A stretch of DNA of 64,000 nt from an uncultured Acidobacteriota bacterium (GTDB lineage: Bacteria; Actinomycetota; Acidimicrobiia; Acidimicrobiales; SHLQ01). Location: contig CAVTAI010000006.1 in assembly GCA_963732655.1 (NCBI GenBank), positions 34,306-98,305 on the forward strand. Reading direction: 5' to 3'. The position numbers were made by a program, and so were the translations under genes. How positions within the stretch are numbered: position 1 is the stretch's first letter; each line of letters begins with the position of its first letter. This document shows positions 1-64,000 of the stretch, piece after piece. The notes below the pieces were generated by a model. It was given only the letters and a program-made list of their open reading frames with translations. It did not search any database and was not told the DNA's origin.

Positions 1-222
1 GACGGCACCTGGGGACACGGCATGTACCAGGGCCCGCTGGCGGTGCAGGGCATCGTCCACGACCTCTCCGACCCCGAGGTCCGCCGCCAGTACGTGAACC
101 TCAACGAGACGCTCAGCCGTTTCGAGCTCGCCACGGGGGAGATCGGCTACGGCATGCACGAGAACATGCTCCGCGGGATCTACCGCCCATCGGGCTTCAT
201 GACCCCGGACTCGGTGGCCTGA
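1..222 (+). CDS. hypothetical protein, C-terminal fragment (gene starts upstream of the window)
   Basis: Frame 1 is open from the window edge to the TGA at 220-222. GC3-rich codons. No family recognised. Confidence 0.4.
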
Positions 223-262
223 CCGGCCGGCGGGCGGCCAGGAACAGACACGAGAGCCAGCC

Positions 263-1189
263 GTGGCGGATGACGAAGCGATCTCCATTCACGGCCTGAC
301 CAAACGGTTCGGGCCGACTCGGGCCCTCGATGGCCTCGATCTCACCGTACGCACCGGAGAGGTGCACGGCTTCCTCGGTCCGAACGGGGCCGGCAAGTCG
401 ACCACGATCCGCGTCATCCTCGGGCTCCTTCGCCCGGATGCAGGGACACTCGCCGTGCTCGGACAGGACCCGTGGCGTGATGCGGTCTCGCTGCATCGTC
501 GGCTCGCCTACGTCCCCGGCGACGTCCAGTTGTGGCCGAACCTCTCGGGGGGCGAGGCCATCGATGTGTTCGCGTCGTTGCGCGGCGGCGCGGATCCGAC
601 CCGACGGGAGGCGCTCCTCGACCGCTTCCAGCTCGATCCGACGAGACGCTGCGGGACCTACTCGAAGGGCAACCGGCAGAAGGTCGCCCTTGTGGCGGCC
701 TTCGCCATCCCGGTCGACCTGTACTTGCTCGACGAGCCGACCTCCGGCCTCGACCCGCTCATGGAGGCCGAGTTCCGCGACCTGGTACAGGAGGTGGTCG
801 GCGACGGGGCGACGGTGCTGCTGTCGAGCCACATCCTGGCCGAGGTCGAGGCGCTCTGCGGCCGGGTGAGCATCATCCGGCAGGGACGCACCGTCGAGAC
901 CGGCAGCCTCGACGCCCTCCGTCATCTGACCCGGACCTCGATCACGGTCACCACCCAGATGCCGCCGACGGACCTCGATGGCCTTTCCGGCGTTCACGAT
1001 GTGGAGGTCACGGGTTCGCGCGCCCACTTCCACGTCGACACGGCGAACCTCACCGAGGTGCACCGCTACCTGGCCGGACTGGGCGTGATCGAGCTGGCCA
1101 GCCAACCGCCCACCCTGGAGGAGCTGTTCCTCCGCCACTACGCCGAGGACGGTGTGGGGCACGACGGTTCGTCGCCGGCCGGGCCATGA
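263..1189 (+). CDS. ABC transporter ATP-binding protein (exporter type)
   Basis: Walker [10 protein letters not shown], signature-like YSKGNRQK, Walker B LYLLDEP, H-loop SSH. Confidence 0.9.
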
Positions 1190-2832
1190 CCGCGCCCCGT
1201 CACCCGTCGGCCGGCGCCGTGGGCACCCTCCGGCTGGCCCGGCTCGCGCTCCATCGTGATCGCCTGCAACTGCCCATCTGGGTGGCCTCCCTCGCGGGGA
1301 TCAACCTGCTCACCGCCGCGAGCGTCACCTCGCTCTATCCGACTGCAGCCGATCGCATCGAGTTCGCCCGGAACTCGGCGACGAACGCCGTCGCGGTGGG
1401 CTTCAACGGGCTCATCTCGGGCACGAGCGAGGGCGCCGTGATCACCTCGCAGTCGCTGCTGATCCTGCTCCTCGCCGTCGCCCTCATGAACACCTTCGCC
1501 GTCGTCCGCCACACTCGGCAGAACGAGGAGACCGGTCGGGCCGAGCTCGTCGGAGCGGCCGTGGTCGGCCGCCGGGCACCGCTCAACGCCGCGCTCCTGG
1601 TGGCGCTCGTCGGCAGCGTCCTGGTCGGCCTCACGAACGGCGTCGCGATGATGGCGCTCGGGCTGCCCGCCTCTGGCTCCATCGCCACCGCGGCAGCCGC
1701 AGCCGGCACCGGCATGGCCTTCGCCGGCGTGGCTGCCGTCGCGGCTCAGGTCGCAGGAACCGCTCGCGGCGCCAACGGGATCGCCGGAGCGGTCGTCGGC
1801 CTGGCGTTCGTCTTGCGGACGTTCGGCGACATGGCGAGTCACGTCGACGAGTCCGGGGTCAAGGTCGTCAGCGGGTGGGCGTCGTGGCTGTCGCCGATCG
1901 GGTGGGGCCAGCAGATCCGCCCCTATCACCACCACGAGTGGGGCGTCCTCGGGCTGCTCGCCGGGTTCGCCATCGCCACCGTCGCCGCCTCCTACGCGAT
2001 CACGGCTCGGCGCGACCTCGGGAGCGGCATGATCGCGCCCCGACCCGGCCCGACGCACGGCCACCGGGCGCTGCTGTCGCCGATCGGACTCGCCTGGCGG
2101 CTCCAACGCGGGGTGATCATCGGCTGGGCCGTCGCCATGGTCGTCATCGGGGCCGTCTACGGAGCAGTGGCGAACGATGTCGACGACCTGCTCGCCGGCA
2201 GCGACTCCAGCACCGACATCTTCGAAGATCTGGGCGGCGGAGCCGGTGACCTGGAGCAGATCTACCTCGCCGCCTCGACGACTCTCTCGACCGCCATGGT
2301 CGGCGCCACGGTCATCCAGATGACGAATCGCCTCCGCAGCGAAGAGACGGCGGGGGCCCTCGAAAGCCTCTTGGCGACGCCGGTCAGCCGATCGCGTTGG
2401 ATGGCGGCGCATCTGGCGGTGGCGCTGGCGGGCTCGGTCGCGATCGTCACGCTCACGGGCGCGGTCATGGGCCTGGCGTACGGGATCTCGATCGGCGACG
2501 CGTCACATCAGACGGCCCGACTGGCCGGCGCGGCGCTGGCCCAGTGGCCGGGAATCCTCGTCCTGGCCGGATTCGGCGCCGCCCTCTTCGGACTGGTGCC
2601 TCGCCATGCCCGCGCCATCGGCTGGGGTGCCTACGCGGCATGCGTCGTGCTCGGCCAGATCGGCGACCTGCTGAACCTGCCCCAGATCGTGCTCGACCTC
2701 TCGCCCTTCACCCACCTACCGGCGGCGCCGGCCCGACCGGTCACGGTGCTCCCACTCGTCGTGCTCGGCGCGGTCGGAACGGTGCTCGGGGCCCTTGGCG
2801 TCGCCTCGTTCCAGCGTCGAGACGTGATCTGA
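1186..2832 (+). CDS. ABC-2 type exporter permease (antibiotic-exporter-like, about 548 aa)
   Basis: ATG 1186 overlaps the upstream TGA (ATGA). Long hydrophobic protein with many predicted TM helices. The part of ORF 532..2832 upstream of 1186 is alternate-frame read-through of the ATPase gene. Confidence 0.8.
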
Positions 2833-2874
2833 GAGGCGCCGCCGAGTGGGCAACATCGAGCCGCCGCGGGTCCC

Positions 2875-4111
2875 GTGAAACCAAGCCTGCTGCGGTACCG
2901 TCACGTCGTGAGCATCACCACCGCCCCTGAGCTGTACTGGGATCCGTTCGACACCGTTATCGACACCGACCCCTACCCGGTCTGGAAGCGCCTGCGCGAC
3001 GAAGCACCCGTGTACCGCAACGATCGATTCGACTTCTACGCCCTCAGCCGGTTCGCCGATGTCGAGGCCGGTCACAAGGATCCCGCGACGTTCCTCTCCG
3101 GCCGGGGCACGGTGCTCGAGCTGATGAGCGGCGCAGACATGTCCCACACCGGCCAGATGATCTTCATGGATCCGCCGGATCACACCACGCTCCGCTCGCT
3201 CGTATCGCGTGCGTTCACCCCGCGCCGCACCAGTGGCCTGGAGGGTCGCGTTCGCCAGCTGTGTGCCGAACTTCTCGACCCGCACGTCGGCTCGGGCGGC
3301 TTCGACTACTTCAAGGACTTCGCGGCCCACCTGCCGTCGCGGGTCATCTCGGCGCTGCTCGGCGTGCCCGACGACGAGCGTGAGGAGCAGCGGCAGAACA
3401 TCGACGGCATCTTCCACATCGAGCCCGATGTCGGGATGATCAATGACACGTCGTTCATGGCCCAGGTCCGGCTCCACGAGTACCTGTCCGGGCTGGCCGA
3501 GCGCCGACGGTCGCATCCCCAGGACGATCTCATCAGCGACCTGTGCCGGGCCGAGATCACCCAGGACGGTCAGACGCGTCAGCTCACCCAGGACGAAGTC
3601 GTCGGGTTCAGCACGTTGCTGTTCAGCGCCGGAACGGAGACCGTCGGGCGGCTCCTCGGCAACGCGGCCGTCGTGCTGGCCGCCCATCCCGATCAGCGGC
3701 GCATCCTGGTCGAAGATCACGCCGTCATCCCCAACGCCGTCGAGGAGCTGCTCCGCTTCGAACCGCCGTCACCCGTGCAGGGGCGCTGGACCACCCGTGA
3801 GGTCGAGCTCCACGGAACCACCATCCCGGCCGACTCCAAGGTGCTGCTCCTCACCGGCAGCGGCGTCGCGCGACGAGCGGACCTTCCCTGACCCCGACCG
3901 CTTCGACGTGCTGAGAACCATCAACCATCACGTGTCATTCGGATACGGGATCCACTTCTGCGTCGGGGCCGCCCTGGCGCGGCTGGAAGGCCGGATCGCG
4001 CTGGAGGAGACCGTCATGCGTTTCCCCACCTGGGACGTCGACCCCGACAACGTCATCCGTCAACACACCAGCACCGTGCGCGGCTACTCCGGCGTCGGAA
4101 TCCTGCTCTGA
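2875..4111 (+). pseudogene. cytochrome P450, frameshifted near 3859-3866
   Basis: FMDPPDHT, I-helix FSAGTETV and EELLRF lie in the frame of ORF 2875..3891. RDERTFPDPDRFD and the heme loop FGYGIHFCVGAALAR lie only in the frame ending at 4111. The switch is at agc-g-gcg-tcg, consistent with one extra G. Confidence 0.85.
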
Positions 4112-4112
4112 C

Positions 4113-5696
4113 ATGTACCTGGGCGACCACGCACGGCTGACCCCGGAACGCACTGCGGTCACCATGTGGCCGTCACGCTCCTCGGTGACCTTCGGCGAGC
4201 TCTACGAGCGGTCGACGAAGCTCGGCAACCTGTTCCGAGCGGCCGGGCTGGTCGAGGGCGACCACATCGCCGTCTTCGCCTACAACCACGTGCGGTACTA
4301 CGAGGTGGCGTGGGCGGCCCTGAACGCCGGGCTGTACCTCACCCCGGTCAACGCCCACTCCTCGAGAGACGAGGCCGCCTACATCGTCGCCGATTGCGGC
4401 GCGCAGGTCCTCGTCGTCGCCGACTCGACGGCCGCCGTGGCCGAGGACATCGTCGCCGAGATGCCAGCCGTGCGGATCCGGCTGACGATGGATGCCACCC
4501 AGGGCAGCTTCCAGGCGATCGACGACGCGGCCGGGGGCATGCCCTCCGACCCCACCGTACCCGAGCGACGGGGCACGTACATGATGTATAGCTCCGGTAC
4601 CACCGGTCGGCCCAAGGGCATCAAACCACCGCTCCCCGACGCGGCGGCCTCGATCGGCGATGCCGTGCTCAACCAGGGCGCCCAGCGGCAATTCGGTCTC
4701 GACGAGAACGGCGTCTACCTCTCGCCGGCGCCGCTCCACCACGCCGCGCCGTTGCGGACATCCGTCGTGGCCACCGAGCTCGGTGCCCATGTGGTCTGCA
4801 TGGAACGGTTCGATCCCGAACAGGCGCTGGCGGCGATCGAGAGCGCGCGGGTGACCTGCTCGCAGTGGGTGCCGACCATGTTCGTGCGGCTCCTCAAGCT
4901 CGACCCCGAGGTGCGCGGGCGCTACGACCTGTCGAGCATGCGCCGGGTCGTTCACGCCGCCGCACCGTGCCCCATCTGGGTCAAGGAGCAGATGATCGAG
5001 TGGTGGGGCCCGATCATCTCGGAGTACTACGCCGGCAGCGAGAACATCGGGAACACGTCGATCGAAAGCGACGAGTGGCTCGCCCACAAGGGATCGGTCG
5101 GCCGATCGGTCTACGGCGTCATCCACATCTGCGACGATGCGGGTCACGAGCTGGCCGCCCGTCAGGATGGCCTCGTCTACTTCGACGCCCCGCTCACCAC
5201 CTTCGAGTACCACGGCGACCCAGCCAAGACCGCCGGCATGTATCACCCCACCCAGCCGTGGCGCACGCTCGGAGACATCGGCCACCTCGACGGCGACGGC
5301 TACCTCTACCTCTCCGACCGGGCCACGTTCATGATCATCTCGGGCGGCGCCAACGTCTACCCACAAGAGATCGAAGCGGTGATCCTGGCCCACCCCGGCG
5401 TGGTCGACGCCGCCGTCTTCGGCATCCCCCACCCCGACCTCGGCGAGGTGCCGCTGGCGGTCGTCCAACCGACCGATGGCGCTGTCCTCGCTGAACCCGC
5501 CGCCGCCGAGGCTCTGGCGGGCGACCTCCGGGCTCTGTGCACGGAGAAGCTGGCCCGCTACAAGATCCCCATCCGCTTCGAGTTCCGCGAGGCCCTGCCC
5601 CGCGGCGAGGACGGCAAGCTCCGCAAGAAACCACTTCGTGACGAGTACTGGGGCGACGACGGCTACTGGGGCGAGGGCTCCAAGATCATCGCCTGA
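4113..5696 (+). CDS. acyl-CoA synthetase / AMP-dependent ligase
   Basis: AMP-binding motif YSSGTTGRPKGI, GDIGHLDGDGYLYLSDR, C-terminal GKLRKK. Confidence 0.9.
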   Translation: MYLGDHARLTPERTAVTMWPSRSSVTFGELYERSTKLGNLFRAAGLVEGDHIAVFAYNHVRYYEVAWAALNAGLYLTPVNAHSSRDEAAYIVADCGAQVLVVADSTAAVAEDIVAEMPAVRIRLTMDATQGSFQAIDDAAGGMPSDPTVPERRGTYMMYSSGTTGRPKGIKPPLPDAAASIGDAVLNQGAQRQFGLDENGVYLSPAPLHHAAPLRTSVVATELGAHVVCMERFDPEQALAAIESARVTCSQWVPTMFVRLLKLDPEVRGRYDLSSMRRVVHAAAPCPIWVKEQMIEWWGPIISEYYAGSENIGNTSIESDEWLAHKGSVGRSVYGVIHICDDAGHELAARQDGLVYFDAPLTTFEYHGDPAKTAGMYHPTQPWRTLGDIGHLDGDGYLYLSDRATFMIISGGANVYPQEIEAVILAHPGVVDAAVFGIPHPDLGEVPLAVVQPTDGAVLAEPAAAEALAGDLRALCTEKLARYKIPIRFEFREALPRGEDGKLRKKPLRDEYWGDDGYWGEGSKIIA

Positions 5697-5720
5697 GGCC
5701 GGGGGTCCCGCGGCGTTCGT

Positions 5721-5755
5721 GTGCGCTCGGTGTCGCTCAGAGCGACGGAGCGCAC
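5721..5755. terminator. two-tier GC-rich hairpin downstream of the ligase gene
   Basis: GTGCGCTC(ggt)GTCGCT-cag-AGCGAC(g)GAGCGCAC: 8 bp plus 6 bp stems and a 3-nt loop. No T tract follows. Confidence 0.4.
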
Positions 5756-5798
5756 GCAAAGTCCAGGGGCTCAGCGGCCCGGCATAGGATCCTGCACC

Positions 5799-6647
5799 AT
5801 GGTCCGTCGCAATCCGCCAGTCCTTCCTGCCGACACCACACCCGACGTGTGGCGACGGCAGATGGATGCCATCAGGCGGCGCTCGGTTGCCGACCGGATT
5901 GCCGAGTGGGAGGCGCTGAACGAGCAGGTCAGCCGCCTCGAGGCCGAGGCGGTCCGACGGCGTCACCCGGACTACTCGGACCGTCAGGTGCTCCTGGTCT
6001 GCGCTCGGCTCCGGTACGGGGACGACCTGGTTTCCGCAGCCTGGCCGGACGAGCCTCTGCTCGAAGCCATGATCGACCTCTCCCGAGCTCTCGGCATCGT
6101 CGCGAGCGCGTTCGACGCAGACGGCATCGAGTACCTGGTCGTCGGATCCATCGCGGCGGCTGTTTGGGGCGTTGCTCGGACCACGCGGGACGTCGATGTG
6201 GTCGCCGTTATCGATGTCGATCAGGTGGAACCCGTCCTGGAGAGCCTGAACCGATCAGACCTGTACGTCCCGGCCAACGATGCACGACGAGCCGTGACGG
6301 CGGGTGGCCCCTTCAACGTGCTGGACCCGGAGTCGGGCGGCAAAGTCGACATCTTCGTCGCGCGACCAACGGACGACTTCGCACGTTCACGCATCGAACG
6401 ACGAATCCGAGCAGAGCTCTTGGGCACCACAACCTGGATCGCCACGCCGGAGGACGTCATCCTGGGCAAGCTGCGATGGCGACTCACCTCGCGATCTGAG
6501 GTGCAGTGGCGCGACTGCGCAGAGATCGCAGGGGTCTGCGACCTCGATTCCGCCTACCTCGACATCTGGGCCCCACTACTCGGGGTCACGGAGGACCTTG
6601 GCGACCTTCGGCGTGAGGTCGAGCGTGCCCGCCGGTCGGAGGACTGA
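5799..6647 (+). CDS. nucleotidyltransferase-fold protein with a fused N-terminal helical domain
   Basis: The C-terminal part contains VVGSIAAAVWGVARTTRDVDVV, which resembles the minimal NTase G-S ... D-x-D motif. The N-terminal 90 aa or so is a separate helical segment joined in frame at an internal ATG (MIDLSRAL). Confidence 0.55.
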   Translation: MVRRNPPVLPADTTPDVWRRQMDAIRRRSVADRIAEWEALNEQVSRLEAEAVRRRHPDYSDRQVLLVCARLRYGDDLVSAAWPDEPLLEAMIDLSRALGIVASAFDADGIEYLVVGSIAAAVWGVARTTRDVDVVAVIDVDQVEPVLESLNRSDLYVPANDARRAVTAGGPFNVLDPESGGKVDIFVARPTDDFARSRIERRIRAELLGTTTWIATPEDVILGKLRWRLTSRSEVQWRDCAEIAGVCDLDSAYLDIWAPLLGVTEDLGDLRREVERARRSED

Positions 6648-6694
6648 GCTCGTCTACGATCCGCCCGGTCCGCCGAATCGCCAGGAGCCCCCAC

Positions 6695-7765
6695 ATGAGC
6701 CAGTCCACGTCCGAACGCCCGCTACGAGTCGTGCAGTGGACCACCGGCAACGTCGGCCAGCGGTCGGTCATGGCCATCATGTCCAACCCCGATCTCGAGC
6801 TGATCGGGTGTTATGCGTGGGGCGCCGACAAGGTCGGCCGCGACGTCGGTGAGCTGTGTGGCATCGACCCGATCGGTGTCACGGCGACGAACGACGTCGA
6901 TGCACTCCTCGCCCTGAAGCCCGACTGCGTCGTCTACAACCCCAAGTGGCCCGAGGTCGCCGAGATGGCGCGCATCCTCGAGGCCGGCGTGAACATCGTG
7001 TCCACGTCCGCGTTCATCACCGGCCACGCCCTCGGCGCCGATCGCCAGCGGATCGTCGACGCCTGCGAGCGAGGCCAGAGCTCGATGTTCGGCACCGGCA
7101 TGAACCCCGGTTTCGCCAACCTCTTGGCCCTCGTCTCGGCCGGAGTCTGTGACCGCATCGATTCCATCTCCGTGCTGGAATCGGTCGACTCGACCGGTTA
7201 CGACTCGCCCGAGACCGAGCTCAAGGTCGGCTTCGCCAAACCCATCGACGACCCGTCCCTGCTGGAGATGACCCGCGATGGCACCGCCGTGTTCGGCGAC
7301 GCCGTGTACATGATGGCCGACGCCCTCGGCGTCGAGCTCGACGAGGTGCGCTGCGACGCCGAGTACGCCCAGACCACCGAGGACCTCGACCTCGGCTCGT
7401 GGACGATCCCGGCCGGCTGCGTCGCCGGCGTCGCCGCGTCGTGGAAGGGCATCGTCGGGGAGCGCACTGTGATCGACCTCAAGGTCCGGTGGCGCAAGGG
7501 CCAGACCCTCGACCCGGACTGGACGATCGAACATGGCTACATCGTGGAGATCCAGGGCATGCCGTGTGTCCGTACCAAGCTCGAGGTCTTCCCCCCGAAG
7601 GACTTCGTGGCCCACTCGTTCAAGGACTTCATGGTGCTCGGCATGATCATGACCGGCCTCCCGGCGATCAACGCCATCCCCCACGTCGTCGCCGCTGCGC
7701 CCGGCGTCGTGACCTACTACGACCTCGTCCTGAACGTCCCCCGCGGCTGGGTTCCGGCCACCTGA
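6695..7765 (+). CDS. DapB-like NAD(P)-binding oxidoreductase (amine dehydrogenase / dihydrodipicolinate reductase-like family)
   Basis: N-terminal Rossmann segment VVQWTTGNVGQ. Length and layout are typical of the actinobacterial DapB-like family. AGGAG precedes the ATG. Confidence 0.75.
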   Translation: MSQSTSERPLRVVQWTTGNVGQRSVMAIMSNPDLELIGCYAWGADKVGRDVGELCGIDPIGVTATNDVDALLALKPDCVVYNPKWPEVAEMARILEAGVNIVSTSAFITGHALGADRQRIVDACERGQSSMFGTGMNPGFANLLALVSAGVCDRIDSISVLESVDSTGYDSPETELKVGFAKPIDDPSLLEMTRDGTAVFGDAVYMMADALGVELDEVRCDAEYAQTTEDLDLGSWTIPAGCVAGVAASWKGIVGERTVIDLKVRWRKGQTLDPDWTIEHGYIVEIQGMPCVRTKLEVFPPKDFVAHSFKDFMVLGMIMTGLPAINAIPHVVAAAPGVVTYYDLVLNVPRGWVPAT

Positions 7766-7787
7766 CCCCTACAAATTCCCACGCTGG

Positions 7788-9479
7788 TCAGTCGCGGGGG
7801 TGGCGGCCGCTGAGGAAGTCGATCGAGCGGGTCACCGCGGAAGCGACGAAACGTTCGAGCTTGGGACTGGTGAGGAAGCGTGACGTGGCGTCGAGCGGGA
7901 TCGGCGAGCCCAGTCGGACGGCTTCTTCTGTGGCCGCCACGCTGGTCTTGACGGCGTGGGCCTGCACGATGAACGCGCTCGTTCCGTCGAGCAGCGACTC
8001 ATGCTGCAGGTCCTGGCCGTACTCGATCAGGTTTCCGGCCCGAGGAGTCACCTCGGCCCGGCGACCCACGGTGGTGTGCCACTCGTGGCGGCCCGTCCAG
8101 TTGGCCAGGAAGGCCGTCCACATCACCAGCCGGACCATGTCGGGAGTCGGGCCCTCACGGTCCACGAACCAGCGCGTTGCGTTGGCGTACGTGAGTCCGT
8201 GGGTGATGTCGAGCCAGCCGAAGTCGTCGTGGAAGTCTCGCTCTCCCGCGGGGTCATACCGGAGCAGCCGCTCACTCACCGCCACCACCACGGTGTCGAG
8301 CACGCCGTGCAAGCCGGCGCCGCCGGAGACGGCACGACCGACGGCGAGCGCGGCGGCCGTACGATCGGGGCCGAGCAGGGCGGTCAGCAGCGATCCGTCG
8401 TCGGACCACGCAGCTTCCGGCTCCGCCGCAGCGTCGGCCAGCTCGTCGAATCGGAGCTGGTCGAGCCCCCGCCGGAAGAGCGTGGCGTAGGGCAAGGTGT
8501 CCTCCCGGGTCCCGTAGACGATCCCGGGCACGAGGTGCGGAAGCACGGTGTCGGCTCGGTCCCACCCGATGTGCTCCAGCAGCTGGAACGCCTTCTGGGC
8601 GTAGATCGCCCCGTGGCCGTAGGAGAGCAGGTGGTCGCTCACCACGTCACCGAACCAAGGTCGGACATCCGCCGGACCATGTCCGGCCGCGAGCGCGGCC
8701 CGCAGCACGGCCTGAGCCGACTCCAACTGCTCGGCTTCCACCAGCCGTCGGAACTCAGCCCGAGGGTCGGCAGGAAGGTGCGTCAGCGCATCGGGTAACG
8801 CCCGAGGCGGCCGATCCCGTTCGGACTCGGCCACGCCGGCCAGCGCCTGGACGATCGGCAGCGCCCGCTCGTCGCCGCCGTAACGGTCCACCATGCCCAT
8901 GCAGTCGGAGAGCGAGGCGATGGAGTGGCCCCACCCGAACTCGGCCCGAGGTGCGCCGTGGGCCACCGCCTCCCAGATCAGCTCGCCGGGATTGGTGTCG
9001 GCCCGGAGCAGGCGGACGACGTCGCGCGAGATCTGCCCCACGTAGTCCTTCTCGATGCCGCGCCGGAGGCTGGCGAGGAGCCGGGGGCGGGCCTCGACGG
9101 GATCGGAGGCGCGGCGGCGGATCGTGACTGCTCCCTCGCTGGTCACGTCCACCTGGTGGACGGGGACGTCCTCCTCTCCGAGCAGGCAGTGGCCGTCGGT
9201 CACCCGGAACTTCCAGTTGTGCCAGGCACAGGTGATGACGTCGCCGTCGAGGTGGCCGGTGGTGAGCCCGTAACCCTCGTGGGGGCAGGCCTGATCGAGG
9301 GCGTGGACGCCGCCCGAGGCGCTGCGTACGAGACACATACGATGCCCGTCGACTCGGACAAGCTTCATGGACGACAGCGCCAGTTCGTCGATGTGGGCCA
9401 CGACCGTCGGGTGTTCGGCCTCGGCGGGGCGGGACTCGGCGGTCCGGCTCTCGGCGGTCCGGGCGGTGTTGATGCTCAT
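7788..9479 (-). CDS. Rieske [2Fe-2S] domain protein fused to a roughly 430-aa domain of unknown function
   Basis: CPHEG ... CAWHNW Rieske ligands fall within the first 110 aa or so. The remainder has no motif I recognise. Confidence 0.8.
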   Translation of the reverse strand: MSINTARTAESRTAESRPAEAEHPTVVAHIDELALSSMKLVRVDGHRMCLVRSASGGVHALDQACPHEGYGLTTGHLDGDVITCAWHNWKFRVTDGHCLLGEEDVPVHQVDVTSEGAVTIRRRASDPVEARPRLLASLRRGIEKDYVGQISRDVVRLLRADTNPGELIWEAVAHGAPRAEFGWGHSIASLSDCMGMVDRYGGDERALPIVQALAGVAESERDRPPRALPDALTHLPADPRAEFRRLVEAEQLESAQAVLRAALAAGHGPADVRPWFGDVVSDHLLSYGHGAIYAQKAFQLLEHIGWDRADTVLPHLVPGIVYGTREDTLPYATLFRRGLDQLRFDELADAAAEPEAAWSDDGSLLTALLGPDRTAAALAVGRAVSGGAGLHGVLDTVVVAVSERLLRYDPAGERDFHDDFGWLDITHGLTYANATRWFVDREGPTPDMVRLVMWTAFLANWTGRHEWHTTVGRRAEVTPRAGNLIEYGQDLQHESLLDGTSAFIVQAHAVKTSVAATEEAVRLGSPIPLDATSRFLTSPKLERFVASAVTRSIDFLSGRHPRD

Positions 9480-9486
9480 GCCGGGG

Positions 9487-9517
9487 ACGGTAAGACTTCA
9501 ACCATGGTTGAAGTCAA
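9487..9517 (-). promoter_or_regulatory. MerR/SoxR-type promoter: -35 TTGACT, 19-bp spacer with a perfect 22-bp palindrome, -10 TACCGT
   Basis: Minus strand reads TTGACT-TCAACCATGGTTGAAGTCT-TACCGT-ccccggc-ATG. The palindrome GACTTCAACCATGGTTGAAGTC spans 9494-9515. Confidence 0.7.
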
Positions 9518-9968
9518 GCGTTTCTCGATCGGGGAGGTGGCGGAACGTACCGGGGTCGCCACCTCGGCCCTGCGGTTCTACGAGGACCAGGCGCTCATCA
9601 CCTCGGACCGCACCGCCTCCGGCCACCGCCGCTACCACGCCGACGTCCTCCGTCGCGTCAGCTTCATCCGGACCGCGCAGCGGGTGGGCCTGTCGCTCGC
9701 GCGAGATCAGCGACGCCCTGACCTCGCTGCCGGATGGCCGCACTCCGACCGCCGCGACTGGGCTCGGCTGGCCCGGGTGTGGCGACCGCGACTCGACGAG
9801 CAGCTCGCGCTGCTCACCCGCATGCGCGATCAGCTCGACGAGTGCATCGGCTGCGGTTGCTTGTCGTTGATGTCGTGCGGGCTCTGGAACCCCGACGATG
9901 CAGCGGCGACGCTCGGTGCCGGGCCCCGATATCTCCTGAGCGACGACCGCCCACCCGGCGTGGGTTGA
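9504..9968 (+). CDS. soxR: SoxR-type MerR family redox-sensing regulator (ORF intact, but about 19 codons are read out of the ancestral frame)
   Basis: HTH FSIGEVAERTGVATSALRFYE. C-terminal cluster motif CIGCGCLSLMSCGLWNPDD. The conserved segment EISDALTSLPDGRTPTAA is encoded in a different frame between about 9700 and 9757. Confidence 0.85.
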   Translation: MVEVKRFSIGEVAERTGVATSALRFYEDQALITSDRTASGHRRYHADVLRRVSFIRTAQRVGLSLARDQRRPDLAAGWPHSDRRDWARLARVWRPRLDEQLALLTRMRDQLDECIGCGCLSLMSCGLWNPDDAAATLGAGPRYLLSDDRPPGVG

Positions 9969-9969
9969 C

Positions 9970-11124
9970 TCAGCCTGGTGAGCCGTCGAGCAGGCGGTGC
10001 ACCCAGGTGTGCAGGTTCTGGTTGCCCATCTCGTTGCGGCCGAACCGGAACACGTCGCCGGCGTCGGCCAGCACCTGCATGCGCCGACCGATCCCCATCA
10101 CGGTGACGAAGTCCTCCTCGTACGTCACATCGGCATAACGCTGCCGCTTCGCCTCGGCCTCGGCCCGCGCCGAGTCGGTGGTCAGGGGCTCGCGAAAGTA
10201 CTGGTACTGGATGACAGAGCACTCCTCGACGGTCGGCCCCGGGAACAGCCGGCTGACCATCAAGCCGGTGTCGGCCTGGCCCGAGATCGAGATGTTGGGG
10301 AACACGTAGTGGACGAGGCTGAACGCCGCGTACATGTCCCACTCCTCTACCGGCAGGTGGCGCTGATCCAGGATCGGCTTGTTGGCGAAGCCGATCCGCA
10401 CGTGGGGGCCGTAGAGGTCGTAGGTGTTGCGGTTGGTGATGGACTTGGCGCCGATGGTGTTCCGGTGCAGGAAGCCAAGGTGGTAGCCATCGAGGTACCC
10501 ATCGGCGGTGGCCTTCCAGTTCCCACTCGGCAGCTTCGTCTCGACGTCGTGACGGTGGAGGTCGCCGAGCTTCAGCATCTCGAGGGCCGAGGCCATGTCG
10601 CCGAGCCACTCGTCGATGTCGAGCGGGGCGCCGACCGTCAGGACAGCGAACACGGCGCCCGATCGTTCAGCGGTGGGGAACTCGATCAGTCGGTCGACCT
10701 CGAGTCCCTCGAACGCCTCCCGGCCGGGCAGCCCGACCAGCTGCCCGGAAACGTCGTACACCCAGTTGTGGTAGGGGCACGTGAGGCGACGCGCGTGACC
10801 GAAACACTCGGCGGTGATCGCCGCTCCCCGATGGCGGCACACGTTCAGGAAGGTGCGGGCGACGCCATCGTCACCCCGCATCACCACGATCGGTCGTCCT
10901 GCGATGTCGATCGTCGTGAAGTCACCAGGGGCCGGGATGTCGCACGAGAGGGCCACCAGGAGGGGGTTCTGACGAAAGATCACGTCGACTTCGCGCTCGA
11001 AGCGGGCCGGGTCGCGGTACTGGGCGACCGGTACGCGCATCATGTCGGCGCCGTAGTCGCCCCGGTCCGCCTCGACGTTGGCGAGGACCCGCGTGCCGAG
11101 CTCGGTCAAAGGCGTTGCTGCCAC
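9970..11124 (-). CDS. Rieske aromatic-ring-hydroxylating oxygenase, alpha subunit (paralog 1)
   Basis: CRHRG ... CPYHNW Rieske motif. Mononuclear iron motif DGYHLGFLH. Confidence 0.9.
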   Translation of the reverse strand: MAATPLTELGTRVLANVEADRGDYGADMMRVPVAQYRDPARFEREVDVIFRQNPLLVALSCDIPAPGDFTTIDIAGRPIVVMRGDDGVARTFLNVCRHRGAAITAECFGHARRLTCPYHNWVYDVSGQLVGLPGREAFEGLEVDRLIEFPTAERSGAVFAVLTVGAPLDIDEWLGDMASALEMLKLGDLHRHDVETKLPSGNWKATADGYLDGYHLGFLHRNTIGAKSITNRNTYDLYGPHVRIGFANKPILDQRHLPVEEWDMYAAFSLVHYVFPNISISGQADTGLMVSRLFPGPTVEECSVIQYQYFREPLTTDSARAEAEAKRQRYADVTYEEDFVTVMGIGRRMQVLADAGDVFRFGRNEMGNQNLHTWVHRLLDGSPG

Positions 11125-11270
11125 GTTGGGCCTTTCGATTCGTCAGGCTCCTTGGCGGGCGACTGATCGTCGGTCGGTCCACGAGGATGCTCAGGGCTTT
11201 CTGGAGTGCAACACTAGTAACTTCACGTCGTGACGCCAGGGGGACCCGGCGCGAATCAGGGAGAACCACC

Positions 11271-12030
11271 ATGGACCTCGGGCTCACCGGGAAGAAAGCC
11301 CTCATCACCGGCTCCACGAAAGGCATCGGCCGAGCCATCGCCGAGGCCCTCCTCGATGAAGGGCGCGTCGGTCGCCATCTGCGCCCGTGACGCCGAGGGC
11401 GTCGCCCAGGCCGTCGAGGAGCTCTCGAGCCGGGGCACCGTGTGGGGGGCGGCCGTCGACGCCGGCGACGAGGCGTCGCTCCGCGGCTTCATCGCCGACG
11501 CCATCGAAGAGCTCGGCGGCCTCGACATCTACGTCCACAACACCAGCGGGAAGCCGGCCAAGTCGCTCGAGGCATGGGGGAACAACTTCACCATCGACCT
11601 GATGGCCCTCATCGTCGGAGCGGAAGCCAGCGCCGATGCGTTGGCGGCCGATGGCGGCGGCGCCCTGGTGAGCATCGGCACCTCGGCCGTCGGCGAGCAC
11701 TTCGCCAGTGGTTCGAACAGCTACACCGCTTTCAAGGCCGCGGTGACCAACTGGACGCTCGGCCAGGCCCAGGTCCTGGGCTCCCGCGGCGTGCGGTGCA
11801 ACGTCGTCTCGCCCGGTCCCATCTGGGTCGACGGCGGCGACTGGAACCGCATCAAGGATGGCCGCGCCGAGATGTTCGCGGCGACCGAGGCCGGCCACCC
11901 CATGGGCCACATCGGCGATGTCGGCGATGTCGCCCGGGCCGTGGCGTTCGTCGTCTCCCCGGCGGCCAAACACATCAACGGCGTGAACCTGACGGTCGAC
12001 GGCGGGTTCATGAAGCGCGTTGATTTCTGA
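11271..12030 (+). pseudogene. SDR family oxidoreductase, frameshifted near 11361-11364
   Basis: MDLGLTGKKALITGSTKGIGRAIAEALLDEG lies in the frame of ORF 11115..11390. ASVAICARD ... YTAFK ... PGPI continues in the frame of ORF 11230..12030. The switch is at a GGG run. GGGAGA precedes ATG 11271. Confidence 0.8.
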
Positions 12031-12107
12031 GCCGGCGGTGACTTCTGAGCCGGCGGAGCTGGCGGTGATTTCTGAGCCGGCGGAGCCGGCGGTGACTTCT
12101 GAGCCGG
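12022..12107. repeat. four copies of GAyTTCTGAGCCGG spaced 18, 27 and 27 bp apart
   Basis: Copy 1 contains the SDR stop (gat ttc TGA, 12028-12030). TCTGAGCCGG recurs at 12026, 12044, 12071 and 12098, always in the same frame. Confidence 0.85.
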
Positions 12108-12855
12108 GACGCCGCATCGATGTCGTCTTGGTGGCCGGTGGCCTCTACCACGACATCGACTTCGCCCGTTTCGAGCTCCTCAAGCTGCTCGCCGAACACG
12201 ACGAGTTCCGGGTGCGCGTCCAGGCTGATTACGAGGACCTGACCGGTTTCGAGGCGGCCGAGATCCTCGTCACCTACACGTGCGACGTGCGCCCGTCAGA
12301 CCGGGCCCAGCGCGCATCCGCGACTGGGTCGAGGCGGGCGGCCGCTGGGTCGCCCTGCACGGGACGAACTCGGCGCTCGACCCGAGTCCCGACGGCTGGG
12401 TCGCTCCCCGAACTCAGCCGGTCTGGACCGAGACCCTCGGCTCCCAGTTCGTGGCCCATCCCCCGATCGCTCCGTTCACCGTCGAGAACGCGGCACCCGA
12501 GCACTGGCTGGTGGCGGGCGTCGAGCCGTTCGCGGCCACCGATGAGCTCTACCTGATGACCTACCCGGACCGCAGGGCGCTCCTCCCCTTGCTCACGACC
12601 GAGTTCCAGGGCACGGCCCGCGGTTTCGCAGCCACCGACTGGACGACCTCGGATCCCACGCACCTGGTGATGTACCTGCGGCCGCTCGGATCGGGAGCCG
12701 TGCTCTACAACACCCTCGGGCACTGCCGCAGCCACTACGACATGGTGCCGATCCTCGACTACTACCCCAACGTCGACCGATGCGCCTGGGAGCTGCCAGT
12801 CTTCCATGAGCTCGTCCGCCGATCTCTCCGCTGGGCGCGCGGCGCCGACTCGTGA
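12092..12855 (+). pseudogene. ThuA domain protein, frameshifted near 12299-12313 (start uncertain: in-frame GTG at 12038, 12065 or 12092)
   Basis: RIDVVLVAGGLYHD ... ILVTYTCDVRPS lies in the frame of ORF 12020. IRDWVEAGGRWVALHGTN onwards lies in the frame of ORF 12280..12855. Confidence 0.75.
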
Positions 12856-12928
12856 CCGTCGCCTGCTCCGCCCCGCACGCCAGGCCCCAAGCCGCCTCCC
12901 GCCCCGGCCCGACCCCCGAGGACCACCA

Positions 12929-13894
12929 ATGGAACTGACCGCCGCCGCCCAGATCGCCATGCTGCGCAGCATGATCCGCATCCGGCTCTTCGAGGAGACC
13001 GCCGGAAAGCTCATGGAGCAGGGGAAGATGCCGGGCTTCCTCCACCTGTACGTCGGCCAGGAAGCGGTCGCCGTCGGGGTGTGCGAAGCCCTCCGCCCCG
13101 ACGACTTCATCTCCTCCACCCACCGCGGTCACGGCCACCTCGTGGCCAAGGGCGGCGATCTGGCCAAGATGATGGCCGAGCTCATGGGCAAGGCCGGCGG
13201 GTACTGCGGCGGCAAGGGCGGGTCGATGCACATCAACGACCTGTCGCTCGGCATGCTCGGAGCGAACGGCATCGTGGGCGCCGGCGTCCCGATCGCTGTC
13301 GGCGCCGGGTTCAGGAACAAGTACGTCGGGTCCGACCAGGTGTCGGTGGCCTTCTTCGGTGACGCCTCCACCAACATCGGCGCCTTCCACGAGGCCGCCA
13401 ACATGGCCTGCGCGCTCCGCCTCCCGGTGGTGTTCATCTGCGAGCACAACCAGTACGGCGAGTACACCCCGACGAGCAAGGTCATGGTCGTCGCCGACGT
13501 GGTCGACCGCGCCGCCGGCTACGGCATGCCGGGTGTGATCGTCGATGGCATGGATGTCCTCGCCGTGCACGAAGCGACGACCGAAGCCATCGCTCGGGCC
13601 CGCCGCGGCGACGGACCAGCGATGGTCGAAGCCAAGACGTACCGCTACTACAACCACCACGGCATCCAGAACCTCGGCCTCAAGTACCGCCCCGACGAGG
13701 AGGTCCTGGCCTGGAAGGCCCGAGATCCCATCCCGGCGTTCGAAGTCCATCTCGAGAAGTCGGGCACCGCGTCCCGGGCCGAGATCGACGCCGTGTGGGC
13801 CGACGTCCGGGCCGACATCGAACGAGCCATCGACTACGCCGAGACCAGCCCGTTCCCCGAGCCCGAAGCCCTGCTCGAAGGGGTGTACTCATGA
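12929..13894 (+). CDS. TPP-dependent 2-oxoacid (acetoin/pyruvate-type) dehydrogenase E1 alpha subunit
   Basis: HRGHGH, GGKGGSMH and GDASTNIGAFHEAANMA are typical E1 alpha motifs. Confidence 0.9.
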   Translation: MELTAAAQIAMLRSMIRIRLFEETAGKLMEQGKMPGFLHLYVGQEAVAVGVCEALRPDDFISSTHRGHGHLVAKGGDLAKMMAELMGKAGGYCGGKGGSMHINDLSLGMLGANGIVGAGVPIAVGAGFRNKYVGSDQVSVAFFGDASTNIGAFHEAANMACALRLPVVFICEHNQYGEYTPTSKVMVVADVVDRAAGYGMPGVIVDGMDVLAVHEATTEAIARARRGDGPAMVEAKTYRYYNHHGIQNLGLKYRPDEEVLAWKARDPIPAFEVHLEKSGTASRAEIDAVWADVRADIERAIDYAETSPFPEPEALLEGVYS

Positions 13895-14908
13895 GCACCA
13901 GCGACCCGACCGGTTCAGTGCGGACCATCAGCTACGTGGCCGCCTTCATCGAAGCCGTCAAGATCGAGATGGCCATGGACCCGGACGTGTTCATCGCCGG
14001 GGAGGACGTCGGCGCCCACGGCGGGGTGTTCCACACGTTCGACGGCATCCAGGCCGAGTTCGGGGAACGCCGAGCGGTCGACACCCCGATCAGCGAGCAG
14101 GCGATCATCGGCCTCGGCATCGGAGCCGCGCTCACCGGGCTCCGACCCATCGTCGACCTGATGTTCATGGACTTCACCCTCGTCGCCGCCGACCAGATCG
14201 CCAATCAAGCCGCCAAGCTGAAGTACATGTTCGGAGGCGGCGCGCCTGCCGCTCACCATCACCACATCGGCCGGCGCCGGGTTGTCGGCCGCGGCCCAGC
14301 ACAGCCAGACCCTCGAGGCGCTGTTCTGCCACATCCCGGGCATCAAGGTCGTCTACCCGTCGAACGCGTACGATGTGAAGGGGCTGATGGCGGCCACCGT
14401 GCGCGACGACAACCCGACCCTGTTCGTGCTGCACAAGCGGATGCTCGGGGTGAAGGGCGACGTGCCCGAGGGGCGCTACGAGATCCCGCTCGGCGTTGCC
14501 GCGGTCGCCCGCTCGGGCGACGACCTCACCTTGGTGTCATGGGGCAAGACGGTCAACGACTGCCTCGGCGCTGCCGATCTGCTGGCCGCCGAAGGCGTGA
14601 GCTGCGAGGTCATCGACCTACGGACCCTGTCCCCCCTCGACCTCGACACCGTCGCGGCGTCGGTCCGCAAGACCAACCGGGTGGTCGTCGCTCACGAGGC
14701 CGTTCGGTTCGGCGGTTTCGGCGCCGAAGTCGCGGCTCAGATCCAAGAGGCCGTGTTCGATCACCTCGACGCGCCCGTCGGCCGGGTGGCGGCTCCCTCG
14801 TCACCTATCCCGTTCACCCCGGCGTTGGAGAAGTTGTACGTGCCCGATGCCGCCCGCATCGCCGAAGGGGCCCGTGAGGCCCTCGCCCGACCGCTGCTGG
14901 GAGCCTGA
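13891..14908 (+). pseudogene. 2-oxoacid dehydrogenase E1 beta subunit, frameshifted near 14242-14247
   Basis: ATG 13891 overlaps the E1 alpha TGA. The N-terminus up to KLKYMFGGG lies in the frame of ORF 13795. RLPLTITTSAGAGLSAAAQHSQTLEALF onwards lies in the frame of ORF 14282..14908. The switch is in a gcgc dinucleotide run. Confidence 0.85.
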
Positions 14909-14913
14909 CCGGC

Positions 14914-15945
14914 GTGGGGTCGGTCGGGATCATCGTCAATCCATGGGCGGGCAAGGACGTCCGGCGTCTGCGCGCCGCGGTGGGACACACCTCCGACTCG
15001 GCGAAGATCGGCACCATCCGCCGAGTGGCCGTCGCCGCCCTCGAAGCCGGAGCCGAGCGGGTGTACGCCGCCCGCGACACCGGCCGCCTCGCCGAACGGG
15101 CGGTGGCTGAACTCGCGGGCACGGAGCTGATCGACGGCCCCGATACCGGATCGGCCCTCGACACCCGGCGGGCCGCCGGGCAGATGGCTGAGCTCGGAGC
15201 CTGCCCCGTGGTGATCCTCGGAGGCGACGGCACCTGCCGAGATGCCGCGCTCGGCTGGCCGGACATGCCCATGATCCCCATCTCCACCGGGACCAACAAC
15301 GTGTTCCCCACCATCGTCGATGGCTCGTCGGCCGGTACGGCCGCCGGACTCATCGCCCGCGGCGCCCTCACCCTCGCCGAGGTGAGCACGCCGGCCAAGA
15401 CCCTCACCGTCGAGGTGACCGCCGGTCACGGCACCAACAGCACCGCCGGTCACGGCACCCGTACCGATGTCGCCCTCGTCGACGTGGCGCTCATCGACAC
15501 TCCTCGTGTCGGTGCCCGCGCCGTGCTCGATGTCGGCCGGGTGCGCGCCGTCGTAGCGACGATCGCCTCCCCGACATCCACCGGCCTGTCGAGCATCGCC
15601 GGCCGAGTCCACCCTCTCGGGCGTGACGAACCGGGAGCCATCGCGGTCACCTGCCACCCGGCCCCAACGGCGCCGAGGCGGGTGCGAGCACCCATCGTGC
15701 CGGGCTCGTTCGACACCGTCGGCATATCGTCCGTCGAGGTCGTACCCGACCGAGCGTCGGTGACCCTCGCCGGCCCAGGGGTCCTCGCCTTCGACGGCGA
15801 ACGCGAACTGCCGGTCGCGGGCGATGAAACCGTCCGCGTGACCGTTCGCGCCGACGGCCCCCGCGTGGTCGACGTTCCCCGAGCGCTGCAGCTGGCTGCT
15901 GAGCGCCGCCTCTTCGATGTCTGGGAGACCGACGATGCCCGTTGA
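14914..15945 (+). CDS. ATP-NAD kinase-like protein (AcoX-like)
   Basis: GGDGT motif (VVILGGDGTCRD). Sits inside the E1/E2 cluster, as AcoX does in acetoin operons. Confidence 0.7.
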   Translation: MGSVGIIVNPWAGKDVRRLRAAVGHTSDSAKIGTIRRVAVAALEAGAERVYAARDTGRLAERAVAELAGTELIDGPDTGSALDTRRAAGQMAELGACPVVILGGDGTCRDAALGWPDMPMIPISTGTNNVFPTIVDGSSAGTAAGLIARGALTLAEVSTPAKTLTVEVTAGHGTNSTAGHGTRTDVALVDVALIDTPRVGARAVLDVGRVRAVVATIASPTSTGLSSIAGRVHPLGRDEPGAIAVTCHPAPTAPRRVRAPIVPGSFDTVGISSVEVVPDRASVTLAGPGVLAFDGERELPVAGDETVRVTVRADGPRVVDVPRALQLAAERRLFDVWETDDAR

Positions 15946-17380
15946 CGTGCTCATGCCCAAACTCGGGCTCACGATGCAGGAAGGCCGGATCATCGAGTGG
16001 CTCGTCCCGGACGGCGCACTCGTCACCGCCGACGACGAGATCCTGCTGATCGAGACCGACAAGACGGAGACGGCGGTGGGCTCCCCGGGCGCCGGTCGGC
16101 TCCATCAGATCGGCCAGCCCGGCCAGACGTTCGACTGTGGCCTGCTGATCGCCCTGCTCCTCGCCGAAGGGGAGGATACCCCTCCGGCGGCACCACTGAC
16201 CGCCGGCGCCCCTCCGGCGGCACCACTCGCCGCCGACGCCCCTCCGGCGGCACCACTCGCCGCCGACGCCCCTCCGGCGGCACCGGCGCAGGTCGGCGGG
16301 CGCCTGTTCGTGTCCCCCAACGCTCGCCGGGTCGCGGCCGTATACGGCCTTCCCCTCGCCACCGTCCGCGGCACCGGGCCCGGCGGTCGCATCGTGTCGG
16401 AGGACGTCGAGGCCGTTCTCGCCGCGCCGCGTCCCGCTCCACCGGTACCTTCTCCTGGCAGGCCGGGCGTCGGGTCGTTCGTGGTCGCGACCGCGGCGGC
16501 CCGCCAGCTCGCCGACCTGCTCGGCATCGACCTCTCGCTCGTGCCCGCCGATCCACTCGAGCGACGGGTCACGCGCGATGCCGTCGCCGTCTATGTCCGC
16601 GGCCTCCTTCACGCGCCCACGGAGCGGCCCGCCACCGCGCTCCCGTCCGCCGGTTCGGGCCGCCGGCCGGCCCCCATCGAGATTCCCTTGCTGCAGTCCC
16701 CTACCGAGGTCCGGCCGTTATCGGGCATGCGAGGCACCATCGCCCGGCGTATGCACGCCTCATTGTTGGACTCCGCCCAACTCACGCTGACGATGGACGC
16801 CGACCTCACCGCCGTGCTGGCCGACCGCGCCGAGCGGGGCCGCGGCGCCGAGTCGAATCCGGTTCCATCGATCACCGACTACGTGGTGGCCGCCACCGCC
16901 CGGGCCCTCCTCAGGCATCCGCTCATGAACGCTCAACTCACCGCCGACGGCATCGCCCTGCTCCCCGAAGTGCACGTCGGGCTGGCCGTGGCCCTCGACG
17001 GCGGCCTGATCGTTCCCGTGATCCGCGACGCCGCGGAGCGTTCGCTCGCAGAGCTGTCGGCCGAGGCCCGCCGCGTGGCCGGCGCAGCCCGTTCCAACTC
17101 CCTCGAGCTCGCCGACCTGGAGGGCGGGACGTTCGCCGTCAGTGCCCTCGGCACCCTCGGGGTCGACACCTTCACGCCGGTGATCAACCCCCCCAACGTC
17201 GGCATCTTGGGAATCGGCCGCCGGCGCGACGACGTGGCATTGGTCGACGGTGTCGTGGTCGCCGTGCCCCGACTCACCCTCAGCCTGACGTGGGACCACC
17301 GGGTCCTCGACGGCGTTCCCGCCGCCGAGTTCTGCCGCTCGATCGTGGCGCTGCTCGCCGAGCCCGAGCGGCTCGACTGA
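15935..17380 (+). CDS. dihydrolipoamide acyltransferase (E2) component
   Basis: Lipoyl-lysine context IETDKT, peripheral subunit-binding segment VSPNARRVAAVYGLPL, catalytic DHRVLDG. Confidence 0.9.
   Translation: MPVDVLMPKLGLTMQEGRIIEWLVPDGALVTADDEILLIETDKTETAVGSPGAGRLHQIGQPGQTFDCGLLIALLLAEGEDTPPAAPLTAGAPPAAPLAADAPPAAPLAADAPPAAPAQVGGRLFVSPNARRVAAVYGLPLATVRGTGPGGRIVSEDVEAVLAAPRPAPPVPSPGRPGVGSFVVATAAARQLADLLGIDLSLVPADPLERRVTRDAVAVYVRGLLHAPTERPATALPSAGSGRRPAPIEIPLLQSPTEVRPLSGMRGTIARRMHASLLDSAQLTLTMDADLTAVLADRAERGRGAESNPVPSITDYVVAATARALLRHPLMNAQLTADGIALLPEVHVGLAVALDGGLIVPVIRDAAERSLAELSAEARRVAGAARSNSLELADLEGGTFAVSALGTLGVDTFTPVINPPNVGILGIGRRRDDVALVDGVVVAVPRLTLSLTWDHRVLDGVPAAEFCRSIVALLAEPERLD
16181..16288 (+). 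repeat. 30-bp in-frame tandem repeat (about 3.6 copies) encoding the PPAAPL(T/A)A(G/D)A linker in E2
   Basis: cctccggcggcaccact(c/g)(g/a)ccgcc(g/g)(a/g)cgcc is repeated. Copies 2 and 3 are identical. Confidence 0.85.
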
Positions 17381-17448
17381 CCGCATCACACCGCGACGGA
17401 CCCGTCGGCACCATTGAAATCTCGGCGGTCACCACCGGATTTTCAAGT

Positions 17449-18612
17449 ATGGTGGCGGGCATGTTTACCCGGCTTCGGCACCTACGAGCCTGCGAATCGT
17501 TGCTGGCCAACGTCCCGTGCGTCGCCATCATCGGTGCGCGTCAGGTGGGCAAGACCACGCTGGCCGGCCAGATCGCCGACCGCTGGGCCGGCCCAGTCCA
17601 TCACTTCGACCTCGAGCGTCCGAGCGACCTCGCTCGCTTGTCGGAGCCCGAGCTCGCTCTCGAGACCCTCGACGGCCTCGTCGTGCTGGACGAGATCCAG
17701 CGTCGGCCCAATCTCTTTCCGGTCCTGCGCGGACTCATCGATCGACACCCGTCGCGGCGATATCTGGTCCTCGGTAGCGCCGCGCCCGACCTGTTGCATC
17801 AGTCGTCTGAGAGCCTCGCCGGTCGCGTCTCGTACCACGACCTCTCGCCGCTCGCTCTCGACGAGGTCGGCGGCGACCTGCTCGACGAGCTCTGGATCCG
17901 AGGAGGATTTCCCCGCTCGTTCACGGCCTCCTCGCCATCGGCCAGCTTCCAGTGGCGGCTCGACTTCGTACGCACGTTCGTGGAACGGGATCTCCCCTCG
18001 CTCGGTAGCGGTGTTCCGGCATCGACGACCGAGCGGTTCTGGCGCATGTTGGCGCACGTCCACGGACAGATCTGGAGCGGCGCTCGGTTCGCCTCCTCGT
18101 TCGGGGTGGCCGACACGACGGTTCGGCGTTACCTCGACCTGCTGACGTCAGCGCTCGTCGTCGCGCAGCTTCGTCCATGGCACGAGAACGTCGCCAAACG
18201 TCAGGTGCGTTCCCCCAAGGTGTTCCTGGCCGACAGCGGGCTGCTCCACGCGCTGCTCGACCTGACCGACCGGCCGTCGATCGAACGTCACCCCATACTC
18301 GGCGCCTCGTGGGAGGGATTCATCCTGGCGCAACTGGCGCCGCTCACCGACAGCCGCCCCGACCAACGGTACTTCTGGGCCGCCCACAGCGGGGCCGAGC
18401 TCGACCTCTTGATCGTTCGAGGCGACGAACGAATCGGCATCGAGATCAAACGAACAACGGCGCCGACGATCACCCGCTCGTTGCACTCGGCGATCACCAC
18501 CTTGCACCTCGATCGCGCCTACGTCGTACACGCGGGTTCGCACACCTTCCCACTGGGCTCCAGGGTGACGGCGGTGGCCGCTTCCGACCTGCTCACGCGC
18601 GCCGAATGGTGA
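17449..18612 (+). CDS. AAA-type ATP-binding protein with a DUF4143-like C-terminus
   Basis: Walker A GARQVGKTT, Walker B VVLDEIQ. ORF 15997..18612 upstream of 17449 is alternate-frame read-through of the E2 gene. Confidence 0.8.
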   Translation: MVAGMFTRLRHLRACESLLANVPCVAIIGARQVGKTTLAGQIADRWAGPVHHFDLERPSDLARLSEPELALETLDGLVVLDEIQRRPNLFPVLRGLIDRHPSRRYLVLGSAAPDLLHQSSESLAGRVSYHDLSPLALDEVGGDLLDELWIRGGFPRSFTASSPSASFQWRLDFVRTFVERDLPSLGSGVPASTTERFWRMLAHVHGQIWSGARFASSFGVADTTVRRYLDLLTSALVVAQLRPWHENVAKRQVRSPKVFLADSGLLHALLDLTDRPSIERHPILGASWEGFILAQLAPLTDSRPDQRYFWAAHSGAELDLLIVRGDERIGIEIKRTTAPTITRSLHSAITTLHLDRAYVVHAGSHTFPLGSRVTAVAASDLLTRAEW

Positions 18613-18616
18613 TCAT

Positions 18617-19609
18617 TCAATGCCCGGCCAGCTCGGCGACGATCGGCGCGAACGCTTCCATGTATCGCTGGGCGACGGTCACGTAGCTCACGCCGAACCG
18701 CTCACGGCGCTCCAGGAGGGTCTCGCACACCTGGTCGACCGACCCGAAAAGGGCGTGGGGATGGGTGGCGAAATCATCGACCGGCACGCCGAACCGCTGG
18801 GCCATGGTCTCGAGCTGCGCCGGCGCGTCGTCGCCGACGGCGACGAAATAGGCGCCGATCTCGATCTCCAGCTCGTCCAAGCGGTCCCCCGCGCCGGCGC
18901 GGATCCACTCGATCTTCCGCGCTGTCTGATCCGAGCCCGAGCCGGCCACGCTGGCGCCGCCGAGACGTCCCGACGAGTTGTCGAAGTTGACGCTGACGAT
19001 GTCGGCCTTCGCCCCGGCCAGACCCAGGACCTTGGGCGAGCCGCCACCGATCATGATCGGTGGGCCGGACCGGTCACCCGATCCCGGGCGTTGCACCGGG
19101 AGCGGTCGGCCGCTGAAACCCGACACGTCGACGTGGGTTCCGTGCTGCTCGATGGGCTCGCCACTCCAGTGGGCCCGCATGAGGTCGACCGTTTCGCGGA
19201 GCCGCTCGATCCGCACGCCGGGGCGCGCCATCGTGATGCCGAGTCCGTCGTACTCGTCCCGGACCCACCCGGCGCCGAGGCCGACCTCCAGCCGCCCACC
19301 CGACAGCAGGTCGAGCGTGGCCATCTCCTTCGCCAGCACGACCGGGTGGTGGTAGTCGCAGGCGAACACCCGGCACCCCACCCGCAAGGACGTGGTGACC
19401 GCGGCGGCGTACGCGATCGACACCACCGGCGACATGTCCACCGGTCGGTGCCCACTGGAGTCGGCGATCGGACCGGGCCCGAAGTAGTGATCAGTGCTGA
19501 ACAACGTGGCGTAGCCGAGCGACTCCACCCGCCGCACCAGACCCATCCACTCATCGGCTGTCCTGGCCTCGAACGCCTGCAAACCGAACCGGAACGGACG
19601 TGTCGTCAT
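18617..19609 (-). CDS. LLM-class (luciferase-like, F420/flavin-dependent) oxidoreductase
   Basis: Luciferase-like layout (LEVGLGAGW, MIGGGSPK). AAGGGGGAG precedes ATG 19609. Confidence 0.85.
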   Translation of the reverse strand: MTTRPFRFGLQAFEARTADEWMGLVRRVESLGYATLFSTDHYFGPGPIADSSGHRPVDMSPVVSIAYAAAVTTSLRVGCRVFACDYHHPVVLAKEMATLDLLSGGRLEVGLGAGWVRDEYDGLGITMARPGVRIERLRETVDLMRAHWSGEPIEQHGTHVDVSGFSGRPLPVQRPGSGDRSGPPIMIGGGSPKVLGLAGAKADIVSVNFDNSSGRLGGASVAGSGSDQTARKIEWIRAGAGDRLDELEIEIGAYFVAVGDDAPAQLETMAQRFGVPVDDFATHPHALFGSVDQVCETLLERRERFGVSYVTVAQRYMEAFAPIVAELAGH

Positions 19610-19655
19610 GGGTTTCTCCCCCTTCGATGTGACCGCAGGCCGGCCCACGTCCTAA

Positions 19656-19679
19656 TTTACTAACTGGGTGATTAGTTCT
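19656..19679. promoter_or_regulatory. AT-rich imperfect palindrome TTTACTAAC-TGGGTG-ATTAGTTCT (operator-like)
   Basis: Lies in the divergent intergenic region between the LLM gene and the first PEP-utilising gene. The reverse complement shares AACTAATCAC with 34004-34013. Confidence 0.4.
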
Positions 19680-19749
19680 ACGGACTCGCCGCGTGCTGGA
19701 CCAGCCGTGACCCACGGAGACGCACCACATCAGTCAAGGGGGACCTTCA

Positions 19750-21484
19750 ATGCTTGGTGATCGATGGATCTGTGACCGCGTCCCGACGGACCGCTTTCCC
19801 GACTACACGCGAGGCAACGCCGGCGAGGTGCTCGCCGATCCCGTCAGCCCGCTCGGCTGGACGTTCGGCTGGGAGGAAGGCGCCGTCCTCGGGTGCGTCG
19901 ACGGCTTCGAGCAGATGGGGATCTTCGACGCCAACGAGTACGCCACCCCGGCCGAGTCCTTCGGTCTGTTCGGCGGCTACTTCTACAACTCGCTGACGCA
20001 GAGCCGACTCTTCGGTGTCCGCAGCGGCGCCGGGTGGCAGGCCGTCGACCAGATGTTCTTCGACACCACCAGCCAGTCGATCCCGCCGTACGTCGAGCGG
20101 GACTGGCATGCGTCGCCGCGCCACACCGAGAAGCTGATCGGCATCATGGGATGGCTCACCACCCTCGACACCGTGCCCGAGATCGACCGGCAGAAGGTCG
20201 AGGCCAAGGCCCTGCGCGATAGCCGACCCGACCTGTCCACCCTCACTGATGCCCAACTCCTCGCTCGCGCCCGGAGCATCCAGCGGCACCTGCGGGCCAT
20301 GTTCTCCCAGGTGGTGTGGGCCTCGATGGGGAGCGGCATCGGCCCGGGGATTCTCGGCCCGATGATCGGCGAGTCCGATCCCGCCGCCCTCACCAAGCTC
20401 ATGACCGGTATCGGCGACGTCGACTCGGCCGACATCGCGGCCCAGATCTTCGACATCTCCCGCATCGTTCGCGCGTCACCCAGCGCTGATGGCCCAATTC
20501 GACGGTGACCTCGAAGGCCTGCTCGACCGGGTCGGCAAGTTGGACACGCCCGACGCCTTGGCGTTCCTCGCGTCCGTCGACGAGTTCCTGTACGAGCACG
20601 GCAGCCGCGGGCCCAACGAGTGGGACATCTACGCCTGGAGCTACGAGACGCGCCCCACGCTGTTGCTGCAGGCGATCGAGCGGGCCCGGGGCGCCGGCGA
20701 AGAATCGAACCCGGTTACCACCGTGGCCCGGGGAGCGGCCGAGCGCCAGCGCGTCATCGCCCACTACGAGGAGGTCTTCGCCGGCAATGACGAAGCCCTC
20801 GGCGGCCTCGGCATCGCCGTGAAGGCCATCGAGGTCTTCATGGCTGCCCGTGAGCGCTGCAAGTCGAGCAACATCCGCGCTCACGGAGAGGTGCGCCTGT
20901 GCTTCGCCGAGCTCGGAGCGCGCATGGCCGGCCGCGGGCACCTGGCCCACGATCGCCAGATCTTCATGCTGCTGTCGAGCGAACTCGATGCCTTCATGGC
21001 CGATCCCGGATCGTTCGCGACCACCCTCGAGGAGCGCGAACAGGACTACCTCGCTCTCTACGACCTCGATCCGCCCTACATCGTCGATGGCGTCGTGCTC
21101 CCGCTCGGCGAGTGGGCGCGCCGCAACAGCGGCGACGTCGAGATCGTGAAGGTCGGGGACGTGCTCCACGGGGTCGCCGGTTCACCCGGCACGGTGACGG
21201 GCACGGCCCGGATCCTGCTCGACCTGAACGATCCGAGCCGCCTCGAACCCGGCGACATCCTCATCTCCCCATCGACCGATCCGTCGTGGACTCCGCTGTT
21301 CCTGGCCGCCGGTGGCGTGATCACCAACATCGGCGCCATCGGGACCCATGCGGTGATCGTGAGCCGCGAGCTCGGCATCCCCTGCGTGCCCTCGATCCCG
21401 GACGCGACCCGCCGCATCCCCGACGGCTCCACGATCACCCTTGACGGCAGCATCGGCACCGTCACCATCGACGCCCTGCCGTGA
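19750..21484 (+). pseudogene. PEP-utilising (phosphohistidine swivel) enzyme, rifampicin-phosphotransferase-like but without an ATP-grasp; frameshifted at the CCC run 20479-20481
   Basis: The N-terminal 243 aa lie in ORF 19750..20508. The continuation ALMAQFDGD ... lies in ORF 20489..21484 and ends with the swivel motif GAIGTHAVIVSRELGIPCV. It is collinear with the paralog at 25382. Confidence 0.8.
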
Positions 21485-21524
21485 CGGGGCGCGCTCACCA
21501 CCATCGATCAGGAGCTCGCCCCAC

Positions 21525-21872
21525 GTGATCGCCATCATCGGGCACATCGACGTCGATCCCGCCGTGCGTGACGAGCTCGTCGCGTCGACCGCCGACCTCC
21601 AGCGCGCTACCCGCAGCGACGAGCCGGGGTGCCTGGCCTACACCATCGCCGCCGACCCGGCGGATGAGCGCCGCATCAGCATCGTGGAGCTGTGGGCCTC
21701 TCCCGCCGATCTCGATGCCCACTTCCAGCACCCCAACTTCCACGCCACCGGCGCCGCTCTCCGCTCCGTCTCTCGCCTCGGTGGTGGGTCGGCCAAGTAC
21801 CGCATCGATGCCACCGACCCTGTCAAAGGGCCCGACGGCGCCGCCTCGTCGACGTTCTGGTCGACGGTGTGA
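21525..21872 (+). CDS. antibiotic biosynthesis monooxygenase (ABM) domain protein
   Basis: About 115 aa with an ABM-like pattern (IIGHIDVDPAVRDE ... IVELWASPADLDAHF). AGGAG lies 10 nt upstream of GTG 21525. Confidence 0.7.
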   Translation: MIAIIGHIDVDPAVRDELVASTADLQRATRSDEPGCLAYTIAADPADERRISIVELWASPADLDAHFQHPNFHATGAALRSVSRLGGGSAKYRIDATDPVKGPDGAASSTFWSTV

Positions 21873-22705
21873 TCGATCCCGGCGACCACATCGAGATCCA
21901 TCACTTGCTGGCCCGCTACGGCCACCTGCTCGATGCCCGAGACTGGGATGCGTTCGCCGATCTGTTCGTCGCCGACGCCGTCGTGGACTACACCGGCGTG
22001 CGGGCGCCCAAGGTCTGTGTCGGTCGCGACGAGATCCTCGGCTACTTCGTACCCGCCAACCATCCTCAGGCGCACCACGTGACCAACATCGTCGTCACGC
22101 CGACCGCCGCCGATCGGGCCTCGGTGCACAGCAAGTTCGTCGTGCCCTTCGTCGGCCCGGCCCACACCCCGAAACGGCTCTACGGCGGCGACTACGAGGA
22201 CATCGTCGTGCGAACCGCAGACGGCTGGCGCTTCGCCGAGAAGCACGGCCGCAGCCGCTGGACCCATGTCTTGGAGGAGATCCATCCCATGTCCGACCGT
22301 GACTCCATCATCGACCTCGCCGTCGCCTACACGTGGGCGCTCGACACGAAGACCATGGAGGGGCTCCGCGCCGTCTTCCTCCCGGACGCCACGGCGTCAC
22401 TCCGCGGGGTGGAGTGCCGCGGCGTCGACGCCATCATCGAGCGCATCGGCGGCGCGATCCTCCGCCTCGACCGCACTCAACACCTCGTCGGCAACCACCA
22501 GGTCACCGTGGACGGTGATCGGGGGACACATCGGTGCCACCTCCAGAGCCAGCACGTCAAGGAGGGCACCGAAGGGGGCGACAACTTCATCGTCGGCGGC
22601 TACTACGAGGATCAGGTCGTGCGCACTCCGGGGGGCTGGCGGATCGCCCACCGCGTCATGCAACAGACGTGGACCGACGGCAATCCCGCCGTGACCAAGC
22701 GCTGA
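21869..22705 (+). CDS. tandem SnoaL/NTF2-like double-domain protein (or two genes with no intervening stop)
   Basis: GTG 21869 overlaps the ABM stop (GTGA). There are two similar halves. The second begins at ATG 22289, which is preceded by GGAGGAG. No stop separates the halves. Confidence 0.65.
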   Translation: MIDPGDHIEIHHLLARYGHLLDARDWDAFADLFVADAVVDYTGVRAPKVCVGRDEILGYFVPANHPQAHHVTNIVVTPTAADRASVHSKFVVPFVGPAHTPKRLYGGDYEDIVVRTADGWRFAEKHGRSRWTHVLEEIHPMSDRDSIIDLAVAYTWALDTKTMEGLRAVFLPDATASLRGVECRGVDAIIERIGGAILRLDRTQHLVGNHQVTVDGDRGTHRCHLQSQHVKEGTEGGDNFIVGGYYEDQVVRTPGGWRIAHRVMQQTWTDGNPAVTKR

Positions 22706-22731
22706 CGGAACCTCACCGGCGCCGAGACCGG

Positions 22732-23346
22732 CTACTCGGGTTCGAGGCCGGCGATGCGATCGGCGATGGCACCGACCTCCTCGACGAATCGGCGGGGCCC
22801 GAGGGCCCGGTAGTTGCTGTCGCGAGTCAACATCGACGCGGCCGTCGTCTCGAGCAACGACACGAGTCCCACGGCGATCACACCCGCGTCGGCCATGGCC
22901 AACCGGCCGCGACTGGCGCGCACAGCGTGCCGGAACTCCCCGACGAGTTGGTGGCGAACCTCCCGCCGAAGGGCCTCAACCATCGGGTTCAACCCGTTCG
23001 ACGAGACGAAGTACACGGCACCGGCGGGGCGCCGGCGGGAGACGAACTCCACGACGTCGGACAGGAGCGCGCGCACCGCGTCAGGCGTCGGCCCGGCGGC
23101 TGCGGTCCCGGGCGCCCGCACGTCGCGCATGTGGCCGAGCAGGTCGTCGCCGAACTGCCGCATCCCTTCCAGAAGGATCTGTTCCTTGGAGGCGAAGTGG
23201 TAATAGACGGCCGCCGGTGTCATCGCGACCTTGGCGGCGATGTCGGCGATGGTGACGTCGTCGATCGAGTTGGTCGCGAAGAGTCGGATCGCCGCTTCGA
23301 TCACCTCGGCTCGCCGCGACGGGCGATGGGCAGGTCGGCGATCCAC
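22732..23346 (-). CDS. TetR family transcriptional regulator
   Basis: HTH TIADIAAKVAMTPAAVYYHFASKEQI. Confidence 0.9.
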   Translation of the reverse strand: MDRRPAHRPSRRAEVIEAAIRLFATNSIDDVTIADIAAKVAMTPAAVYYHFASKEQILLEGMRQFGDDLLGHMRDVRAPGTAAAGPTPDAVRALLSDVVEFVSRRRPAGAVYFVSSNGLNPMVEALRREVRHQLVGEFRHAVRASRGRLAMADAGVIAVGLVSLLETTAASMLTRDSNYRALGPRRFVEEVGAIADRIAGLEPE

Positions 23347-23375
23347 CGAAGCGTCGATGTCCGTACAGTAGGCGT

Positions 23376-24032
23376 GTGCGTGATGAAACTGCTGATCCAG
23401 CGCGCCAACCGGCGCCCAGCCAACCAGCGCGCCAACCGGCGCACCGGCCGTCCCGCCGTCACGAGATCATCGACGCGGCGATCAGGATGTTCGCCCGGCA
23501 GGGCTTCGTCGACACCTCGATCGGCGACATCGCCGTCGACGCCAACATGGCCGCCACCGCCGTGTACTACCACTTCTCCGGCAAGGAGGAGCTCTTCAAC
23601 GCTGCCGTGGGTCGGGTGTTCGACGCCATCAGCGATGTCGTGTCCGGCGTGCGAGGCGGGGTGAGCGAGGTCGATGACGCGACCCTCGACCGGGTGATCG
23701 ACGCCGTGTGGATCTGGGTCGACACGCATCCCGACGAGGCCACCTTGGTCCACCTCCAGCTCCCGGGCGCCACCCGGCAGGTCACGGCCAAACGCCAGGA
23801 GTTCGAGGAGCTGCATGTCGAGCGGGCGTTCGGATACCTGGGTCCGCGAGTCACCCGTCGAGTGCCCGCGGCGCGCCGCGCCGTGGAGACCCTCTCGGTC
23901 CGGACCCTGGTCGATCTGCTCATCTCGGTGCACTCGATGCGCCTCGCCGACGGGCCGCTGAGCGGTGAACCCAGCGCTGAGCTCCAGGCCTCGGTCCGCC
24001 GCCTCGCCCATCGGTTGGTGGCCGTCGCCTGA
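23376..24032 (+). CDS. TetR family transcriptional regulator (paralog of 22732..23346)
   Basis: HTH SIGDIAVDANMAATAVYYHFSGKEEL. The N-terminus contains a 19-bp direct repeat (23397-23415 and 23424-23442). Confidence 0.85.
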   Translation: MRDETADPARQPAPSQPARQPAHRPSRRHEIIDAAIRMFARQGFVDTSIGDIAVDANMAATAVYYHFSGKEELFNAAVGRVFDAISDVVSGVRGGVSEVDDATLDRVIDAVWIWVDTHPDEATLVHLQLPGATRQVTAKRQEFEELHVERAFGYLGPRVTRRVPAARRAVETLSVRTLVDLLISVHSMRLADGPLSGEPSAELQASVRRLAHRLVAVA

Positions 24033-24054
24033 GATCAAGGTTCGGCGGCGGACC

Positions 24055-25284
24055 TCAGATCGCCTCGACCCAGTCCACCAAGAGATCGGGCACTCGGAGA
24101 TCCTCGCGGATGTGTTCGGGGCCGATCACCTTGTCGATCCAGGCGTGGACGTGCCAGATCCGGCGCTCCTGATAGTTCACCACCTGCCCACCGTGCGCCG
24201 CGTGCTCCAACGAGCGCTGGATCGGCTCGAGATTGCTGTAGTCCTCGTCCATGATCAGGTCGAACCGATCCAGGCGTCGCTTCCAGATGTCGGGATGGGG
24301 CATCTTGCCCGCGCCCCAGTCCGCGGCGAACCAGACGATGTCGAGGCGGGTGCGATCGATCGCGGTCGGCCAGAAGACCAGGAAAGGGAACCCACGACCA
24401 TCGAGCGGCGTGATGAGGTTCGGGAAGATGCCGAACGCCGGTTGGATCGACTCCCGCATCAGCGCGGGAAGGTGGGCCAGGGTGGCCAGCTGGTCGCGCT
24501 GGTCGGTGCGGGTGCCGGCCCGCACCGGGGACAACATGTTCTGATGGCCGTGGTCGAACAACGAGACGACGGTGCCCCGGGTGTCGAGGGTCGGTGCGAT
24601 GGTCTCGGGATGGATCGTGCGGGCGTGGTACACCTCGAGGAACCCTTCGGCCACCACCTTCCAATTGCAGCGCAGCTCGACGGTCTTGGTATCGATGACC
24701 CGCACCGGTGACCGGGCCACATCGGCCATCAGGCGCGGCAGCGGATCCAGCCAGTCGAGCAGTGCGCCGGCCTCGGGATCGAGGTTCACGAACCACCACC
24801 CACCCCATCGCTCGCAGCGCACGGGCGGCAGGCCGCGATCGGCGGTACACAAGCCGACGAAGTCGCGCTCGTCGGGCACGCGAACGAGCCGTCCCTCCAG
24901 GTCGTAGGTCCACGAGTGGTACTGGCACACCAGGAGTCGCGCCTGGCCACCGGTACCCCGCACGACCGGCGCCCCCCGGTGCCGACAGGCGTTGCGGAAG
25001 GCCCGCACCTCGCCATCGGTCCCGCGCACCACGATCACGGCGGCGCCGGCGATGTCGCACACGTGGTACCCGCCTGGTTCGGCGAATTGGGAGTCGTGGG
25101 CGGCGTACACCCACGAGCGTCCGAACAGGTGGCGCTGTTCGAGCTCGAAGAACGACGGGTCCGTGTACCGGCCGATCGGCAGATCCGGGAGCACCGGGAA
25201 ACCGTCGGGCGGCCCGGTCCGCTCACGCTCGTAGTCGGATCGCTCGTCGAACCAGTCGAGGTAGTCCGTGTCCATCGACTGCAT
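24055..25284 (-). CDS. Rieske oxygenase alpha subunit (paralog 2)
   Basis: CRHRG ... CQYHSW; iron motif EVYHARTIH. Confidence 0.9.
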   Translation of the reverse strand: MQSMDTDYLDWFDERSDYERERTGPPDGFPVLPDLPIGRYTDPSFFELEQRHLFGRSWVYAAHDSQFAEPGGYHVCDIAGAAVIVVRGTDGEVRAFRNACRHRGAPVVRGTGGQARLLVCQYHSWTYDLEGRLVRVPDERDFVGLCTADRGLPPVRCERWGGWWFVNLDPEAGALLDWLDPLPRLMADVARSPVRVIDTKTVELRCNWKVVAEGFLEVYHARTIHPETIAPTLDTRGTVVSLFDHGHQNMLSPVRAGTRTDQRDQLATLAHLPALMRESIQPAFGIFPNLITPLDGRGFPFLVFWPTAIDRTRLDIVWFAADWGAGKMPHPDIWKRRLDRFDLIMDEDYSNLEPIQRSLEHAAHGGQVVNYQERRIWHVHAWIDKVIGPEHIREDLRVPDLLVDWVEAI

Positions 25285-25381
25285 CTTGCCAGCCCTCGCG
25301 ACGTGACGCAGGACACTTGAGGCGGCCTACAGTTACTGCCGCACGACACCGTCTCACGACACATGTCTCAGGAGGACGCCG

Positions 25382-27144
25382 GTGAGCACTGGAAGCCCCA
25401 ACGACCCCGCGGCCTGGTTCGGTGATTCCACGTTGGGTGAGCGCCTCCCGGCCTGGACCCGAGGCAATGCCGCCGATGTCTTCCCCGACCCGTTCAGCCC
25501 GCTGGCCCAGACGATGGTGCTGCGCAACGGCATGTGCACCGGTCTGCGAGATGCGTACATCTCCATCGGCGCGCTGTCCTTCGACGAGTTCGAGGACCCG
25601 GTCCGTCCCGACCTGTTCAAGATGTTCGGCGGCTATCTGTACAACCCGCTCACGCTCACCCGGGTGCTCGGTGCCCGCATGCCCGGCGCGTCCCCGAGAT
25701 GATCGACAAGGCGTTCTTCGACGAGCGCGACGACGTGCCGCCCTACGACTACCAGTCCTGGCACGACTCACCGGAGCACGAGGCCCGCCTCGGCGAATCC
25801 ATGGCCTGGACCATGGCGACGGAGTCGCTGCCCGAGCTCGACGCCGACAAGTCGTTGGCGCGTGCGCAGCGAGCCAACCGCCCCGACCTCGCCCGTCTGA
25901 GCGACGCCGCCCTCATCGCCCGCGCCCGCTCCATGGTGCCGGTGCTGCAGCAGGTGTTCGAGAACGCCATGCGGGTGTCGTCGCTGTCGTCGCTCGGCCC
26001 CGGCGCGCTCGGCGCCGTGTGCGAAGCCCTCGGCGACCCCACGATGGCCATCCGCCTCCTGGCCGGCATCGACGTCGACTCGGCCGAGCCGTCGCACGCC
26101 ATGTGGGACCTCGGCCGCGTCGCGGCCGCCTCCCGTGACGTGGCCGCCGCGTTCGACACCGGGGCCGACAACGTCCTCGACGCGCTCCGCGCCGCGGGAA
26201 GCGCCGACGCGCTCGACTTCTTGTCTCGCTTCGACCAGTTCCTCCACGACTACGGCGCCCGAGCGCAGAACGAGTACGACCTGATCTCGCTCTCGTGGGA
26301 GGTCGAGCCCCGGATCGCGCTGGCCGCCATCGACCTGATGCGCAAGAGCGACGAGACCCAGGCTCCCGCCGTGCGCCACGACACAGCGGTGGCCGAACGC
26401 GATCGCCTCGCCGCCGAGATCGGCGAGCAGATCGCGGGCGACGCGGAGACGGCCGGCCTGTTCGAAGCCGCGCTGCGCTCGGCCCGGTTGTTCCTGAGCG
26501 GGCGCGAGCGCGCCAAGACCAACTCCGTCGTCGTGATCAACGAGATGCGGGTGGCGCTGCGGGAACTCGGTCGGCGCCTGGTCGAACGCGGCCACCTGGA
26601 CCAGATCGAGCACGTCTTCATGGTGACCGACGACGACCTCGACCACCTGCGCCACGACCCCGCCGTGTTCGGCGACACGGTCCGCTCCCGCTGGAACCAG
26701 TACCGCTCGTTGTTCGACTACGAACCGGTGTTCATCGTCAACGGGCGGGTGCCGGCGCTGACCGAGATGACCAACCGTGCCGACAAGTCAGCGGCGGTGA
26801 GCACGGTCACCGCCGGCACGGTCCTCGCCGGTGCCGCCGGCTCTGGCGGCTCCGCCACGGGCCGCGCCCGGGTGATCCTCGACGCCTCCCACCCCGAGGG
26901 CCTGGAGCCGGGCGACGTGTTGATCGCGCCGCAGACCGACCCGTCGTGGGTGCCGTTGTTCGTCCCGGCGGCCGCCGTCGTGGTCAACGTCGGCGCCATG
27001 GGCAGCCACGCCATGATCGTGTCGCGCGAGCTCGGGATCCCTTGCGTGGTGTCGGTCGCCGACGCCACCCACCTCATCCCCGACGGGGCGACGGTGACCG
27101 TCGATGGCACCGCCGGCACCGTCACCGTCGTGTCGGTCGTTTAG
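25382..27144 (+). pseudogene. PEP-utilising (phosphohistidine swivel) enzyme, rifampicin-phosphotransferase-like but without an ATP-grasp; frameshifted at the C run 25692-25695
   Basis: The N-terminal 105 aa lie in ORF 25382..25702. PEMIDKAFFDE ... continues in ORF 25534..27144 and ends with GAMGSHAMIVSRELGIPCV. AGGAGG precedes GTG 25382. Confidence 0.8.
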
Positions 27145-27724
27145 GCGGCGGTGTCGGCCACCGGACCGTCAGGGACTCCGGGGTCCACGCCGGCCAGCGC
27201 GGAGCACCGACGATGCCGCCGTCGACGAACGTCGCGATGGTGACCGGCCCCGGCCCGGTGTTGTCGAACACTTCAGCGCTGTCCGCCAACTCGATCATGA
27301 GCACGACGTTGCCCCACAGCCGACGCCATCGTGAGCGGATCTTGTCCTCGGGAACGTCGTGACCTCCTGCGGCCACTCGTGCCCGCACTCGCTCGATCGA
27401 GTACTCCTCCGGCACGGCGACGACGATGAGATGCACGTAGTAGCCGGCGTCTCGAGCCCTGCGTACCAGGTCGATCTTCGACTGGTGGGAGGCGACCGTC
27501 TCGGCGATGAACGATTCGCCGCGGGCGAGGAGCGCCTCACGGGCGGTCTCCGCGGCCTGGGCCGCTTCGTAGCCGTGCGACAGCGGATCCCGGGGCCAGC
27601 GGTCGGCGGCGATCACATCGGCGTTCACGAACGCAACCCCGGGCCGAAGGTCGGCCAGGACGAACTCGACGAATGTCGACTTGCCCGCCCCATTGGGACC
27701 CACGACGAGGTCCAGGCGGCTCAC
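27122..27724 (-). CDS. zeta-toxin-like P-loop kinase (toxin candidate)
   Basis: Walker [10 protein letters not shown] near the N-terminus; about 200 aa. The start overlaps the upstream small gene (GTGA). Confidence 0.75.
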   Translation of the reverse strand: MSRLDLVVGPNGAGKSTFVEFVLADLRPGVAFVNADVIAADRWPRDPLSHGYEAAQAAETAREALLARGESFIAETVASHQSKIDLVRRARDAGYYVHLIVVAVPEEYSIERVRARVAAGGHDVPEDKIRSRWRRLWGNVVLMIELADSAEVFDNTGPGPVTIATFVDGGIVGAPRWPAWTPESLTVRWPTPPPKRPTRR

Positions 27725-28089
27725 AAGACCGTCGTCGACCCGTCCGGCAGTCGGCGGACCATACGTCCCTCGTCGTCCATGACGACCGCGGTGACGCCCC
27801 TCGCGGCGAGACGATCCGCGAACGAGATCTCGTTGGCGGCGGTAGAGATCGCCGCATTGATGGCGGCGTTGGCGACGACCCGTTCGCCCGGGTCAAGGCT
27901 CCCAAGGGTGACTGAACCGGCGATCGCTTGCTGGATGCGACGCTGGGACAAGCTGGTCTGCCGGTCGAAGAACATGCCGAATCGAGCCCAGTGCTCGAGC
28001 TGCTTCGCCGCCGAGCGGTGCTCCTCGCGACCTTCGGCCTCCGCCGCCTCGATCAGGTCGACGGGGAGCCGGGTCGTCTTGGTCGTCAT
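27721..28089 (-). CDS. ParD-like antitoxin candidate
   Basis: 122-aa protein directly upstream of the P-loop toxin and overlapping it. GGAGG lies 8 nt upstream of ATG 28089. Confidence 0.65.
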   Translation of the reverse strand: MTTKTTRLPVDLIEAAEAEGREEHRSAAKQLEHWARFGMFFDRQTSLSQRRIQQAIAGSVTLGSLDPGERVVANAAINAAISTAANEISFADRLAARGVTAVVMDDEGRMVRRLPDGSTTVL

Positions 28090-28103
28090 CGGCACACCTC
28101 CAG

Positions 28104-28142
28104 ATGTGTCATTGTGCCACAGGCAGAGGCGTTGTGTCACAA
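28104..28142 (-). promoter_or_regulatory. candidate autoregulatory operators (TGTG-N-CACA repeats) upstream of the toxin-antitoxin pair
   Basis: TGTGCCACA at 28113-28121, TTGTGTCACAA at 28132-28142, and the related ATGTGTCAT at 28104-28112. Confidence 0.45.
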
Positions 28143-28206
28143 CTTGGTTGCTGAGGTGTCCCGGGGCCGCCGCGACGTTGTGCGCGCCACCTTCACGGGT
28201 CGGCAC

Positions 28207-29022
28207 CTACGTGCCCGGTACGCCGATCATGCCGGACGCCGAGGCTGAGAACCGCTCGGAACCACCGTTGACGCTGCGGCCCCCGTCGACCACGAGTGTG
28301 TGGCCGTTGACGAGCCTCGACTCGTCGCTGGCCAGGTACACCGCCGCGTGGGCGATGTCCATCGGGTCCGAGGCCACGCCCCAGCGTTCCCGAGATCGCT
28401 CGGCGACGGCCCCGAGGTTGGTGGCATCACCGGTCAGAGCCAGAGCAGTGAGCGGCGTGGGGATGTTGCCAGGGGCGATGGCATTGGCCCTCACACCCTG
28501 CACTCCGAGCTCGCTGGCCACCGACTTGGTGAACCCGACCACGGCCGTCTTGGCCGCGGTGTATGCGTGAGGTCCGAGCCCGCCGATAACCCCCGCGATG
28601 CTCGACGTCGAGATGATCGAGCCACTCCCCTGGGCCACCATCACCCGGGCCGCGTGTTTGCTGCCGTAGAACACCGAGTGCAACAACACGTCGATCGTGG
28701 CCATCCACGCCGAGGTCTCCGTCTCGGCGATCGGGCCCACGGCCCCGACCACGCCGGCGTTGTTGACCATGACGTCGAGCCGCCCCCACGTCGCCACTGC
28801 GAGATCGACGGCCGCCGCGACATCGGACTCCGACGTCACGTCGCACCGGATGAACCGGACGGCCTGCGGGTAGCGGGCGGCCACCTCGGTGCCCCGCTCG
28901 ACCTGGATGTCGGCCAGCACGACGGAGGCTCCCTCCGCGACGAACCGCTCCACGATCGCTTCGCCGATGCCGCTGGCCCCGCCGGTCACCACCGTCGACT
29001 TGCCATCGAGTCGTCCCACCAT
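28207..29022 (-). CDS. SDR family oxidoreductase
   Basis: TGGASGIGEAI Rossmann motif, YTAAK catalytic motif, NAIAPG. Confidence 0.85.
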   Translation of the reverse strand: MVGRLDGKSTVVTGGASGIGEAIVERFVAEGASVVLADIQVERGTEVAARYPQAVRFIRCDVTSESDVAAAVDLAVATWGRLDVMVNNAGVVGAVGPIAETETSAWMATIDVLLHSVFYGSKHAARVMVAQGSGSIISTSSIAGVIGGLGPHAYTAAKTAVVGFTKSVASELGVQGVRANAIAPGNIPTPLTALALTGDATNLGAVAERSRERWGVASDPMDIAHAAVYLASDESRLVNGHTLVVDGGRSVNGGSERFSASASGMIGVPGT

Positions 29023-29023
29023 C

Positions 29024-30202
29024 TCAGCGCTCCCCACGGCTGTCACGAGCGGTGCCGGCTCGTCTGATCATCGTCGCCATGGTCTCGTGGTAGTGGGCGA
29101 TCTTGCACTCTCGTTCGTTGAGGATGTTCGCCCGGTAGGCGCTCGACCGCTTGGTCCGAGCGAGCTGCTCGTAGATGCCGATGTCCTCGGCGACCACATC
29201 TTTGAGGTGCTGCCAGTGCGCCGACATGCGGGCGCGGTACTCGGCGTAGTCGGGATCGTCGGTGTCGCCGGGATAGGCGATCTCCCAGCACAGGAACCGG
29301 GTGCGATCGACGTCGATCGGGATCGGGTTGAAGACCTGGATGTGCTCGGGGTTGCAGTTGAACACCGTGTTCGGGAACACGACGTAGTGGCAGATCGCGT
29401 ACTGGTGGTGATCCCAGTCCTCCGCCAGCTTCTCGCGGTGCTGCTGGCGGGGCACGAAACACATGTAGTTGTGGTCGTTGACGATGTGAAAGGTGGTGTC
29501 ACGAGCGGACTTCACCCAGTCGGCGCCGACGTTGTGCAGCTCGCTCGTGTGGTAGATCTCGTTGAAGCCGTCGACGATGGCCTTGTAGCTGACGGGGACA
29601 TCCCACTCCAGCACCTCCACCAGCTCCATGTCCTCCATGCGGTACTGGCCGAGGTCGGCCAGGATGTCCGGGCCGATCCAGTCCCGCAGGCTCGGCGCCT
29701 GGTCCGGGCCGGCCAGGTTCACGAACACCCAGCCGCCCCACTCGTCGGCGGCGACCGCCGGAGCGCGCACACCCTCGAGGTGTTCGGGGGCGAAGTCCTG
29801 CCGCTCGGGAACGCCGACGAGCTTCCCCGTGGTGTCGTACACCCAGCCGTGGTAGGGGCACGTGAACCGCCGGGCGCCGCACCCGGACCATTCGGTGACG
29901 AACGACGGGCCCCGGTGTCGGCACACGTTGTGGAACGCGGCCAACGAACCATCCGGCTGGCGGGTGATGACCACCGTCTCGCCGTGACTCTCGAAGCTCA
30001 GCCAATCCCCCGGGTCCGCCACCTGCGTCGATCGACCGGCGAGGAGCCACGTGGTGTTGAGCACCTGCTGGCGTTCGAGCTCGAACTGCATCGGGTCCGT
30101 GTAACAGGACCGATCGAGCACTGCCGGTCCGTAGTCCGGCAGGTTCGGGACCGACGGGCCCAGCCGGACCGGCACCTCACCACGTGTTGGCACATGAACC
30201 AT
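29024..30202 (-). CDS. Rieske oxygenase alpha subunit (paralog 3)
   Basis: CRHRG ... CPYHGW; iron motif NEIYHTSELH. Confidence 0.9.
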   Translation of the reverse strand: MVHVPTRGEVPVRLGPSVPNLPDYGPAVLDRSCYTDPMQFELERQQVLNTTWLLAGRSTQVADPGDWLSFESHGETVVITRQPDGSLAAFHNVCRHRGPSFVTEWSGCGARRFTCPYHGWVYDTTGKLVGVPERQDFAPEHLEGVRAPAVAADEWGGWVFVNLAGPDQAPSLRDWIGPDILADLGQYRMEDMELVEVLEWDVPVSYKAIVDGFNEIYHTSELHNVGADWVKSARDTTFHIVNDHNYMCFVPRQQHREKLAEDWDHHQYAICHYVVFPNTVFNCNPEHIQVFNPIPIDVDRTRFLCWEIAYPGDTDDPDYAEYRARMSAHWQHLKDVVAEDIGIYEQLARTKRSSAYRANILNERECKIAHYHETMATMIRRAGTARDSRGER

Positions 30203-30226
30203 CGGGCTGCCCCCTTGACCGTTCCA

Positions 30227-30261
30227 CTCGACGGGCCCGACTCGACGGGCCCGAATCGACG
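30227..30261. repeat. 14-bp tandem repeat CTCGACGGGCCCGA, 2.5 copies
   Basis: Identical copies at 30227-30240 and 30241-30254, then the partial copy atcgacg. Lies in the divergent Rieske/TetR intergenic region. Confidence 0.8.
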
Positions 30262-30276
30262 TTTCACCTAACAGAT

Positions 30277-30286
30277 GTTATATAAC
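30277..30286. promoter_or_regulatory. perfect palindrome GTTATATAAC, 5 nt upstream of the TetR start
   Basis: This is the only strongly AT-rich stretch in this intergenic region. It could be an operator and/or a -10 element for a leaderless TetR mRNA. Confidence 0.5.
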
Positions 30287-30291
30287 CACAC

Positions 30292-30873
30292 ATGCCACGC
30301 GCCGTCGACGCCGACCAGCGACGGACGGAGTTCACCGACGCCGCCTCCCGCATCATCGCTCGCTCCGGCGTCGAAGCGGCGACCATGCGCGAGGTGGCCG
30401 CCGAGGCCGGTTGGACCACGGGCGCCGTCACCCACTACTTCGCGGACAAACGGGAGCTGCTGCTGGCCACCCTCCAGGACTCCCTGGCCAACCGGCGGGC
30501 CCAGCGTCCGGACCCGGGGGCGGCGAACCCCGAGGAGCGACTGTGGGCCTCCCTCGTCGGCGCCCTGCCGTTGGACGACGACCGGCGACGCCACTGGCTG
30601 GTCACGCTGGCCTTCGCCACCCAGGCCGCCGCCGATGCCGAACTGGCCACCGCGCAGCGCGGTGCCTACCGGGAGTTCCGGGGCCACATCCAGAGCCTGG
30701 TCGAAGCAGCAGGACTGGCGGACGCCCGGGCCAGCCAGACGCGGGCCGAGCAACTCATCGCCGCCGCCGACGGCATCGCCATCCAGGCCCTGTTCGACCC
30801 GGGGGCGTGGACTCCCGCCCGGCAGGCGTCGACCCTCGAGGCGATGTACCGCACGGCGCTCGGTCGCCACTGA
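30292..30873 (+). CDS. TetR family transcriptional regulator
   Basis: HTH TMREVAAEAGWTTGAVTHYFADKREL. Confidence 0.9.
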   Translation: MPRAVDADQRRTEFTDAASRIIARSGVEAATMREVAAEAGWTTGAVTHYFADKRELLLATLQDSLANRRAQRPDPGAANPEERLWASLVGALPLDDDRRRHWLVTLAFATQAAADAELATAQRGAYREFRGHIQSLVEAAGLADARASQTRAEQLIAAADGIAIQALFDPGAWTPARQASTLEAMYRTALGRH

Positions 30874-30888
30874 GGATCGAGGCCGAGC

Positions 30889-33276
30889 ATGACTTCATGG
30901 AGTGGTTGTAGAGTTACTCCCCCGATGGGGACTTCTCTGTTCCCCCCCATGGGGGGCCACGACACCGACGAACTGACGGCACGGATCGAAGGCGCGGTGC
31001 GCGCCGCGTCCGACGCGGATCCCGGCCGGATCCTGGCCGCGCTCCGGGCGGTCGGACCCGACGAGCTCGGCGTGTTCCTCCACCGATCGCTCGACGTCCC
31101 CGACGGCGTGACGGCCATCGGCTCGGGTCTGCCGGCCTCCCCCGGTGCGGCCTCAGGCGCCATCGTCTTGAGTGCCGAGAGCGCCATGACCGCCGCCGAC
31201 ACCGGCGCCGCCGTGATCCTCGTCCGGACCGAGACGACACCCGACGACGTCCACGGCATGCTGGCCAGTCGCGGCATCTTGACGTCGCGAGGCGGGCTCG
31301 TGAGCCACGCCGCCGTCGTCGCCCGGGGCTGGGGCATCCCGGCGATCGTGGGGGCCGCCGGAGTCGTCGTCGACGGCGACACCGTGCTCGTCGATGGGCA
31401 CCGCCTGCGCGAAGGCGACATCATCACGATCGACGGGACGACCGGCCACATCTACACCGGCGAGCTCGCCACGACCGGCGCCGATGCTCCACCCGAGCTC
31501 GACACGCTGCTCAGCTGGGCGGACGACGTGGCCTGCGGCCACGTACAGGTGCGGGTGAACGCCGACACCGAAGGCGATGCTGCCCACGGTCGACGCCGCG
31601 GCGCCCGGGGCATCGGGCTGTGCCGTACCGAGCACATGTTCCTGGCCGCCGATCGGCTCGCCCTGATGCGCCGCTTCATCCTCAGCGACGATGTCGCCAC
31701 CGAGACCGACGCCCTCCGCGCACTCGAGTCAGCGCAGGTGACGGACTTCGAGACGCTCCTCGAAGCCATGGACGGCCTCCCGGTCACCATCCGGCTGCTC
31801 GATCCTCCGCTCCACGAGTTCCTCCCCGATCTCCTCGATCTCGTGGCCCGCGAGGCCCGCGGCGAGTTGACCTCGGACGACGATCTCGAACTGGCCGCCG
31901 TTCGCCGCCTGCACGAGACGAACCCGATGATCGGCACCCGGGGCGTGCGCCTGGGCATGGTCCGGAGCGGCCTCTACGAGATGCAGGTCCGGGCGCTGTG
32001 CACCGCCGCCGCCCGCCTGTTCGACCGGGGTCTGCACCCGCACGTCGAGATCATGATCCCCCTCGTCGTCGACGCCGAGGAGCTGAGGATCGCCCGCGGG
32101 TGGGTCACCGGCGTGCTCGACACCATCGGCCACCCCGAGCTCGCCTCGAATGTGGTCACCGTCGGAGCCATGATCGAGACCCCCCGCGCCGCGCTCACCG
32201 CAGGTGCCTTGGCCGAACACGCCGACTTCTTCTCGTTCGGCACGAACGACCTCACCCAGATGACCTACGCCTTCAGTCGTGACGATGTCGAGGCCAAGCT
32301 CCTGCCGTTGTACTTGGCCCACGGCATCTTGCCGGCCAACCCCTTCGGCGTCCTCGACCGAGACGGTGTCGGCCAACTCGTCCGCCTCGCCTGCGACGCC
32401 GCCCGCGCCGCCAAACCGGGCATCAAGCTGGGCGTGTGCGGTGAACACGCCGGCGACCCGGCGTCGGTCGAGTTCCTGGTCGCGGTCGGCGTCGACTCGG
32501 TGAGCTGCTCCCCTTATCGCGTCCCCATGGCCCGCCTCGGCGTCGCCCAGGCGCTCCTCGACACCGGCCGTGTCGATCCCACCACGGTGACCTTCTCGGC
32601 GGCACCCGAATCCACCACGTCCGCGCCCGCTCCCGGATTCGAGACGAGCTCCGTCAGCGCCGACGCGGGCACCAGCGACGTGATCGACGTCGGCCGCGTC
32701 CTGCACACGCTGCGCATCCGCGGCTTCGTCTCCCCCGCCGGGTTCGAGGCGAGCCTGGGCGTCCATCCCGCCGAGATCCTCGAGGGCCTCGTCGAATCGG
32801 GCCAGGCGCGGTACCTGGAACCTCGCCAGCTCTACGGTCTGCTCCCTCCGGGCAAGGAGCTCCTCGAGTCGCTCCTGAGCGAGTTCGCCACTCCGGAGGT
32901 GACGGCGGCCCTGCACCACGACTACGACAAGTTCCTCGCCCTCAACGCCGAGCTGAAGACGCTGTGTACCGACTGGCAGATGCGCGCCGGCGAGCCCAAC
33001 GACCACACCGATGCCGCCTACGACGCCGGCTGCGTCGAGCGTCTCGTGGCGCTCACCGATCAGACCGCCCCGGTCGTCGACGCCATGGCGTCGACCCTGC
33101 CGCGATTCCGGCGTTACGTCGACCGACTCCGCGCTGCGGTCGAGCAGGTCCTCGCCGGCCAGCACAAACGCTTCACCGGGGTCATGTGCGAGTCGTACCA
33201 CGACGTGTGGATGGAGCTCCACGAGGACCTCATCGTCCTTCAACGCATCGATCGCACGGTCGAGGGCAGCTTCTGA
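30889..33276 (+). CDS. PPDK-like PEP-binding protein without an ATP-grasp domain, plus a roughly 230-aa C-terminal extension (alternative starts 30925 and 30949)
   Basis: GLPASPGAASG, swivel His motif GGLVSHAAVVARGWGIPAIVG, and PEP-barrel motifs CRTEHMF, GTNDLTQ, CGEHAGDP. I see no GGKG-type nucleotide-binding N-terminus. The C-terminal extension looks winged-helix-like. Confidence 0.8.
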   Translation: MTSWSGCRVTPPMGTSLFPPMGGHDTDELTARIEGAVRAASDADPGRILAALRAVGPDELGVFLHRSLDVPDGVTAIGSGLPASPGAASGAIVLSAESAMTAADTGAAVILVRTETTPDDVHGMLASRGILTSRGGLVSHAAVVARGWGIPAIVGAAGVVVDGDTVLVDGHRLREGDIITIDGTTGHIYTGELATTGADAPPELDTLLSWADDVACGHVQVRVNADTEGDAAHGRRRGARGIGLCRTEHMFLAADRLALMRRFILSDDVATETDALRALESAQVTDFETLLEAMDGLPVTIRLLDPPLHEFLPDLLDLVAREARGELTSDDDLELAAVRRLHETNPMIGTRGVRLGMVRSGLYEMQVRALCTAAARLFDRGLHPHVEIMIPLVVDAEELRIARGWVTGVLDTIGHPELASNVVTVGAMIETPRAALTAGALAEHADFFSFGTNDLTQMTYAFSRDDVEAKLLPLYLAHGILPANPFGVLDRDGVGQLVRLACDAARAAKPGIKLGVCGEHAGDPASVEFLVAVGVDSVSCSPYRVPMARLGVAQALLDTGRVDPTTVTFSAAPESTTSAPAPGFETSSVSADAGTSDVIDVGRVLHTLRIRGFVSPAGFEASLGVHPAEILEGLVESGQARYLEPRQLYGLLPPGKELLESLLSEFATPEVTAALHHDYDKFLALNAELKTLCTDWQMRAGEPNDHTDAAYDAGCVERLVALTDQTAPVVDAMASTLPRFRRYVDRLRAAVEQVLAGQHKRFTGVMCESYHDVWMELHEDLIVLQRIDRTVEGSF

Positions 33277-33311
33277 GGCGCTCCCGGGCGATCACCTTAG
33301 ACTCCACCTCA

Positions 33312-33956
33312 GTGACGACCGACCCTCAGCCCGCCAGACGACTCGGCCGGCCTCCGGCATCGAGCTCGACCGAAACCCGCGAGCGCCTCGTCGAAGTGGC
33401 TCGGCGCTGCTTCGCCGAACTCGGCTTCGAAGCGACCACCAACCGCTCGCTGGCCGAGGAAGCAGGCATCACCACAGGCGCGATCTACCACTACTTCGGG
33501 TCGAAGCTCGACATCTACACCGCAGTGTTCGACGACGTGCGACGACGCGTGTACGACGAGCTCGAAGCGGCCGCGGCGCTCGGCGTGACCTTCGTCGATC
33601 AGCTCGAATCGATGTTGGAGCGGGCCCACGAGCTCAACCGGGAAGACCCGACCCTCGCCACCTTCCTGGGCGCCGCCCGGGTCGACGCTCGCCGCCACCC
33701 CGAGATCGCCGGCGCCCTCATGTCGGACTGGTCCGAGGCCCGAACCAACTTCTTCGCCAGCATGGTCGACCACGGCATCCGTTCCGGGGAGATCGAACCG
33801 GAGATGCGCGAGACCGTGATCGCCATGATCTCGGTGATCACCGTCGGCCTGACCGATGCCGTGTCCGACGACCTCGCCACGCACCGCATGGCCGTCAACG
33901 GAATTCGAGGCCTGCTGCGAGGCGATCTCATCAGTCGCTCACCGGCCGTGGCCTGA
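33312..33956 (+). CDS. TetR family transcriptional regulator
   Basis: HTH TNRSLAEEAGITTGAIYHYFGSKLDI; GTG start. Confidence 0.85.
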   Translation: MTTDPQPARRLGRPPASSSTETRERLVEVARRCFAELGFEATTNRSLAEEAGITTGAIYHYFGSKLDIYTAVFDDVRRRVYDELEAAAALGVTFVDQLESMLERAHELNREDPTLATFLGAARVDARRHPEIAGALMSDWSEARTNFFASMVDHGIRSGEIEPEMRETVIAMISVITVGLTDAVSDDLATHRMAVNGIRGLLRGDLISRSPAVA

Positions 33957-34002
33957 TCGCTCGGCCATCGCTTCGACCCGTGCTCGGTCCGGCTCCGCTG
34001 AG

Positions 34003-34047
34003 AAACTAATCACGCGGTAGATTTCCCCCGGCAACCGGTCCGGTTGC
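34003..34047. promoter_or_regulatory. operator-like AAACTAATCACGCGGTAGATTT followed by the perfect inverted repeat GCAACCGG-T-CCGGTTGC
   Basis: The two elements span 34003-34024 and 34031-34047, upstream of the SDR tandem pair. Confidence 0.4.
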
Positions 34048-34075
34048 GCAGCAACGAGCACACGCAGGGGGAATC

Positions 34076-34852
34076 ATGGAGCTCGAAGGCAGGGTGGCCG
34101 TCATCACCGGCGGCACCCGAGGTATCGGCCGGGCCGTCGCCGAGGCCTTCCTCGCCGAAGGGGCGCGGGTCGTCATCAACGGTCGAAGCCCCGAGAAGGG
34201 GGCCGCCACCCTCGCCGAGATCGGCGCGGGTGACCGTCTCCACTACATCCAGGGTGACGCCATCGTGCAGTCCGAGGTCGACGCTGTCATCGACGGTGCG
34301 GTCGAGCACTTCGGTCGCATCGACATCCTCATGGCCAACGCCGGTGGCGGCGACAACTATGCGCCGATCGTCGACCTCACCGATGAGGCCATGGACTTCG
34401 CCATGAAGGTCAATTTCTGGCACACCTTCTGGGCCATACGCCGGGCGTTGAAATACATGATTCCCCAGGAGTGGGGCCGCATCATCACCATGTCGTCGGT
34501 CGAAGGGAAGTACGGCAAACCGGTGATCTCGCCGTACGTGGCCGCCAAACACGCCATCAACGGACTCACGAAGTCGTGCGCCCAAGAGGTCGGCACCATG
34601 GGCATCACCGTCAACGCGGTCTGCCCGGGCGCCATCGAGACCGACATGATGAAAGAGGCCGGACCCGGCGCCGCCGAAGCCGCCGGCATGACCTACGAGG
34701 CCTTCCTCGACATGTTCGCCAGCGAGACGGCGCGCAAGAAGCTCAACACCGTCGAGGACGTCGCCCAGGTGTGCGTGCTGCTGGCCTCCGAGCTCGGCGG
34801 CGGCATCAGCGGGGCGCAGATCTCGATCGACGGCGGCACCGCCGCCTACTGA
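34076..34852 (+). CDS. SDR family oxidoreductase (3-hydroxyacyl / 3-oxoacyl reductase-like)
   Basis: TGGTRGIGRAV, YVAAKHAINGLTK, NAVCPG. Confidence 0.9.
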   Translation: MELEGRVAVITGGTRGIGRAVAEAFLAEGARVVINGRSPEKGAATLAEIGAGDRLHYIQGDAIVQSEVDAVIDGAVEHFGRIDILMANAGGGDNYAPIVDLTDEAMDFAMKVNFWHTFWAIRRALKYMIPQEWGRIITMSSVEGKYGKPVISPYVAAKHAINGLTKSCAQEVGTMGITVNAVCPGAIETDMMKEAGPGAAEAAGMTYEAFLDMFASETARKKLNTVEDVAQVCVLLASELGGGISGAQISIDGGTAAY

Positions 34853-34867
34853 GGGGGAATCATCATC

Positions 34868-35650
34868 ATGGGAAAACTTGACGGCAAGGTCGCGGTGATC
34901 ACCGCCAGCACCCGCAGCATCGGGCGGGCCATCGCCGATGCCTATGTCGCCCAGGGCGCCAAGGTCGTCGTCAGCGGCCGTGACGCTGCGAAGGGCGCTC
35001 GGTGCCTGGAGGAGATGGCCGCCGGGGACCAGGCCCACTTCATCGCCTGCGACGCCACGAAACAGGCCGATGTCGAGGGTCTCATCCAGGGCACCATCGA
35101 CCATTTCGGCCAGGTCGACATCGTCGTGCTCAATGCCGGAGGGGTCGGGCAGACCTCCATGATCGTCGACATGCCCGACGACGAGTGGCAGCACGAGTTG
35201 AACCTTAACCTGAACCACACCTTCTGGGGTTTACGCAAGGCCCTCCAACACATGATCCCGCGCGAGAGCGGCCGGGTCATCGCCATCTCGTCGGTCGAGG
35301 GCAAGCTCGGCAAGGCCGGCATCGCCGGGTACGCGGCCAACAAACACGCCATCAACGGTCTGGTGAAGAGCGCAGCCCACGAGGTCGGCACCCTGGGCAT
35401 CACCGTCAATGCCATCTGCCCGGGCATCGTGCTGACCGACATGTTCTACGACTCGGGTCCGGAGACGATCAAGGTGATGGGCCTCCCCGACCTCGACGCC
35501 CTGGCCGACATCTTCGCCAAGGATTCCGCCATCAAACGGCCGAACACCGTCGAAGAGGTCGCCGCCGTCGCCGTCCTGCTCGCCACCGACCAGGCGGCCG
35601 GCATCACCGGGGCGCTGTTCCCGGTCGACGGCGGGACGGTGCAGTACTGA
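34868..35650 (+). CDS. SDR family oxidoreductase (tandem paralog)
   Basis: TASTRSIGRAI, YAANKHAINGLVK, NAICPG. It shares the leader AGGGGGAATCAT with the preceding gene. Confidence 0.9.
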   Translation: MGKLDGKVAVITASTRSIGRAIADAYVAQGAKVVVSGRDAAKGARCLEEMAAGDQAHFIACDATKQADVEGLIQGTIDHFGQVDIVVLNAGGVGQTSMIVDMPDDEWQHELNLNLNHTFWGLRKALQHMIPRESGRVIAISSVEGKLGKAGIAGYAANKHAINGLVKSAAHEVGTLGITVNAICPGIVLTDMFYDSGPETIKVMGLPDLDALADIFAKDSAIKRPNTVEEVAAVAVLLATDQAAGITGALFPVDGGTVQY

Positions 35651-35656
35651 GCGGGC

Positions 35657-36177
35657 ATGATTCCGCCGATTCGGCTCTGGGTCTCACCGCGCTCGGTCTC
35701 GGCCCTCCGGTCCAGATCGCTTATGCCGTCACCGATGTCCGCGCTGCGGCCTTGGTGTGGGCGGAACGAGGCGTGGGCCCGTTCGTGGTGCGGGAACACA
35801 TCGAAGTGAACGGAGCACGGCTCGCCGGGCGGCCGGCCACGTTCGACCACTCGGCGGCCTTCTCCCAGCTCGGCGGACTGATGCTCGAGCTGTTCTGCGT
35901 CCACCACGACACGCCGGTCACCCAGTCATCGGGGCTGCATCATCTGGCTTTCTTCGTCGACTCCGTCGACGAGGACGGAGCCCGGCTGGCCGCCCACGGG
36001 TGGCCCGAGGTCCTGGCCGGCACCAGCGGCGGCGGCAACTACTTCGCCATGCACGATGCCCGACCCGAACTCGGTCACCTGGTCGAGATCTACGCCGCCA
36101 GCGAACGGATGCTGGCGTTCTACGCATCGATCGCCGACACCTCCGCCACCTGGGACGGCACCGACCCCCTGCGGTGA
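35657..36177 (+). CDS. VOC (glyoxalase/dioxygenase) family protein; start unresolved, possibly an indel just after ATG 35657
   Basis: The VOC frame is open from 35209 but has no ATG, GTG or TTG before TTG 35752. The conserved first strand VQIAYAVTDV lies upstream of that TTG. ATG 35657 is one frame off. Confidence 0.55.
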
Positions 36178-36201
36178 CCGAAGGCGGGCCGGACGCGAGG
36201 C

Positions 36202-36954
36202 TCAGCCAGGAACGGTCTCAGCGGACGCATCTGGAGGCGGCAATGCGGCGTCGGGCCCGAGCACGAGTTGATCGGGTGGCACGACGTAGGGCGCCACACA
36301 GAACTCGGTGTAGCGGGCATTCACGTGATCGAGCGCCGCCCGTGCCCGGTCGGAGTAGCCCTGCGGAAACACGACGGTACGGTCGGACCCGGCGCCTGCG
36401 AAGGTGCCCTCCTCGGCCACGATCTCGAGCGACGGCGACATCTCCTCAGCCACATCGGCGGGCAAACGTGAGATGACCAGAGCGGTGAACTCGACGAGGT
36501 TCAAGTTCCGGACCTCGTCGTCGCTGGGCTCCATCGCCGTGCAGAAGCGCGCCCACCTGGCCGGGACCTCGGGCCGCGCGCATCCCCCCGAGATCGTCAC
36601 GTCGATGAGCTGGAGGCGAGCCCATCTCGACATGGGCGCCAGCACTTCCTGGCTCATCGTTTGAGGGGTGTGGGAATCTCGGGCGATCAGGTCGGCGACC
36701 GTGGGAAGCTGACGATCTCTTTCGTCAGCCGGAAGCTGTGTCCAGCGCGCATATGCCTCGCAGAATGCCGGATCGTCGATCGAATCGGGAAAGTCGATGT
36801 CCCGTACCGTTTCGCTGCTCGGCACCACGTCATCGACGACGGAAGCCACCGGGGCCGAGGACGTCACCACCTGATCGGCCTCGACGACTGTCTCATCACC
36901 CGTGCAACTGGGAAGGATCGACAAGGCAACCGCGACGGCGGCAATCACTCGCAC
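36202..36954 (-). CDS. putative secreted lipoprotein, unknown function
   Basis: N-terminal signal MRVIAAVAVALSILPSC with a lipobox-like LPSC. No family recognised. Confidence 0.6.
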   Translation of the reverse strand: MRVIAAVAVALSILPSCTGDETVVEADQVVTSSAPVASVVDDVVPSSETVRDIDFPDSIDDPAFCEAYARWTQLPADERDRQLPTVADLIARDSHTPQTMSQEVLAPMSRWARLQLIDVTISGGCARPEVPARWARFCTAMEPSDDEVRNLNLVEFTALVISRLPADVAEEMSPSLEIVAEEGTFAGAGSDRTVVFPQGYSDRARAALDHVNARYTEFCVAPYVVPPDQLVLGPDAALPPPDASAETVPG

Positions 36955-37071
36955 GTGCCACCCCCTCTCCGAAGTCCCGTCGCCCTAGCGACCATCGTGC
37001 CTCCCCGTTCGATGTTGCTGGTGGTCCTGGCGTTCTCGGCGATTCGACGGCGATCCTCTTTGTGGTATGTC

Positions 37072-37917
37072 CTAGGGGTTCCGATCGAAGCGCGAGCCCA
37101 GGCGAACGGCGAGGTCGTCGACGATACTCGGGGGCTCGTTCTTGGGGATCGAGATGATAGCCAGGTCCGCGCCCGCTTCTTCGTAGGCCCGGATCTCGTC
37201 GGTGAGGTGGTCGAGATCGCCGCCGCGGACCATGGCCGACACGCAGATATCGGCGATGTCGCGCCCTTCCTCGGCGCAGCACCGGGCCAGGACCTCTCTG
37301 GTCGCCGTGAAGTCCTGCACCGAAGCGGTTTGTGACCCGTAGTTCCAGTGATGGGCGTACCGGGCCACCAGCGGCATGGTGCGGCGCCGGCCCGCCCCAC
37401 CGATGCAGATCGGCAGCGGACGCTGGATCGGCTTCGGATTGCACGGCGCCGCATCGAGCTGGAACCAGCGGCCGTCGAAGTCACTGTGATCGTTCGTGAG
37501 CAGGGTGTCGATCACGGCCAGGCCCTCGGCGAATCGTTCGAACCGCTCCGCCACACTCCCCAGCTCGATGCCGTAGGCACGGCACTCGTCCTCGTGCCAG
37601 CCGGCGCCGATCCCCAGCTCGAGCCGGCCCCCGCTCGTGATGTCGAGCGTGGCTGCCATGTTCGCCAGCACGGCCGGGTGGCGGTACACCATGCCCGTCA
37701 CCAGCACGCCGCCGCGCAGCCGCTCGGTCGCGGCCAGCAGCGCCGTGAGGGTGATCCAACCCTCCAGGCAGTCACCGTCGGCATCGCCCGACAGGGGCAC
37801 GAAGTGATCGAAGGTCCAGCCCGACTCGAACACCTCGTGAGCGTCGGCCCGGCGCCACACCTCCCGCAACCACTCCCAACTGGTGTGTTGGGGCGAGGTG
37901 CTGATGGCGAACCTCAT
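37072..37917 (-). CDS. LLM-class (F420/flavin-dependent) oxidoreductase
   Basis: Luciferase-like layout (LELGIGAGW, ICIGGAG). The ORF upstream of ATG 37917 is alternate-frame read-through. Confidence 0.85.
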   Translation of the reverse strand: MRFAISTSPQHTSWEWLREVWRRADAHEVFESGWTFDHFVPLSGDADGDCLEGWITLTALLAATERLRGGVLVTGMVYRHPAVLANMAATLDITSGGRLELGIGAGWHEDECRAYGIELGSVAERFERFAEGLAVIDTLLTNDHSDFDGRWFQLDAAPCNPKPIQRPLPICIGGAGRRRTMPLVARYAHHWNYGSQTASVQDFTATREVLARCCAEEGRDIADICVSAMVRGGDLDHLTDEIRAYEEAGADLAIISIPKNEPPSIVDDLAVRLGSRFDRNP

Positions 37918-37927
37918 GGCTGGCTCA

Positions 37928-38587
37928 TCACGTGGGCGGCCAGAGCGAGTCGGGGGCCGACCACCCCACCGGCGCGCCCCAACGCTCGGCGAACACCGCC
38001 TCCTCGGCCGGACGGCGCTTCGGCACGCCCCACTTCCCGATCGGGAACCCGATGGGCACCATGGCGTGCATGTGCCACACGCCGTCGTTCGGTACACCGA
38101 GCAACGCTTCGGCTTCGTCCTTGCGGTGTTTGAGCAGCGTCGTGATCGTCGTGCCGAGACCGAGAGAGCGAGCGACCAGGCAGAGGTTCCACAGGCACGG
38201 GAACGTGGTGGTCTCGCCGCCGGGTTTGCCGAACACGAAGATGAGGGCCGGCGACGTGTGGACGTTGTCGGCCAGCCACTGGGCCGACTTGTCGATCCGC
38301 GCCGATTGGGCGACCGCCGGATCGGCGTGGTCGCCCTCGGTGATCCGCTCCTGCACATGGGCGTATTGGGTGGCGTTGATCTGGTCGAGGCACGTGCGGT
38401 AGAGCTGCTGCACCCGGCCTTTCACGTCGGGGTCGGTGACGACCACGAACCGGAACCGTTGCTCGTTCCCGCTGTTGGGGCCCCGGATGGCGGCATCGAA
38501 GAGCACCGGCCACACCTCGTCGGGAACGGGAGTTGGTTCCAACCGGCGCATGGCGCGGGTCGTGTACACGGCCTCGAGGATGTCCAT
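37928..38587 (-). CDS. nitroreductase family protein
   Basis: Typical N-terminus ILEAVYTTRAMRRLEPTPVPDE ... AAIRGPNSGN. Confidence 0.85.
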   Translation of the reverse strand: MDILEAVYTTRAMRRLEPTPVPDEVWPVLFDAAIRGPNSGNEQRFRFVVVTDPDVKGRVQQLYRTCLDQINATQYAHVQERITEGDHADPAVAQSARIDKSAQWLADNVHTSPALIFVFGKPGGETTTFPCLWNLCLVARSLGLGTTITTLLKHRKDEAEALLGVPNDGVWHMHAMVPIGFPIGKWGVPKRRPAEEAVFAERWGAPVGWSAPDSLWPPT

Positions 38588-38593
38588 CGACAG

Positions 38594-38614
38594 AAACTAA
38601 CCGCGCGATATGTC
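38594..38614. promoter_or_regulatory. AAACTAACCGCGCGATATGTC word (operator/-10 candidate), 6 nt upstream of the nitroreductase ATG
   Basis: The 16-mer AAACTAACCGCGCGAT is identical to 63421-63436. The 13-mer CGCGCGATATGTC is identical to 43058-43070. On the coding strand it reads GGTTAGTTT-ctgtcg-ATG. Confidence 0.5.
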
Positions 38615-38637
38615 AGCGGCCGATTCGTGGTGGGTGC

Positions 38638-39840
38638 TCAGGGCTGGTGGAACTCCTCGGCACCGTGGATCAGGGCGGGCAGATCCGGATCCTCGGTGGT
38701 GACCAATTGCTCCACCCAGCGGTGGAACCGCTGGCCGCCGCCCTCGTTGCGGCCGAACAGGACGTGGTCACGGGCGCCGGTCCGGAGGGCTTTCTGGATG
38801 CCGAGACCGGTCGCGTAGTCCTCGTCCCGCACGACACCGAGGAGGAAGGCCATCCGCGTGTCGATCAACTCCGAGGTCTCCGGAGTCGGCTCGAAGGTGG
38901 CCAGAAAGTTCTGGACGGTGACCGATGAACCGGGATCGGGCCCGGGCAGCAGCTGGGAAACCATGTACAGGCGACCCCCGGCATCGAACGAGGCGACGGA
39001 GACGTGAGGGAAGATCGTCCACACCCCGCCGAGCATGGCCTCGTGCGGCCATTCGTCCTCCGGCTGACCGTCGAGCACCACGATGCGATCGTCGGGTTGG
39101 GTCAGCCGTTGGTGGGGACCCCAGGCGTCGTAGATGGCCTTGTTGTTGTAGTCCGGACCGAAGGTGTTCCGGTGCAGCACGGGGAGGTGGTAGAAGTCGA
39201 GGTAGCCGTCGTAGGCGAGCTTCCAGTTCGGCCCGGCGACCCTCTGGCGGCCGACCAGCCGGCAGTCGCCGAAACGATGCTCGGCCAACACCCGCTCGTA
39301 GCCACCGAGCCAGGCGTCGGTGTCGAACCAGGCGTCGGGCCTCACCGAGCCGAACACGAGCCCGGCCCGCTCGGCCACCGGCAAGGGCAGCAGGCCGTGG
39401 CACGAGCGGTCGATCTCCCCGAACGCCGACTCGTCGAAGACACCGACCAGGGCACCCTGCGAGTCGTAGGACCAGGCGTGGTATGGGCAGGTGAAGCGTC
39501 GGGCCACGCCGGCTGGTTCGGTCTCGACGATGGCGCCGCGGTGGCCGCACATGTTCACGAACGATCGCAGCACACCGTCGCCGCCCCGGGTCAACAGCAC
39601 CGGGACGCCGGCCACCTCGATGGTGGTGAACGAGTGGGCCTCGGCGAGTTCACAGCTGAACCCCAGGACCAGCGGTACCCGCCCGAAGATCCGAACCATC
39701 TCGAGCTGCCAACGATCCGGATCGGTGTAGTTGGACGCCGCGACCGTGGTGACGCCCGGTTCGAGCGGGCGGGTCCCGGCCTGAGCGTGCGCCAGGGTCC
39801 GCCGGGCCATGGCGACGAGGTCGGATCGGCCCGAGGTCAC
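38638..39840 (-). CDS. Rieske oxygenase alpha subunit (paralog 4; alternative start ATG 39810)
   Basis: CGHRG ... CPYHAW; iron motif DFYHLPVLH. Confidence 0.85.
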   Translation of the reverse strand: MTSGRSDLVAMARRTLAHAQAGTRPLEPGVTTVAASNYTDPDRWQLEMVRIFGRVPLVLGFSCELAEAHSFTTIEVAGVPVLLTRGGDGVLRSFVNMCGHRGAIVETEPAGVARRFTCPYHAWSYDSQGALVGVFDESAFGEIDRSCHGLLPLPVAERAGLVFGSVRPDAWFDTDAWLGGYERVLAEHRFGDCRLVGRQRVAGPNWKLAYDGYLDFYHLPVLHRNTFGPDYNNKAIYDAWGPHQRLTQPDDRIVVLDGQPEDEWPHEAMLGGVWTIFPHVSVASFDAGGRLYMVSQLLPGPDPGSSVTVQNFLATFEPTPETSELIDTRMAFLLGVVRDEDYATGLGIQKALRTGARDHVLFGRNEGGGQRFHRWVEQLVTTEDPDLPALIHGAEEFHQP

Positions 39841-39848
39841 CGGCGCCT

Positions 39849-40073
39849 CTACCCGCTCGTGGACGGCGGGACCGTCTCGTGCAATCGGTGGTTCGGGATG
39901 CGGGGCCCCGCGACCCAGCCGCACAGCTGGGGATCGCACTCCCGGATGTCGCCTTCGATCCACGAACCATCAGGCCGGAAGCGACCCGTTCGGCCGTCGA
40001 GAGTCACGACCAGCGTGCCGTCGTCAGCGCGCTCGTAGATCGCCCCGGTGAACGGATGACGGGCGCCCAGCAT
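39849..40073 (-). CDS. small hypothetical protein (74 aa) between two Rieske oxygenase genes
   Basis: The ATG shares one base with the upstream TGA (TGATG). GC3-rich codons. Two Cys in ECDPQLCGW. Confidence 0.5.
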   Translation of the reverse strand: MLGARHPFTGAIYERADDGTLVVTLDGRTGRFRPDGSWIEGDIRECDPQLCGWVAGPRIPNHRLHETVPPSTSG

Positions 40074-41464
40074 CAGTCAGCCTCCCCGGCCGAATCGCGC
40101 CCCAGCACCCATTCGTCGAGCTTGGCGTGCAGCCACCGGATCTTGGACTCCTGGTAGAGGCCCAGGGTCATGGTCGGCTTGCGGGAGGTCTCGAGCCCCC
40201 GCTGGACCTTGGGCATGTTGAACAGATCCTGGTTGAAGATCTTGCCGATCATGCCCAATTCGGCCGCGTCGGTGAAGGTCTCGTGCTCGTCCAACATGTG
40301 CATCTCGGCCGGTGGCGGCCGCTCACCCGAGAACGGCGCGAGGTAGATGCACTCCATGATGGAGCTGCGGTGATCGTCGCCGTTGGGACGAAAGCGGTAG
40401 ACGATGCGGTTGAACGCTCCCCAGGGGTGGAAGTTCGGGAACACCGTGTAGTCGATGTTGTCGTTGAGCTCGGCGTCGGACATGTCGTCGACGAGGTCGC
40501 CGACGACCGGCCGCCACCGCTCCCGGGCCGCGTCGGCGGCCACCTGACGCATCGTGCGACCGTGGGGGATCGGCATCGGGTTGTCCTGATCGACCCGGAT
40601 GTCGAGCATGGCCCGCATCATCTCGTCCTCGCTGGGCGGCGGGTCGAGGTTGGGGCTGGGCGTTCCGCCCGGGGTGATGGCTCGGGCGAAGTTCTCCCAG
40701 ATGTCCACCTGGCTGTTGGTGTCACCGAGATAGGCCAACGCCTGGGGGTGGGTTCCGCTGACGTGGTAGGCCTCGCAGAACGCCTCCTGGGCCACCTTCC
40801 AGTTGGCCGGGACGACCTTGGCCACGTGGGCCTGCTTGTAGCGGTTCGACAGGTCCCAGACCGTGAAGTGGTCGACGATCTCGCCGAGGTAGTCCTCGAG
40901 GGGCTCGGCCTCGGGGTCGGGATTGATGAACACGAACCCACCCCAGGTGCCCACGCGACATTCCGGCAGCGAGAACTCCTCGGGCACCACCTGGCCGAAA
41001 TCCCATTGTGACGGCACGAAGGACAGGGTGCCGTCGAGCGCCCAGGTGTACCCGTGGTAGGGACAGCGAAACTCTCCGCACCGCCCGCTGTAGTCCTTGA
41101 GCTGTCGGCCCCGGTGCAGGCAGGCGTTGGGATAGGCCTTGATCTGGTCGTTCGCGACCCGAACGACGATGTAGGAGGACCGGGCGATCTCATAGATCAC
41201 GTGGTCGCCGACCTCGGGGATCTCTTCCTCGCGGCAGGCGAACTGCCAGACCCGACTCCACAGGTTGGCGACCTCGGCGTCGTGCCAGTCGCGTGAGATG
41301 TATCGGTCGATCGATATCTCCTCGGCGCCCATGAACCTCGGGTGCTCGATGCGAAGTACCGCCGGAACCTCGCGGGTATCGGTATCGAGGAGGGCCTGAT
41401 ACGAGATGCCGGGCGAACGAGCCTGGCCGAGCTCGGGCCCATCGTTCGCGCTCGTTTGGCTCAC
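40073..41464 (-). CDS. Rieske oxygenase alpha subunit (paralog 5, about 463 aa)
   Basis: CLHRG ... CPYHGY; iron motif EAYHVSGTH. GAAGGGGG lies upstream of GTG 41464. Confidence 0.85.
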   Translation of the reverse strand: MSQTSANDGPELGQARSPGISYQALLDTDTREVPAVLRIEHPRFMGAEEISIDRYISRDWHDAEVANLWSRVWQFACREEEIPEVGDHVIYEIARSSYIVVRVANDQIKAYPNACLHRGRQLKDYSGRCGEFRCPYHGYTWALDGTLSFVPSQWDFGQVVPEEFSLPECRVGTWGGFVFINPDPEAEPLEDYLGEIVDHFTVWDLSNRYKQAHVAKVVPANWKVAQEAFCEAYHVSGTHPQALAYLGDTNSQVDIWENFARAITPGGTPSPNLDPPPSEDEMMRAMLDIRVDQDNPMPIPHGRTMRQVAADAARERWRPVVGDLVDDMSDAELNDNIDYTVFPNFHPWGAFNRIVYRFRPNGDDHRSSIMECIYLAPFSGERPPPAEMHMLDEHETFTDAAELGMIGKIFNQDLFNMPKVQRGLETSRKPTMTLGLYQESKIRWLHAKLDEWVLGRDSAGEAD

Positions 41465-41497
41465 AACGCCCCCTTCATCGATGTCATCCCGTGCTCC

Positions 41498-41521
41498 ATT
41501 ATTGACCGCTGAGTTAATTAT
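41498..41521. promoter_or_regulatory. AT-rich imperfect inverted repeat ATTATTGAC-cgctga-GTTAATTAT
   Basis: Lies 34 nt upstream of the paralog 5 start. 7 of 9 arm positions are complementary. Confidence 0.3.
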
Positions 41522-41585
41522 CGTCCAACCGGCCCGCTCCCCAGAGTTGCTCAGTCCTGCCTTCGGCAATACAGCCCGGGGCCCA

Positions 41586-42215
41586 TCAGCGGGACAGGAC
41601 CGTGGTCAGCTCGGCCAGCGCCTCGGCGGGGTCGACCACGTGGATCGTGGTCCAGCCGAGTGTCGCCGCCGGCACGAGGTTGTCGGCGAAGTCGTCGAGG
41701 TAGGCGATGGCATCATGCGCCACGCCCAGCTGTTGCGCGGTCACCTCGTAGATGGCGGGCTCAGGCTTGCGGCACCCGACGAGTGAAGAATCGATGACGG
41801 CCGTGAACACCGAGAAGTCCATCTGCGCCTCGATGATGTGCCGGGCCTCGACGAAGCTGTTGGTGAGAAGCGCGACCCGCACACCCTCATCGCTCAGGGA
41901 GGTGATGCGGCTCACCACGTCGTCGTTGAGCGTGAACCCTTGACCGGTCAAGATGTCGTCGATCTCATCGCCGACGAGCTGGATGCCCGCGGCACCGGCG
42001 TAGGCACCAATTAGTCCCTGGATCTCGGCGGTCGGGATCTCGCCTCGCTCGGCCCGGTGCCAGGGATGGTCCGACGAGTGGTGCCGCGGCCCCATGACCA
42101 CCTCCAACATCGTCAGCATGTCCGTGCGGGCGCGTCGAGCCAGCCGGTTGAGCTGGTTGGTGATGGGCGTGATGACCACGCCTCCGAAATCGAAGACGAC
42201 GGCGTCGATGGGCAT
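41586..42215 (-). CDS. HAD family hydrolase
   Basis: Motif I-like AVVFDFGGV at the N-terminus and a downstream DDxxxN-like motif. Confidence 0.8.
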   Translation of the reverse strand: MPIDAVVFDFGGVVITPITNQLNRLARRARTDMLTMLEVVMGPRHHSSDHPWHRAERGEIPTAEIQGLIGAYAGAAGIQLVGDEIDDILTGQGFTLNDDVVSRITSLSDEGVRVALLTNSFVEARHIIEAQMDFSVFTAVIDSSLVGCRKPEPAIYEVTAQQLGVAHDAIAYLDDFADNLVPAATLGWTTIHVVDPAEALAELTTVLSR

Positions 42216-42225
42216 GGGTATCCAG

Positions 42226-43038
42226 TCAGATGATGTCGATGGCGTCGAAAACCAGCGCGGCGTACCGGTCATCGCCGGCCAGTGTGCAGGCTTGGCGCCA
42301 CGGCGAGCGTTTGGTGCCCCAGCTCACGAAGTCGTGCGCCGTCGAGGTGACCGTCGCCGCGGCGCCCGAGTCGGCACCTTCGGTCACCGAGATGAATCCG
42401 CTCTCGTCGGCCGGTACCAACGTCCACGAGCCACCACCCGGCCCGGTGAGGTTGACCGCGAGCGGGCGGTCGACGATCCGCATGGCCGCAGTGCACATCT
42501 GCGGCAGGCCGGCCCACATCCAGCCTATCCCGGGGCGGAGCCGACGGTCATCGACATCGGGGATGTCGATCATCAGCGGCCCCCCGGGCGCCAGGAGATC
42601 GTGGCGGAGGTGGCAGTAGTGATCGAAGCAGTAGGCGTCGGCCAGCTGGTGCATCTGGTATGTCCCGAGATCTCCGACCGGGAGGGGTGAGGAGGCCAGG
42701 GGTTCCTCCTGCATGGCGGCCAGGGTCGCGAAGGCACGCTCCCGGTAGGCCTCGTACTCGGCGAGCAGCTGATCCGGGGTCCAGGATCGTCGGGGCGCGA
42801 CGAGCGCCTCCATGGCCATCTCCGCCGTGGCCTCCGCCGGAGGCGGACCATCTACCGATGCCGGAGGCGAGGGGTCGACCATCTCCTTGAAGTTCGAGGT
42901 GAGGTGGGCCAGAACGTCCTGCACCCGCCAGCCTCGGCACGCACTCGGCTGGTCCCACTGCTCAGGCGTGATCCGGGCCAGGACGATCTGGAGGTCGGCG
43001 TGGTTGGCCTTCAGGCCCTCGATGGCGTCGATGCTCAT
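42226..43038 (-). CDS. maleylpyruvate isomerase-family, mycothiol-dependent (DinB-like) protein
   Basis: N-terminal DinB-type helix pattern (WDQPSACRGWRVQDVLAHL). Confidence 0.8.
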   Translation of the reverse strand: MSIDAIEGLKANHADLQIVLARITPEQWDQPSACRGWRVQDVLAHLTSNFKEMVDPSPPASVDGPPPAEATAEMAMEALVAPRRSWTPDQLLAEYEAYRERAFATLAAMQEEPLASSPLPVGDLGTYQMHQLADAYCFDHYCHLRHDLLAPGGPLMIDIPDVDDRRLRPGIGWMWAGLPQMCTAAMRIVDRPLAVNLTGPGGGSWTLVPADESGFISVTEGADSGAAATVTSTAHDFVSWGTKRSPWRQACTLAGDDRYAALVFDAIDII

Positions 43039-43047
43039 GAGCAGACG

Positions 43048-43070
43048 ATAATTCGATCGCGCGATATGTC
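43048..43070. promoter_or_regulatory. ATAATTCG-ATCGCGCGAT-ATGTC word containing a perfect 10-bp palindrome
   Basis: ATCGCGCGAT at 43056-43065. CGCGCGATATGTC is identical to 38602-38614. Lies in the divergent intergenic region between the DinB-like gene and the ADH gene. Confidence 0.45.
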
Positions 43071-43124
43071 GCCGAGGCCGGCTGTCTCGGGCACGACCTC
43101 GCCTGACCCTGAGGACGTACCCAG

Positions 43125-44159
43125 ATGCACGCGGCACTGATCACCGGAGCAGGACAAGTCGAACTGGTCGAGTTTCCCGAGCCCGAACCAGCTCCCGATG
43201 GGGTGGTGGTCGACATCGCCTTCTGCGGGATCTGCGGCACGGACATCCACGCTTTCCAGTCCGGCCGGCCCTACACGCCGGCGGTCTGCGGCCACGAGTG
43301 GACCGGAACCTTGTCGGCGGTGGGGCACGACGTCCGGCGCCTGAGCGAGGGCGACCGGGTCGTCGTGGCCGTACCGCCACCGTGCGGTGAGTGCGCGGCG
43401 TGTCGCTCGGGCCTCACCGAGCGGTGCGAACGCGTGGCCCTGGCGGCCCGGGGCCGCGACCCCGGAGCGCCCCCGCATGGGGGTTTCGCGCCGCGGCTGG
43501 CCATGCCCGCCGGACGGGTTGTGGCGGCGGACCCGAGGCTAAACGACGAACAGCTCGCCCTCGTCGAACCGGCCACGATCACCTTCCACGCCGTCCGACG
43601 CAGTGGGATCCGGCTCGGCGACCTCGCCGTCATCCAGGGCGCTGGACCCATCGGCCTGCTGACCCTTCAGTGGGCGCGGGCCGCCGGCGCTCGTGCGGTC
43701 CTGGTCGTGGAACCCAACCCGGCCCGAGCCGCCATGGCCGCCGTCCTCGGCGCCGATCTCGTCGTCACCCCGGACGACGCCGACGACGTCATCCGCGAGC
43801 ACACCCAGGGGCTCGGGGCCGACATCGTGTACGAGTGCGCCGGCCTGGCGTCGACCGTGGAACGGGCCGTGGAGCTGGCCCGAGCCGGTGGCAGCGTGTG
43901 CCTCATCGGCCTGGCCGACGGCACGGCCACCATCACCCCCGGCCTGTGGCTGCGCAAGGAGATCGCCTTCACCGGTGCGCTGGCATACCGCCACGAGGAG
44001 TTCGCCATGGTCATGTCGATGATCGCCGACGGACGCGTCGACGTCGCCTCGCAGCACACCGCCACCACCTCGCTCGCCGGCCTCGGCGAGACGATCGCCG
44101 ACCTGGCGTCGGGCCGAAGCGAGCAGATGAAGGTGCTCGTCAAGCCGACCTGGGAGTGA
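43125..44159 (+). CDS. zinc-dependent medium-chain alcohol dehydrogenase
   Basis: Zn ligands CGICGTDIH and GHE, structural Zn cluster CGECAACRSG, Rossmann GAGPIG. Confidence 0.9.
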   Translation: MHAALITGAGQVELVEFPEPEPAPDGVVVDIAFCGICGTDIHAFQSGRPYTPAVCGHEWTGTLSAVGHDVRRLSEGDRVVVAVPPPCGECAACRSGLTERCERVALAARGRDPGAPPHGGFAPRLAMPAGRVVAADPRLNDEQLALVEPATITFHAVRRSGIRLGDLAVIQGAGPIGLLTLQWARAAGARAVLVVEPNPARAAMAAVLGADLVVTPDDADDVIREHTQGLGADIVYECAGLASTVERAVELARAGGSVCLIGLADGTATITPGLWLRKEIAFTGALAYRHEEFAMVMSMIADGRVDVASQHTATTSLAGLGETIADLASGRSEQMKVLVKPTWE

Positions 44160-44194
44160 GCGGAACCAGAAGCCGGCGTTCGTCGACCAACGCA

Positions 44195-44224
44195 AACGGC
44201 CCGGGACCGAAGCCCCGGGCCGTT
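44195..44224. terminator. strong hairpin AACGGCCCGGG-(8 nt)-CCCGGGCCGTT between convergent genes
   Basis: Perfect 11-bp stem. Confidence 0.7.
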
Positions 44225-44231
44225 GACGCTA

Positions 44232-44252
44232 GACGTCGGTCGAGCCGACGTC
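44232..44252. terminator. second hairpin GACGTCGG-tcgag-CCGACGTC
   Basis: Perfect 8-bp stem, adjacent to the first hairpin. Confidence 0.5.
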
Positions 44253-44269
44253 AGGGGAGGGATTCAGGC

Positions 44270-45436
44270 TCACACACCCCAGAGGGCGGCGAACTGCTCG
44301 GTCAGACCCTCGGGGCCGTACCAGCCGTCGGTGGCGATGAGCGGCTCGGCCGTCGCAGCATCCGACACCAGGAAGGTGGGCAGGTTCGACACGACCCGCT
44401 CCTCGGTGTTCTCCTGGCCGATCGAGTGGCGAGCCATGGCGTCGACCATGACCCAGCCGGCGAACGGCTTGGGGTTGGCCGTCCAGAACGCCATGGTGCC
44501 ATCAACGATCTCCTGGAGCACAGCGGCACTGAAGTCGACGCCCACCAACTTGGCCTGCTCGAGCAAGCCGGCCTCGGCCAGCACGCTCGACACGCCACCG
44601 GTCAGACCGTCGAACGCGAAGTGCACGTAGTTGATCGTCGGGTCCTCCTGGAGCGCGGCGACGACGGCACCGGGAACCTCACCCGCAAGGAGCTGATCGA
44701 GGGTGAGGGCGAGCTCGGTGAACGTGCAGTCCGGGCAGTTGGCGTCATACGCCGCCTGGGCACCCTCACGCTCCGAGACCAGCACCGCGAAGTCGGGGAT
44801 GTTGACCATGAGCACGTTCGCGGCGCCGCCAGAATCGGCGATGACCGCCTGGGCCAGCAGGTTGCCGGTACCGGTCACGTTGGCCGCGTCACCGCACTGC
44901 GACCAGATGTTGTTGGCCTCACCCTCGGGCGCGGTGGTGTCGAAGCAGCTGAACACCCCGATGCCGGCCTCGCCGGCGGCCGCGATCGAATCGGCCACGG
45001 TCGCGAGCGGCGTGCCGGTGATGGCGATGTAGTCGACACCGAGGTCGATCGCCGCCTGGAAGCTGGGGGCCGGGTCGAAGCTCTCCGTCGGAACGACCTC
45101 GAGGTTCCAACCGAGCAGATCGACGGCATCTTGGAAGCCGGGCGTGATGGCCGTGCAGGACGGGAGCTCGCATTCCAGCCAGGCCACCGTCCGGGGCTCG
45201 GGCACGCTGTCGAGCGGCACGGTGTGCGGGATGTCGGTTGGGGCGACACCGTTGGCATCGACGATCGCCTGGGCGGCGGCAACGCCGTCGCCACCTCCTG
45301 CGGGCGCCTCGGTGACATCGGTCTCGGCGGCGGCGTCGGTCTCGGCCGCACCGTCGTCGTCATCGTCATCGCCGCACGAGGCGGCGATCAGCGTCAGGGC
45401 CAGCAAGGCTGCCAGCCAGGTCGCGTACTTCTTCAT
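44270..45436 (-). CDS. ABC transporter substrate-binding lipoprotein (sugar/periplasmic-binding type I)
   Basis: Signal plus lipobox LIAASCG, followed by an acidic linker DDDDDDG. Confidence 0.8.
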   Translation of the reverse strand: MKKYATWLAALLALTLIAASCGDDDDDDGAAETDAAAETDVTEAPAGGGDGVAAAQAIVDANGVAPTDIPHTVPLDSVPEPRTVAWLECELPSCTAITPGFQDAVDLLGWNLEVVPTESFDPAPSFQAAIDLGVDYIAITGTPLATVADSIAAAGEAGIGVFSCFDTTAPEGEANNIWSQCGDAANVTGTGNLLAQAVIADSGGAANVLMVNIPDFAVLVSEREGAQAAYDANCPDCTFTELALTLDQLLAGEVPGAVVAALQEDPTINYVHFAFDGLTGGVSSVLAEAGLLEQAKLVGVDFSAAVLQEIVDGTMAFWTANPKPFAGWVMVDAMARHSIGQENTEERVVSNLPTFLVSDAATAEPLIATDGWYGPEGLTEQFAALWGV

Positions 45437-45491
45437 CAAGGTCCCCCTCTGGGTGGTGTCACGAATCCTGCACGGCACAGGCTCCGAGCTA

Positions 45492-45505
45492 ATCAACCGG
45501 TTAAT
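45492..45505. promoter_or_regulatory. ATCAACCGGTTAAT operator-like 14-mer
   Basis: Identical, as its reverse complement, to 53415-53428. Lies in a divergent intergenic region. Confidence 0.55.
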
Positions 45506-45522
45506 ATATTCGGTCGACGGTC

Positions 45523-45532
45523 ACACTAGTGT
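45523..45532. promoter_or_regulatory. perfect palindrome ACACTAGTGT
   Basis: Same intergenic region as the 14-mer. ACACTAGT also occurs at 11211-11218 in another divergent intergenic region. Confidence 0.35.
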
Positions 45533-45566
45533 CGCGATCGTCATCAGGGGGAGTCGAGGGGGATTC

Positions 45567-47102
45567 GTGTCAGCACTGCTCACCATCGAGCACTTGTCCA
45601 AGTCGTTCCCGGGGCAAGTCGCGCTCGACGACGTCGACCTCGTCATCAACGCCGGACTCACGCACGCCCTCGTGGGCCAGAACGGTTCGGGCAAGTCGAC
45701 GCTCATCAAGATCCTGTGCGGCTACCACCAACCCACCGGGCCGTCGCGGGCGATCTACCACGGCGAGCAGATCCGGCGCGGCGAGCACGAGCTCACCTTG
45801 GGCGACCCACATTCCGCAGCACTGGCCGGCATCCGCTTCGTCCACCAGGATCTCGGCCTGGTCGGGTCGCTCAACGCCGTCGAGAACATCTCGATGGGCG
45901 TGGGCTACACCACCCGGCGGGGTCGCATCGACTGGCGGGCCGATACGGCGCGGGCCCGCAAAGGATTGGCCGACCTCGGTTTCACTGACATCGACGTGAC
46001 GGTGCCCGTCTCCACCCTCGCCCCGTCGCAGAAGACGGCGGTGGCCATCGCCCGGGCCCTCGACGGTTGGGAGGAGGGCGCCAACCTCCTCGTGCTCGAC
46101 GAGCCCACGGCGTCGCTTCCGGGCGCCGATGTCGAGCGACTGTTCGCCGCCATTCGCCTGCTCAAGTCGCGAGGCGTAGCCATCCTGTACGTCTCCCACC
46201 ACCTCGACGAAGTGTTCGCCATTGCGGACGAGGTCACCGTGCTGCGTGACGGCCGGCGCGTGGCAACGGTCCCGATCGCGGAACTGGACCACGATCGCCT
46301 CATCGAGCTGATGATCGGCCACACCCTCGATCGCCGACGTCAGGTCGACCGTCAGGCCACCGGGGCGCCGGGTGGACTGAGGATTCGCGGACTGTCCGGG
46401 GGCTCGATCACCAACGTCGACCTCCACATCGAACCCGGGGAGATCGTCGGCGTCGCCGGCATCACGGGCTCTGGGCGCGAGTCGCTCGTGCCGATCGTGT
46501 GTGGTCAGGTGCCGTCCGATTCCGGCACCGTCACCGTGGGCGACACTGCGGTACCCAACTACGCGCCCCGGGCCGGACTCCGTGCGGGTCTGGCGTTCCT
46601 CGCGGCCGAACGCTCGACCCAGGGGATCATCCCGTTGATGTCGGTGCGCCACAATCTGACCTTGTCCGATGTCCGCCGCCACTGGAAGGGATGGCGTCTC
46701 CGCCACGGCGACGAGACGGGGGAGGCAAAGACCTGGATCGATCGCCTTCGAATCAAGACCGCAGGCACCGAAGTCCCCATCACCACGCTGAGCGGGGGCA
46801 ATCAACAGAAGGTCCTCTTCGGCCGCAGTCTGCGCCTCGCCCCTTCGGTACTCGTGCTCGACGAACCGACTCGTGGGGTGGATGTGGGTGCCAAGGAAGA
46901 GATCCACCAGCTCATCGACCAGGCGGCAGCTGGCGGTGCTGCGGTGCTCGTCGCTTCCACCGACACCGACGAGCTCGTCCGGGTGGCCCATCGCGTCGTC
47001 GTCCTTCGCAACGGCGGCATTGCCGCCGAACTGTCCGGCCCCGACATGACCGTGGCCACCATCGAGCTCGCCCAGCTCCAGACCCAGAAGGTTGGTTCCT
47101 AG
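45567..47102 (+). CDS. sugar-type ABC transporter ATP-binding protein (two fused NBDs)
   Basis: Walker A GQNGSGKST plus a second NBD with LSGGNQQK and LVLDEPTRGVD. Confidence 0.9.
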   Translation: MSALLTIEHLSKSFPGQVALDDVDLVINAGLTHALVGQNGSGKSTLIKILCGYHQPTGPSRAIYHGEQIRRGEHELTLGDPHSAALAGIRFVHQDLGLVGSLNAVENISMGVGYTTRRGRIDWRADTARARKGLADLGFTDIDVTVPVSTLAPSQKTAVAIARALDGWEEGANLLVLDEPTASLPGADVERLFAAIRLLKSRGVAILYVSHHLDEVFAIADEVTVLRDGRRVATVPIAELDHDRLIELMIGHTLDRRRQVDRQATGAPGGLRIRGLSGGSITNVDLHIEPGEIVGVAGITGSGRESLVPIVCGQVPSDSGTVTVGDTAVPNYAPRAGLRAGLAFLAAERSTQGIIPLMSVRHNLTLSDVRRHWKGWRLRHGDETGEAKTWIDRLRIKTAGTEVPITTLSGGNQQKVLFGRSLRLAPSVLVLDEPTRGVDVGAKEEIHQLIDQAAAGGAAVLVASTDTDELVRVAHRVVVLRNGGIAAELSGPDMTVATIELAQLQTQKVGS

Positions 47103-48227
47103 ATGACTGCAACGGCTGATCCCGTCGCTCCACCGGACCCCGGGCCCGAGTTGGCGACGACGCCCACGAACAGTTTCTGGTCTCGTCTACGAGTCGACCG
47201 ATTCAGTGCGCTCTACCTCCTAGGTGCGTTCTTCCTCTTCTTCAGCATCACCGAGGACAACTTCCTGCAGTGGAACGGCAGCTTCGAGCTGGTGCTCACC
47301 GAGAAGGTGATCATCTGCATGTTGGCGCTGGCGTTCCTCATTCCGCTCACGGCCGACACGTTCGATCTCTCGATCGGCGCCAATATGGCGCTCGCGCTCG
47401 TGATCGCCAACAAGATGGCGCTCGACACCGACCTTCCCGACGGCATCGGCGCGCTGCTGGGCATGGCTGCCTGCGGAGTCGTCGGGGTGCTCAACGGGTT
47501 CGTCGTCGTCAAGCTCCGCGTCAACTCGTTCATCGGCACGCTCGGCATGAGTCAGGTGATCGGCGCCGCCATCCTGCGCATCCATGACGGCTCCCAGATC
47601 AACGGCGCCTTCAGCGACACCTACATCAACTTCGGCAAGAAGAGCGTGTTCAGCTTCGACTGGCCGGGCTCGGGGAGCGAGATCTCCATACCCTGGTACC
47701 TCGTCTACGGACTCATCGTCGCCATCATCGTCTGGTACGTGCTCGAACACACGCCGGTCGGCCGCCACCTGTTCGCCACCGGCGGCAACCGGGAGGCGGC
47801 CCGACTCTCGGGTCTCAACACCGACCGACTGACGTGGGGCTCGCTCATCGCATCGGCGCTGATCGCTGGGTTCGCCGGACTGATCTTCTCCTGGAAGTTC
47901 GGCACCTTCTCCTCGACGGTGGAGGACGGGCTCCTCTTCCCGGCAGTGGCCGCCGTGTTCTTCGGCGCCAGCCAGATCAAGGGCCGGGCCAACGTGTGGG
48001 GAACGCTGCTCGCCGTGTACACCTTGGCCTTCGGCATCCGTGGCATCGGCCTGCGCTACCCCCGCGACATCGACTGGATCCAGCCCCTGTTCCAGGGGGT
48101 CACCCTCATCGGCGCGGTGGCCCTCGCCAGCCGGCAGGGAATCATCAAGGTCCGCAAGCGCAACGACAAGGTGCTCGCCCCGACCGACACCGGACTCGAC
48201 GTCACCGCGTCGCCATCCTCGGCCTGA
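47103..48227 (+). CDS. ABC transporter permease (ribose/xylose-type)
   Basis: Multi-TM protein. The start directly follows the ATPase stop. Confidence 0.9.
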   Translation: MTATADPVAPPDPGPELATTPTNSFWSRLRVDRFSALYLLGAFFLFFSITEDNFLQWNGSFELVLTEKVIICMLALAFLIPLTADTFDLSIGANMALALVIANKMALDTDLPDGIGALLGMAACGVVGVLNGFVVVKLRVNSFIGTLGMSQVIGAAILRIHDGSQINGAFSDTYINFGKKSVFSFDWPGSGSEISIPWYLVYGLIVAIIVWYVLEHTPVGRHLFATGGNREAARLSGLNTDRLTWGSLIASALIAGFAGLIFSWKFGTFSSTVEDGLLFPAVAAVFFGASQIKGRANVWGTLLAVYTLAFGIRGIGLRYPRDIDWIQPLFQGVTLIGAVALASRQGIIKVRKRNDKVLAPTDTGLDVTASPSSA

Positions 48228-48237
48228 CCCGCCCGAC

Positions 48238-48786
48238 ATGATCTCCGCCGTCGGGGGACTTCCCCTGTTCCAGTACGCCTACGTGGTGGCCGACATCGAA
48301 GCGTCGGTGCACCATTGGGCGACCACGGTCGGCGCCGGGCCGTTTTTCGTCTCGGCCCACCACCGGGCCGACCGGTTCGACTATCGCGGCACCACGCTCG
48401 AGGCCGACGTCACCTACGCCTTCGGATACGCAGGCGAGTGCCAGATCCAGCTCATCGCCCAGCACGACGACACGCCGTCTATCTACCGCGACATGTATCC
48501 GGCCTACCCCAACGGCCCGCTCGGTTTCCATCATGTCGCGTCCCTCGTGCCGGACTACGACGGAGTTCGCCAACATCTCCTCGACCAGGGCCACACCCTC
48601 GCCTGTGAGCTGTGGGCCAACGACATCGTCGCCGGCTACTTCGACACCCGACACGCGATCGGCTGCTTCACCGAGCTCCACATCCGCACGGACCGCATCG
48701 CCGCCACGTTCGACCGTTGGAAAGCCGCCCACGAAGCCTGGGACGGCTCCGGACCCGTCCTGCGCGCCCACGTCAGTGGGACATAG
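48238..48786 (+). CDS. VOC family protein (paralog of the gene ending at 36177)
   Basis: FQYAYVVADIEASV first strand and GFHHVA metal-site-like motif. Confidence 0.8.
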   Translation: MISAVGGLPLFQYAYVVADIEASVHHWATTVGAGPFFVSAHHRADRFDYRGTTLEADVTYAFGYAGECQIQLIAQHDDTPSIYRDMYPAYPNGPLGFHHVASLVPDYDGVRQHLLDQGHTLACELWANDIVAGYFDTRHAIGCFTELHIRTDRIAATFDRWKAAHEAWDGSGPVLRAHVSGT

Positions 48787-48789
48787 TCA

Positions 48790-48820
48790 CTCGATCGGCA
48801 ACCAGAGGTTGCCGATCGAG
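48790..48820. terminator. perfect 14-bp hairpin CTCGATCGGCAACC-aga-GGTTGCCGATCGAG
   Basis: Starts 4 nt after the VOC stop and is followed by TT. Confidence 0.7.
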
Positions 48821-48926
48821 TTCCCGCGTGACGGTTGCGGACGTTCGTGTGCGCTTGGTATCTCCCTGCGACACGGAGCGCACTCGACGTTTGAGGCTCA
48901 GGATGTCGGTCCCGGTGACCGTCCCG

Positions 48927-49288
48927 GGGCGCCACATGGGGCAGGAAGGCATCGAGCAGGTGCGCCGTGCCCGTGACGTCGAAGATGCGCTCGGTCGTGG
49001 CCTGGGCCGGTGAGACGTCGGCGTGTTGAACAACGTCCGTATCGTGCCCAGCGAGGCCGCATACTCGGCCAGCTCGAACACACGGTCCCGGTCGGCGACA
49101 TCGAGGAGGAACTCCTCGGCGAAGTGGCCGTCGACCCGAAGCGCCTCGGCGCGCCGGCTCAAGTTGTCGGCCGAGAAGTCCACCAGGACGATCCGCCGCC
49201 CTGCGGCCAGGCGCCGAGTCGCCGCGAACCCCATGTCACCGACGCCGGTGACGACGACGATGTCGGTCGGTACACGCTCGAAGTCCAT
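48927..49288 (-). pseudogene. SDR-like gene remnant: N-terminal 120 aa or so, frameshifted near 49019-49022 and truncated
   Basis: IVVVTGVGDMGFA ... LFNT lies in one frame. (A)DVSPAQATTERIFDVTGTAHLLDAFLPHVAP lies in another. No catalytic half follows before the hairpin at 48820. Confidence 0.65.
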
Positions 49289-49358
49289 TCGCCCACCCCT
49301 CGGGTCATCCGGATCGGGGGCGAACACTCAGCGGAACGACGCTCGGCCGCCCGGCTGA

Positions 49359-49880
49359 TCACACCTGCGACGTGCTGCGCCCGGCCGGGGAGTTGGCGAA
49401 CATGGCCTCGCTGTCGAAACCGATGCGGGCATCCGGCACGACCTCGATGACGACGCGGCCCGGCGAATCGAGGTGGTGGACGAACGCCGCCTGCTTCTCC
49501 GCGCTGTCCGGCCGGACGCGCGCCGCCAAGGCCTGGTAGAACCACGCCTTGGTGTCATCGTCGTCGTGGACGGTCGCCGTGCCCTTGTAGGTGACGGCCT
49601 GACTGATGCCGATGTCGGTCCCCCGACTCGTGATGGCCACGGCGACCCGGGGCCGGGCCATGATCGCCGGCACCCGCTTACGGCGCTTCGTACAGGTGAG
49701 CCAGAACCGATCGTCGCGCGGGACGAAGTTCATGATCACCCCGACCGGATCGCCGGTGGCGGTGGTCCACATGAAGGTGCACTCGGTCTGTTTGTCGAGG
49801 AGGACCTGCTCGCGCCCGTCGTCGAGCGTGAAGATCGAGACATCTTCGTAGGAGTCCACGTAGTCAGCGTCGTCAGCCAT
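49359..49880 (-). CDS. pyridoxamine 5-phosphate oxidase-like (flavin/F420-binding split-barrel) protein
   Basis: Size and beta-barrel-like pattern. GAGAGG lies 8 nt upstream of the ATG. Confidence 0.75.
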   Translation of the reverse strand: MADDADYVDSYEDVSIFTLDDGREQVLLDKQTECTFMWTTATGDPVGVIMNFVPRDDRFWLTCTKRRKRVPAIMARPRVAVAITSRGTDIGISQAVTYKGTATVHDDDDTKAWFYQALAARVRPDSAEKQAAFVHHLDSPGRVVIEVVPDARIGFDSEAMFANSPAGRSTSQV

Positions 49881-49888
49881 GTTCCCAG

Positions 49889-49951
49889 CCTCTCAATGTC
49901 CCTGTCCTCTCAATGTCCCTGTCCTCTCAAGGTCCAAGCCTCTCAACTTCC
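49889..49951. repeat. 17-bp tandem array, four units (two identical, two diverged); minus-strand core TTGAGAGG
   Basis: cctctcaatgtccctgt twice (49889-49905 and 49906-49922), then cctctcaaggtccaag, then cctctcaacttcc. The array fills the gap between the SDR stop and the PPOX start. Confidence 0.85.
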
Positions 49952-50690
49952 CAACATCCCGCCATCGACGGCGAGGGCATGGCCGGTGGTAAACGACGCT
50001 GCGTACGAGCACAACCACAAGGCCGCGGCGGCGATCTCGTCGGGCCTACCGAACCGGCCCAGCTTCGACAACCGGCCGGCGGTCTCCTCGGCGTCTCGAC
50101 CGCGCCGGCACCATGGCGTTGCGCAACATCGGCGTGTCGATGGCGCCCGGGCAGATGGCGTTGACCCGGATGCCGTGGGTTCCGTAGTCGAGCGCAGCCG
50201 ACCGAGTGAGCCCGAGCACGGCGTGTTTGCTCGCGGTGTACGCGGGCTGGTTTCCCTGGGGTCGGAACGAGTTCGTCGAGGCGATGTTGACGATGGACCC
50301 TCCCCCGCCGGTAAGCATGGCGGAGATCTCGTGCTTCATGCACAAGAACACCGACCGGGCGTTGACCGCCATCATCCGCTCGTAGTCGGCTTCCTCACAC
50401 TCGTGGAGCGGCACCATCTCGAACTCGATGGCGGCCGCGTTGACCGCGGCGTCCAGCCGACCGAACCGGTCGAGGGCGGTACCCACGATGCGCTCCACGT
50501 CGGCGTTCACCGACACGTCGCCGGCCACGCCCACGACATCGGCGCCGAGTCCGGCCAGTACTTCGGCGTCGAGGTCCGACGCCACCACCCGGGCACCGGC
50601 ATCGACGAAGGCCGCCACGATCGCCCGCCCCATCCCCCCGGTGGCCCCGGTAACGATCGTCACCCGGCCCTCCATCGCTCCATCGCTCAT
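49943..50690 (-). pseudogene. SDR family oxidoreductase, frameshifted near 50100-50105
   Basis: [11 protein letters not shown] ... [12 protein letters not shown] ... [13 protein letters not shown] lies in ORF 50046..50915. The canonical C-terminus [52 protein letters not shown] lies in a third frame ending at 49943. The switch is in a gcgcg run. Confidence 0.8.
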
Positions 50691-50773
50691 CGCGGCACGT
50701 CCTTCCACGCCTTGTCTCCGCTCACGGGTCGGCCAACAAGGCTCATCGCGGCACGTCCTTCCACGCCTTGTCT
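50685..50773. repeat. 33-bp perfect direct repeat (50685-50717 and 50741-50773), the core of a 56-bp junction duplication
   Basis: gctcatcgcggcacgtccttccacgccttgtct occurs twice. Copy 2 is the 3-prime end of the ACAD gene. Copy 1 abuts the SDR start. Confidence 0.9.
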
Positions 50774-52005
50774 TTGTCCACTCTCGGTTCACCGGGGAGG
50801 CCGAGGACCCGTTCGGCCATGATGTTGCGCTGCACCTCATCGGAGCCGCCGGCGATGCGGTAGCCGGGTGCCCCGGTGACGTGCTCGACCCACTCGAACG
50901 TGCCCCACTCACCACTGTCGGCGAGCAGGCGCGGTCCGAGGATGTCCCCCACCACGTCGGTGATGAGCCGCATGCCCTCGGTCCACATGAGTTTGCCGAT
51001 CGAGCCTTCGGGACCGGGTTGGGCGCCGGCCTGGCGCATGTCGGCCGTCCGCCGGTTCACGAAGCTCTGGAGCCGCGTGGAGGTGTAGACCTGCATGAGG
51101 CGCTGCCGCATCACGGGATCGGCGGTGACACCGAGGTGCTGGGCCAGCGCGATCACGTGCGGCCAGGCCCCACCCGCCCGCGCCGTGCCCGAGCCGCTCT
51201 TGTCGCGCTCGAAGCTGAGCGTGGTCAATGCCACGTTCCAGCCGTCGCCCACCTCCCCCAACCGGAGCGCGTCGGGGAAGCGAGCGTCGGTGAAGAACAC
51301 CTCGTTGAACGACGCCCCGCCACTCATCTGCTTGATGGGTCGGATCTCGACGCCGGGGGCATCCATCGGGACGAGGAAGGCGGTGAGCCCTCGGTGCTTC
51401 ACCACGTTCGGATCCGAGCGAGCGATGAGCAGGCCCCACGGGGAGAACATGGCACCGGAGCTCCATGTCTTCTGGCCACTGATCACCCACTCGTCGCCGT
51501 CGCGCTCGGCCCGGCACGCCAATCCGGCGAGGTCGGAACCGGCGCCCGGTTCGGAGAACAGCTGGCAGCAGAGGAACTCGGCGCTGAGCAACGGAGCGAC
51601 GAACCGCTCCTTCTGCTCGGGGGTGCCGAACCGGTCGACCGTGGGTGAGATGAGCCCGGTGGTGACGCTGAAGGTCTCGTGCCGGCCGGGGGTCACGTAC
51701 TCGGATTCGAGTGCGGAGAAAGCGTAGGCGTGCTCCTTGCCGAGGCCCAGCCCACCGATCTCGGGGCGTGCGGTCACCGCATGGTAACCCCGGGTGGCCT
51801 TGAGCTGTTGCCAGGCCATGAGCCGCTGGAGGAGGCTCCACTCCTCGGCCCGATCGAGAGCGTGGAACACGGCGACGCTGAACGTGCCGTCGCCCCAGGC
51901 CACGTCGACGTTCTCGCCATCGGTGCTCGAACGGCGCTCAGCATGGTGATCCAGCCAGGTGCGCGCCTCGGCGGCGAACTCGTCGACGGTGGGGGGAGCG
52001 GCCAT
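50743..52005 (-). CDS. acyl-CoA dehydrogenase
   Basis: ACAD layout, with a C-terminal [12 protein letters not shown]-type motif. Confidence 0.9.
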
Positions 52006-52026
52006 GGATCCAGGTTCCTGATGCGA

Positions 52027-53361
52027 TCAGCGGGCGGGGGTGAGCTCGAGGTCGAGGCGTTTGAGGCCTCGCAGCATGAAGCTCGGGTGGTACTCGTAGG
52101 AGTTGCTCTCCGCCAGCCGGAACGACGCCACACGGGCGGACAGCTCTTCGAGCGCGACTCGCGCCTCGAGCCGTGACAGGTTCGCGCCGACGCAGTAGTG
52201 GATGCCCTTGCCGAACGCCAGGTGGTTGACGAGGTTCGAGCGGTCGGGGTCGAACGTGTCCGGGTCGACGAAGTGGCGTTCGTCGCGGTTGGCGGACGTG
52301 TACATCAGCACGATGCGCCGCCCGGCCGGGATGGCGACGCCGCCGAGCTCGACATCGCGGGTGGTGATCCGCCACATGCCCTGGGTCGGGGTCGACAGGC
52401 GGAGCACCTCCTCGATGATCGGCTTGGCGAAGGACGGGTCGTGCCGGACCTGGTGCCACCGCTCCGGATGTCGGCCGAGCAGGAGCATCATCTCGGTGAG
52501 CAGCTTCGTGGTCGTCTCGTTGCCCGCGACCAGCAGCTGCGAGAGGATCGACTGCATCTCACTCATGGTGAGCGGCTCGTCCGGCAGATCAGGATCCTCG
52601 GCTGGGTCCGCGTTGGCCGTGTCGATCCCGGCCGTGTCGATCCGGGCGGTGACGAGCCGGGACAAGATGTCGTCGCCGGGCTCGGCGCGACGACGCTCGA
52701 GCTGCTCGGCGAAGAAGTGCTGCATCTCGATCTGGCCCATCTCGGCGGCCATGCGCTGGTCGGGAGTGAGCGACGCCCCGATGGGCGCGACGTTGTCATC
52801 GCTCCAGCGTTTGAAGTCGGCCAGGCGATCATCGGGGACCGCCAGCGCCTTGGCGATGGTCTCCACCGGGAGCGGTACGGCGAACTCGGCGACGAACTCG
52901 ATGCCCCCGTTGCCGATCCACGAGTCGATCAATCGGCGGGTGATGGCCCGGATGGCCGGTTCGAGGTCGGTGATCGACCGGGGGGTGAAGGCTTTGGAGA
53001 CGAGCTTGCGGTACCGGGTCTGTTCGGGCGGATCGGCACTCAACATGGTCGGAACGGCTGGCCACCCGCCGTGGTCCTCACGCAGCTGCCGGAGCCGGGC
53101 GGCGAGCTCGGGATCGGCCGGCATGCCGGCGCTGCCGAACTTCGACGAGTAGGTCGAGGGATCCCGAAGGACCTCCAGCACGAGGTCGTGCGTGGTGACC
53201 AGCCACACCGGCATGCCGAGGGCGTCGGTGGCGTAGACGGGTGCCCCCGATCGCATCGCCGCGTAGTAGGCGTGGGGCTGCTGCTGGATCTCGGCGTCGA
53301 ACAGGCCGAAGTCGGCCAGATCCACGAGATCGCGCCCGGCGACAAGACGTTCGCTGGTCAT
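52027..53361 (-). CDS. cytochrome P450
   Basis: AGNETT I-helix, EEVLRL, heme loop FGKGIHYCVGANLSR. Confidence 0.9.
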   Translation of the reverse strand: MTSERLVAGRDLVDLADFGLFDAEIQQQPHAYYAAMRSGAPVYATDALGMPVWLVTTHDLVLEVLRDPSTYSSKFGSAGMPADPELAARLRQLREDHGGWPAVPTMLSADPPEQTRYRKLVSKAFTPRSITDLEPAIRAITRRLIDSWIGNGGIEFVAEFAVPLPVETIAKALAVPDDRLADFKRWSDDNVAPIGASLTPDQRMAAEMGQIEMQHFFAEQLERRRAEPGDDILSRLVTARIDTAGIDTANADPAEDPDLPDEPLTMSEMQSILSQLLVAGNETTTKLLTEMMLLLGRHPERWHQVRHDPSFAKPIIEEVLRLSTPTQGMWRITTRDVELGGVAIPAGRRIVLMYTSANRDERHFVDPDTFDPDRSNLVNHLAFGKGIHYCVGANLSRLEARVALEELSARVASFRLAESNSYEYHPSFMLRGLKRLDLELTPAR

Positions 53362-53414
53362 GGCCCCCTCCTCGTTCGCCCCGGTTCCCAGTGGCCGCTA
53401 CGTTAGCCGAAGTA

Positions 53415-53428
53415 ATTAACCGGTTGAT
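53415..53428. promoter_or_regulatory. ATTAACCGGTTGAT, the reverse complement of the 14-mer at 45492-45505
   Basis: Centred in the 95-bp divergent intergenic region between the two P450 genes. Confidence 0.55.
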
Positions 53429-53456
53429 AGGTGGCGACACAGTGGGGGTCTCGGCC

Positions 53457-54659
53457 ATGGCGAACGATCCCGGGCTCGATCACCTGGTTCCCTCCGTTCG
53501 GATCGACCCGACCCCCGTCTACGCCCGCATGCGAAGCGAGTGCCCCGTCCTCCATCGAGCCGACCTCGACCCGCCGTTCTATGTGGTCTCGCGCCACGAG
53601 GATGTGGCGGACCTGCTCCGCGACGATCGCCGGTGGCGCAACGGTGAAGGCCCGGGCGTGTTCCGCCAGCAGGGCGGAGTGCTCGGGTCAGCCGATGACC
53701 CCGACCATGCCCGCCAGAGGGCGGCGCTGCGCCCCAACTTCCTGCCGACGGCGATCGCCCGCCTCGAGCCGCGAGTCGCGATGCTCGCCGATCAGTGTTT
53801 CGAGGACTTCGTTCACCTTGGCGAGGGTGACTTCGTCTCGCGGTTCGCCTTCCCGTTCCCCGCTCAGGTGATCGCCGAGCTCCTCGGCGTTCCCGCGGAG
53901 CAGCGGGACGCCTTCGGGCGCTGGGCGAGTCAGATCGTGGCCACCCTCGGCAACGGTGACACCGACCAGTACCAACGCGTCACCGCCGAGATGTGGGCCT
54001 GCATCGACGGCGAAGTCGAGCGACGCCTGGCGCTCCACCAGGGCGGCGCCGAGCTCCCCGCCGACACGTTGTCGACCATGGTCCTCGCCCACCTCGACGG
54101 ACAGCTGAGCCGGGAGGAGATCCGGCGGCTCGGGCACCAGCTCCTGGTGGCCGGCCACGAGACCACCAGCGGCCTACTCGGGCTGCTGATGCTCCGGCTG
54201 ATCCAAGTTCCCGAGATGCTGACCTCTGTTCGGGCCGATCGCGCCCTCATCCCGGCGGTGGTCGAGGAGGCGTTGCGCTTCGACTCGCCCGTCCAGGGAC
54301 TCTTCCGGACGAACGAGTCGCCGTGCCGCGTCGGCGAGGCCGACATCCCGGCCGGATCCAAAGTCCAGGTCATGTACGCCTCGGCCAACCGGGACCCTGC
54401 GGTGTGGCCGGATCCCGACGAATTCCGTCTCGACCGTGACCCCCGGAAAGCGCGCAGCCACCTGGCGTTCGGATGGGGACTCCACTACTGCATCGGCGCG
54501 CCGCTGGCTCGTATGGAGATCCGGCTGGCGCTCGACCGTATCCTCGACCGGATGCACGACATCGAGCTCATCGGTGAACCCGAGAGCGAGTCCCCCTTCG
54601 TCCTCCACGGGCTGAGCCGCCTGCCGATCCGCTGGACCGCCGGAGGTCCACCCTCGTGA
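53457..54659 (+). CDS. cytochrome P450
   Basis: AGHETT I-helix, EEALRF, heme loop FGWGLHYCIGAPLAR. Confidence 0.9.
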   Translation: MANDPGLDHLVPSVRIDPTPVYARMRSECPVLHRADLDPPFYVVSRHEDVADLLRDDRRWRNGEGPGVFRQQGGVLGSADDPDHARQRAALRPNFLPTAIARLEPRVAMLADQCFEDFVHLGEGDFVSRFAFPFPAQVIAELLGVPAEQRDAFGRWASQIVATLGNGDTDQYQRVTAEMWACIDGEVERRLALHQGGAELPADTLSTMVLAHLDGQLSREEIRRLGHQLLVAGHETTSGLLGLLMLRLIQVPEMLTSVRADRALIPAVVEEALRFDSPVQGLFRTNESPCRVGEADIPAGSKVQVMYASANRDPAVWPDPDEFRLDRDPRKARSHLAFGWGLHYCIGAPLARMEIRLALDRILDRMHDIELIGEPESESPFVLHGLSRLPIRWTAGGPPS

Positions 54660-55453
54660 ACCGCAGACTCATCGCCTGCGATGTCGACGGCACCCTGGCC
54701 CGCAGCGACGGCACCTTCAGCGACCGCACACGCGCCGCGCTCGCCGCCGCGAGCGCGGCCGGCCACATCGTGGTCATCGCCACCGGGCGCCCGTACCGCG
54801 TCGCCCTCCGGGCCGCCGAGGAGCTCGACGTCGAGTGCTACATGGTGTGCTCCAACGGTGCGATGGTCGTCGACGACACCGGCGCGACACTCGTCGACCA
54901 CTACCTGGGCACCGAGCTCGTGCCGGAGCTGGTGCCCCATCTGCGCACCCGGGTGGACCAGATCGCTTTCGGTTTCGAGTTCGAACGCGGCGTGCGGGCC
55001 GAGGCCGGCCTGGCCGAACGCCTCCCCCCCGGCGTGCCGCTGGGCGACCCGGTCGACGACATCTTGCACTTGCTGGAGCTCGGTCGACCGGTGCGCAAGC
55101 TGCTGGCCTGGACCAACGACGGCCTCGACCTCGGCCCGCTCCGCGACGTGCTGCTCGAGACGGTGGGTGAGCGAGGCCACGTGTCGAACACGGGGCTCGC
55201 CTTCATCGACATCGGGCCCGCCGGGATCACCAAGGCCGTGGCCCTCGACTGGTTGTGCGGACACTTCGAGATCGACGTCGACCGGTCCGTGGCGTTCGGG
55301 GACGAACGCAACGACCTCGAGATGCTGGCGTGGGCCGGGATGGGCGTCGCCGTCGCCAACGCGGTGTCGGAGGCCATCGCCGTCGCCGACCGAATCACGC
55401 TGTCGAACGACGACGACGGCGTCGCCGTGGTCATCGAGGAGCTGCTCAGCTGA
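54656..55453 (+). CDS. Cof-type HAD-IIB phosphatase
   Basis: DVDGTL motif I and GDERNDLEML motif IV. The GTG overlaps the P450 stop. Confidence 0.85.
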   Translation: MNRRLIACDVDGTLARSDGTFSDRTRAALAAASAAGHIVVIATGRPYRVALRAAEELDVECYMVCSNGAMVVDDTGATLVDHYLGTELVPELVPHLRTRVDQIAFGFEFERGVRAEAGLAERLPPGVPLGDPVDDILHLLELGRPVRKLLAWTNDGLDLGPLRDVLLETVGERGHVSNTGLAFIDIGPAGITKAVALDWLCGHFEIDVDRSVAFGDERNDLEMLAWAGMGVAVANAVSEAIAVADRITLSNDDDGVAVVIEELLS

Positions 55454-55474
55454 ACGGGCGAGATCTCGCTCAGC

Positions 55475-57004
55475 TCACGACTGGGCCCAGTACGGCGCCC
55501 GGAGCTGACGTTTGTTGACCTTGCCCATGGCCGACCGGCCGAGGTCGGCCACCACCTCGACCCGGCGCGGACACTTGTAGTGGGTCAGGCGATCGCGGCA
55601 CCACGCCACCAGCTCACCTGACTCCGGCGGGGCCTCCGGATCGGCGGCCATCACCAGCGCGATGAGCTCCTCGCCCATCTCGGCGTGGGGCACCCCGATA
55701 CACGCCACGTCGACGACCTCGGGATGTTGGATCAGGACCTGCTCGGCCTCGGCCGGATAGATGTTCACACCACCAGACACGACCATGTCCGAGAACCGAT
55801 CGGTGATGAAGACGTAGCCGTCGTCGTCGAGGTAGCCGATCTCGCCGAGGGTGAACACCCCAGGCGCGATGTGGGCGGCCGCCGACTTCTCGGGATCGTT
55901 GTGGTACACGATCCCGCGCCCCGTGGTGTCGCGGAAGAAGAGGCGGCCCTCCGTGTTCGGCGGAGCCGGCTGATCGTCATCGTCGATGACCAGGGCCTCG
56001 AACGGAGCGATCGCTCGACCCACCGAGCCGGGATGGGCCAGCCATTCCTCACTCGAGATCTGGCAGGTCGTGCCGGTCTCGGAGGCACCGTACGCCTCGA
56101 CGAACACCGGGCCCCACCAGTCGATCATGGCCCGCTTCACCGCCACCGGGCACGCGGCGCCGGTGTGGGACACGAGCTTCACGGACGACACGTCGTACCG
56201 GGCCCTGACATCGTCAGGCAGAGCGAGGAGCCGCACGAAGTGGGTGGGGACCATGACCGACGTCTCGATCCGGTAGGTCTCGATCGACGCCAACGTGGCC
56301 TCGGTGTCGAACCGGCCCTGGACCACGACCGGGATGCCGCCGGCCAGGAGTCGGGCGCCCGACAACGGCCCGGTGTGGTACATCGGGCCGACCACGAGGT
56401 GGGTGCCGAACGAGGCGAACCGGCTCGTGGCCAGGTTCGCCACGTGCTCGGTCATGGTGGCGCCACCAGCGAACAGGGTGGGCGGCTGCACGGTGCCCTT
56501 GGGCCGGCCGGTCGTGCCCGACGTGTAGATGAGCGGCGGCTGCGGGACGAGGTCGCTCGACGGTTCGGCGGGGTCGGCCCCGGCGAGCCAATCGTCCCAG
56601 CCCAAGACACCCTCGGTCGGCTCACACCCCCAGGCCACGACGGTGCCGACTCCGGCCTCGTCGGCTGCCGCGACCGCACGATCGATCGTGTCCGGCCCGG
56701 CGAAGATCACACTGACCCCGGCGTCGGCGAAGATGTACGCCGCTTCGGGCGCGGTCAGATGGAAGTTGGTCGGGACGTTCGAGGCGCCGGCGAACAGGCC
56801 ACCGAGGTGGGCGAGCGCGGTGTGGGCCGAGTTCTCGGCGAACAGCGCCACGCGATTCCCGTCGCCCAGACCACGCGCCAGGAGAGCGTTGACCGCCCGA
56901 TTCACGATGTCGTCGACCTCGGCCCACGTGAAGGCGTTCGCGGGGTCGCGCAGGGCAGTCTCGTCGGGGTGGTTGGACGCTTTGGCTCGGGCGAATGGGG
57001 GCAC
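55475..57004 (-). CDS. acyl-CoA synthetase / AMP-dependent ligase
   Basis: YTSGTTGRPKGT, GEIGYLDDDGYVFITDR, C-terminal GKVNKR. GAGGAG lies upstream of GTG 57004. Confidence 0.85.
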   Translation of the reverse strand: MPPFARAKASNHPDETALRDPANAFTWAEVDDIVNRAVNALLARGLGDGNRVALFAENSAHTALAHLGGLFAGASNVPTNFHLTAPEAAYIFADAGVSVIFAGPDTIDRAVAAADEAGVGTVVAWGCEPTEGVLGWDDWLAGADPAEPSSDLVPQPPLIYTSGTTGRPKGTVQPPTLFAGGATMTEHVANLATSRFASFGTHLVVGPMYHTGPLSGARLLAGGIPVVVQGRFDTEATLASIETYRIETSVMVPTHFVRLLALPDDVRARYDVSSVKLVSHTGAACPVAVKRAMIDWWGPVFVEAYGASETGTTCQISSEEWLAHPGSVGRAIAPFEALVIDDDDQPAPPNTEGRLFFRDTTGRGIVYHNDPEKSAAAHIAPGVFTLGEIGYLDDDGYVFITDRFSDMVVSGGVNIYPAEAEQVLIQHPEVVDVACIGVPHAEMGEELIALVMAADPEAPPESGELVAWCRDRLTHYKCPRRVEVVADLGRSAMGKVNKRQLRAPYWAQS

Positions 57005-57045
57005 GACGAGTCTCCTCGGGAGGGTCCGGACAGGTGATCGATCGG

Positions 57046-57498
57046 CTAGGACGGAATCGAGAACGGGCCCGACAGATCGCCGGGACCGCGATACAACACC
57101 CGCAGCCGTCGTGAGCCGAACAGCCAGCCGCGCTGCAGATCGCGCACGTACTCGTCGTCGTACCAGGCGAGCAGCACCTGCGCCGGCCCGCCCTCGGCTT
57201 TGGCGTGCTCCATGACGTACACCCGGCCCGTTGCCCTCGACCCGTCGACCACGGCGGTCGAGTTCATGGCGTTCTGCACCACGTTGGCGTACCGGCCCAT
57301 CGCGGCCGTCCACGTCTCCACGATGGTCGTTCGACCCGATACCTCCCCGCGGCCGAGGTCCCACACCGCGTCGTCGGACCATGTCGCGGACCACGCGTCG
57401 GCATCGCGCCGGCACACGGCATCGCAGTAGCGATGGATCAGATCGGCGATGGCGATCCGATCGGCGAGATCGGAACCGGTTGCGGTGTCGTCGGTCAT
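57046..57498 (-). CDS. SnoaL/NTF2-like protein
   Basis: DRIAIADLIHRYCDAVCRRD pattern. The ATG overlaps the upstream TGA. Confidence 0.75.
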   Translation of the reverse strand: MTDDTATGSDLADRIAIADLIHRYCDAVCRRDADAWSATWSDDAVWDLGRGEVSGRTTIVETWTAAMGRYANVVQNAMNSTAVVDGSRATGRVYVMEHAKAEGGPAQVLLAWYDDEYVRDLQRGWLFGSRRLRVLYRGPGDLSGPFSIPS

Positions 57499-58442
57499 GA
57501 GGTGCCTTTCGGGGGACGGTCGGTGAGGTCGACGAGCCGGCGCAGGAAGGTCTGGTGCAGGGCCGTCCCGATGGCGACCATGTTGGGGGCCCGGTTCTCG
57601 CCTCGCGCCAACACGGCCCCGCAGGTCAGGTTGGCGCAGGCGCCCTTGAACAGGTTGAACGCCTCCCAGTAGTGCCAGTCGGCGGGGGCGATGCTGACGT
57701 GCGCCACCCGCTCGAACACGGCACCCCACGAGTCCCTCGACATCGTGCGCGACCCTCGCATGGCGGCGCAGAAGACCCAGTCCTCTCGGACATCACCCAG
57801 GTGGGTGAACTCGAAGTCGGTCAACGCCACCACCTCACCGTCCCTGCCGAACAGGGCGTTGCCGGGGCCGGCGTCGCCGTGGACCACCGACACCTGGGGG
57901 CACGGCGGGGCGTGAAGATGCAGCCAGGCGGCCGCCTCCTCGAGCAGGGGCACGGGCACGACCGTCGCCGATCGGGCCACGGCGTGCCATCGCTCGACCT
58001 GCCCGTGGGTGGCGTCGGCCGGCGACGGTACGGCGTCGAACGCCAGCCCGGCGGGATCGACCGCGTGCACGGCCGCGAGGGCGCCGACGAGCGCTTCCGC
58101 GGCCCGGTCGTCGAGCGTGCGCTCGTCGGCCGATGGAGCGACGGAGGGCACGAAGTCCATGACGAAGAAGGGCTGCCCGATCACCGCACCCGAAGGCTCG
58201 GACCAGCGGACATGAGCGACCGGCACCCCTCGCTCGGCCAGGCCGGCCATGACGCGGAACTCCTCGGCGCTCGACGTGCCGAACACCCCGCCCTGCTCCA
58301 CCCGCGCCACGTACTCGGACCCGTCGTCGACGGACACACGCCACATGGCCCGGGAGTGGCCGGTCGCGATCCGGCTCAGCTCGACCACCTCGGTCGGCAC
58401 GCCCCGCCGCTCGCCGAGCCAGGCGGCCAGCTGGTCACGCAT
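57495..58442 (-). CDS. aminoglycoside-phosphotransferase-fold kinase (alternative start 58454)
   Basis: Catalytic loop VVHGDAGPGNALF and the Mg-binding segment LTDFEF. Confidence 0.8.
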   Translation of the reverse strand: MRDQLAAWLGERRGVPTEVVELSRIATGHSRAMWRVSVDDGSEYVARVEQGGVFGTSSAEEFRVMAGLAERGVPVAHVRWSEPSGAVIGQPFFVMDFVPSVAPSADERTLDDRAAEALVGALAAVHAVDPAGLAFDAVPSPADATHGQVERWHAVARSATVVPVPLLEEAAAWLHLHAPPCPQVSVVHGDAGPGNALFGRDGEVVALTDFEFTHLGDVREDWVFCAAMRGSRTMSRDSWGAVFERVAHVSIAPADWHYWEAFNLFKGACANLTCGAVLARGENRAPNMVAIGTALHQTFLRRLVDLTDRPPKGTS

Positions 58443-58974
58443 CAGCCGGCCCACCGCCGGGCCGCACGCCCTCGGGCAGGCGTCCGCGGAATCCGGGCAC
58501 GGTCGAGGCCGACCGCGCCAGATCGTCGTCGAGGTGGGCGACGAGCAGGGGCCGCAGCACCCGGCGCACCTCCTCGGCCTCGGCGCGGACGTCGGGCTGG
58601 GCGGCCGGCGCCGCGTCCGGATCGAGGGCCGACACGGCGTCGGCCAGCGCCCGGCCCGCGGCGGTCATGACCGCCAGGGCGTTCGGTTCACCGTCCCACG
58701 AGACGAAGCGGTTCCCGCCGAGTGACGACAGCGCCCCGGCCAGCTCGGCCACCCGGGCGGGGTGGGGGTCAGCGCCGCGCTCCCTCGCATAGGTGGCCAC
58801 GCCCATGAGCTGGAGCGCGGCCGATCGCGCCCACTCGTCGGTCAGCGCGGGCAGGATCACGTTGCGCAGGGTGTCGTCGACGCTGGCCCACAGATCGTCG
58901 TCGGACGGCCAGCTCGGATTGGCCGACGGATCCGCCGGCCGTGTCGGATTCGCCGGCCTGGTCGGGTCGCTCAC
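58435..58974 (-). CDS. hypothetical helical protein, translationally coupled to the kinase
   Basis: The GTG overlaps the upstream TGA. Pro/Thr-rich repeat PTRPANPTRPADPSANPS at the N-terminus. No motif recognised with confidence. Confidence 0.55.
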   Translation of the reverse strand: MSDPTRPANPTRPADPSANPSWPSDDDLWASVDDTLRNVILPALTDEWARSAALQLMGVATYARERGADPHPARVAELAGALSSLGGNRFVSWDGEPNALAVMTAAGRALADAVSALDPDAAPAAQPDVRAEAEEVRRVLRPLLVAHLDDDLARSASTVPGFRGRLPEGVRPGGGPADA

Positions 58975-60005
58975 GCGGTGCCGCCCGGGCGTGACGAGCC
59001 GCTGAGCCGGTCGGCCAGCGCCGCCTCCAGCTCGAAGTCGTAGGAGGACCGCCACACCGGGTCGACGAGGGCGTCCGAGCGGTCGGCCAGTCCCTCGGCC
59101 AGGAACCATTCGTAGGCATGCTCGTGACCGGACGCCAGGTGGAAACGCGGCGCTGGGAGCGAAGCCAGGTACTTCCCGGTGTCGAGCATGGCGTGGTGCC
59201 GCCGGCCGAAGAGGTGGCCGAAGACCGGTCGGTCGATCTCGGCGAGGGCCGAGTCGGGGACGGCGACGAGACGGGGTTCCGCCCCGACCACTGCGGCGAG
59301 CGTGGCCACGTAGCGGTTGACGTCGACCGAATCCGTGGTCACGTTGACCACCTCACCGATGAGGACGCCGCCCGAGGCGATGGACACCATCGCCGCGCCC
59401 AGGTCGTCGACGTGGCCGTAGCTGCCGACCACCAACCCACCGTGAGGAACGAGGATCGGCCGACCCTGCCGCAGCCGCAGGAACATGGCCGCTTCCATGT
59501 CGTAGATGTTGTTGCTCGGCCCGTAGATGGCGGCGGGTCGCACGATCGTGGCCGGGAAACCGCGGGTGCGGTGACGGGCGAGGATCGCCGCCTCGGCGAC
59601 CGCCTTGAACCCGCCGTAGGTGGACGGGCCGTCGGGGTTGGTCGGCAGGTCCTCGGTCCACGGGAACACACCTACCAGCGACTGGTCGTAGGCCATGATC
59701 GAGCTGACGTACACGTGGTGGCCGACCCGGCCGTCGAGCAGGTCGAGCAAACCGTCGATGTCACCACCACCCGCGGCCATCACGAACCCGGACACGTCGA
59801 ACGTGGCGTCCCACTCGGTACCGGCGAGGGCGGCTCGCATCTGTTCGAGGTCCGTGCGATCGGCCGTGAGCTGACGGACGTCATCGGTGAACGACGTGGG
59901 TGTGACGCCCCGGTTGAGGACCGTCACGTCGTGTCCCCCGGCCGCCAGCGTCTCGACGAGCCGCCGGCCGACGAAGACCGAGCCTCCGAGCACCAGCGCC
60001 TTCAC
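58971..60005 (-). CDS. NAD-dependent epimerase/dehydratase family protein
   Basis: VLGGSVFVGRRL Rossmann motif and YGGFK (YxxxK). Confidence 0.85.
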   Translation of the reverse strand: MKALVLGGSVFVGRRLVETLAAGGHDVTVLNRGVTPTSFTDDVRQLTADRTDLEQMRAALAGTEWDATFDVSGFVMAAGGGDIDGLLDLLDGRVGHHVYVSSIMAYDQSLVGVFPWTEDLPTNPDGPSTYGGFKAVAEAAILARHRTRGFPATIVRPAAIYGPSNNIYDMEAAMFLRLRQGRPILVPHGGLVVGSYGHVDDLGAAMVSIASGGVLIGEVVNVTTDSVDVNRYVATLAAVVGAEPRLVAVPDSALAEIDRPVFGHLFGRRHHAMLDTGKYLASLPAPRFHLASGHEHAYEWFLAEGLADRSDALVDPVWRSSYDFELEAALADRLSGSSRPGGTA

Positions 60006-61243
60006 CCGCCCTCCTCCGACAGTCCGGGCCACGGTCCGAGCACGACGCACTCCAGGTGGCCGTACCCGACGTCGGCCGGATCGTCGAGGTTCGTGATGCG
60101 GGCCCAGGTCTCGGCCCAGGCGTTACGAGGGCGGGCCCGGCCGGTCGGGTCGACGATCCGCGTGGGATGGGACACGTCCCACACCTCGCCCTCGATCAGG
60201 TGCTCGCCCCGGTAGACGCCCCGACCACGGCCGTCGGCGTAACCGTTCCAGTACCCCCCGCCCAGGCAGTACGCCGGGCCACTGAGGACCTCGAGGGCGA
60301 AACGCTCGGCACCACCGTCGATCCGCGTCAGCGACGCGCCGTGGTCTGGTCGAGTGAACTCGACCGTGCCGGCACGCATGCGGCGCAGCGGCGCACCACC
60401 GTCAGGATCGTCAACGAAGGTCACCGCGGCGTCGACATCCCTGTACGCCCACGACGGTCCGGGCTCGCCAGGGTCCGCACCCGCCTCGCCTTCAAGCCGA
60501 CCGAAGCCGGGCACGACCTGACTCTCGAAGCGGGTGACCTCGCCGTCGAAGCGGCGATGGAACTGCCAGAACAGCGCCCGGTCGGGCATGCGGAACATCG
60601 CCCACTGGCGCAGGCCGAGCGGCGGGTCGGGGTCGAGGGGGGCGGCGTCGGGGTGCTTCGGGCCGCCGACGCTGCCAACGCCCCAGGAGTGGTCGCGCAC
60701 CCCCGCCCAGCCCGACGGGTCGACACCGAACCGTCGCCCGTCGATCTCGATCCACCCAGTGACGTCACACGTCTGGTCGAAGTTCGAACGCTCGCTCACC
60801 AGTCGGCCGGCCCGGTAGTTGATGAGGTAGTCCTCGATGTAGGCCGGAGCGGTCCCCCGCCAGTCGAGCTCGAACGCGATGTGGTGGTCGTTGGGGGCAC
60901 ACGCCGTGCGGAGGTGGCGCAGCCCCTCGACGATGTCGACGGCGAGCGGCGGGCACGAGAGGTCGTCGTTGGCAGGCCGAAGACGGCGCGAGACGCGGAG
61001 GTTGTACTGCCGGCCGCCCGTGGACACGACGGCGAACCCGTCGAGCACGTCGTTGTTCGGGTACAGCCGGAACCCCATGAGGAGGAGCACCTCGCCGGCG
61101 TGATCGCCGAGGGCGAAGTAGTACCCGTCGCTCCAGTGCGGCGACGGGTTGGCCACGGTGTCGAACGTGGCCGCCGTCTGGTGGCGGGGCCACTCGTCGA
61201 GCGCGGTGAGCCGGAAGCGCAGTGACTCGTGATCGGTCGGCAC
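60002..61243 (-). CDS. conserved hypothetical protein (413 aa)
   Basis: GC3-rich codon usage, coupled by GTGA to the downstream gene. Contains RDHSWGVG. No family assigned. Confidence 0.65.
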   Translation of the reverse strand: MPTDHESLRFRLTALDEWPRHQTAATFDTVANPSPHWSDGYYFALGDHAGEVLLLMGFRLYPNNDVLDGFAVVSTGGRQYNLRVSRRLRPANDDLSCPPLAVDIVEGLRHLRTACAPNDHHIAFELDWRGTAPAYIEDYLINYRAGRLVSERSNFDQTCDVTGWIEIDGRRFGVDPSGWAGVRDHSWGVGSVGGPKHPDAAPLDPDPPLGLRQWAMFRMPDRALFWQFHRRFDGEVTRFESQVVPGFGRLEGEAGADPGEPGPSWAYRDVDAAVTFVDDPDGGAPLRRMRAGTVEFTRPDHGASLTRIDGGAERFALEVLSGPAYCLGGGYWNGYADGRGRGVYRGEHLIEGEVWDVSHPTRIVDPTGRARPRNAWAETWARITNLDDPADVGYGHLECVVLGPWPGLSEEGG

Positions 61244-61246
61244 TGG

Positions 61247-61774
61247 TCAGCCCCCCGCCCGCTCGCCGAGCTCGCGGGCGGTCACCTGGGCCCGCTCGCC
61301 GAGCTCGCGGGCGGTCACCTGGGCCCGCTCGCCGAGCTCGCGGGCGGTGTCCATGATCGACCGGTCGCCTCTCTCCCATTGCACGTTGAGCGTGATCGCG
61401 CGGAGCCGCCAGCCGTCGGGCCGGCGCACCAAGGTGTCGACGTAAAACCCGCCGACGGTGAAGATCTTCTCGCCGAGCACATGGTCGGCCACCACGTACA
61501 TCTCGCAGACCGCCTGGTCGTCGTCGATGCGAACCCGGGGGTTGGTCATCGAGTGCTGCGACGCGTCGAGACCCTGGAACAGCGGAATGAGGTTCGCGAC
61601 CCAGTCGTCGGCCGACACGGTTGCGGCCGGACGGCCGTTCCACGACGAGAAGTCGACAAGCACGTCGGTGTCGAAGATCGCCCGGTAGCCCTCCCAGTCG
61701 CGCCGATCGACCCCCCAGGCGTACGAGTAGACCGTCTCGACGACGGCCAACCGGTCCTCGGCCGAACCCCTCAT
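61247..61774 (-). CDS. SnoaL/NTF2-like protein with a repeated C-terminal tail
   Basis: LAVVETVYSYAWGVDRRDW pattern. The tail is TARELGERAQV twice plus TARELGERAGG. Confidence 0.75.
   Translation of the reverse strand: MRGSAEDRLAVVETVYSYAWGVDRRDWEGYRAIFDTDVLVDFSSWNGRPAATVSADDWVANLIPLFQGLDASQHSMTNPRVRIDDDQAVCEMYVVADHVLGEKIFTVGGFYVDTLVRRPDGWRLRAITLNVQWERGDRSIMDTARELGERAQVTARELGERAQVTARELGERAGG
61257..61348 (-). repeat. 33-bp in-frame tandem repeat, 2.8 copies, at the 3-prime end of the SnoaL gene
   Basis: gcccgctcgccgagctcgcgggcggtcacctgg at 61257-61289 and 61290-61322, then a partial third copy. Confidence 0.9.
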
Positions 61775-61834
61775 CGCGACAGGCCTCTCATCGCAACAGG
61801 CCTCTCATCGCGACAAGCCTCTCATCGCGACAAG
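61768..61834 (-). repeat. 17-bp tandem array (4 units) forming three ATGA-chained 6-codon mini-ORFs
   Basis: Minus-strand unit ATGAGAGGCYTGTYGCG. Mini-ORFs at 61805-61825, 61788-61808 and 61771-61791. Confidence 0.9.
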
Positions 61835-62961
61835 ATGGTGACGCCGCTGATGCCGGGCGCCCCGTAGACGTGGGTGTAGGCCACCTGTGGATCGCCCGGG
61901 ACCTGGCGCTCGCTGGCGTCGCCGCGCAGCTGCAGCACGTTCTCGTAGACCTGGCGCAACCCGGACGCGCCGATCGGCTCACCGTTGGCCAGGCATCCAC
62001 CGTCGGTGTTGACGGGGAGCCGTCCGCCGATCTCGGTCTCGCCCCGGGCGAGCATGGCTTCCTGCTCCCCGTGCTCGCAGAAGCCGTTCTCGGCCATGTG
62101 CATGACCTCCGCACCGGCCTCGGTGTCCTGCAGCTGGGCGACGTCGACATCGGAGGGGCCGAGGCCGGCCATCTCGAACGCGGCGAGCGATGCGTCGACG
62201 GTCGGGCCGGCGTTGGTCTCGACGGCGATCGACGGCGCCAGGACCTCGAAGCTCCCGAAGCGTCGCGTGCGCACCACGACGGACCGGAGGAACACGGGCC
62301 GGTCGCTGAAGTTGTGGGCCTGGTCGGCCCGGCACAACACCAGGGCCACGCCCCCTTCGCCCGGGTTGCAGAACATGTACTGCGTGAGCGGGTACGACAG
62401 CATCGTGGCCGAGAGGATCTCCTCCTCCGACAGGGGCTTGCGCCGCCACGCCATGGGGTTGAGCGCGCCGTTGCGGTAGGCCTTCGCCGCCACCTTGGCC
62501 AGGGACGCCGAGGTGATGCCGTGATCGTGCATGTACCGGTTGATCTTCATGGCGAAGAACTGCGTGGTGAGGGCGAGCCCCGAGGCGCCGTACCACTCGC
62601 CCTGGCCCCGGTTGCTCGGGGTGAAGGCGCCACGCTCGTGTTTGTCGAACCCGACCACGACACCGAGGTCGTAGAGGCCCGACTGGATGGTGTTGTAGGC
62701 CGAGAACAGGGCGCTACCACCGGTGGCGCACCCGTTGACGACGTTGACGAATTGCAATCCGGTGAGCCCGAGCTGGCCGACCATGCTGTCGGCGGATCCC
62801 GACGAATGGCTGCCTCCGACCGCGAACTGGATGTCGGCCCAGCCGATGCCGGCGTCGGCGAGCGCCCGGCGGACGGCGACGACTCCCTGCTCGATCCCGG
62901 TCACACCTTCGGTGCGGCCGAACGCGTGCATGCCGATGCCGACGATCGCCACATCGGTCAT
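61822..62961 (-). CDS. thiolase-like (lipid-transfer / SCP-x type) protein
   Basis: Thiolase-fold pattern (VVNGCATGGSA ... GGCLANGEPIGASG). Paired with a DUF35 gene. Confidence 0.85.
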   Translation of the reverse strand: MTDVAIVGIGMHAFGRTEGVTGIEQGVVAVRRALADAGIGWADIQFAVGGSHSSGSADSMVGQLGLTGLQFVNVVNGCATGGSALFSAYNTIQSGLYDLGVVVGFDKHERGAFTPSNRGQGEWYGASGLALTTQFFAMKINRYMHDHGITSASLAKVAAKAYRNGALNPMAWRRKPLSEEEILSATMLSYPLTQYMFCNPGEGGVALVLCRADQAHNFSDRPVFLRSVVVRTRRFGSFEVLAPSIAVETNAGPTVDASLAAFEMAGLGPSDVDVAQLQDTEAGAEVMHMAENGFCEHGEQEAMLARGETEIGGRLPVNTDGGCLANGEPIGASGLRQVYENVLQLRGDASERQVPGDPQVAYTHVYGAPGISGVTILSR

Positions 62962-63404
62962 GAGCCAGGCTCCTCAGCTACGGGTGCGAAGGCGAAGGTG
63001 ACGATGGTGTTGCCGTCGGCATCGGTCGAGAGCGGGACGAGGACGAGCTCCATCGGCATGCCGATGCGCAACCGATCCGGATCGCTCTCGGTGAGCCGGG
63101 CCTCGACGCGAACCTGGCCGGGGAGCTCGACGTAGCCGACGCCGAAGGGTTCGAAGTTCGCGGTGTCGCCTCGATAGGGCGGTGCCTTGGGGGCGAAGGC
63201 CTGCACCGTGAACGTCCACAAGGTGCCGCGTCGGGCCAGCTCGACCGTCTCGAGATCGGTCCCGGTGCACTTGGAGCAGCCGCTCGACACCGGAAACGTG
63301 TGCGTGCCGCACGCTGTGCACCGGCTGCCGAGCAGCGCTGGCTCGGGTCCGTCGGTGAAGACCCCCGGGTTCACCGGAACAGCGGTTGTGGTCTCCGGGG
63401 GCAT
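62958..63404 (-). CDS. Zn-ribbon / OB-fold (DUF35) protein
   Basis: C-x2-C ... C-x2-C ribbon (CTACGTHTFPVSSGCSKC). The stop overlaps the thiolase-like ATG. Confidence 0.8.
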   Translation of the reverse strand: MPPETTTAVPVNPGVFTDGPEPALLGSRCTACGTHTFPVSSGCSKCTGTDLETVELARRGTLWTFTVQAFAPKAPPYRGDTANFEPFGVGYVELPGQVRVEARLTESDPDRLRIGMPMELVLVPLSTDADGNTIVTFAFAPVAEEPGS

Positions 63405-63420
63405 GGAGCCGGATCGTAGC

Positions 63421-63436
63421 AAACTAACCGCGCGAT
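63421..63436. promoter_or_regulatory. AAACTAACCGCGCGAT word, 16 nt upstream of the DUF35 start
   Basis: Identical 16-mer to 38594-38609. Confidence 0.5.
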
Positions 63437-64000
63437 CAATTCTCCGACCGGGCGACGGCGAGCACCGCTCGCATGCCATCGGCCAGCCGCCGGCACCACG
63501 CCGCGGCACGGATCTCGGCCTGGGTCGACGACGGCGCTTCGATCGAGATCGGCGCGGTCGTGCCCGAGGCGTCGAGAACCCGGATCAGCGAGCCGAGGTC
63601 GAACTCGCCGTCGCCCGGTGCCCGGCGGTTGAGGAGGCAGTCGGACCGGTAGTCGAGGTCCGGGTCGGCCTGGGCGATCGTGCCGTCGTTGAGCTGGATG
63701 GCGACGATCCGGTCGCCCGGTAGCGCGGCGATCTGATCCAGATCGCGGGCGCCCCGCTCGTGGTGCCAACTGTCCACACAGACGCCGCCGTTGGTGCGCC
63801 CGGCCGCGTCGACGACCGCGCCGGCCGTGCGGGCATCGGTCACCGCGGTGTAGGGCAGGTACTCGATGCCGACGGTGAGGCCGTGGGCGGCGGCCCGATC
63901 ACACAACGCGGCGAACCCGTCAGCGGTCGGCTCGACCCCGGGGGAACCGATGCCCTGGAGGTAACGGACACCGAGGGTGTCGGCCAGCTCGTAGGCGAGA
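63436..64000 (-). CDS. sugar phosphate isomerase/epimerase (xylose isomerase-like TIM barrel), partial; N-terminus lies beyond the window
   Basis: The frame stays open to the window edge (LAYELADTLGVRYLQ ... GIEYLPY ... DSWH). Confidence 0.7.
   Translation of the reverse strand, partial: LAYELADTLGVRYLQGIGSPGVEPTADGFAALCDRAAAHGLTVGIEYLPYTAVTDARTAGAVVDAAGRTNGGVCVDSWHHERGARDLDQIAALPGDRIVAIQLNDGTIAQADPDLDYRSDCLLNRRAPGDGEFDLGSLIRVLDASGTTAPISIEAPSSTQAEIRAAAWCRRLADGMRAVLAVARSEN

What the first reader, a model, noticed from the sequence alone, without database searches (positions are those of the whole stretch)
19750..33276. Three phosphohistidine swivel-domain proteins with no recognisable ATP-grasp domain, each next to a Rieske oxygenase and a TetR
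Two paralogs (19750..21484 and 25382..27144) match the substrate-binding plus swivel-His portion of rifampicin-phosphotransferase / phenylphosphate-synthase-alpha-type enzymes. They end in G(A)xG(T/S)HAxIVSRELGIPCV. Their N-termini start directly in the helical substrate domain, and I see no GGKG-type nucleotide-binding region. The third protein (30889..33276) has the PPDK swivel-His domain and the PEP/pyruvate TIM barrel (CRTEHMF, NDLTQ, CGEH), again without an ATP-grasp, so it is built like an Enzyme-I-type PEP-driven autokinase. No ATP-grasp gene lies in the window. My inference is a PEP-driven His-phosphorelay that phosphorylates a small-molecule substrate, such as a hydroxylated product of the neighbouring oxygenases. 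Alternatively the ATP-binding partner is encoded elsewhere, as in split phenylphosphate synthase.
Basis: inference. Interest (0 to 1): 0.75.

Follow-up and report, generated by a model that had tools for sequence, protein, structure and literature searches.

The report
PEP-driven swivel-histidine kinase relay candidate
Two rifampicin-phosphotransferase-like proteins that lack an ATP-binding domain sit beside half of a pyruvate-phosphate-dikinase that keeps only its PEP-binding part, and comparison with other genomes suggests they form a kinase system powered by PEP instead of ATP.

Summary
The domain observation holds. P1 (19750..21484) and P2 (25382..27144) carry only an Rph-like helical domain plus a swivel-His domain. 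P3 (30889..33276) is the PPDK swivel plus PEP barrel, with an unnoticed, conserved 200-aa C-terminal domain (wHTH plus helical bundle, no Pfam or PDB match). No ATP-grasp is encoded anywhere in the 64 kb.

One caveat: P1 and P2 each carry a 1-nt frameshift at a C-run. These are probably assembly errors, because orthologues are intact.

The P1/P2 family is widespread. Outside Acidimicrobiia its members lie next to VadK-type donors (PPDK ATP-grasp plus swivel). Those donors carry, or are accompanied by, the same C-terminal domain found on P3. That domain also occurs fused to P2-like proteins. A Nanopelagicales locus pairs two P2-like genes with this domain and a PPDK whose ATP-grasp has decayed.

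P3 therefore looks like the PEP-using counterpart of an ATP-using donor in a three-module phosphorelay. The substrate, the His-to-His transfer and the role of the new domain are inferred. P2-P3 adjacency is confined to close relatives. I score this a new variant of two-component small-molecule dikinases, with interest about 0.68.

The parts
19750..21484 (+). P1: Rph-like substrate-binding domain plus C-terminal swivel-His domain (~577 aa after correction). It is interrupted by a +1 frameshift at about 20480-20490.
   Evidence: ORFs and frames. Pfam PF00391. The L002 orthologue (577 aa, intact) matches as two tblastn HSPs in frames 1 and 2. Indel at a C-run.
21347..21349 (+). P1 putative phospho-carrier histidine (motif GAIGTHAVIVSRELGIPCV).
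   Evidence: This position is invariant in alignment A2.
25382..27144 (+). P2: paralog of P1 (41% identity), ~587 aa after correction. It has a -1 frameshift (1-nt deletion in a C5 run) at about 25685-25692.
   Evidence: Intact orthologues of 584-587 aa at 82-87% identity.
27007..27009 (+). P2 putative phospho-carrier histidine (motif GAMGSHAMIVSRELGIPCV).
30889..33276 (+). P3: PPDK-derived swivel domain plus PEP/pyruvate TIM barrel plus a new C-terminal domain, with no ATP-grasp. The true start is probably 30925 or 30949.
   Evidence: Pfam. PDB sequence and fold matches. Structure model at pLDDT 82. 120 orthologues of 755-818 aa.
31096..31488 (+). P3 PPDK-type swivel domain. The catalytic His140 codon is at 31306..31308 (RGGLVSHAAVVARGWG).
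31501..32562 (+). P3 PEP/pyruvate-binding TIM barrel with all PPDK catalytic motifs (CRTEHMF 31621, RLLDPPLHEF 31792, ETPRAA 32170, GTNDLTQ 32239, CGEH 32437).
32671..33273 (+). P3 C-terminal domain: winged helix plus five-helix bundle with conserved motifs LHxLRxxG, WQ..PNDHxDxxYD and SYHDVWMELHEDL. It has no Pfam, NCBIfam or PDB match.
   Evidence: Structure at pLDDT 92. No fold match (best E 0.097). No family match. Family of 1324 representatives. Alignment across architectures.
24055..25284 (-). Rieske oxygenase alpha subunit, divergent from P2.
   Evidence: Pfam PF00355 plus PF00848. Syntenic in L002 and L004.
29024..30202 (-). Second Rieske oxygenase alpha subunit, in an operon with the SDR at 28207..29046.
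28207..29046 (-). Short-chain dehydrogenase.
30292..30873 (+). TetR (BetI-type C-terminal domain) immediately upstream of P3. The pair is also kept in L002, L004 and L166.
22732..24032 (.). Divergent pair of TetR regulators (22732..23346 on the minus strand, 23376..24032 on the plus strand) between P1 and the first Rieske gene.
21525..22705 (+). ABM monooxygenase (21525..21863) and two SnoaL-like genes (21869..22273, 22289..22705) downstream of P1.
18617..19648 (-). Luciferase-like monooxygenase, divergent from P1 and syntenic in L002 and L004.

Best explanation
P1, P2 and P3 are parts of a modular swivel-histidine phosphotransfer system related to rifampicin phosphotransferase and the two-component phenol/acetophenone dikinases. 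Here the phosphoryl donor uses PEP rather than ATP.

Step 1 (homology, with catalytic residues conserved): P3's TIM barrel binds PEP and Mg and phosphorylates His140 of its own PPDK-type swivel domain, as in PPDK or Enzyme I.

Step 2 (inferred): P3~P associates with P1 or P2, probably through its C-terminal wHTH/helical domain. The phosphoryl group passes to their swivel histidines.

Step 3 (homology to RPH and HpeH): that swivel domain rotates onto the helical Rph-like domain and phosphorylates a hydroxyl of a small molecule. The substrate is presumably an intermediate of the surrounding TetR-controlled Rieske/SDR/ABM/SnoaL/luciferase-like catabolic genes.

In most other lineages the same acceptor family and the same C-terminal domain work with a VadK-type donor (PPDK ATP-grasp plus swivel). 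P3 is the complementary PPDK half, recruited as the donor.
For: - Domain content and intact catalytic motifs of all three proteins.
- No ATP-grasp in the 64 kb.
- P2-like genes lie beside PPDK_N+swivel+Cterm proteins in Dehalococcoidia, a Bradyrhizobium-labelled MAG and an unclassified MAG (L018, L033, L043, L057).
- They lie beside separate VadK-like and Cterm genes in Nocardia, Gordonia and Amycolatopsis (L039, L040, L055, L064).
- Fusions exist: Rph-like+swivel+Cterm (P0282, P0284, P0311, P0318, P0357), followed by a VadK-like gene in L168.
- A single 1184-aa ORF in L032 holds PPDK_N, swivel, Rph-like domain and a second swivel.
- L041 has two P2-like genes, a standalone Cterm and a PPDK with a decayed ATP-grasp but an intact swivel and PEP barrel.
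- The P1...P2...P3 synteny is kept in L002, L004 and L166.
- The catalytic His is conserved in every donor and acceptor swivel.
- HpeH alone catalyses phosphotransfer between substrates, and VadK autophosphorylates on His (PMC12167813, PMC13400623).
Against: - There is no biochemical evidence for any step.
- P3 orthologues at 64-65% identity (L001, L165, L167) and a 48%-Cterm relative in a 2.2-Mb genome (L170) have no P2-like gene within 10 kb.
- 0 of 32 Acidimicrobiia P2-like loci have any donor or Cterm gene within reach.
- Swivel-to-swivel His transfer has no precedent that I found.
- P1 and P2 lack the Cterm domain, so the docking mode is unknown.
- Both acceptors are frameshifted in this assembly.
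- An ATP-type donor could be encoded elsewhere in the genome.
Confidence: 0.5

Rival explanations
1. P1 and P2 are acceptor subunits of ATP-dependent two-component dikinases whose ATP-grasp donor (VadK-type or PpsB/HpeI-type) is encoded elsewhere in the genome. P3 has an unrelated job, and its adjacency is a lineage-specific accident.
For: - In other phyla the adjacent partner is ATP-grasp-containing.
- An ATPG+swivel+Cterm protein whose Cterm is 49% identical to P3's exists (P0245).
- P3 orthologues often sit in unrelated contexts, for example after 2-oxoglutarate dehydrogenase.
- Most Acidimicrobiia P2-like genes have no donor nearby.
Against: - P3 carries the same Cterm domain that marks donors and acceptors of this system.
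- L041 independently pairs a PEP-barrel donor with P2-like genes.
- No ATP-grasp is present in 64 kb.
Confidence: 0.25
2. P3 is a PEP-sensing regulator. PEP-dependent autophosphorylation of its swivel His controls DNA binding by the C-terminal winged-helix domain, as with EI-Ntr or PRD-type control, and so regulates the neighbouring catabolic genes.
For: - The Cterm begins with a wHTH.
- Standalone homologues are annotated as MarR family, and one passes Pfam MarR.
- P3 sits among TetR-regulated operons.
Against: - Most members do not reach MarR thresholds, and the fold search matches only the wHTH piece.
- The domain is fused to, or encoded beside, swivel-domain enzymes in four architectures, which points to protein-protein or phosphotransfer function.
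- Many conserved His/Asp/Arg residues lie in the helical bundle rather than in the recognition helix.
Confidence: 0.12
3. P1 and P2 are genuine pseudogenes, so the system is decaying in this organism and only P3 is functional.
For: - Both acceptors carry frameshifts, whereas the other 17 genes syntenic with L002 are intact.
Against: - Both indels are single bases at C-runs.
- A P450 (near 3888) and E1-beta (near 14240) are also frameshifted in the window.
- The related long-read contigs L004 and L166 show similar split genes.
- Protein identity of 81-87% to L002 orthologues and high GC3 persist on both sides of each shift.
Confidence: 0.08
4. P3 and a VadK-like protein carrying the same Cterm domain heterodimerise to rebuild a split PPDK for PEP/pyruvate interconversion, unrelated to P1/P2.
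For: - The two halves are complementary, and both architectures carry the Cterm.
Against: - Each half keeps its own swivel His.
- No VadK-like gene is in the window.
- The Cterm co-occurs with P2-like proteins in all donor types.
Confidence: 0.05

Closest known systems
Two-component small-molecule dikinases: phenylphosphate synthase PpsAB, CreHI and HpeHI/AcvAB (PMC12167813)
   Same: The acceptor subunit consists of an Rph-like substrate-binding domain plus a C-terminal swivel His, without an ATP-grasp. The phosphoryl donor is supplied in trans. The setting is a catabolic gene cluster. HpeH alone can shuttle phosphate between substrates.
   Different: The known partners (PpsB, CreI, HpeI) are ATP-grasp-only proteins of PEP-synthase type, encoded adjacently. 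Here no ATP-grasp is present. The candidate donor is a PPDK swivel plus PEP barrel with its own histidine, and there is an extra C-terminal domain. P1/P2 match the PpsA-like NCBIfam models only over the swivel.
Rifampicin phosphotransferase RPH (PDB 5FBS/5HV1; PMC4844700)
   Same: The second half of the RIF-binding domain and the swivel His domain align (E 2e-36). The swivel mechanism is the same.
   Different: RPH is one chain with an N-terminal ATP-grasp, and P1/P2 lack it. The NCBIfam RPH score is 131 against a cut-off of 999. The first ~275 residues show no detectable sequence match to RPH.
VadK (M. tuberculosis Rv1127c; PMC13400623)
   Same: Both are truncated PPDKs that retain the swivel His and autophosphorylate, and P3 is the mirror-image truncation. 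In other genomes VadK-family proteins (P0345 passes NF004531) carry, or neighbour, P3's C-terminal domain and P2-like genes.
   Different: VadK keeps the ATP-grasp and lacks the PEP barrel, whereas P3 keeps the PEP barrel and lacks the ATP-grasp. VadK is proposed to regulate methylcitrate-cycle enzymes, not to feed an Rph-like kinase. Whether its tightly binding operon partner Rv1126c belongs to the Cterm family was not tested.
[quoted passage not shown]
   Same: The architecture is a swivel His plus a PEP-binding TIM barrel without an ATP-grasp. PEP-driven autophosphorylation is followed by His-to-His transfer to downstream carriers. One general donor could serve several substrate-specific acceptors. 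EI can phosphorylate rifampicin in vitro (PMC13099321).
   Different: P3 is 46% identical to PPDK but only ~24% identical to EI, and it lacks the HPr-binding subdomain. It scores 151 bits against a TIGR01417 cut-off of 342. No HPr or EII genes are nearby.
Pyruvate phosphate dikinase
   Same: The swivel and PEP domains are 46% identical, and all PEP/pyruvate catalytic residues are kept.
   Different: The entire nucleotide-binding domain is missing. The regulatory Thr before the His is replaced (VSH rather than TSH). A 240-aa C-terminal extension has been added. The score is below the TIGR01828 cut-off (616 against 843).

Membership tests
Two-component small-molecule dikinase, acceptor (PpsA/CreH/HpeH-type) subunit | Rph-like helical substrate-binding domain followed by a swivel domain with a catalytic His; no ATP-grasp in the chain. 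| tested here: met
   PF00391 only. PF27448 Rph_4th in orthologues. RPH alignment. His invariant.
Two-component small-molecule dikinase, acceptor (PpsA/CreH/HpeH-type) subunit | Adjacent gene for an ATP-grasp-only partner (PpsB/CreI/HpeI, ~40 kDa). | tested here: not met
   No PPDK_N anywhere in the window nor within 10 kb in L002 and L004. Where a partner is adjacent in other taxa, it is VadK-type with its own swivel.
Two-component small-molecule dikinase, acceptor (PpsA/CreH/HpeH-type) subunit | Close sequence relationship to PpsA/CreH/HpeH (~45% pairwise identity among them). | tested here: inconclusive
   NCBIfam PRK08296 models, which I take to be PpsA-like, match only the last ~105 residues at 48-95 bits against cut-offs of 578-730. 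The PpsA, CreH and HpeH sequences themselves were not available for comparison.
Rifampicin phosphotransferase (RPH) | [quoted passage not shown] | tested here: not met
   ATP-grasp absent. NF041857 scores 131 bits against a cut-off of 999.
Pyruvate phosphate dikinase (TIGR01828) | Three domains: nucleotide-binding ATP-grasp, swivel His and PEP/pyruvate TIM barrel. | tested here: not met
   P3 matches model positions 361-864 only, at 616 bits, below the cut-off of 843. The structure model shows no ATP-grasp.
Pyruvate phosphate dikinase (TIGR01828) | PEP/pyruvate-site residues (Arg of CRTEH, Arg/Asp of RLLDPP, Glu of ETPR, Asn-Asp of TNDL, Cys of CGEH) and the catalytic His. | tested here: met
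   All are present and invariant in 41 orthologues.
PTS Enzyme I (TIGR01417) | Swivel His plus PEP-binding barrel without a nucleotide domain. | tested here: met
PTS Enzyme I (TIGR01417) | HPr-binding alpha subdomain, HPr/EII partners and a family-level sequence score. | tested here: not met
   151 bits against a cut-off of 342. The N-terminal 75 residues are PPDK linker helices. No PTS genes are in the window.
VadK / truncated PPDK (NF004531) | PPDK-type ATP-grasp plus swivel His; no PEP barrel. | tested here: not met
   P3 scores 108 bits against a cut-off of 456 and has the opposite truncation. The donors next to P2-like genes in other taxa do meet it (P0345, 679 bits).
MarR-family transcription factor (for the P3 C-terminal domain) | Pfam MarR/MarR_2 match above threshold and the MarR dimer fold. 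| tested here: not met
   No Pfam hit for the window domain at E<=5. Only 1 of 5 standalone homologues reaches the MarR threshold. Foldseek's best hit is E 0.097, and only the wHTH aligns.

The most novel reading that the evidence does not exclude
Actinomycetota and Chloroflexota possess a PTS-like phosphorelay with three modules that has not been described before. A PPDK-derived autokinase, ATP-driven (VadK-type) or PEP-driven (P3-type), hands phosphate to Rph-like swivel kinases that phosphorylate small catabolic substrates. A new wHTH/helical domain acts as adaptor or histidine-phosphotransfer intermediate. If this holds, the M. tuberculosis virulence factor VadK and its partner Rv1126c would belong to the same system, possibly with an Rph-like acceptor such as the Rv2047c-type protein.
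Probability: 0.3. Interest if true: 0.85.

Novelty: new variant of a known kind. Interest (0 to 1): 0.68.

Why it matters
Small-molecule dikinases of the RPH/PpsA/HpeH type are known only as ATP-dependent enzymes. A PEP-driven version would link catabolic or xenobiotic phosphorylation directly to the PEP pool, as the PTS does for sugars, and would show PPDK being split into either half to build new kinases.

The architecture network found here also gives the orphan VadK family a testable partner set: an Rph-like acceptor plus a new 200-aa domain that is currently mis-annotated as MarR. It also defines a large uncharacterised domain family (about 1300 representative clusters).

Tried and rejected
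- Exact look-ups of the window's own P3 found nothing on record.
- The single metagenome scan with the P3 alignment was swamped by canonical PPDKs through the IGLCRTEH pattern. It returned no P3 orthologue, so it gave no context statistics.
- I tried to show that M. tuberculosis Rv1126c belongs to the Cterm family. The profile search returned Gordonia, Nocardia, Rhodococcus and Amycolatopsis proteins but no M. tuberculosis protein in the top 120. The papers give no sequence or domain information. This remains a lead only.
- MarK turned out to be an unrelated UPF0261 kinase.
- A fold search of the Cterm model gave no significant PDB match, so a specific HPt-like or DinB-like assignment cannot be supported.
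- I considered and rejected a hidden ATP-grasp in the P1/P2 N-termini or upstream of P3. Pfam, my HMMs and the structure model show none.
- I compared contig lengths between the P3 and P2 hit lists as a proxy for shared contigs. Only the window and L002 contigs are shared.

Full report
**What is in the window.** The window is 69% G+C. Its proteins' closest relatives come from Ilumatobacteraceae and other Acidimicrobiia MAGs.

- P1 and P2 each have a single Pfam hit, PF00391 (PEP-utilizers, the mobile swivel domain), at their C-terminus.
- P3 has PF00391 plus PF02896, the PEP-binding barrel.
- None has PF01326 (PPDK_N).

Orthologues of P1/P2 carry the newer Pfam family PF27448 'Rph_4th' in front of the swivel. 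A profile of the family aligns to Listeria rifampicin phosphotransferase residues 566-865, E 2e-36. The N-termini start with TRGNA.(E/D)V..DP.SPL. This is the motif that follows directly after the ATP-grasp in a full-length RPH-like protein. P1 and P2 are 41% identical.

P3 aligns to PPDK residues ~346-874 at 46% identity. It keeps every PEP/pyruvate-site motif and the catalytic His, and these are invariant in 41 orthologues.

**No ATP-grasp in the window.** I scanned all GC3-supported ORFs of the 64 kb against Pfam. I also scanned all six frames with ATP-grasp HMMs that I built from PEP synthases, an RPH-like protein and PPDK-type partners. No nucleotide-binding ATP-grasp is encoded anywhere in the window.

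First, neither paralog is an intact ORF in this sequence:
- P1 changes frame near 20480-20490, and P2 changes frame near 25685-25692.
- Compared with orthologous DNA, P2 has CCCC where L004 has CCCCC. P1 has one extra base at a CCC run.
- A P450 (~3888) and the E1-beta gene (~14240) are also frameshifted.
- Related long-read-style contigs show split genes as well.
- Orthologues are intact at 577-587 aa.

I read these as homopolymer assembly errors. However, of the 19 genes syntenic with L002, only P1 and P2 are affected, so recent pseudogenisation is not excluded.

Second, P3 has a 240-aa C-terminal extension:
- It is as conserved as the catalytic domains.
- It folds confidently (pLDDT 92) into a winged helix plus a five-helix bundle.
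- It has no Pfam or NCBIfam match and no significant PDB fold match.

**The families elsewhere.** The P1/P2 family (~575 aa, no ATP-grasp) is widespread. It occurs in Acidimicrobiia, Nanopelagicales, Gordonia, Nocardia, Dietzia, Amycolatopsis, Actinomadura, Dehalococcoidia and Dormiibacterota, often as tandem copies.

P3 belongs to a family of 755-818-aa 'putative PEP-binding proteins' of Acidimicrobiia with the same architecture.

The C-terminal domain of P3 defines a family of about 1300 representative clusters. Most are standalone ~200-aa proteins annotated 'hypothetical' or 'MarR family' in Mycobacteriales and relatives. The domain also occurs fused in three contexts (Pfam):
- swivel + PEP barrel + Cterm (the P3 type);
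- PPDK_N + swivel + Cterm (VadK-like; P0345 passes the NCBIfam model of the Rv1127c family);
- Rph-like domain + swivel + Cterm (P0311 aligns to a P2 orthologue over residues 24-115 and 210-536).

**Gene neighbourhoods that link the modules.**
- In species-representative genomes, P2-like genes lie directly beside PPDK_N+swivel+Cterm genes in L018, L033, L043 and L057.
- They lie beside separate VadK-like and Cterm genes in Nocardia, Gordonia (two loci) and Amycolatopsis.
- In a Solirubrobacteraceae MAG, an Rph-like+swivel+Cterm gene is followed immediately by a VadK-like gene.
- In a Dormiibacterota MAG, one 1184-aa ORF holds PPDK_N, a PPDK-type swivel, the Rph-like domain and a second swivel.
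- In a Nanopelagicales MAG (L041), two P2-like genes are followed by a standalone Cterm gene and a PPDK-like gene. Its swivel and PEP barrel are well conserved. Its ATP-grasp has lost the GGKGANL and SMPGMMDT motifs and no longer matches Pfam PPDK_N.
- The catalytic histidine is kept in all donor and all acceptor swivel domains.

The acceptor (P2-like), a PPDK-derived donor with its own swivel His, and the Cterm domain therefore form a recurring three-module system. The donor is usually ATP-grasp-based. In P3 and in L041 it is PEP-barrel-based.

**Limits of the linkage for this window.**
- The P1...Rieske-P2-SDR-Rieske-TetR-P3 arrangement is conserved in L002 and L004, where P2 is 82-87% identical. 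In fragmentary form it is also seen in L166.
- P3 orthologues at 64-65% identity (L001, L165, L167) have no P2-like gene within 10 kb. Neither does a P3-type protein in a 2.2-Mb genome, where it follows 2-oxoglutarate dehydrogenase.
- Among loci of at least 9 kb, 0 of 32 Acidimicrobiia-labelled P2-like loci have a donor or Cterm gene nearby, against 10 of 25 in other taxa.

This pattern fits a general donor serving many dispersed acceptors, as Enzyme I does. It fits equally well a P3 with an independent role.

**Most likely mechanism (confidence about 0.5).**
1. PEP phosphorylates His140 of P3. This rests on homology and intact catalytic residues.
2. The phosphoryl group is relayed to the swivel His of P1 or P2, with the Cterm domain mediating association or transfer. 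This step is inferred from fusions and neighbourhoods.
3. The acceptor swivel delivers the phosphate to a small-molecule hydroxyl bound in the Rph-like domain. This follows from homology to RPH and HpeH (PMC4844700, PMC12167813).

The substrate is unknown. The surrounding genes suggest a catabolic intermediate: two Rieske alpha subunits, SDRs, ABM, SnoaL, luciferase-like monooxygenases and four TetR regulators. The window as a whole holds at least six Rieske oxygenases, three P450s, acyl-CoA ligases, an acyl-CoA dehydrogenase and thiolase/ChsH2-like genes. Loci in other taxa hold acyl-CoA ligases, CoA-transferases, hydratases and several phosphatases.

**Rivals.**
- An ATP-type donor is encoded elsewhere and P3 is unrelated (0.25).
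- P3 is a PEP-sensing wHTH regulator (0.12).
- P1 and P2 are true pseudogenes (0.08).
- P3 plus a VadK-like protein form a split PPDK (0.05).

**Relation to what is known.**
- The acceptors work like the PpsA/CreH/HpeH subunits of two-component dikinases. They fail the feature 'adjacent ATP-grasp-only partner', and they match the PpsA-like NCBIfam models only over the swivel.
- P3 works like Enzyme I but is by sequence a truncated PPDK. It falls below the curated cut-offs of PPDK, Enzyme I and VadK models.
- P3 is the mirror image of VadK, the ATP-grasp+swivel truncation recently shown to autophosphorylate on His (PMC13400623).
- That paper notes that VadK's operon partner Rv1126c improves its solubility and needs 2 M NaCl to be removed. 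Whether Rv1126c is a Cterm-family member could not be tested here.
- Full-text searches found no description of a PEP-dependent member of this kinase class or of the Cterm domain.

I therefore rate the finding as a new variant of a known kind, with interest 0.68.

Noticed in passing
window 27125..28206 (- strand): A zeta-toxin/AAA_33 gene (27125..27724) and a ParD-like antitoxin gene (27724..28206) are inserted between P2 and the SDR. The toxin's 3' end overlaps the 3' end of P2 convergently. The insertion is absent from the syntenic contigs L002 and L004.
   Followed up: partly
window ~3780..4110 and ~13860..14260: There are further frameshifts. The heme-binding C-terminus of the P450 at 2833.. 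(FGYGIHFCVGAALARLE) is in another frame, and the N-terminal ~110 residues of the E1-beta subunit are out of frame with 14222..14905. This suggests an indel-prone (long-read) assembly.
   Followed up: partly
window, whole: The window is a dense catabolic island:
- at least six Rieske oxygenase alpha subunits without beta subunits (7791-9497, 9973-11142, 24055-25284, 29024-30202, 38641-39969, 40076-41605);
- three P450s;
- two acyl-CoA ligases;
- several SDRs and luciferase-like monooxygenases;
- an acyl-CoA dehydrogenase;
- a thiolase/ChsH2-like pair (61825..63584);
- a sugar-type ABC transporter (44273..48224).
   Followed up: partly
window 32671..33273; loci L039, L040, L055, L064: The ~200-aa wHTH plus helical-bundle domain forms a large uncharacterised family (1324 representative clusters). 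Members are usually annotated 'MarR family' or 'hypothetical'. The family has conserved PNDHxDxxYD and SYHDxWxELH motifs that suggest a ligand, metal or phosphoryl site rather than plain DNA binding.
   Followed up: partly
L032 8186..11737: A Dormiibacterota ORF of 1184 aa fuses a PPDK ATP-grasp, a PPDK-type swivel, an Rph-like substrate domain and a second swivel. It is a natural fusion with two phospho-carrier histidines in one chain.
   Followed up: partly
L041 515..10717: A Nanopelagicales locus has two P2-like genes, a standalone Cterm gene and a full-length PPDK-like gene whose ATP-grasp motifs are degenerate. It may be an evolutionary intermediate between PPDK and the P3 architecture.
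   Followed up: partly
P0357 / NCBIfam NF004520: The best NCBIfam match of a P2-like+Cterm fusion is the C-terminal part of the 854-aa 'sugar epimerase family protein' model PRK05865. From memory, not checked here, this model corresponds to M. tuberculosis Rv2047c. If so, it hints at a possible Rph-like acceptor for VadK in mycobacteria.
   Followed up: no
window ~61250..61350 (- strand): The SnoaL-like gene at 61250..61804 ends in a threefold tandem peptide repeat (TARELGERAQV x3), which indicates a short in-frame tandem duplication at its 3' end.
   Followed up: no
L170 6301..12313: In a streamlined 2.17-Mb Ilumatobacteraceae-type genome, found identical in many samples, the P3-type gene lies directly downstream of the fused 2-oxoglutarate dehydrogenase gene. 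This hints at a housekeeping or central-metabolic role for P3.
   Followed up: no

Follow-up and report, generated by a model that had tools for sequence, protein, structure and literature searches.

A conserved two-copy minisatellite between an acyl-CoA dehydrogenase and a short-chain dehydrogenase gene in an uncultured Acidimicrobiia lineage, and a possible translational relay across it

Introduction

How does an operon junction come to carry the end of its upstream gene twice, and does the short reading frame that lies between the two copies reflect selection or simple arithmetic? This question is raised by a locus within a 64-kb stretch of DNA from an uncultured, Ilumatobacteraceae-like Acidimicrobiia lineage (hereafter, the window), where the stop codon of an acyl-CoA dehydrogenase (ACAD) gene and the start codon of a short-chain dehydrogenase (SDR) gene are each embedded in a copy of the same repeat. 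A preliminary description of the window had noted the repeat and regarded it as a junction duplication. Here the locus is compared with its counterparts in related genomes and with other arrays of the same architecture, and the explanations for its origin and possible role are weighed.

Results

The genes and the repeat between them

The ACAD gene (50743..52005, minus strand) encodes 420 amino acid residues and, according to the ORF list, terminates in TGA at 50745-50743. Its 3′-end on the minus strand reads GAC AAA GAC AAG GCG TGG AAG GAC GTG CCG CGA TGA, and the last of these codons together with the TGA form part of the first repeat copy. The families PF02771, PF02770, and PF00441 are on record in Pfam for P0001, a protein identical to the window ACAD. 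The C-terminus (...EPRVDKDxAWKDVPR) is kept in more than 100 homologs, and the ACAD orthologs of many Acidimicrobiia end in this way; because of this wide conservation the upstream copy of the repeat is considered to be the true end of the ACAD gene and the downstream copy to be derived. The SDR gene (49943..50690, minus strand) begins with the ATG at 50690, a start that is backed by gap-free N-terminal alignment to MTAGALDGKVAIVTG (contig L161) and MSERVLDGKVAVVTG (contig L165); on the SDR side, adh_short Pfam families are on record for P0208 and P0121. As assembled, the window SDR contains a single surplus base near 50107 that disrupts its frame, and its true C-terminus (...AVDGGMLGS followed by the stop) is found in another frame, ending at the TGA at 49945-49943. 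The gene order is P450-ACAD-SDR-PNPOx, all on the same strand.

The repeat consists of two exact 33-nt copies of AGACAAGGCGTGGAAGGACGTGCCGCGATGAGC, both read from the minus strand. Copy 1 (50741..50773) covers the final 10 codons of the ACAD gene with their TGA plus two nucleotides beyond it, and contains the first ATGA (50743-50746); copy 2 (50685..50717) contains the second (50687-50690). The repeat finder, in minus-strand reading, returns them as a direct repeat with a start-to-start spacing of 56 bp, exactly as the preliminary description had placed them in all coordinates. The 33-mer is present just twice in the 64 kb, even with up to three mismatches allowed, and no 33-nt repeat arose in 100 dinucleotide shuffles. 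Between the copies lies a 23-nt spacer, CTTGTTGGCCGACCCGTGAGCGG (50718..50740, minus strand), the 3′ half of which, CGACCCGTGAGC, is homologous to the core of the spacer in the relatives described below. In register, the 23-nt segments on the left-hand side of the two 33-mers agree at 9/23 positions, in keeping with the earlier statement that the units have diverged outside of the 33 bp. A local nucleotide alignment of these flanks scores no better than shuffles; it is the comparison with relatives that makes homology of the diverged left part credible, the flank alignment being insufficient by itself.

Enclosed by the two ATGA motifs is a mini-ORF of 19 codons plus stop (50687..50746, minus strand). 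Its ATG (50746-50744) overlaps the ACAD TGA, and its own TGA (50689-50687) overlaps the SDR ATG (50690-50688), so that the linkage at both ends, as first reported, stands. The mini-ORF was also said to begin like the SDR and to end like the ACAD, and it does: both starts read ATGAGC; in L161, ACC takes the place of the window AGC in either copy and at the SDR start alike. A Shine-Dalgarno-like GGAAGGA (50756..50762, minus strand), which spells the codons W-K-D, precedes the mini-ORF ATG by 9 nt. Copy 2 endows the SDR with the same 31 upstream nucleotides, the same motif (50700-50706), likewise 9 nt 5′ of the ATG, and the same ATGA that copy 1 provides for the mini-ORF. The motif may be incidental, since WKD is kept in uncoupled orthologs too. 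A further 8-bp repeat (CGATGAG/CGATGGAG/CGATGGAG; 50670..50693, minus strand) extends across SDR codons 1-8 and, combined with the 56-bp repeat, gives four GCGATGRAG contexts in 80 nt.

The same junction in related genomes

The genomes available for comparison are species-level relatives, not strains. No exact copy of the window ACAD was found in the encoding-contig search; closer ACADs were absent above 70% identity from the GTDB species representatives and above 65% from JGI metagenome contigs. A large protein database provided three, P0002, P0003, and P0004, with identities of 93%, 87%, and 79%, encoded on contigs L161, L162, and L163, respectively. The window from 62106 to 41032 is collinear with L161 over 21 kb at 80-95% nucleotide identity. 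Tandem copy number varies between the relatives at several loci of the window.

At the same junction L161 reads ...CGATGACCGGACCAAGTCGACCGTGAACAC / AGACCGGGCCTGGAAAGACGTGCCGCGGTGACCGGACCAAGTCGACCCGTGAAC / GAGGAGTTTTCACCATGACC(SDR), for which TRF gives a period of 55 with 2.1 copies. L162 has two units of 59 bp, with the contig ending inside a third (TRF period 59, 1.9 copies, 98% match). The L163 contig stops 16 nt beyond the ACAD stop codon, short of the junction. The repeated ACAD-SDR junction is documented in three genomes only, namely the window, L161, and L162. An assembly artefact is rejected, since the assemblies of two relatives, which are independent, carry the same kind of repeat in the same place.

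In L161 and L162 the unit is made up of the ACAD end, the stop codon, and a spacer of ~25 nt, and this spacer is itself repeated, its two occurrences (S1 and S2) being nearly identical. The window spacer has the core CGACCCGTGA(G/A)C in common with both. The number of units amounts to ~1.6 in the window, ~2.4 in L161, and at least 2.3 in L162, the contig of which ends in the array. Relative to L161, the window has neither a second spacer nor the GAGGAG linker, with the result that its SDR starts at the ATGA of copy 2; a deletion between two ATGA(G/C)C motifs would, we infer, yield the window state.

A search conducted from the SDR side yielded orthologs (74-80%), all of which follow an upstream gene other than the ACAD through single-copy NTGA junctions. 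The SDR-PNPOx pair has such another neighbour on its 5′ side in L164-L166, and the SDR of L164 follows a plain single GTGA junction. A single-copy ACAD-ATGA-SDR junction was found in no genome examined. As to whether relatives have single-copy junctions, they do in the form of NTGA junctions in front of the SDR where the upstream gene is another one, and none was seen for the ACAD-SDR pair itself.

Age and mode of evolution

The preliminary description considered the duplication to be recent and derived in the window genome, and the spacer to have arisen from the junction rather than to be ancestral. A recent origin does not survive the comparison of orthologous loci: L161 and L162 possess two-copy repeats of 55 and 59 bp at the same junction, and, since the spacer there is itself part of the repeated unit, it is, as far as the alignments tell, ancestral to the clade of the three genomes. 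Before that, the spacer may have come either from the 5′ end of the SDR or from an intergenic spacer of greater age. What had been claimed about the tandem duplication as such, i.e., that it spans the ACAD stop, is supported.

Over the 33 nt, the copies within a genome differ at 0 (window), 4 (L161), and 4 (L162) positions, and those between genomes at 5-9, which indicates concerted evolution. At the divergence rate of the relatives, the chance of 0/33 differences is P ~0.014. For the 33/33 identity in the window, the best reading is that gene conversion recently homogenised this tract within a repeat that is itself old and diverged, which would also be the reason why the identity ends abruptly.

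A doubt that has to be addressed here is whether each lineage duplicated the junction independently and recently at a slippage hotspot. Recurrent duplication would likewise leave the copies within a genome more alike than those between genomes, and the copy content does differ among the three. Yet the left part of copy 2 is already diverged from the ACAD of its own genome in every case (4/12, 2/12, and more differences), the units of window, L161, and L162 are all in the same phase, and derived states are shared: GACCGGGCCTGG is common to copy 2 of L161 and L162, while their copy 1 sequences differ, and a derived GTGA in the spacer is common to the window and L161. Because of the diverged left part, the common phase, and the shared derived states, one ancestral duplication followed by homogenisation is favoured over three separate events, which we regard as unlikely.

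Stop-start chains at this and other junctions

In all three genomes the repeat forms a chain of overlapping stop and start codons. In the window this runs ACAD-ATGA-19 codons-ATGA-SDR; in L161, ACAD-ATGA-7 codons-GTGA-12 codons-GTGA-14 codons-ATGA-SDR; and in L162, ACAD-GTGA-20 codons-GTGA-, continuing intact to the contig end. The unit lengths are 56, 55, and 59, of which 56 and 59 differ by 3 nt, i.e., in frame. In L161, where the first unit measures 55 nt, the chain is rescued by an internal GTGA. The base missing from L161 is a C within a C-run, and may be a homopolymer error, the naming of the contig suggesting long reads; survival of the chain through the internal GTGA could accordingly be owing to luck or to such an error.

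The junction is not the only one of its kind. Between a thiolase-like and a SnoaL-like gene, 3.7 units of 17 bp (ATGAGAGGCCTGTCGCG; 61770..61832, minus strand) produce three ATGA-linked ORFs of six codons (MRGLSR), with GAGAGG located 9 nt before the next ATG in each unit; the architectural match between this array and the ACAD-SDR repeat, asserted at the outset, is borne out. The corresponding junction of L161 has diverged units of 18+17+17 nt (ATGA, TTGA, TTGA, ATGA) and is still chained, through 12+6 codons. A second sister array, 4.5 units of 16/17 bp (TTGAGAGG; 49879..49954, minus strand), reaches from the SDR stop to the PNPOx-like gene (ATG at 49880), and contains TTGA-linked ORFs, 17 and 7 codons long, the last of which stops 5 nt inside the PNPOx-like gene. 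L161 lacks this array; its spacer, 34 nt in length and non-repetitive, is nevertheless bridged by a single GTGA...ATGA ORF. Outside the window, and independently, L023, a distant Acidimicrobiales MAG, carries a 14-bp array of 3.4 units with a chain of 5+5 codons; its units (VIAVS) resemble the downstream gene at their start and the upstream gene at their end.

An SD-like motif, either GGAAGGA or GAGAGG, is found 8-9 nt upstream of every restart codon. The three window arrays have at most TGAGAGG in common, and a search of the 64 kb for a dispersed family located the 33-mer, the spacer, and the 17-mer each only at its own junction. Junction minisatellites are recurrent in this lineage, with three or four arrays in 64 kb. 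The window genome also has an abundance of recent tandem repeats of every type, perfect in-frame ones included.

Frame census and regulatory features

The 19-codon ORF ends on the SDR ATGA because the unit is 2 mod 3 in length and the frame is free of stops. The preliminary description had drawn attention to the fact that the periods of both the 56-bp repeat and the array at 61.8 kb are 2 mod 3. While 56 does satisfy the frame condition for passage from ATGA to ATGA, this does not amount to a general rule: among arrays that duplicate the [A/G/T]TGA stop of a credible gene in an unbiased 1.83-Mb census, periods of 0, 1, and 2 mod 3 occur in the ratio 3:2:4, and the excess of the last class is not significant. 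A 0-mod-3 array, L054, has a 15-bp unit and extends the downstream protein in frame, the outcome expected of that class. Two 1-mod-3 cases were inspected and no clear coupled junction with such a period was seen in the census. Inspection of the individual cases fits a filter that preserves coupling, in numbers too small to carry weight.

In a survey of NTGA chains among 242 gapped co-directional gene pairs, 23 were observed where 17.3 were expected, against a weak null in which shuffling keeps the gap length and the end motifs; the gene finder skipped the ACAD-SDR pairs. The surveyed gene pairs also included 29 direct NTGA junctions.

Folding of the 181-nt junction RNA is weaker than that of shuffled versions of it (z = +1.75), no Rfam family matches the junction at E ≤ 1, and a pattern scan at consensus level detected neither a terminator nor a promoter within it.

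Discussion

Origin and possible role of the repeat

Our preferred reading, to which we assign a probability of roughly 0.55, is that the junction holds a two-copy minisatellite of ~56 bp, which was born by slippage and has been tolerated since translational coupling was kept. The structure of the repeat, its age, and the concerted evolution of its copies follow from the sequences compared here. A segment comprising the last ~13-17 ACAD codons, the stop, and ~15-25 nt downstream would have been duplicated in tandem in an ancestor of the window genome and of L161 and L162, the nearest relatives known, with replication slippage or unequal recombination as the presumed cause; the copies would then have evolved in concert, and a recent conversion would have rendered the 33 nt identical in the window. 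Ribosomes ending ACAD synthesis would start anew at the ATG that overlaps the ACAD stop, translate the 19 filler codons, stop, and reinitiate on the SDR, whereby the translational coupling of the operon would survive the insertion. Duplications or later indels that break the relay would be selected against, and the filler peptide itself would be devoid of function. Such a relay is suggested by the anatomy of the junction, by chains that have stayed intact at two loci while the sequences diverged, and by textbook termination-reinitiation at NTGA motifs. Both the coupling and the selective filter at the ACAD-SDR junction are, we infer, plausible on these grounds. In the window genome coupling to the SDR perhaps matters no longer, because the window SDR is frameshifted.

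The most serious competitor, which we hold to be possible though distinctly less probable, is a neutral junction VNTR, in which the repeat is a product of slippage, the relay an arithmetic by-product, and the SDR translated from its own SD-like site. Since a stop-free, 2-mod-3 duplication of an ATGA makes a relay automatically, the chain offers no independent evidence of selection; the period census is not significant and the chain survey lies near its null. The genome, moreover, is full of recent tandem repeats, and the array at 49.9 kb is lineage-specific. What such neutrality does not readily accommodate is that the chains, in three genomes and at two loci, have outlasted considerable divergence and changes in length (56/55/59 at one, 17x3 versus 18+17+17 at the other), and that the census, small as its numbers are, held no clear coupled 1-mod-3 junction. 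A stronger version of coupling, in which the junction "stutters" as a selected, copy-number-tunable translational relay, with NTGA junctions of the lineage generating tandem units time and again, each with an SD-like motif and a stop/start overlap of its own, the units being kept in frame by selection and homogenised by conversion and the length of the array setting the ratio of downstream to upstream enzyme, is doubtful in our estimation. It would imply that elements of the type of mycobacterial interspersed repetitive units (MIRUs) arise de novo from a junction's own sequence, prior to dispersal.

Two other explanations can be given very little credence. Copy 2, in front of the SDR, might not come from a tandem duplication at all but be what remains of the 3′-end of a second ACAD paralog, formerly located before this gene and since deleted; the synteny breakpoint, situated exactly at the 5′ junction of the SDR (L164-L166 having a different preceding gene), is what one would then anticipate. 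We reject it on the grounds that in L161 and L162 the spacer that follows the stop is repeated too, in units that TRF finds head-to-tail, whereas a remnant would carry no copy of the spacer. Equally improbable is that the repeat serves as a cis-regulatory RNA or DNA element (attenuator, terminator, or protein-binding iteron) in which the ORF is irrelevant, or that it is an artefact. In favour of an element, direct repeats can be binding sites and the spacer has a conserved core, CGACC(C)GTG[AG]AC; the weak folding, the lack of an Rfam match, and the lack of terminator or promoter patterns speak against such an element, and a cis-regulatory RNA or leader-peptide attenuator was rejected for these reasons. 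As to an artefact, three independent assemblies agree on the repeat.

If tolerance through coupling is the correct reading and the relay is real, operon junctions can absorb tandem insertions without losing coupling, copy number could tune enzyme stoichiometry, and a simple, evolvable control point would exist outside promoters. A neutral repeat would be a commonplace result of slippage in a genome that abounds in repeats. On the practical side, junction arrays break short-read assemblies, as in L162, and confuse gene callers, giving rise to spurious short ORFs and wrong starts; they could also serve as VNTR markers for populations of uncultured Acidimicrobiia.

Comparison with known systems

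The 4-nt stop-start overlap ATGA/GTGA, with coupling by termination and reinitiation, is the commonest gene overlap of prokaryotic operons. The chains described here are like such pairs in that every link consists of an NTGA overlap preceded at 8-9 nt by an SD-like motif, and differ from them in that the overlap is iterated, one or more filler ORFs being placed between the real genes. With bacterial minisatellites (VNTRs) the ACAD-SDR repeat shares its head-to-tail copies, a similarity that is greater within than between genomes, and an array in which a contig breaks (L162). Most described VNTRs are in-frame coding repeats or plain intergenic DNA; the repeat at this locus, in contrast, straddles a stop/start signal and hence creates reading frames.

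The closest parallel is with the MIRUs of MIRU-VNTR, which were reportedly first described in the senX3-regX3 intergenic region. They are tandem units of ~40-100 bp between co-directional genes of an operon, with unit sizes such as 77 and 53 bp, which are 2 mod 3, and each unit holds a short ORF that overlaps, by its start and its stop codon, the stop and the start codon next to it, suggesting translational coupling. One consensus is dispersed over tens of Mycobacterium loci, and copy number and sequence vary between related genomes. The ACAD-SDR repeat likewise has units of 55-59 bp between co-directional operon genes, short ORFs that overlap the flanking stop and start (in the window, L161, and L162), and a copy number and sequence that vary between species-level relatives. 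It departs from MIRUs in that each array is built from its own junction (the ACAD C-terminal codons in one case, MRG.../...LSR in another), with no unit shared within the 64 kb, and in that its host is an uncultured Acidimicrobiia lineage; the likeness noted here is one of architecture. The ACAD-SDR repeat would resemble MIRUs in its architecture but, within the 64 kb, is no member of a dispersed family. That the MIRU-like architecture turns up in another class of actinobacteria, built of units visibly derived from the flanking genes, bears on the origin of such repeat families. Judged by its sequence, the locus is a real, conserved junction minisatellite of a kind already known in outline.

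Mini-ORF chains at other gene junctions

Two further arrays lie between genes in the window. The first, a 17-bp x 3.7 array (ATGAGAGGCCTGTCGCG) at 61770-61832, separates the thiolase-like and SnoaL-like genes and is read as three ATGA-linked MRGLSR mini-ORFs; the start of each unit resembles that of the downstream gene (MRG), and its end that of the upstream gene (LSR). At the same site L161, the contig of the closest relative (ACAD 93% identical), carries a diverged array of 18+17+17 nt in which the chain is intact. The second is a 16/17-bp x 4.5 array of TTGAGAGG... units at 49879-49954, extending from the SDR stop to the start of the PNPOx-like gene, where ATGA gives way to TTG/TGA overlaps and the final mini-ORF terminates 5 nt into the next gene. 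Comparison with the window reveals no such array in L161, and it is therefore lineage-specific.

A repeated gene end is also found at 12017-12107, where an SDR-like gene ends (...GGDF*, TTCTGA) and three further copies of this end follow in 18/27-bp units. The period is 0 mod 3, and because the stop is CTGA there is no overlapping start. The frame of the downstream gene is open across the array, every unit of which contains a GTG.

The SDR gene and synteny at the repeated junction

The 5′-end of the SDR gene is itself periodic: an 8-bp repeat (CGATGAG, CGATGGAG, CGATGGAG) at 50670-50693 spans codons 1-8. Since the N-terminus is equal in length in the window and in L161, this periodicity arose from substitutions, not indels. 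An out-of-frame ATG within the repeat encodes MERWRAG*, which ends in GTGA, the GTG being in the SDR frame. Further into the gene, one extra base on the minus strand at 50103-50117 (GCCATGGTGCCGG versus GCCAT-GCACCGG in L161) breaks the frame and places the final 54 residues, with the conserved ...AVDGGMLGS* among them, in a different one. The gene caller of the source contig gave a truncated product of 214 amino acid residues (P0208). Either the gene is a real pseudogene here, or the extra base is an assembly indel.

In the contigs of more distant relatives (L164, L165 and L166; SDR starts at 1659, 949 and 1698, respectively) the SDR-PNPOx-glyoxalase-permease block is kept, whereas the gene upstream of it is an FAD-dependent oxidoreductase in place of P450-ACAD, which locates a synteny breakpoint exactly at the repeated junction.

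Tandem repeats within genes

The L161 SDR gene contains an extra 36-nt in-frame repeat (GGGLAGGGGLAG; 11749-11785) missing from the window (~50297-50311), which is another coding-region difference in tandem-repeat length between the two. The C-terminus of the SnoaL-like gene carries a perfect 33-bp x 2.8 in-frame repeat (TARELGERAQV; 61257-61348) directly before the stop; L161 is one copy short, indicating copy-number polymorphism between relatives. Other in-frame tandem repeats in the window are of 15 bp x 3.1 in the P450 gene (52615-52661), 30 bp x 3.5 (16179-16284) and 15 bp x 3.2 (9416-9462). Young tandem repeats are generally abundant in this genome.

Comparison with other contigs

The contig of the 87% relative, L162, ends (5360-5471) inside the third repeat unit. 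Short-read assemblies are probably broken by such arrays, whose true length may exceed the assembled one. Independent junction duplications are found in two distant Acidimicrobiales MAGs: in L023 (15853-15899), 14-bp units give rise to two GTGA-linked 5-codon ORFs, while in L054 (minus strand; stop at 2687) a 15-bp unit is instead an in-frame extension (VSEDP|VSDDV) of the downstream protein.

Follow-up and report, generated by a model that had tools for sequence, protein, structure and literature searches.

The closest described system to the array reported here is MIRU, whose units measure about 46-100 bp, belong to a dispersed homologous family with dozens of loci, and are regarded as mobile. 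According to PMC12548453 (citing Supply 1997), these repeats lie in mycobacterial operons, and their internal ORF and the gene next to it are coupled at -4 nt, so that the impact of the insertion is minimised. Translational coupling is best when stop and start are -4 to +3 nt apart, fades beyond about 30-40 nt and is enhanced by an SD, with -4, -1 and -8 as the favoured spacings (PMC12548453). The same source states that short ORFs are able to deliver ribosomes to a downstream gene, that the efficiency of reinitiation depends on spacing and SD, and that the reinitiation and the RNA-unfolding models of coupling are still debated. Synthetic bicistronic designs place the SD of the gene of interest inside a short leader ORF that terminates on the start of that gene (ref. 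78 in PMC12548453). Where co-directional genes are separated by a short spacer, a TGA fused to GAGG is a generic stop/SD composite, known as TGAGG in E. coli (PMC2784483). Contingency loci of the classical kind turn genes on or off by a coding frameshift or by a change of promoter spacing. We know of no characterisation of serial reinitiation by way of very short ORFs in bacteria, and a literature search of incomplete coverage found no description of mini-ORF arrays derived from a gene junction.

In the DNA analysed here (a stretch of 64,000 nucleotides, hereafter the window), such an array joins a thiolase-like gene of the Ltp/SCP-x type (61822..62961, minus strand; ORF list, Pfam Thiolase_C_1/Thiolase_N) to a SnoaL_4-family gene (61247..61774, minus strand, 5′ end MRGSAEDRLAVVE...; ORF list, Pfam SnoaL_4, orthologues P0001-P0004). 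When the minus strand was read base for base, positions 61825..61775 were found to consist of three 17-nt units with the consensus ATGAGAGGC[T/C]TGT[C/T]GCG, which is the chain of three mini-ORFs that had been proposed in the preliminary description. The thiolase-like ORF ends in ...ATC TTG TCG CGA TGA, and mini-ORF 1 (ATG AGA GGC TTG TCG CGA TGA) starts with an ATG that overlaps this stop (TGA, 61824..61822), which counts as the array's first TGA. The units, all on the minus strand, are 6-codon ORFs, and the TGA of each overlaps the ATG that follows: unit 1 (ATGAGAGGCTTGTCGCG, 61825..61809) opens mini-ORF 1, MRGLSR* (61825..61805), unit 2 (ATGAGAGGCCTGTTGCG, 61808..61792) opens mini-ORF 2, MRGLLR* (61808..61788), and unit 3 (ATGAGAGGCCTGTCGCG, 61791..61775) opens mini-ORF 3, MRGLSR* (61791..61771), whose TGA overlaps the SnoaL start ATG at 61774. 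The GAGG of unit 3 is located 9 nt upstream of this ATG. Relay tracing across the array gave four -4 overlaps in succession, and TRF agreed with this arrangement (period 17, 3.7 copies, 93% matches, score 112, far above chance). The unit tails matched the last 9 nt of the upstream gene (CTTGTCGCG) at 9/9, 7/9 and 8/9 positions, and the unit heads matched the first 8 nt of the downstream gene (ATGAGGGG) at 7/8, so that the earlier proposal of a unit made of an 8-nt head of the downstream gene and a 9-nt tail of the upstream gene also stands. The C-terminus of the thiolase-like protein, ...ILSR*, is conserved across 80 orthologous loci.

The array sits between co-directional genes of an operon and has the orientation of the genes that flank it. 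A ChsH2-type zinc-ribbon/OB (DUF35) gene lies upstream, and DUF7065-like and epimerase genes lie downstream (Pfam). The spacing from the DUF35 gene to the thiolase-like gene is -4, that from SnoaL to the next gene is +3, and those that follow are -4, -4, -8 and -4; hence, the view that the operon is otherwise coupled by 4-nt overlaps applies to most of its junctions, and fails for the +3 junction after SnoaL and for one of -8. No internal promoter or terminator was found at the array, and an Rfam search of 49500..64000 (E<=1) gave no match except for a spurious miRNA elsewhere. A structured RNA or riboswitch-like element was considered and rejected, given the lack of an Rfam match, a fold z-score of only -2.3 and a sequence that is not conserved in the sister genome. 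A protein fusion by frameshifting is unlikely, all three frames being closed by the three TGAs. At the other end of the SnoaL gene, its 3′ end (61257..61348, minus strand) contains a tandem repeat of 33 bp, perfect and in frame (RELGERAQVTA x 2.8), which is present in 2.8 copies in the window vs 1.8 in the sister genome L001 and is absent in the relative L002, and the SnoaL gene has in this way variable tandem repeats at both ends.

The window comes from an Acidimicrobiales-like actinobacterium. Among the 80 orthologous thiolase-like loci, SnoaL was directly downstream in only the two closest. In L002, whose thiolase-like protein has 90% aa identity, the same two genes meet in a bare CGATGACC overlap (-4), and in L081 and L082, where SnoaL is 64-65% identical, they are joined by TGATG (-1). 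The sister genome L001 (98% aa and 94.5% nt identity over 6.2 kb) has three units at this junction, as the window does (ATGAGAGGGCTCGTCGTG / TTGAGGGAATTGTCGAG / TTGAGGGGATTGTCGAG), and none was present in L002, L081 or L082. Since the outgroups have a plain ATGA or TGATG overlap at this junction, the array is an amplification, restricted to this lineage, of a stop/start overlap that was tight in the ancestor, in agreement with the origin from an amplified junction that had been put forward at the outset. Two genomes only, the window's and L001, carry the array. A search for SnoaL homologues found only two close relatives, an exact-protein lookup of the window's thiolase-like protein returned no record, and a protein-guided scan of metagenomes for further SnoaL junctions yielded pattern matches, none of which was confirmed as a relative. 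MAG records with 78-98% identical genes of Acidimicrobiia type (L001, L012, L016, L017, L032 and others) are labelled Acidobacteriota, Bifidobacterium or Pseudomonadales, and these taxonomic labels look unreliable.

The sequence of the array has changed much faster than that of its surroundings. Between the window and L001, 15/52 aligned positions of the array differ (28.8%), compared with 16/294 four-fold degenerate sites in the flanking genes (5.4%; Fisher p=3e-6 for the excess in the array). Units 2 and 3 of L001 have five derived states in common, a hallmark of units that evolve in concert as slippage or conversion recurs. The copies are head to tail and of high identity, they are absent in outgroups and they vary between close relatives, as is the case for VNTRs of the slippage type. 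Tandem arrays occur at 0.20 per kb in the window and 0.34 per kb in its sister, vs 0.063 per kb across 649 kb from other Acidimicrobiia loci (Poisson p=3e-4), and this 3-5 times higher density in the window's genome and its sister suggests a lineage-specific rise in slippage or duplication.

Other strong tandem repeats were found in the window at 16179..16284 (30 bp x 3.5, 96% matches), 12029..12107 (27 bp x 2.9) and 30226..30261 (14-nt x 2.6), the last in an intergenic region from which the ORFs 29024..30277(-) and 30286..30873(+) diverge, and just upstream of both. In the sister genome, a 55/28-nt duplication (L084 9053..9169) extends across the stop of an acyl-CoA dehydrogenase gene (CGCGATGACC... 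/ CGCGGTGACC...), upstream of an SDR gene, and is a further junction duplication in the same lineage. Another Acidimicrobiia MAG carries an intergenic 53-nt x 2.9 tandem repeat (L015 5145..5301), which is MIRU-sized, has a 2-mod-3 period, is located between two co-directional genes and ends in ...TAGATG at the downstream start.

A second junction array was detected in the window at 49881..49946 on the minus strand, from an SDR gene (frameshifted; stop TGA 49945..49943) to a PNPOx-family gene (ATG 49880). Its units of 16, 17, 17 and 16 nt are TTGAGAGGCTTGGACC, TTGAGAGGACAGGGACA twice and TTGAGAGGCTGGGAAC, with the unit motif TTGAGAGG..., and the relay goes through TTGA, 17 codons, TTGA and 7 codons to a -8 overlap with the real ATG. 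This array is absent from the sister genome (L084), which has an ordinary 34-nt spacer with AGGAGAA, and from L085 and L086, which have a 4-nt spacer. The SDR gene (~50046..50690, minus strand) aligns to its homologues in two frames, with residues 5-193 in one and the C-terminal part in another, and the switch lies near 50110; the gene is either truly frameshifted, i.e., a pseudogene, or split by a single-base assembly error. The extra G in unit 1 of L001 and the 16-nt units of the second array could likewise be homopolymer errors. Seven of the 8 occurrences of TGAGAGG in the window fall inside the two arrays, which also have a period of 17 nt and, in their first units, the 11-mer TGAGAGGCTTG in common. 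Chance explains this common period and 11-mer within one 64-kb window only marginally (about p=0.05), and neither is fully explained; on the whole, we favour convergence over a mobile family.

Arrays of the same kind were also found elsewhere. Metagenomes were scanned for TGAGAGG at 16-18-nt spacing, and this was followed by relay tracing on both strands and by Pfam checks. The scan gave >120 pattern matches, mostly unrelated 8-9-nt simple repeats or low-GC sequences, and at least three clear junction arrays were present among the matches listed (L176, L187 and L112); L150, L166 and L182 were not assigned to either group, because the ORFs that flank them have an ambiguous coding signal. In L176, four 17-nt units (ATGATCGGGCTCCTCTC) lie between two ABC half-transporter genes with the identical geometry of an 8-nt head and a 9-nt tail, and their mini-ORFs (MIGLLS*) form a perfect relay, with no GAGG on the coding strand. 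In L187, between a DoxX gene and a beta-lactamase-family gene, 8-nt ATGAGGGG units form MRG* mini-ORFs and the relay is intact. In L112, where six 16-nt units separate an ABC permease gene from an ATPase gene (Pfam), the relay that leaves the upstream stop is out of register and enters a non-coding frame (GC3 0.53), and the real start (GC3 0.88) is reached from the even-numbered units only. Two further cases, both unrelated short duplications located where a gene starts, came from TRF on related loci: in L072 (Ilumatobacter; SDR to ThuA) 14-nt units give MTTAP* and MTSAR* and then an ATGA gene start, and in L037 each 23-nt unit carries GGAGG and an ATG, and MSRVRRSQ* overlaps the ATG of a DUF35 gene. 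The architecture therefore arises repeatedly in unrelated contigs, and not always in the correct register. Such recurrence with imperfect register would be the expected look of a mutational by-product that is filtered only by protein neutrality.

The geometry of the repeat bears directly on whether the relay is selected. Both proteins remain intact because the duplication spans the junction, and the relay is robust to indels because a 2-mod-3 period places a TGA in every frame; any reading frame that goes through the 17-nt array ends on NTGA. The claim that a 17-bp period is exactly what keeps the overlaps is correct as geometry, since a period of 2 mod 3 yields self-contained ORFs that end on the next start, and unsupported if it is taken to mean that the period was selected, since any non-3n period with NTGA chains. 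The non-3n TRF arrays in related loci, which split about 11 vs 7, gave no significant enrichment of 2-mod-3 periods, and we claim no enrichment among NTGA-chain arrays, in which a 2-mod-3 bias is partly definitional and for which the search pattern also restricted the periods. In L001 the relay is intact (ATG, 12 codons, TTGA, 6 codons, ATGA, SnoaL). This intactness is uninformative on selection because the 17-nt period sets successive TGAs in all three frames, and because a neutral simulation, in which 14 substitutions and one indel were applied to the window array, kept an unbroken relay in 35-42% of the outcomes, so that selection on the relay cannot be deduced from its survival in L001. 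A hand estimate gave a chance of about 0.14, not significant, that ~10 independent substitutions would spare every TGA position. Both genomes have exactly three units, and the NTGA and the purine run are kept in every unit; this could reflect constraint, and the tests were not significant.

In each unit, NTGA is accompanied by GAGG 8-9 nt before the next start. In this genome, GGAG or GAGG is found at -16..-5 of 18% of first starts vs 6% of internal controls (e.g., GAGGAGcctggctcATG for the thiolase-like gene), and the unit geometry matches this native RBS spacing. The ancestral-type junctions of L002, L081 and L082 are pyrimidine-rich, with no SD upstream of the SnoaL start, and the window and L001 have GAGG/GAGGGG at -13..-10 of this start. 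When the junction was folded in silico, the probability that the SnoaL start is unpaired was 0.24 with the array vs 0.48 with the array deleted (whole-array fold z = -2.3), so that the start may be less accessible with the array and the effect on expression may not necessarily be neutral. The predicted structure fits a dependence on upstream ribosome traffic better than it fits free-standing initiation.

We consider it probable, with a rough probability of 0.7, that the array is a tolerated, fast-evolving junction VNTR and that the mini-ORF relay is a geometric by-product, which probably preserves coupling. The divergence above the neutral level, the repeat-prone lineage and the out-of-register relay of L112 point to such a tolerated by-product and not to a tuned device. 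An ancestral ATGA/TGATG overlap would have been duplicated as a 17-nt unit, made of 9 nt of the upstream-gene tail and 8 nt of the downstream-gene head, most likely by replication slippage in a lineage rich in tandem repeats, and the duplication would have been tolerated in that it spans the junction and leaves both proteins unchanged. With a 2-mod-3 period, every copy would automatically be a 6-codon ORF with its TGA on the next ATG, and would bring a GAGG 9 nt before the next start, at the native RBS spacing. Ribosomes leaving the thiolase-like gene may then be handed through the three mini-ORFs to SnoaL, or fresh ribosomes may load at each SD-like site. All four steps of the chain are of -4 and fall within the favoured -4/-1/-8 classes. 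If left untranslated, an insert of 51 nt should weaken coupling, because coupling fades beyond about 30-40 nt, whereas with the mini-ORFs it is probably retained, and the effect on SnoaL output may be near neutral. The array is young and has a rapid turnover; there is no evidence of adaptive tuning, and the relay is not a demonstrated adaptation.

We regard as unlikely that the array is an adaptive translational rheostat, or contingency locus, in which unit number is under selection because it governs the expression of SnoaL relative to the thiolase-like gene. Only a fraction of the ribosomes would be passed on at each termination-reinitiation step, or each SD would add new ones, and slippage would be the source of a heritable and reversible tuning. 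Such a device would agree with an array kept in two lineages at three units each, with a sequence as hypervariable as that of contingency loci, with an SD-like GAGG at native spacing in each unit, and with the known variation of reinitiation efficiency with spacing and SD (PMC12548453), and copy number could matter if, as predicted, there is more structure around the SnoaL start in the presence of the array. However, the neutral simulation gave no signal of selection on the relay, that of L112 is out of register and that of L176 lacks an SD, and a 17-nt step switches neither gene's frame on or off. The absence of the second array in the sister genome and a lineage that is globally repeat-rich are, in turn, what mutational pressure would produce. 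A broader reading, to which we give a similarly low probability, is that junction-spanning duplications that regenerate NTGA overlaps are a general, previously unnamed class, retained as a copy-number-adjustable coupler by means of SD-bearing mini-ORFs. Such a class would recur in high-GC bacteria (twice in the window and in L176, L187, L072, L037 and L112) and would set the stoichiometry of neighbouring genes by serial termination-reinitiation.

It is also, in our opinion, quite unlikely that the first duplication was favoured for having placed the GAGG of SnoaL codons 2-3 nine nt upstream of the ATG. A SnoaL gene that had lacked an SD and was purely coupled would thereby have gained its own ribosome-binding site and become decoupled, and the further units would be slippage noise. 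The difference between the SD-less junctions of L002, L081 and L082 and those of the window and L001 is in line with such an acquisition, as is the recurrence of a stop+GAGG composite in the second array, L112 and L187, TGAGG being a known fused stop/SD pattern (PMC2784483). Nevertheless, the metagenome pattern forced TGAGRGG and biased the SD content of those matches, an SD is missing from the coding strand of L176 and L072, the analogues free of this bias, and the array is predicted to sequester both SD and start further.

That the units belong to a 17-nt repeat family, dispersed and possibly mobile, which would insert at stop/start junctions like a miniature MIRU, is very improbable. Two arrays in 64 kb with the same period, an xTGAGAGG core that accounts for nearly all copies of the motif in the window, and a common 11-mer are what one would expect from such a family, but outside the core the units are built from the flanks of their own locus, and 743 kb of related DNA, 30 kb of which come from the sister genome, contain no other copy, so that this candidate was rejected; the core is a stop plus a minimal SD, a generic junction motif (PMC2784483), and the analogues elsewhere have unrelated unit sequences and periods. 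Finally, an assembly or sequencing artefact is extremely improbable, since, even if the genomes are MAGs with a frameshifted SDR gene, and 16- or 18-nt units that differ by single G or homopolymer bases make single-base indel errors possible, the 51-nt array is shorter than any read length, analogous arrays exist in many independent assemblies, and the same site carries the array with a different sequence in the independent assembly of L001, which disposes of the artefact that the preliminary description had named as its refutation.

The tolerated junction VNTR can now be set beside the known systems. It works like MIRU in its -4 coupling: its tandem units lie inside an operon and are oriented as the flanking genes, they contain a small ORF whose stop overlaps the adjacent start at -4 nt, with little impact on downstream translation in the MIRU case (PMC12548453), their copy number varies between relatives, and both occur in high-GC actinobacterial lineages. 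It is not a member of that family, because the unit size (17 nt, built from a local gene tail and gene head) differs and no dispersed homologous family was found, with two arrays only and none more in the 743 kb of related DNA. The original remark that no described array like this was known is not supported, given MIRU (PMC12548453) and the independent natural replicas that turned up in L176, L187, L072 and L037. In common with ordinary -4/-1 overlaps that are coupled by termination-reinitiation or RNA unfolding (PMC12548453; Huber et al. 2019 as cited there), the chain proceeds by canonical NTGA overlaps throughout, a single such overlap formed the ancestral junction, and the SD before each start is placed as in coupled pairs, but there are four consecutive overlaps with 6-codon ORFs between them in place of one. 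Each unit also resembles a natural bicistronic cassette, a short ORF that contains the SD of the next cistron and ends on its start, with the difference that the units here are natural, made by duplication and tandemly iterated. As in slippage VNTRs and contingency loci, the copies of the array run head to tail and evolve in concert, their divergence is well in excess of the neutral point-mutation rate, and close relatives differ in copy number or presence. Unlike the classical contingency loci, the array shifts neither flanking frame and could at most modulate coupling, and it falls outside the phase-variable ones in being located between two intact ORFs with no promoter-like site.

The array would be an origin-by-slippage counterpart to MIRU. 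Even if it is neutral, a non-3n tandem duplication over a stop/start overlap in a densely packed operon spares both proteins and remakes the overlap in every copy, which explains why unrelated genomes arrive at this architecture again and again. Arrays of this sort are to be expected in gene calling and annotation, and the flanking genes should not be lengthened or shortened on their account. Should the arrays have a role beyond mere persistence, nature would have supplied an allelic series that varies in the number of reinitiation steps (0, 1, 2, 3...) and in nothing else, with which one could gauge how efficiently ribosomes of bacteria reinitiate after very short ORFs and could separate the reinitiation model from that of RNA unfolding.
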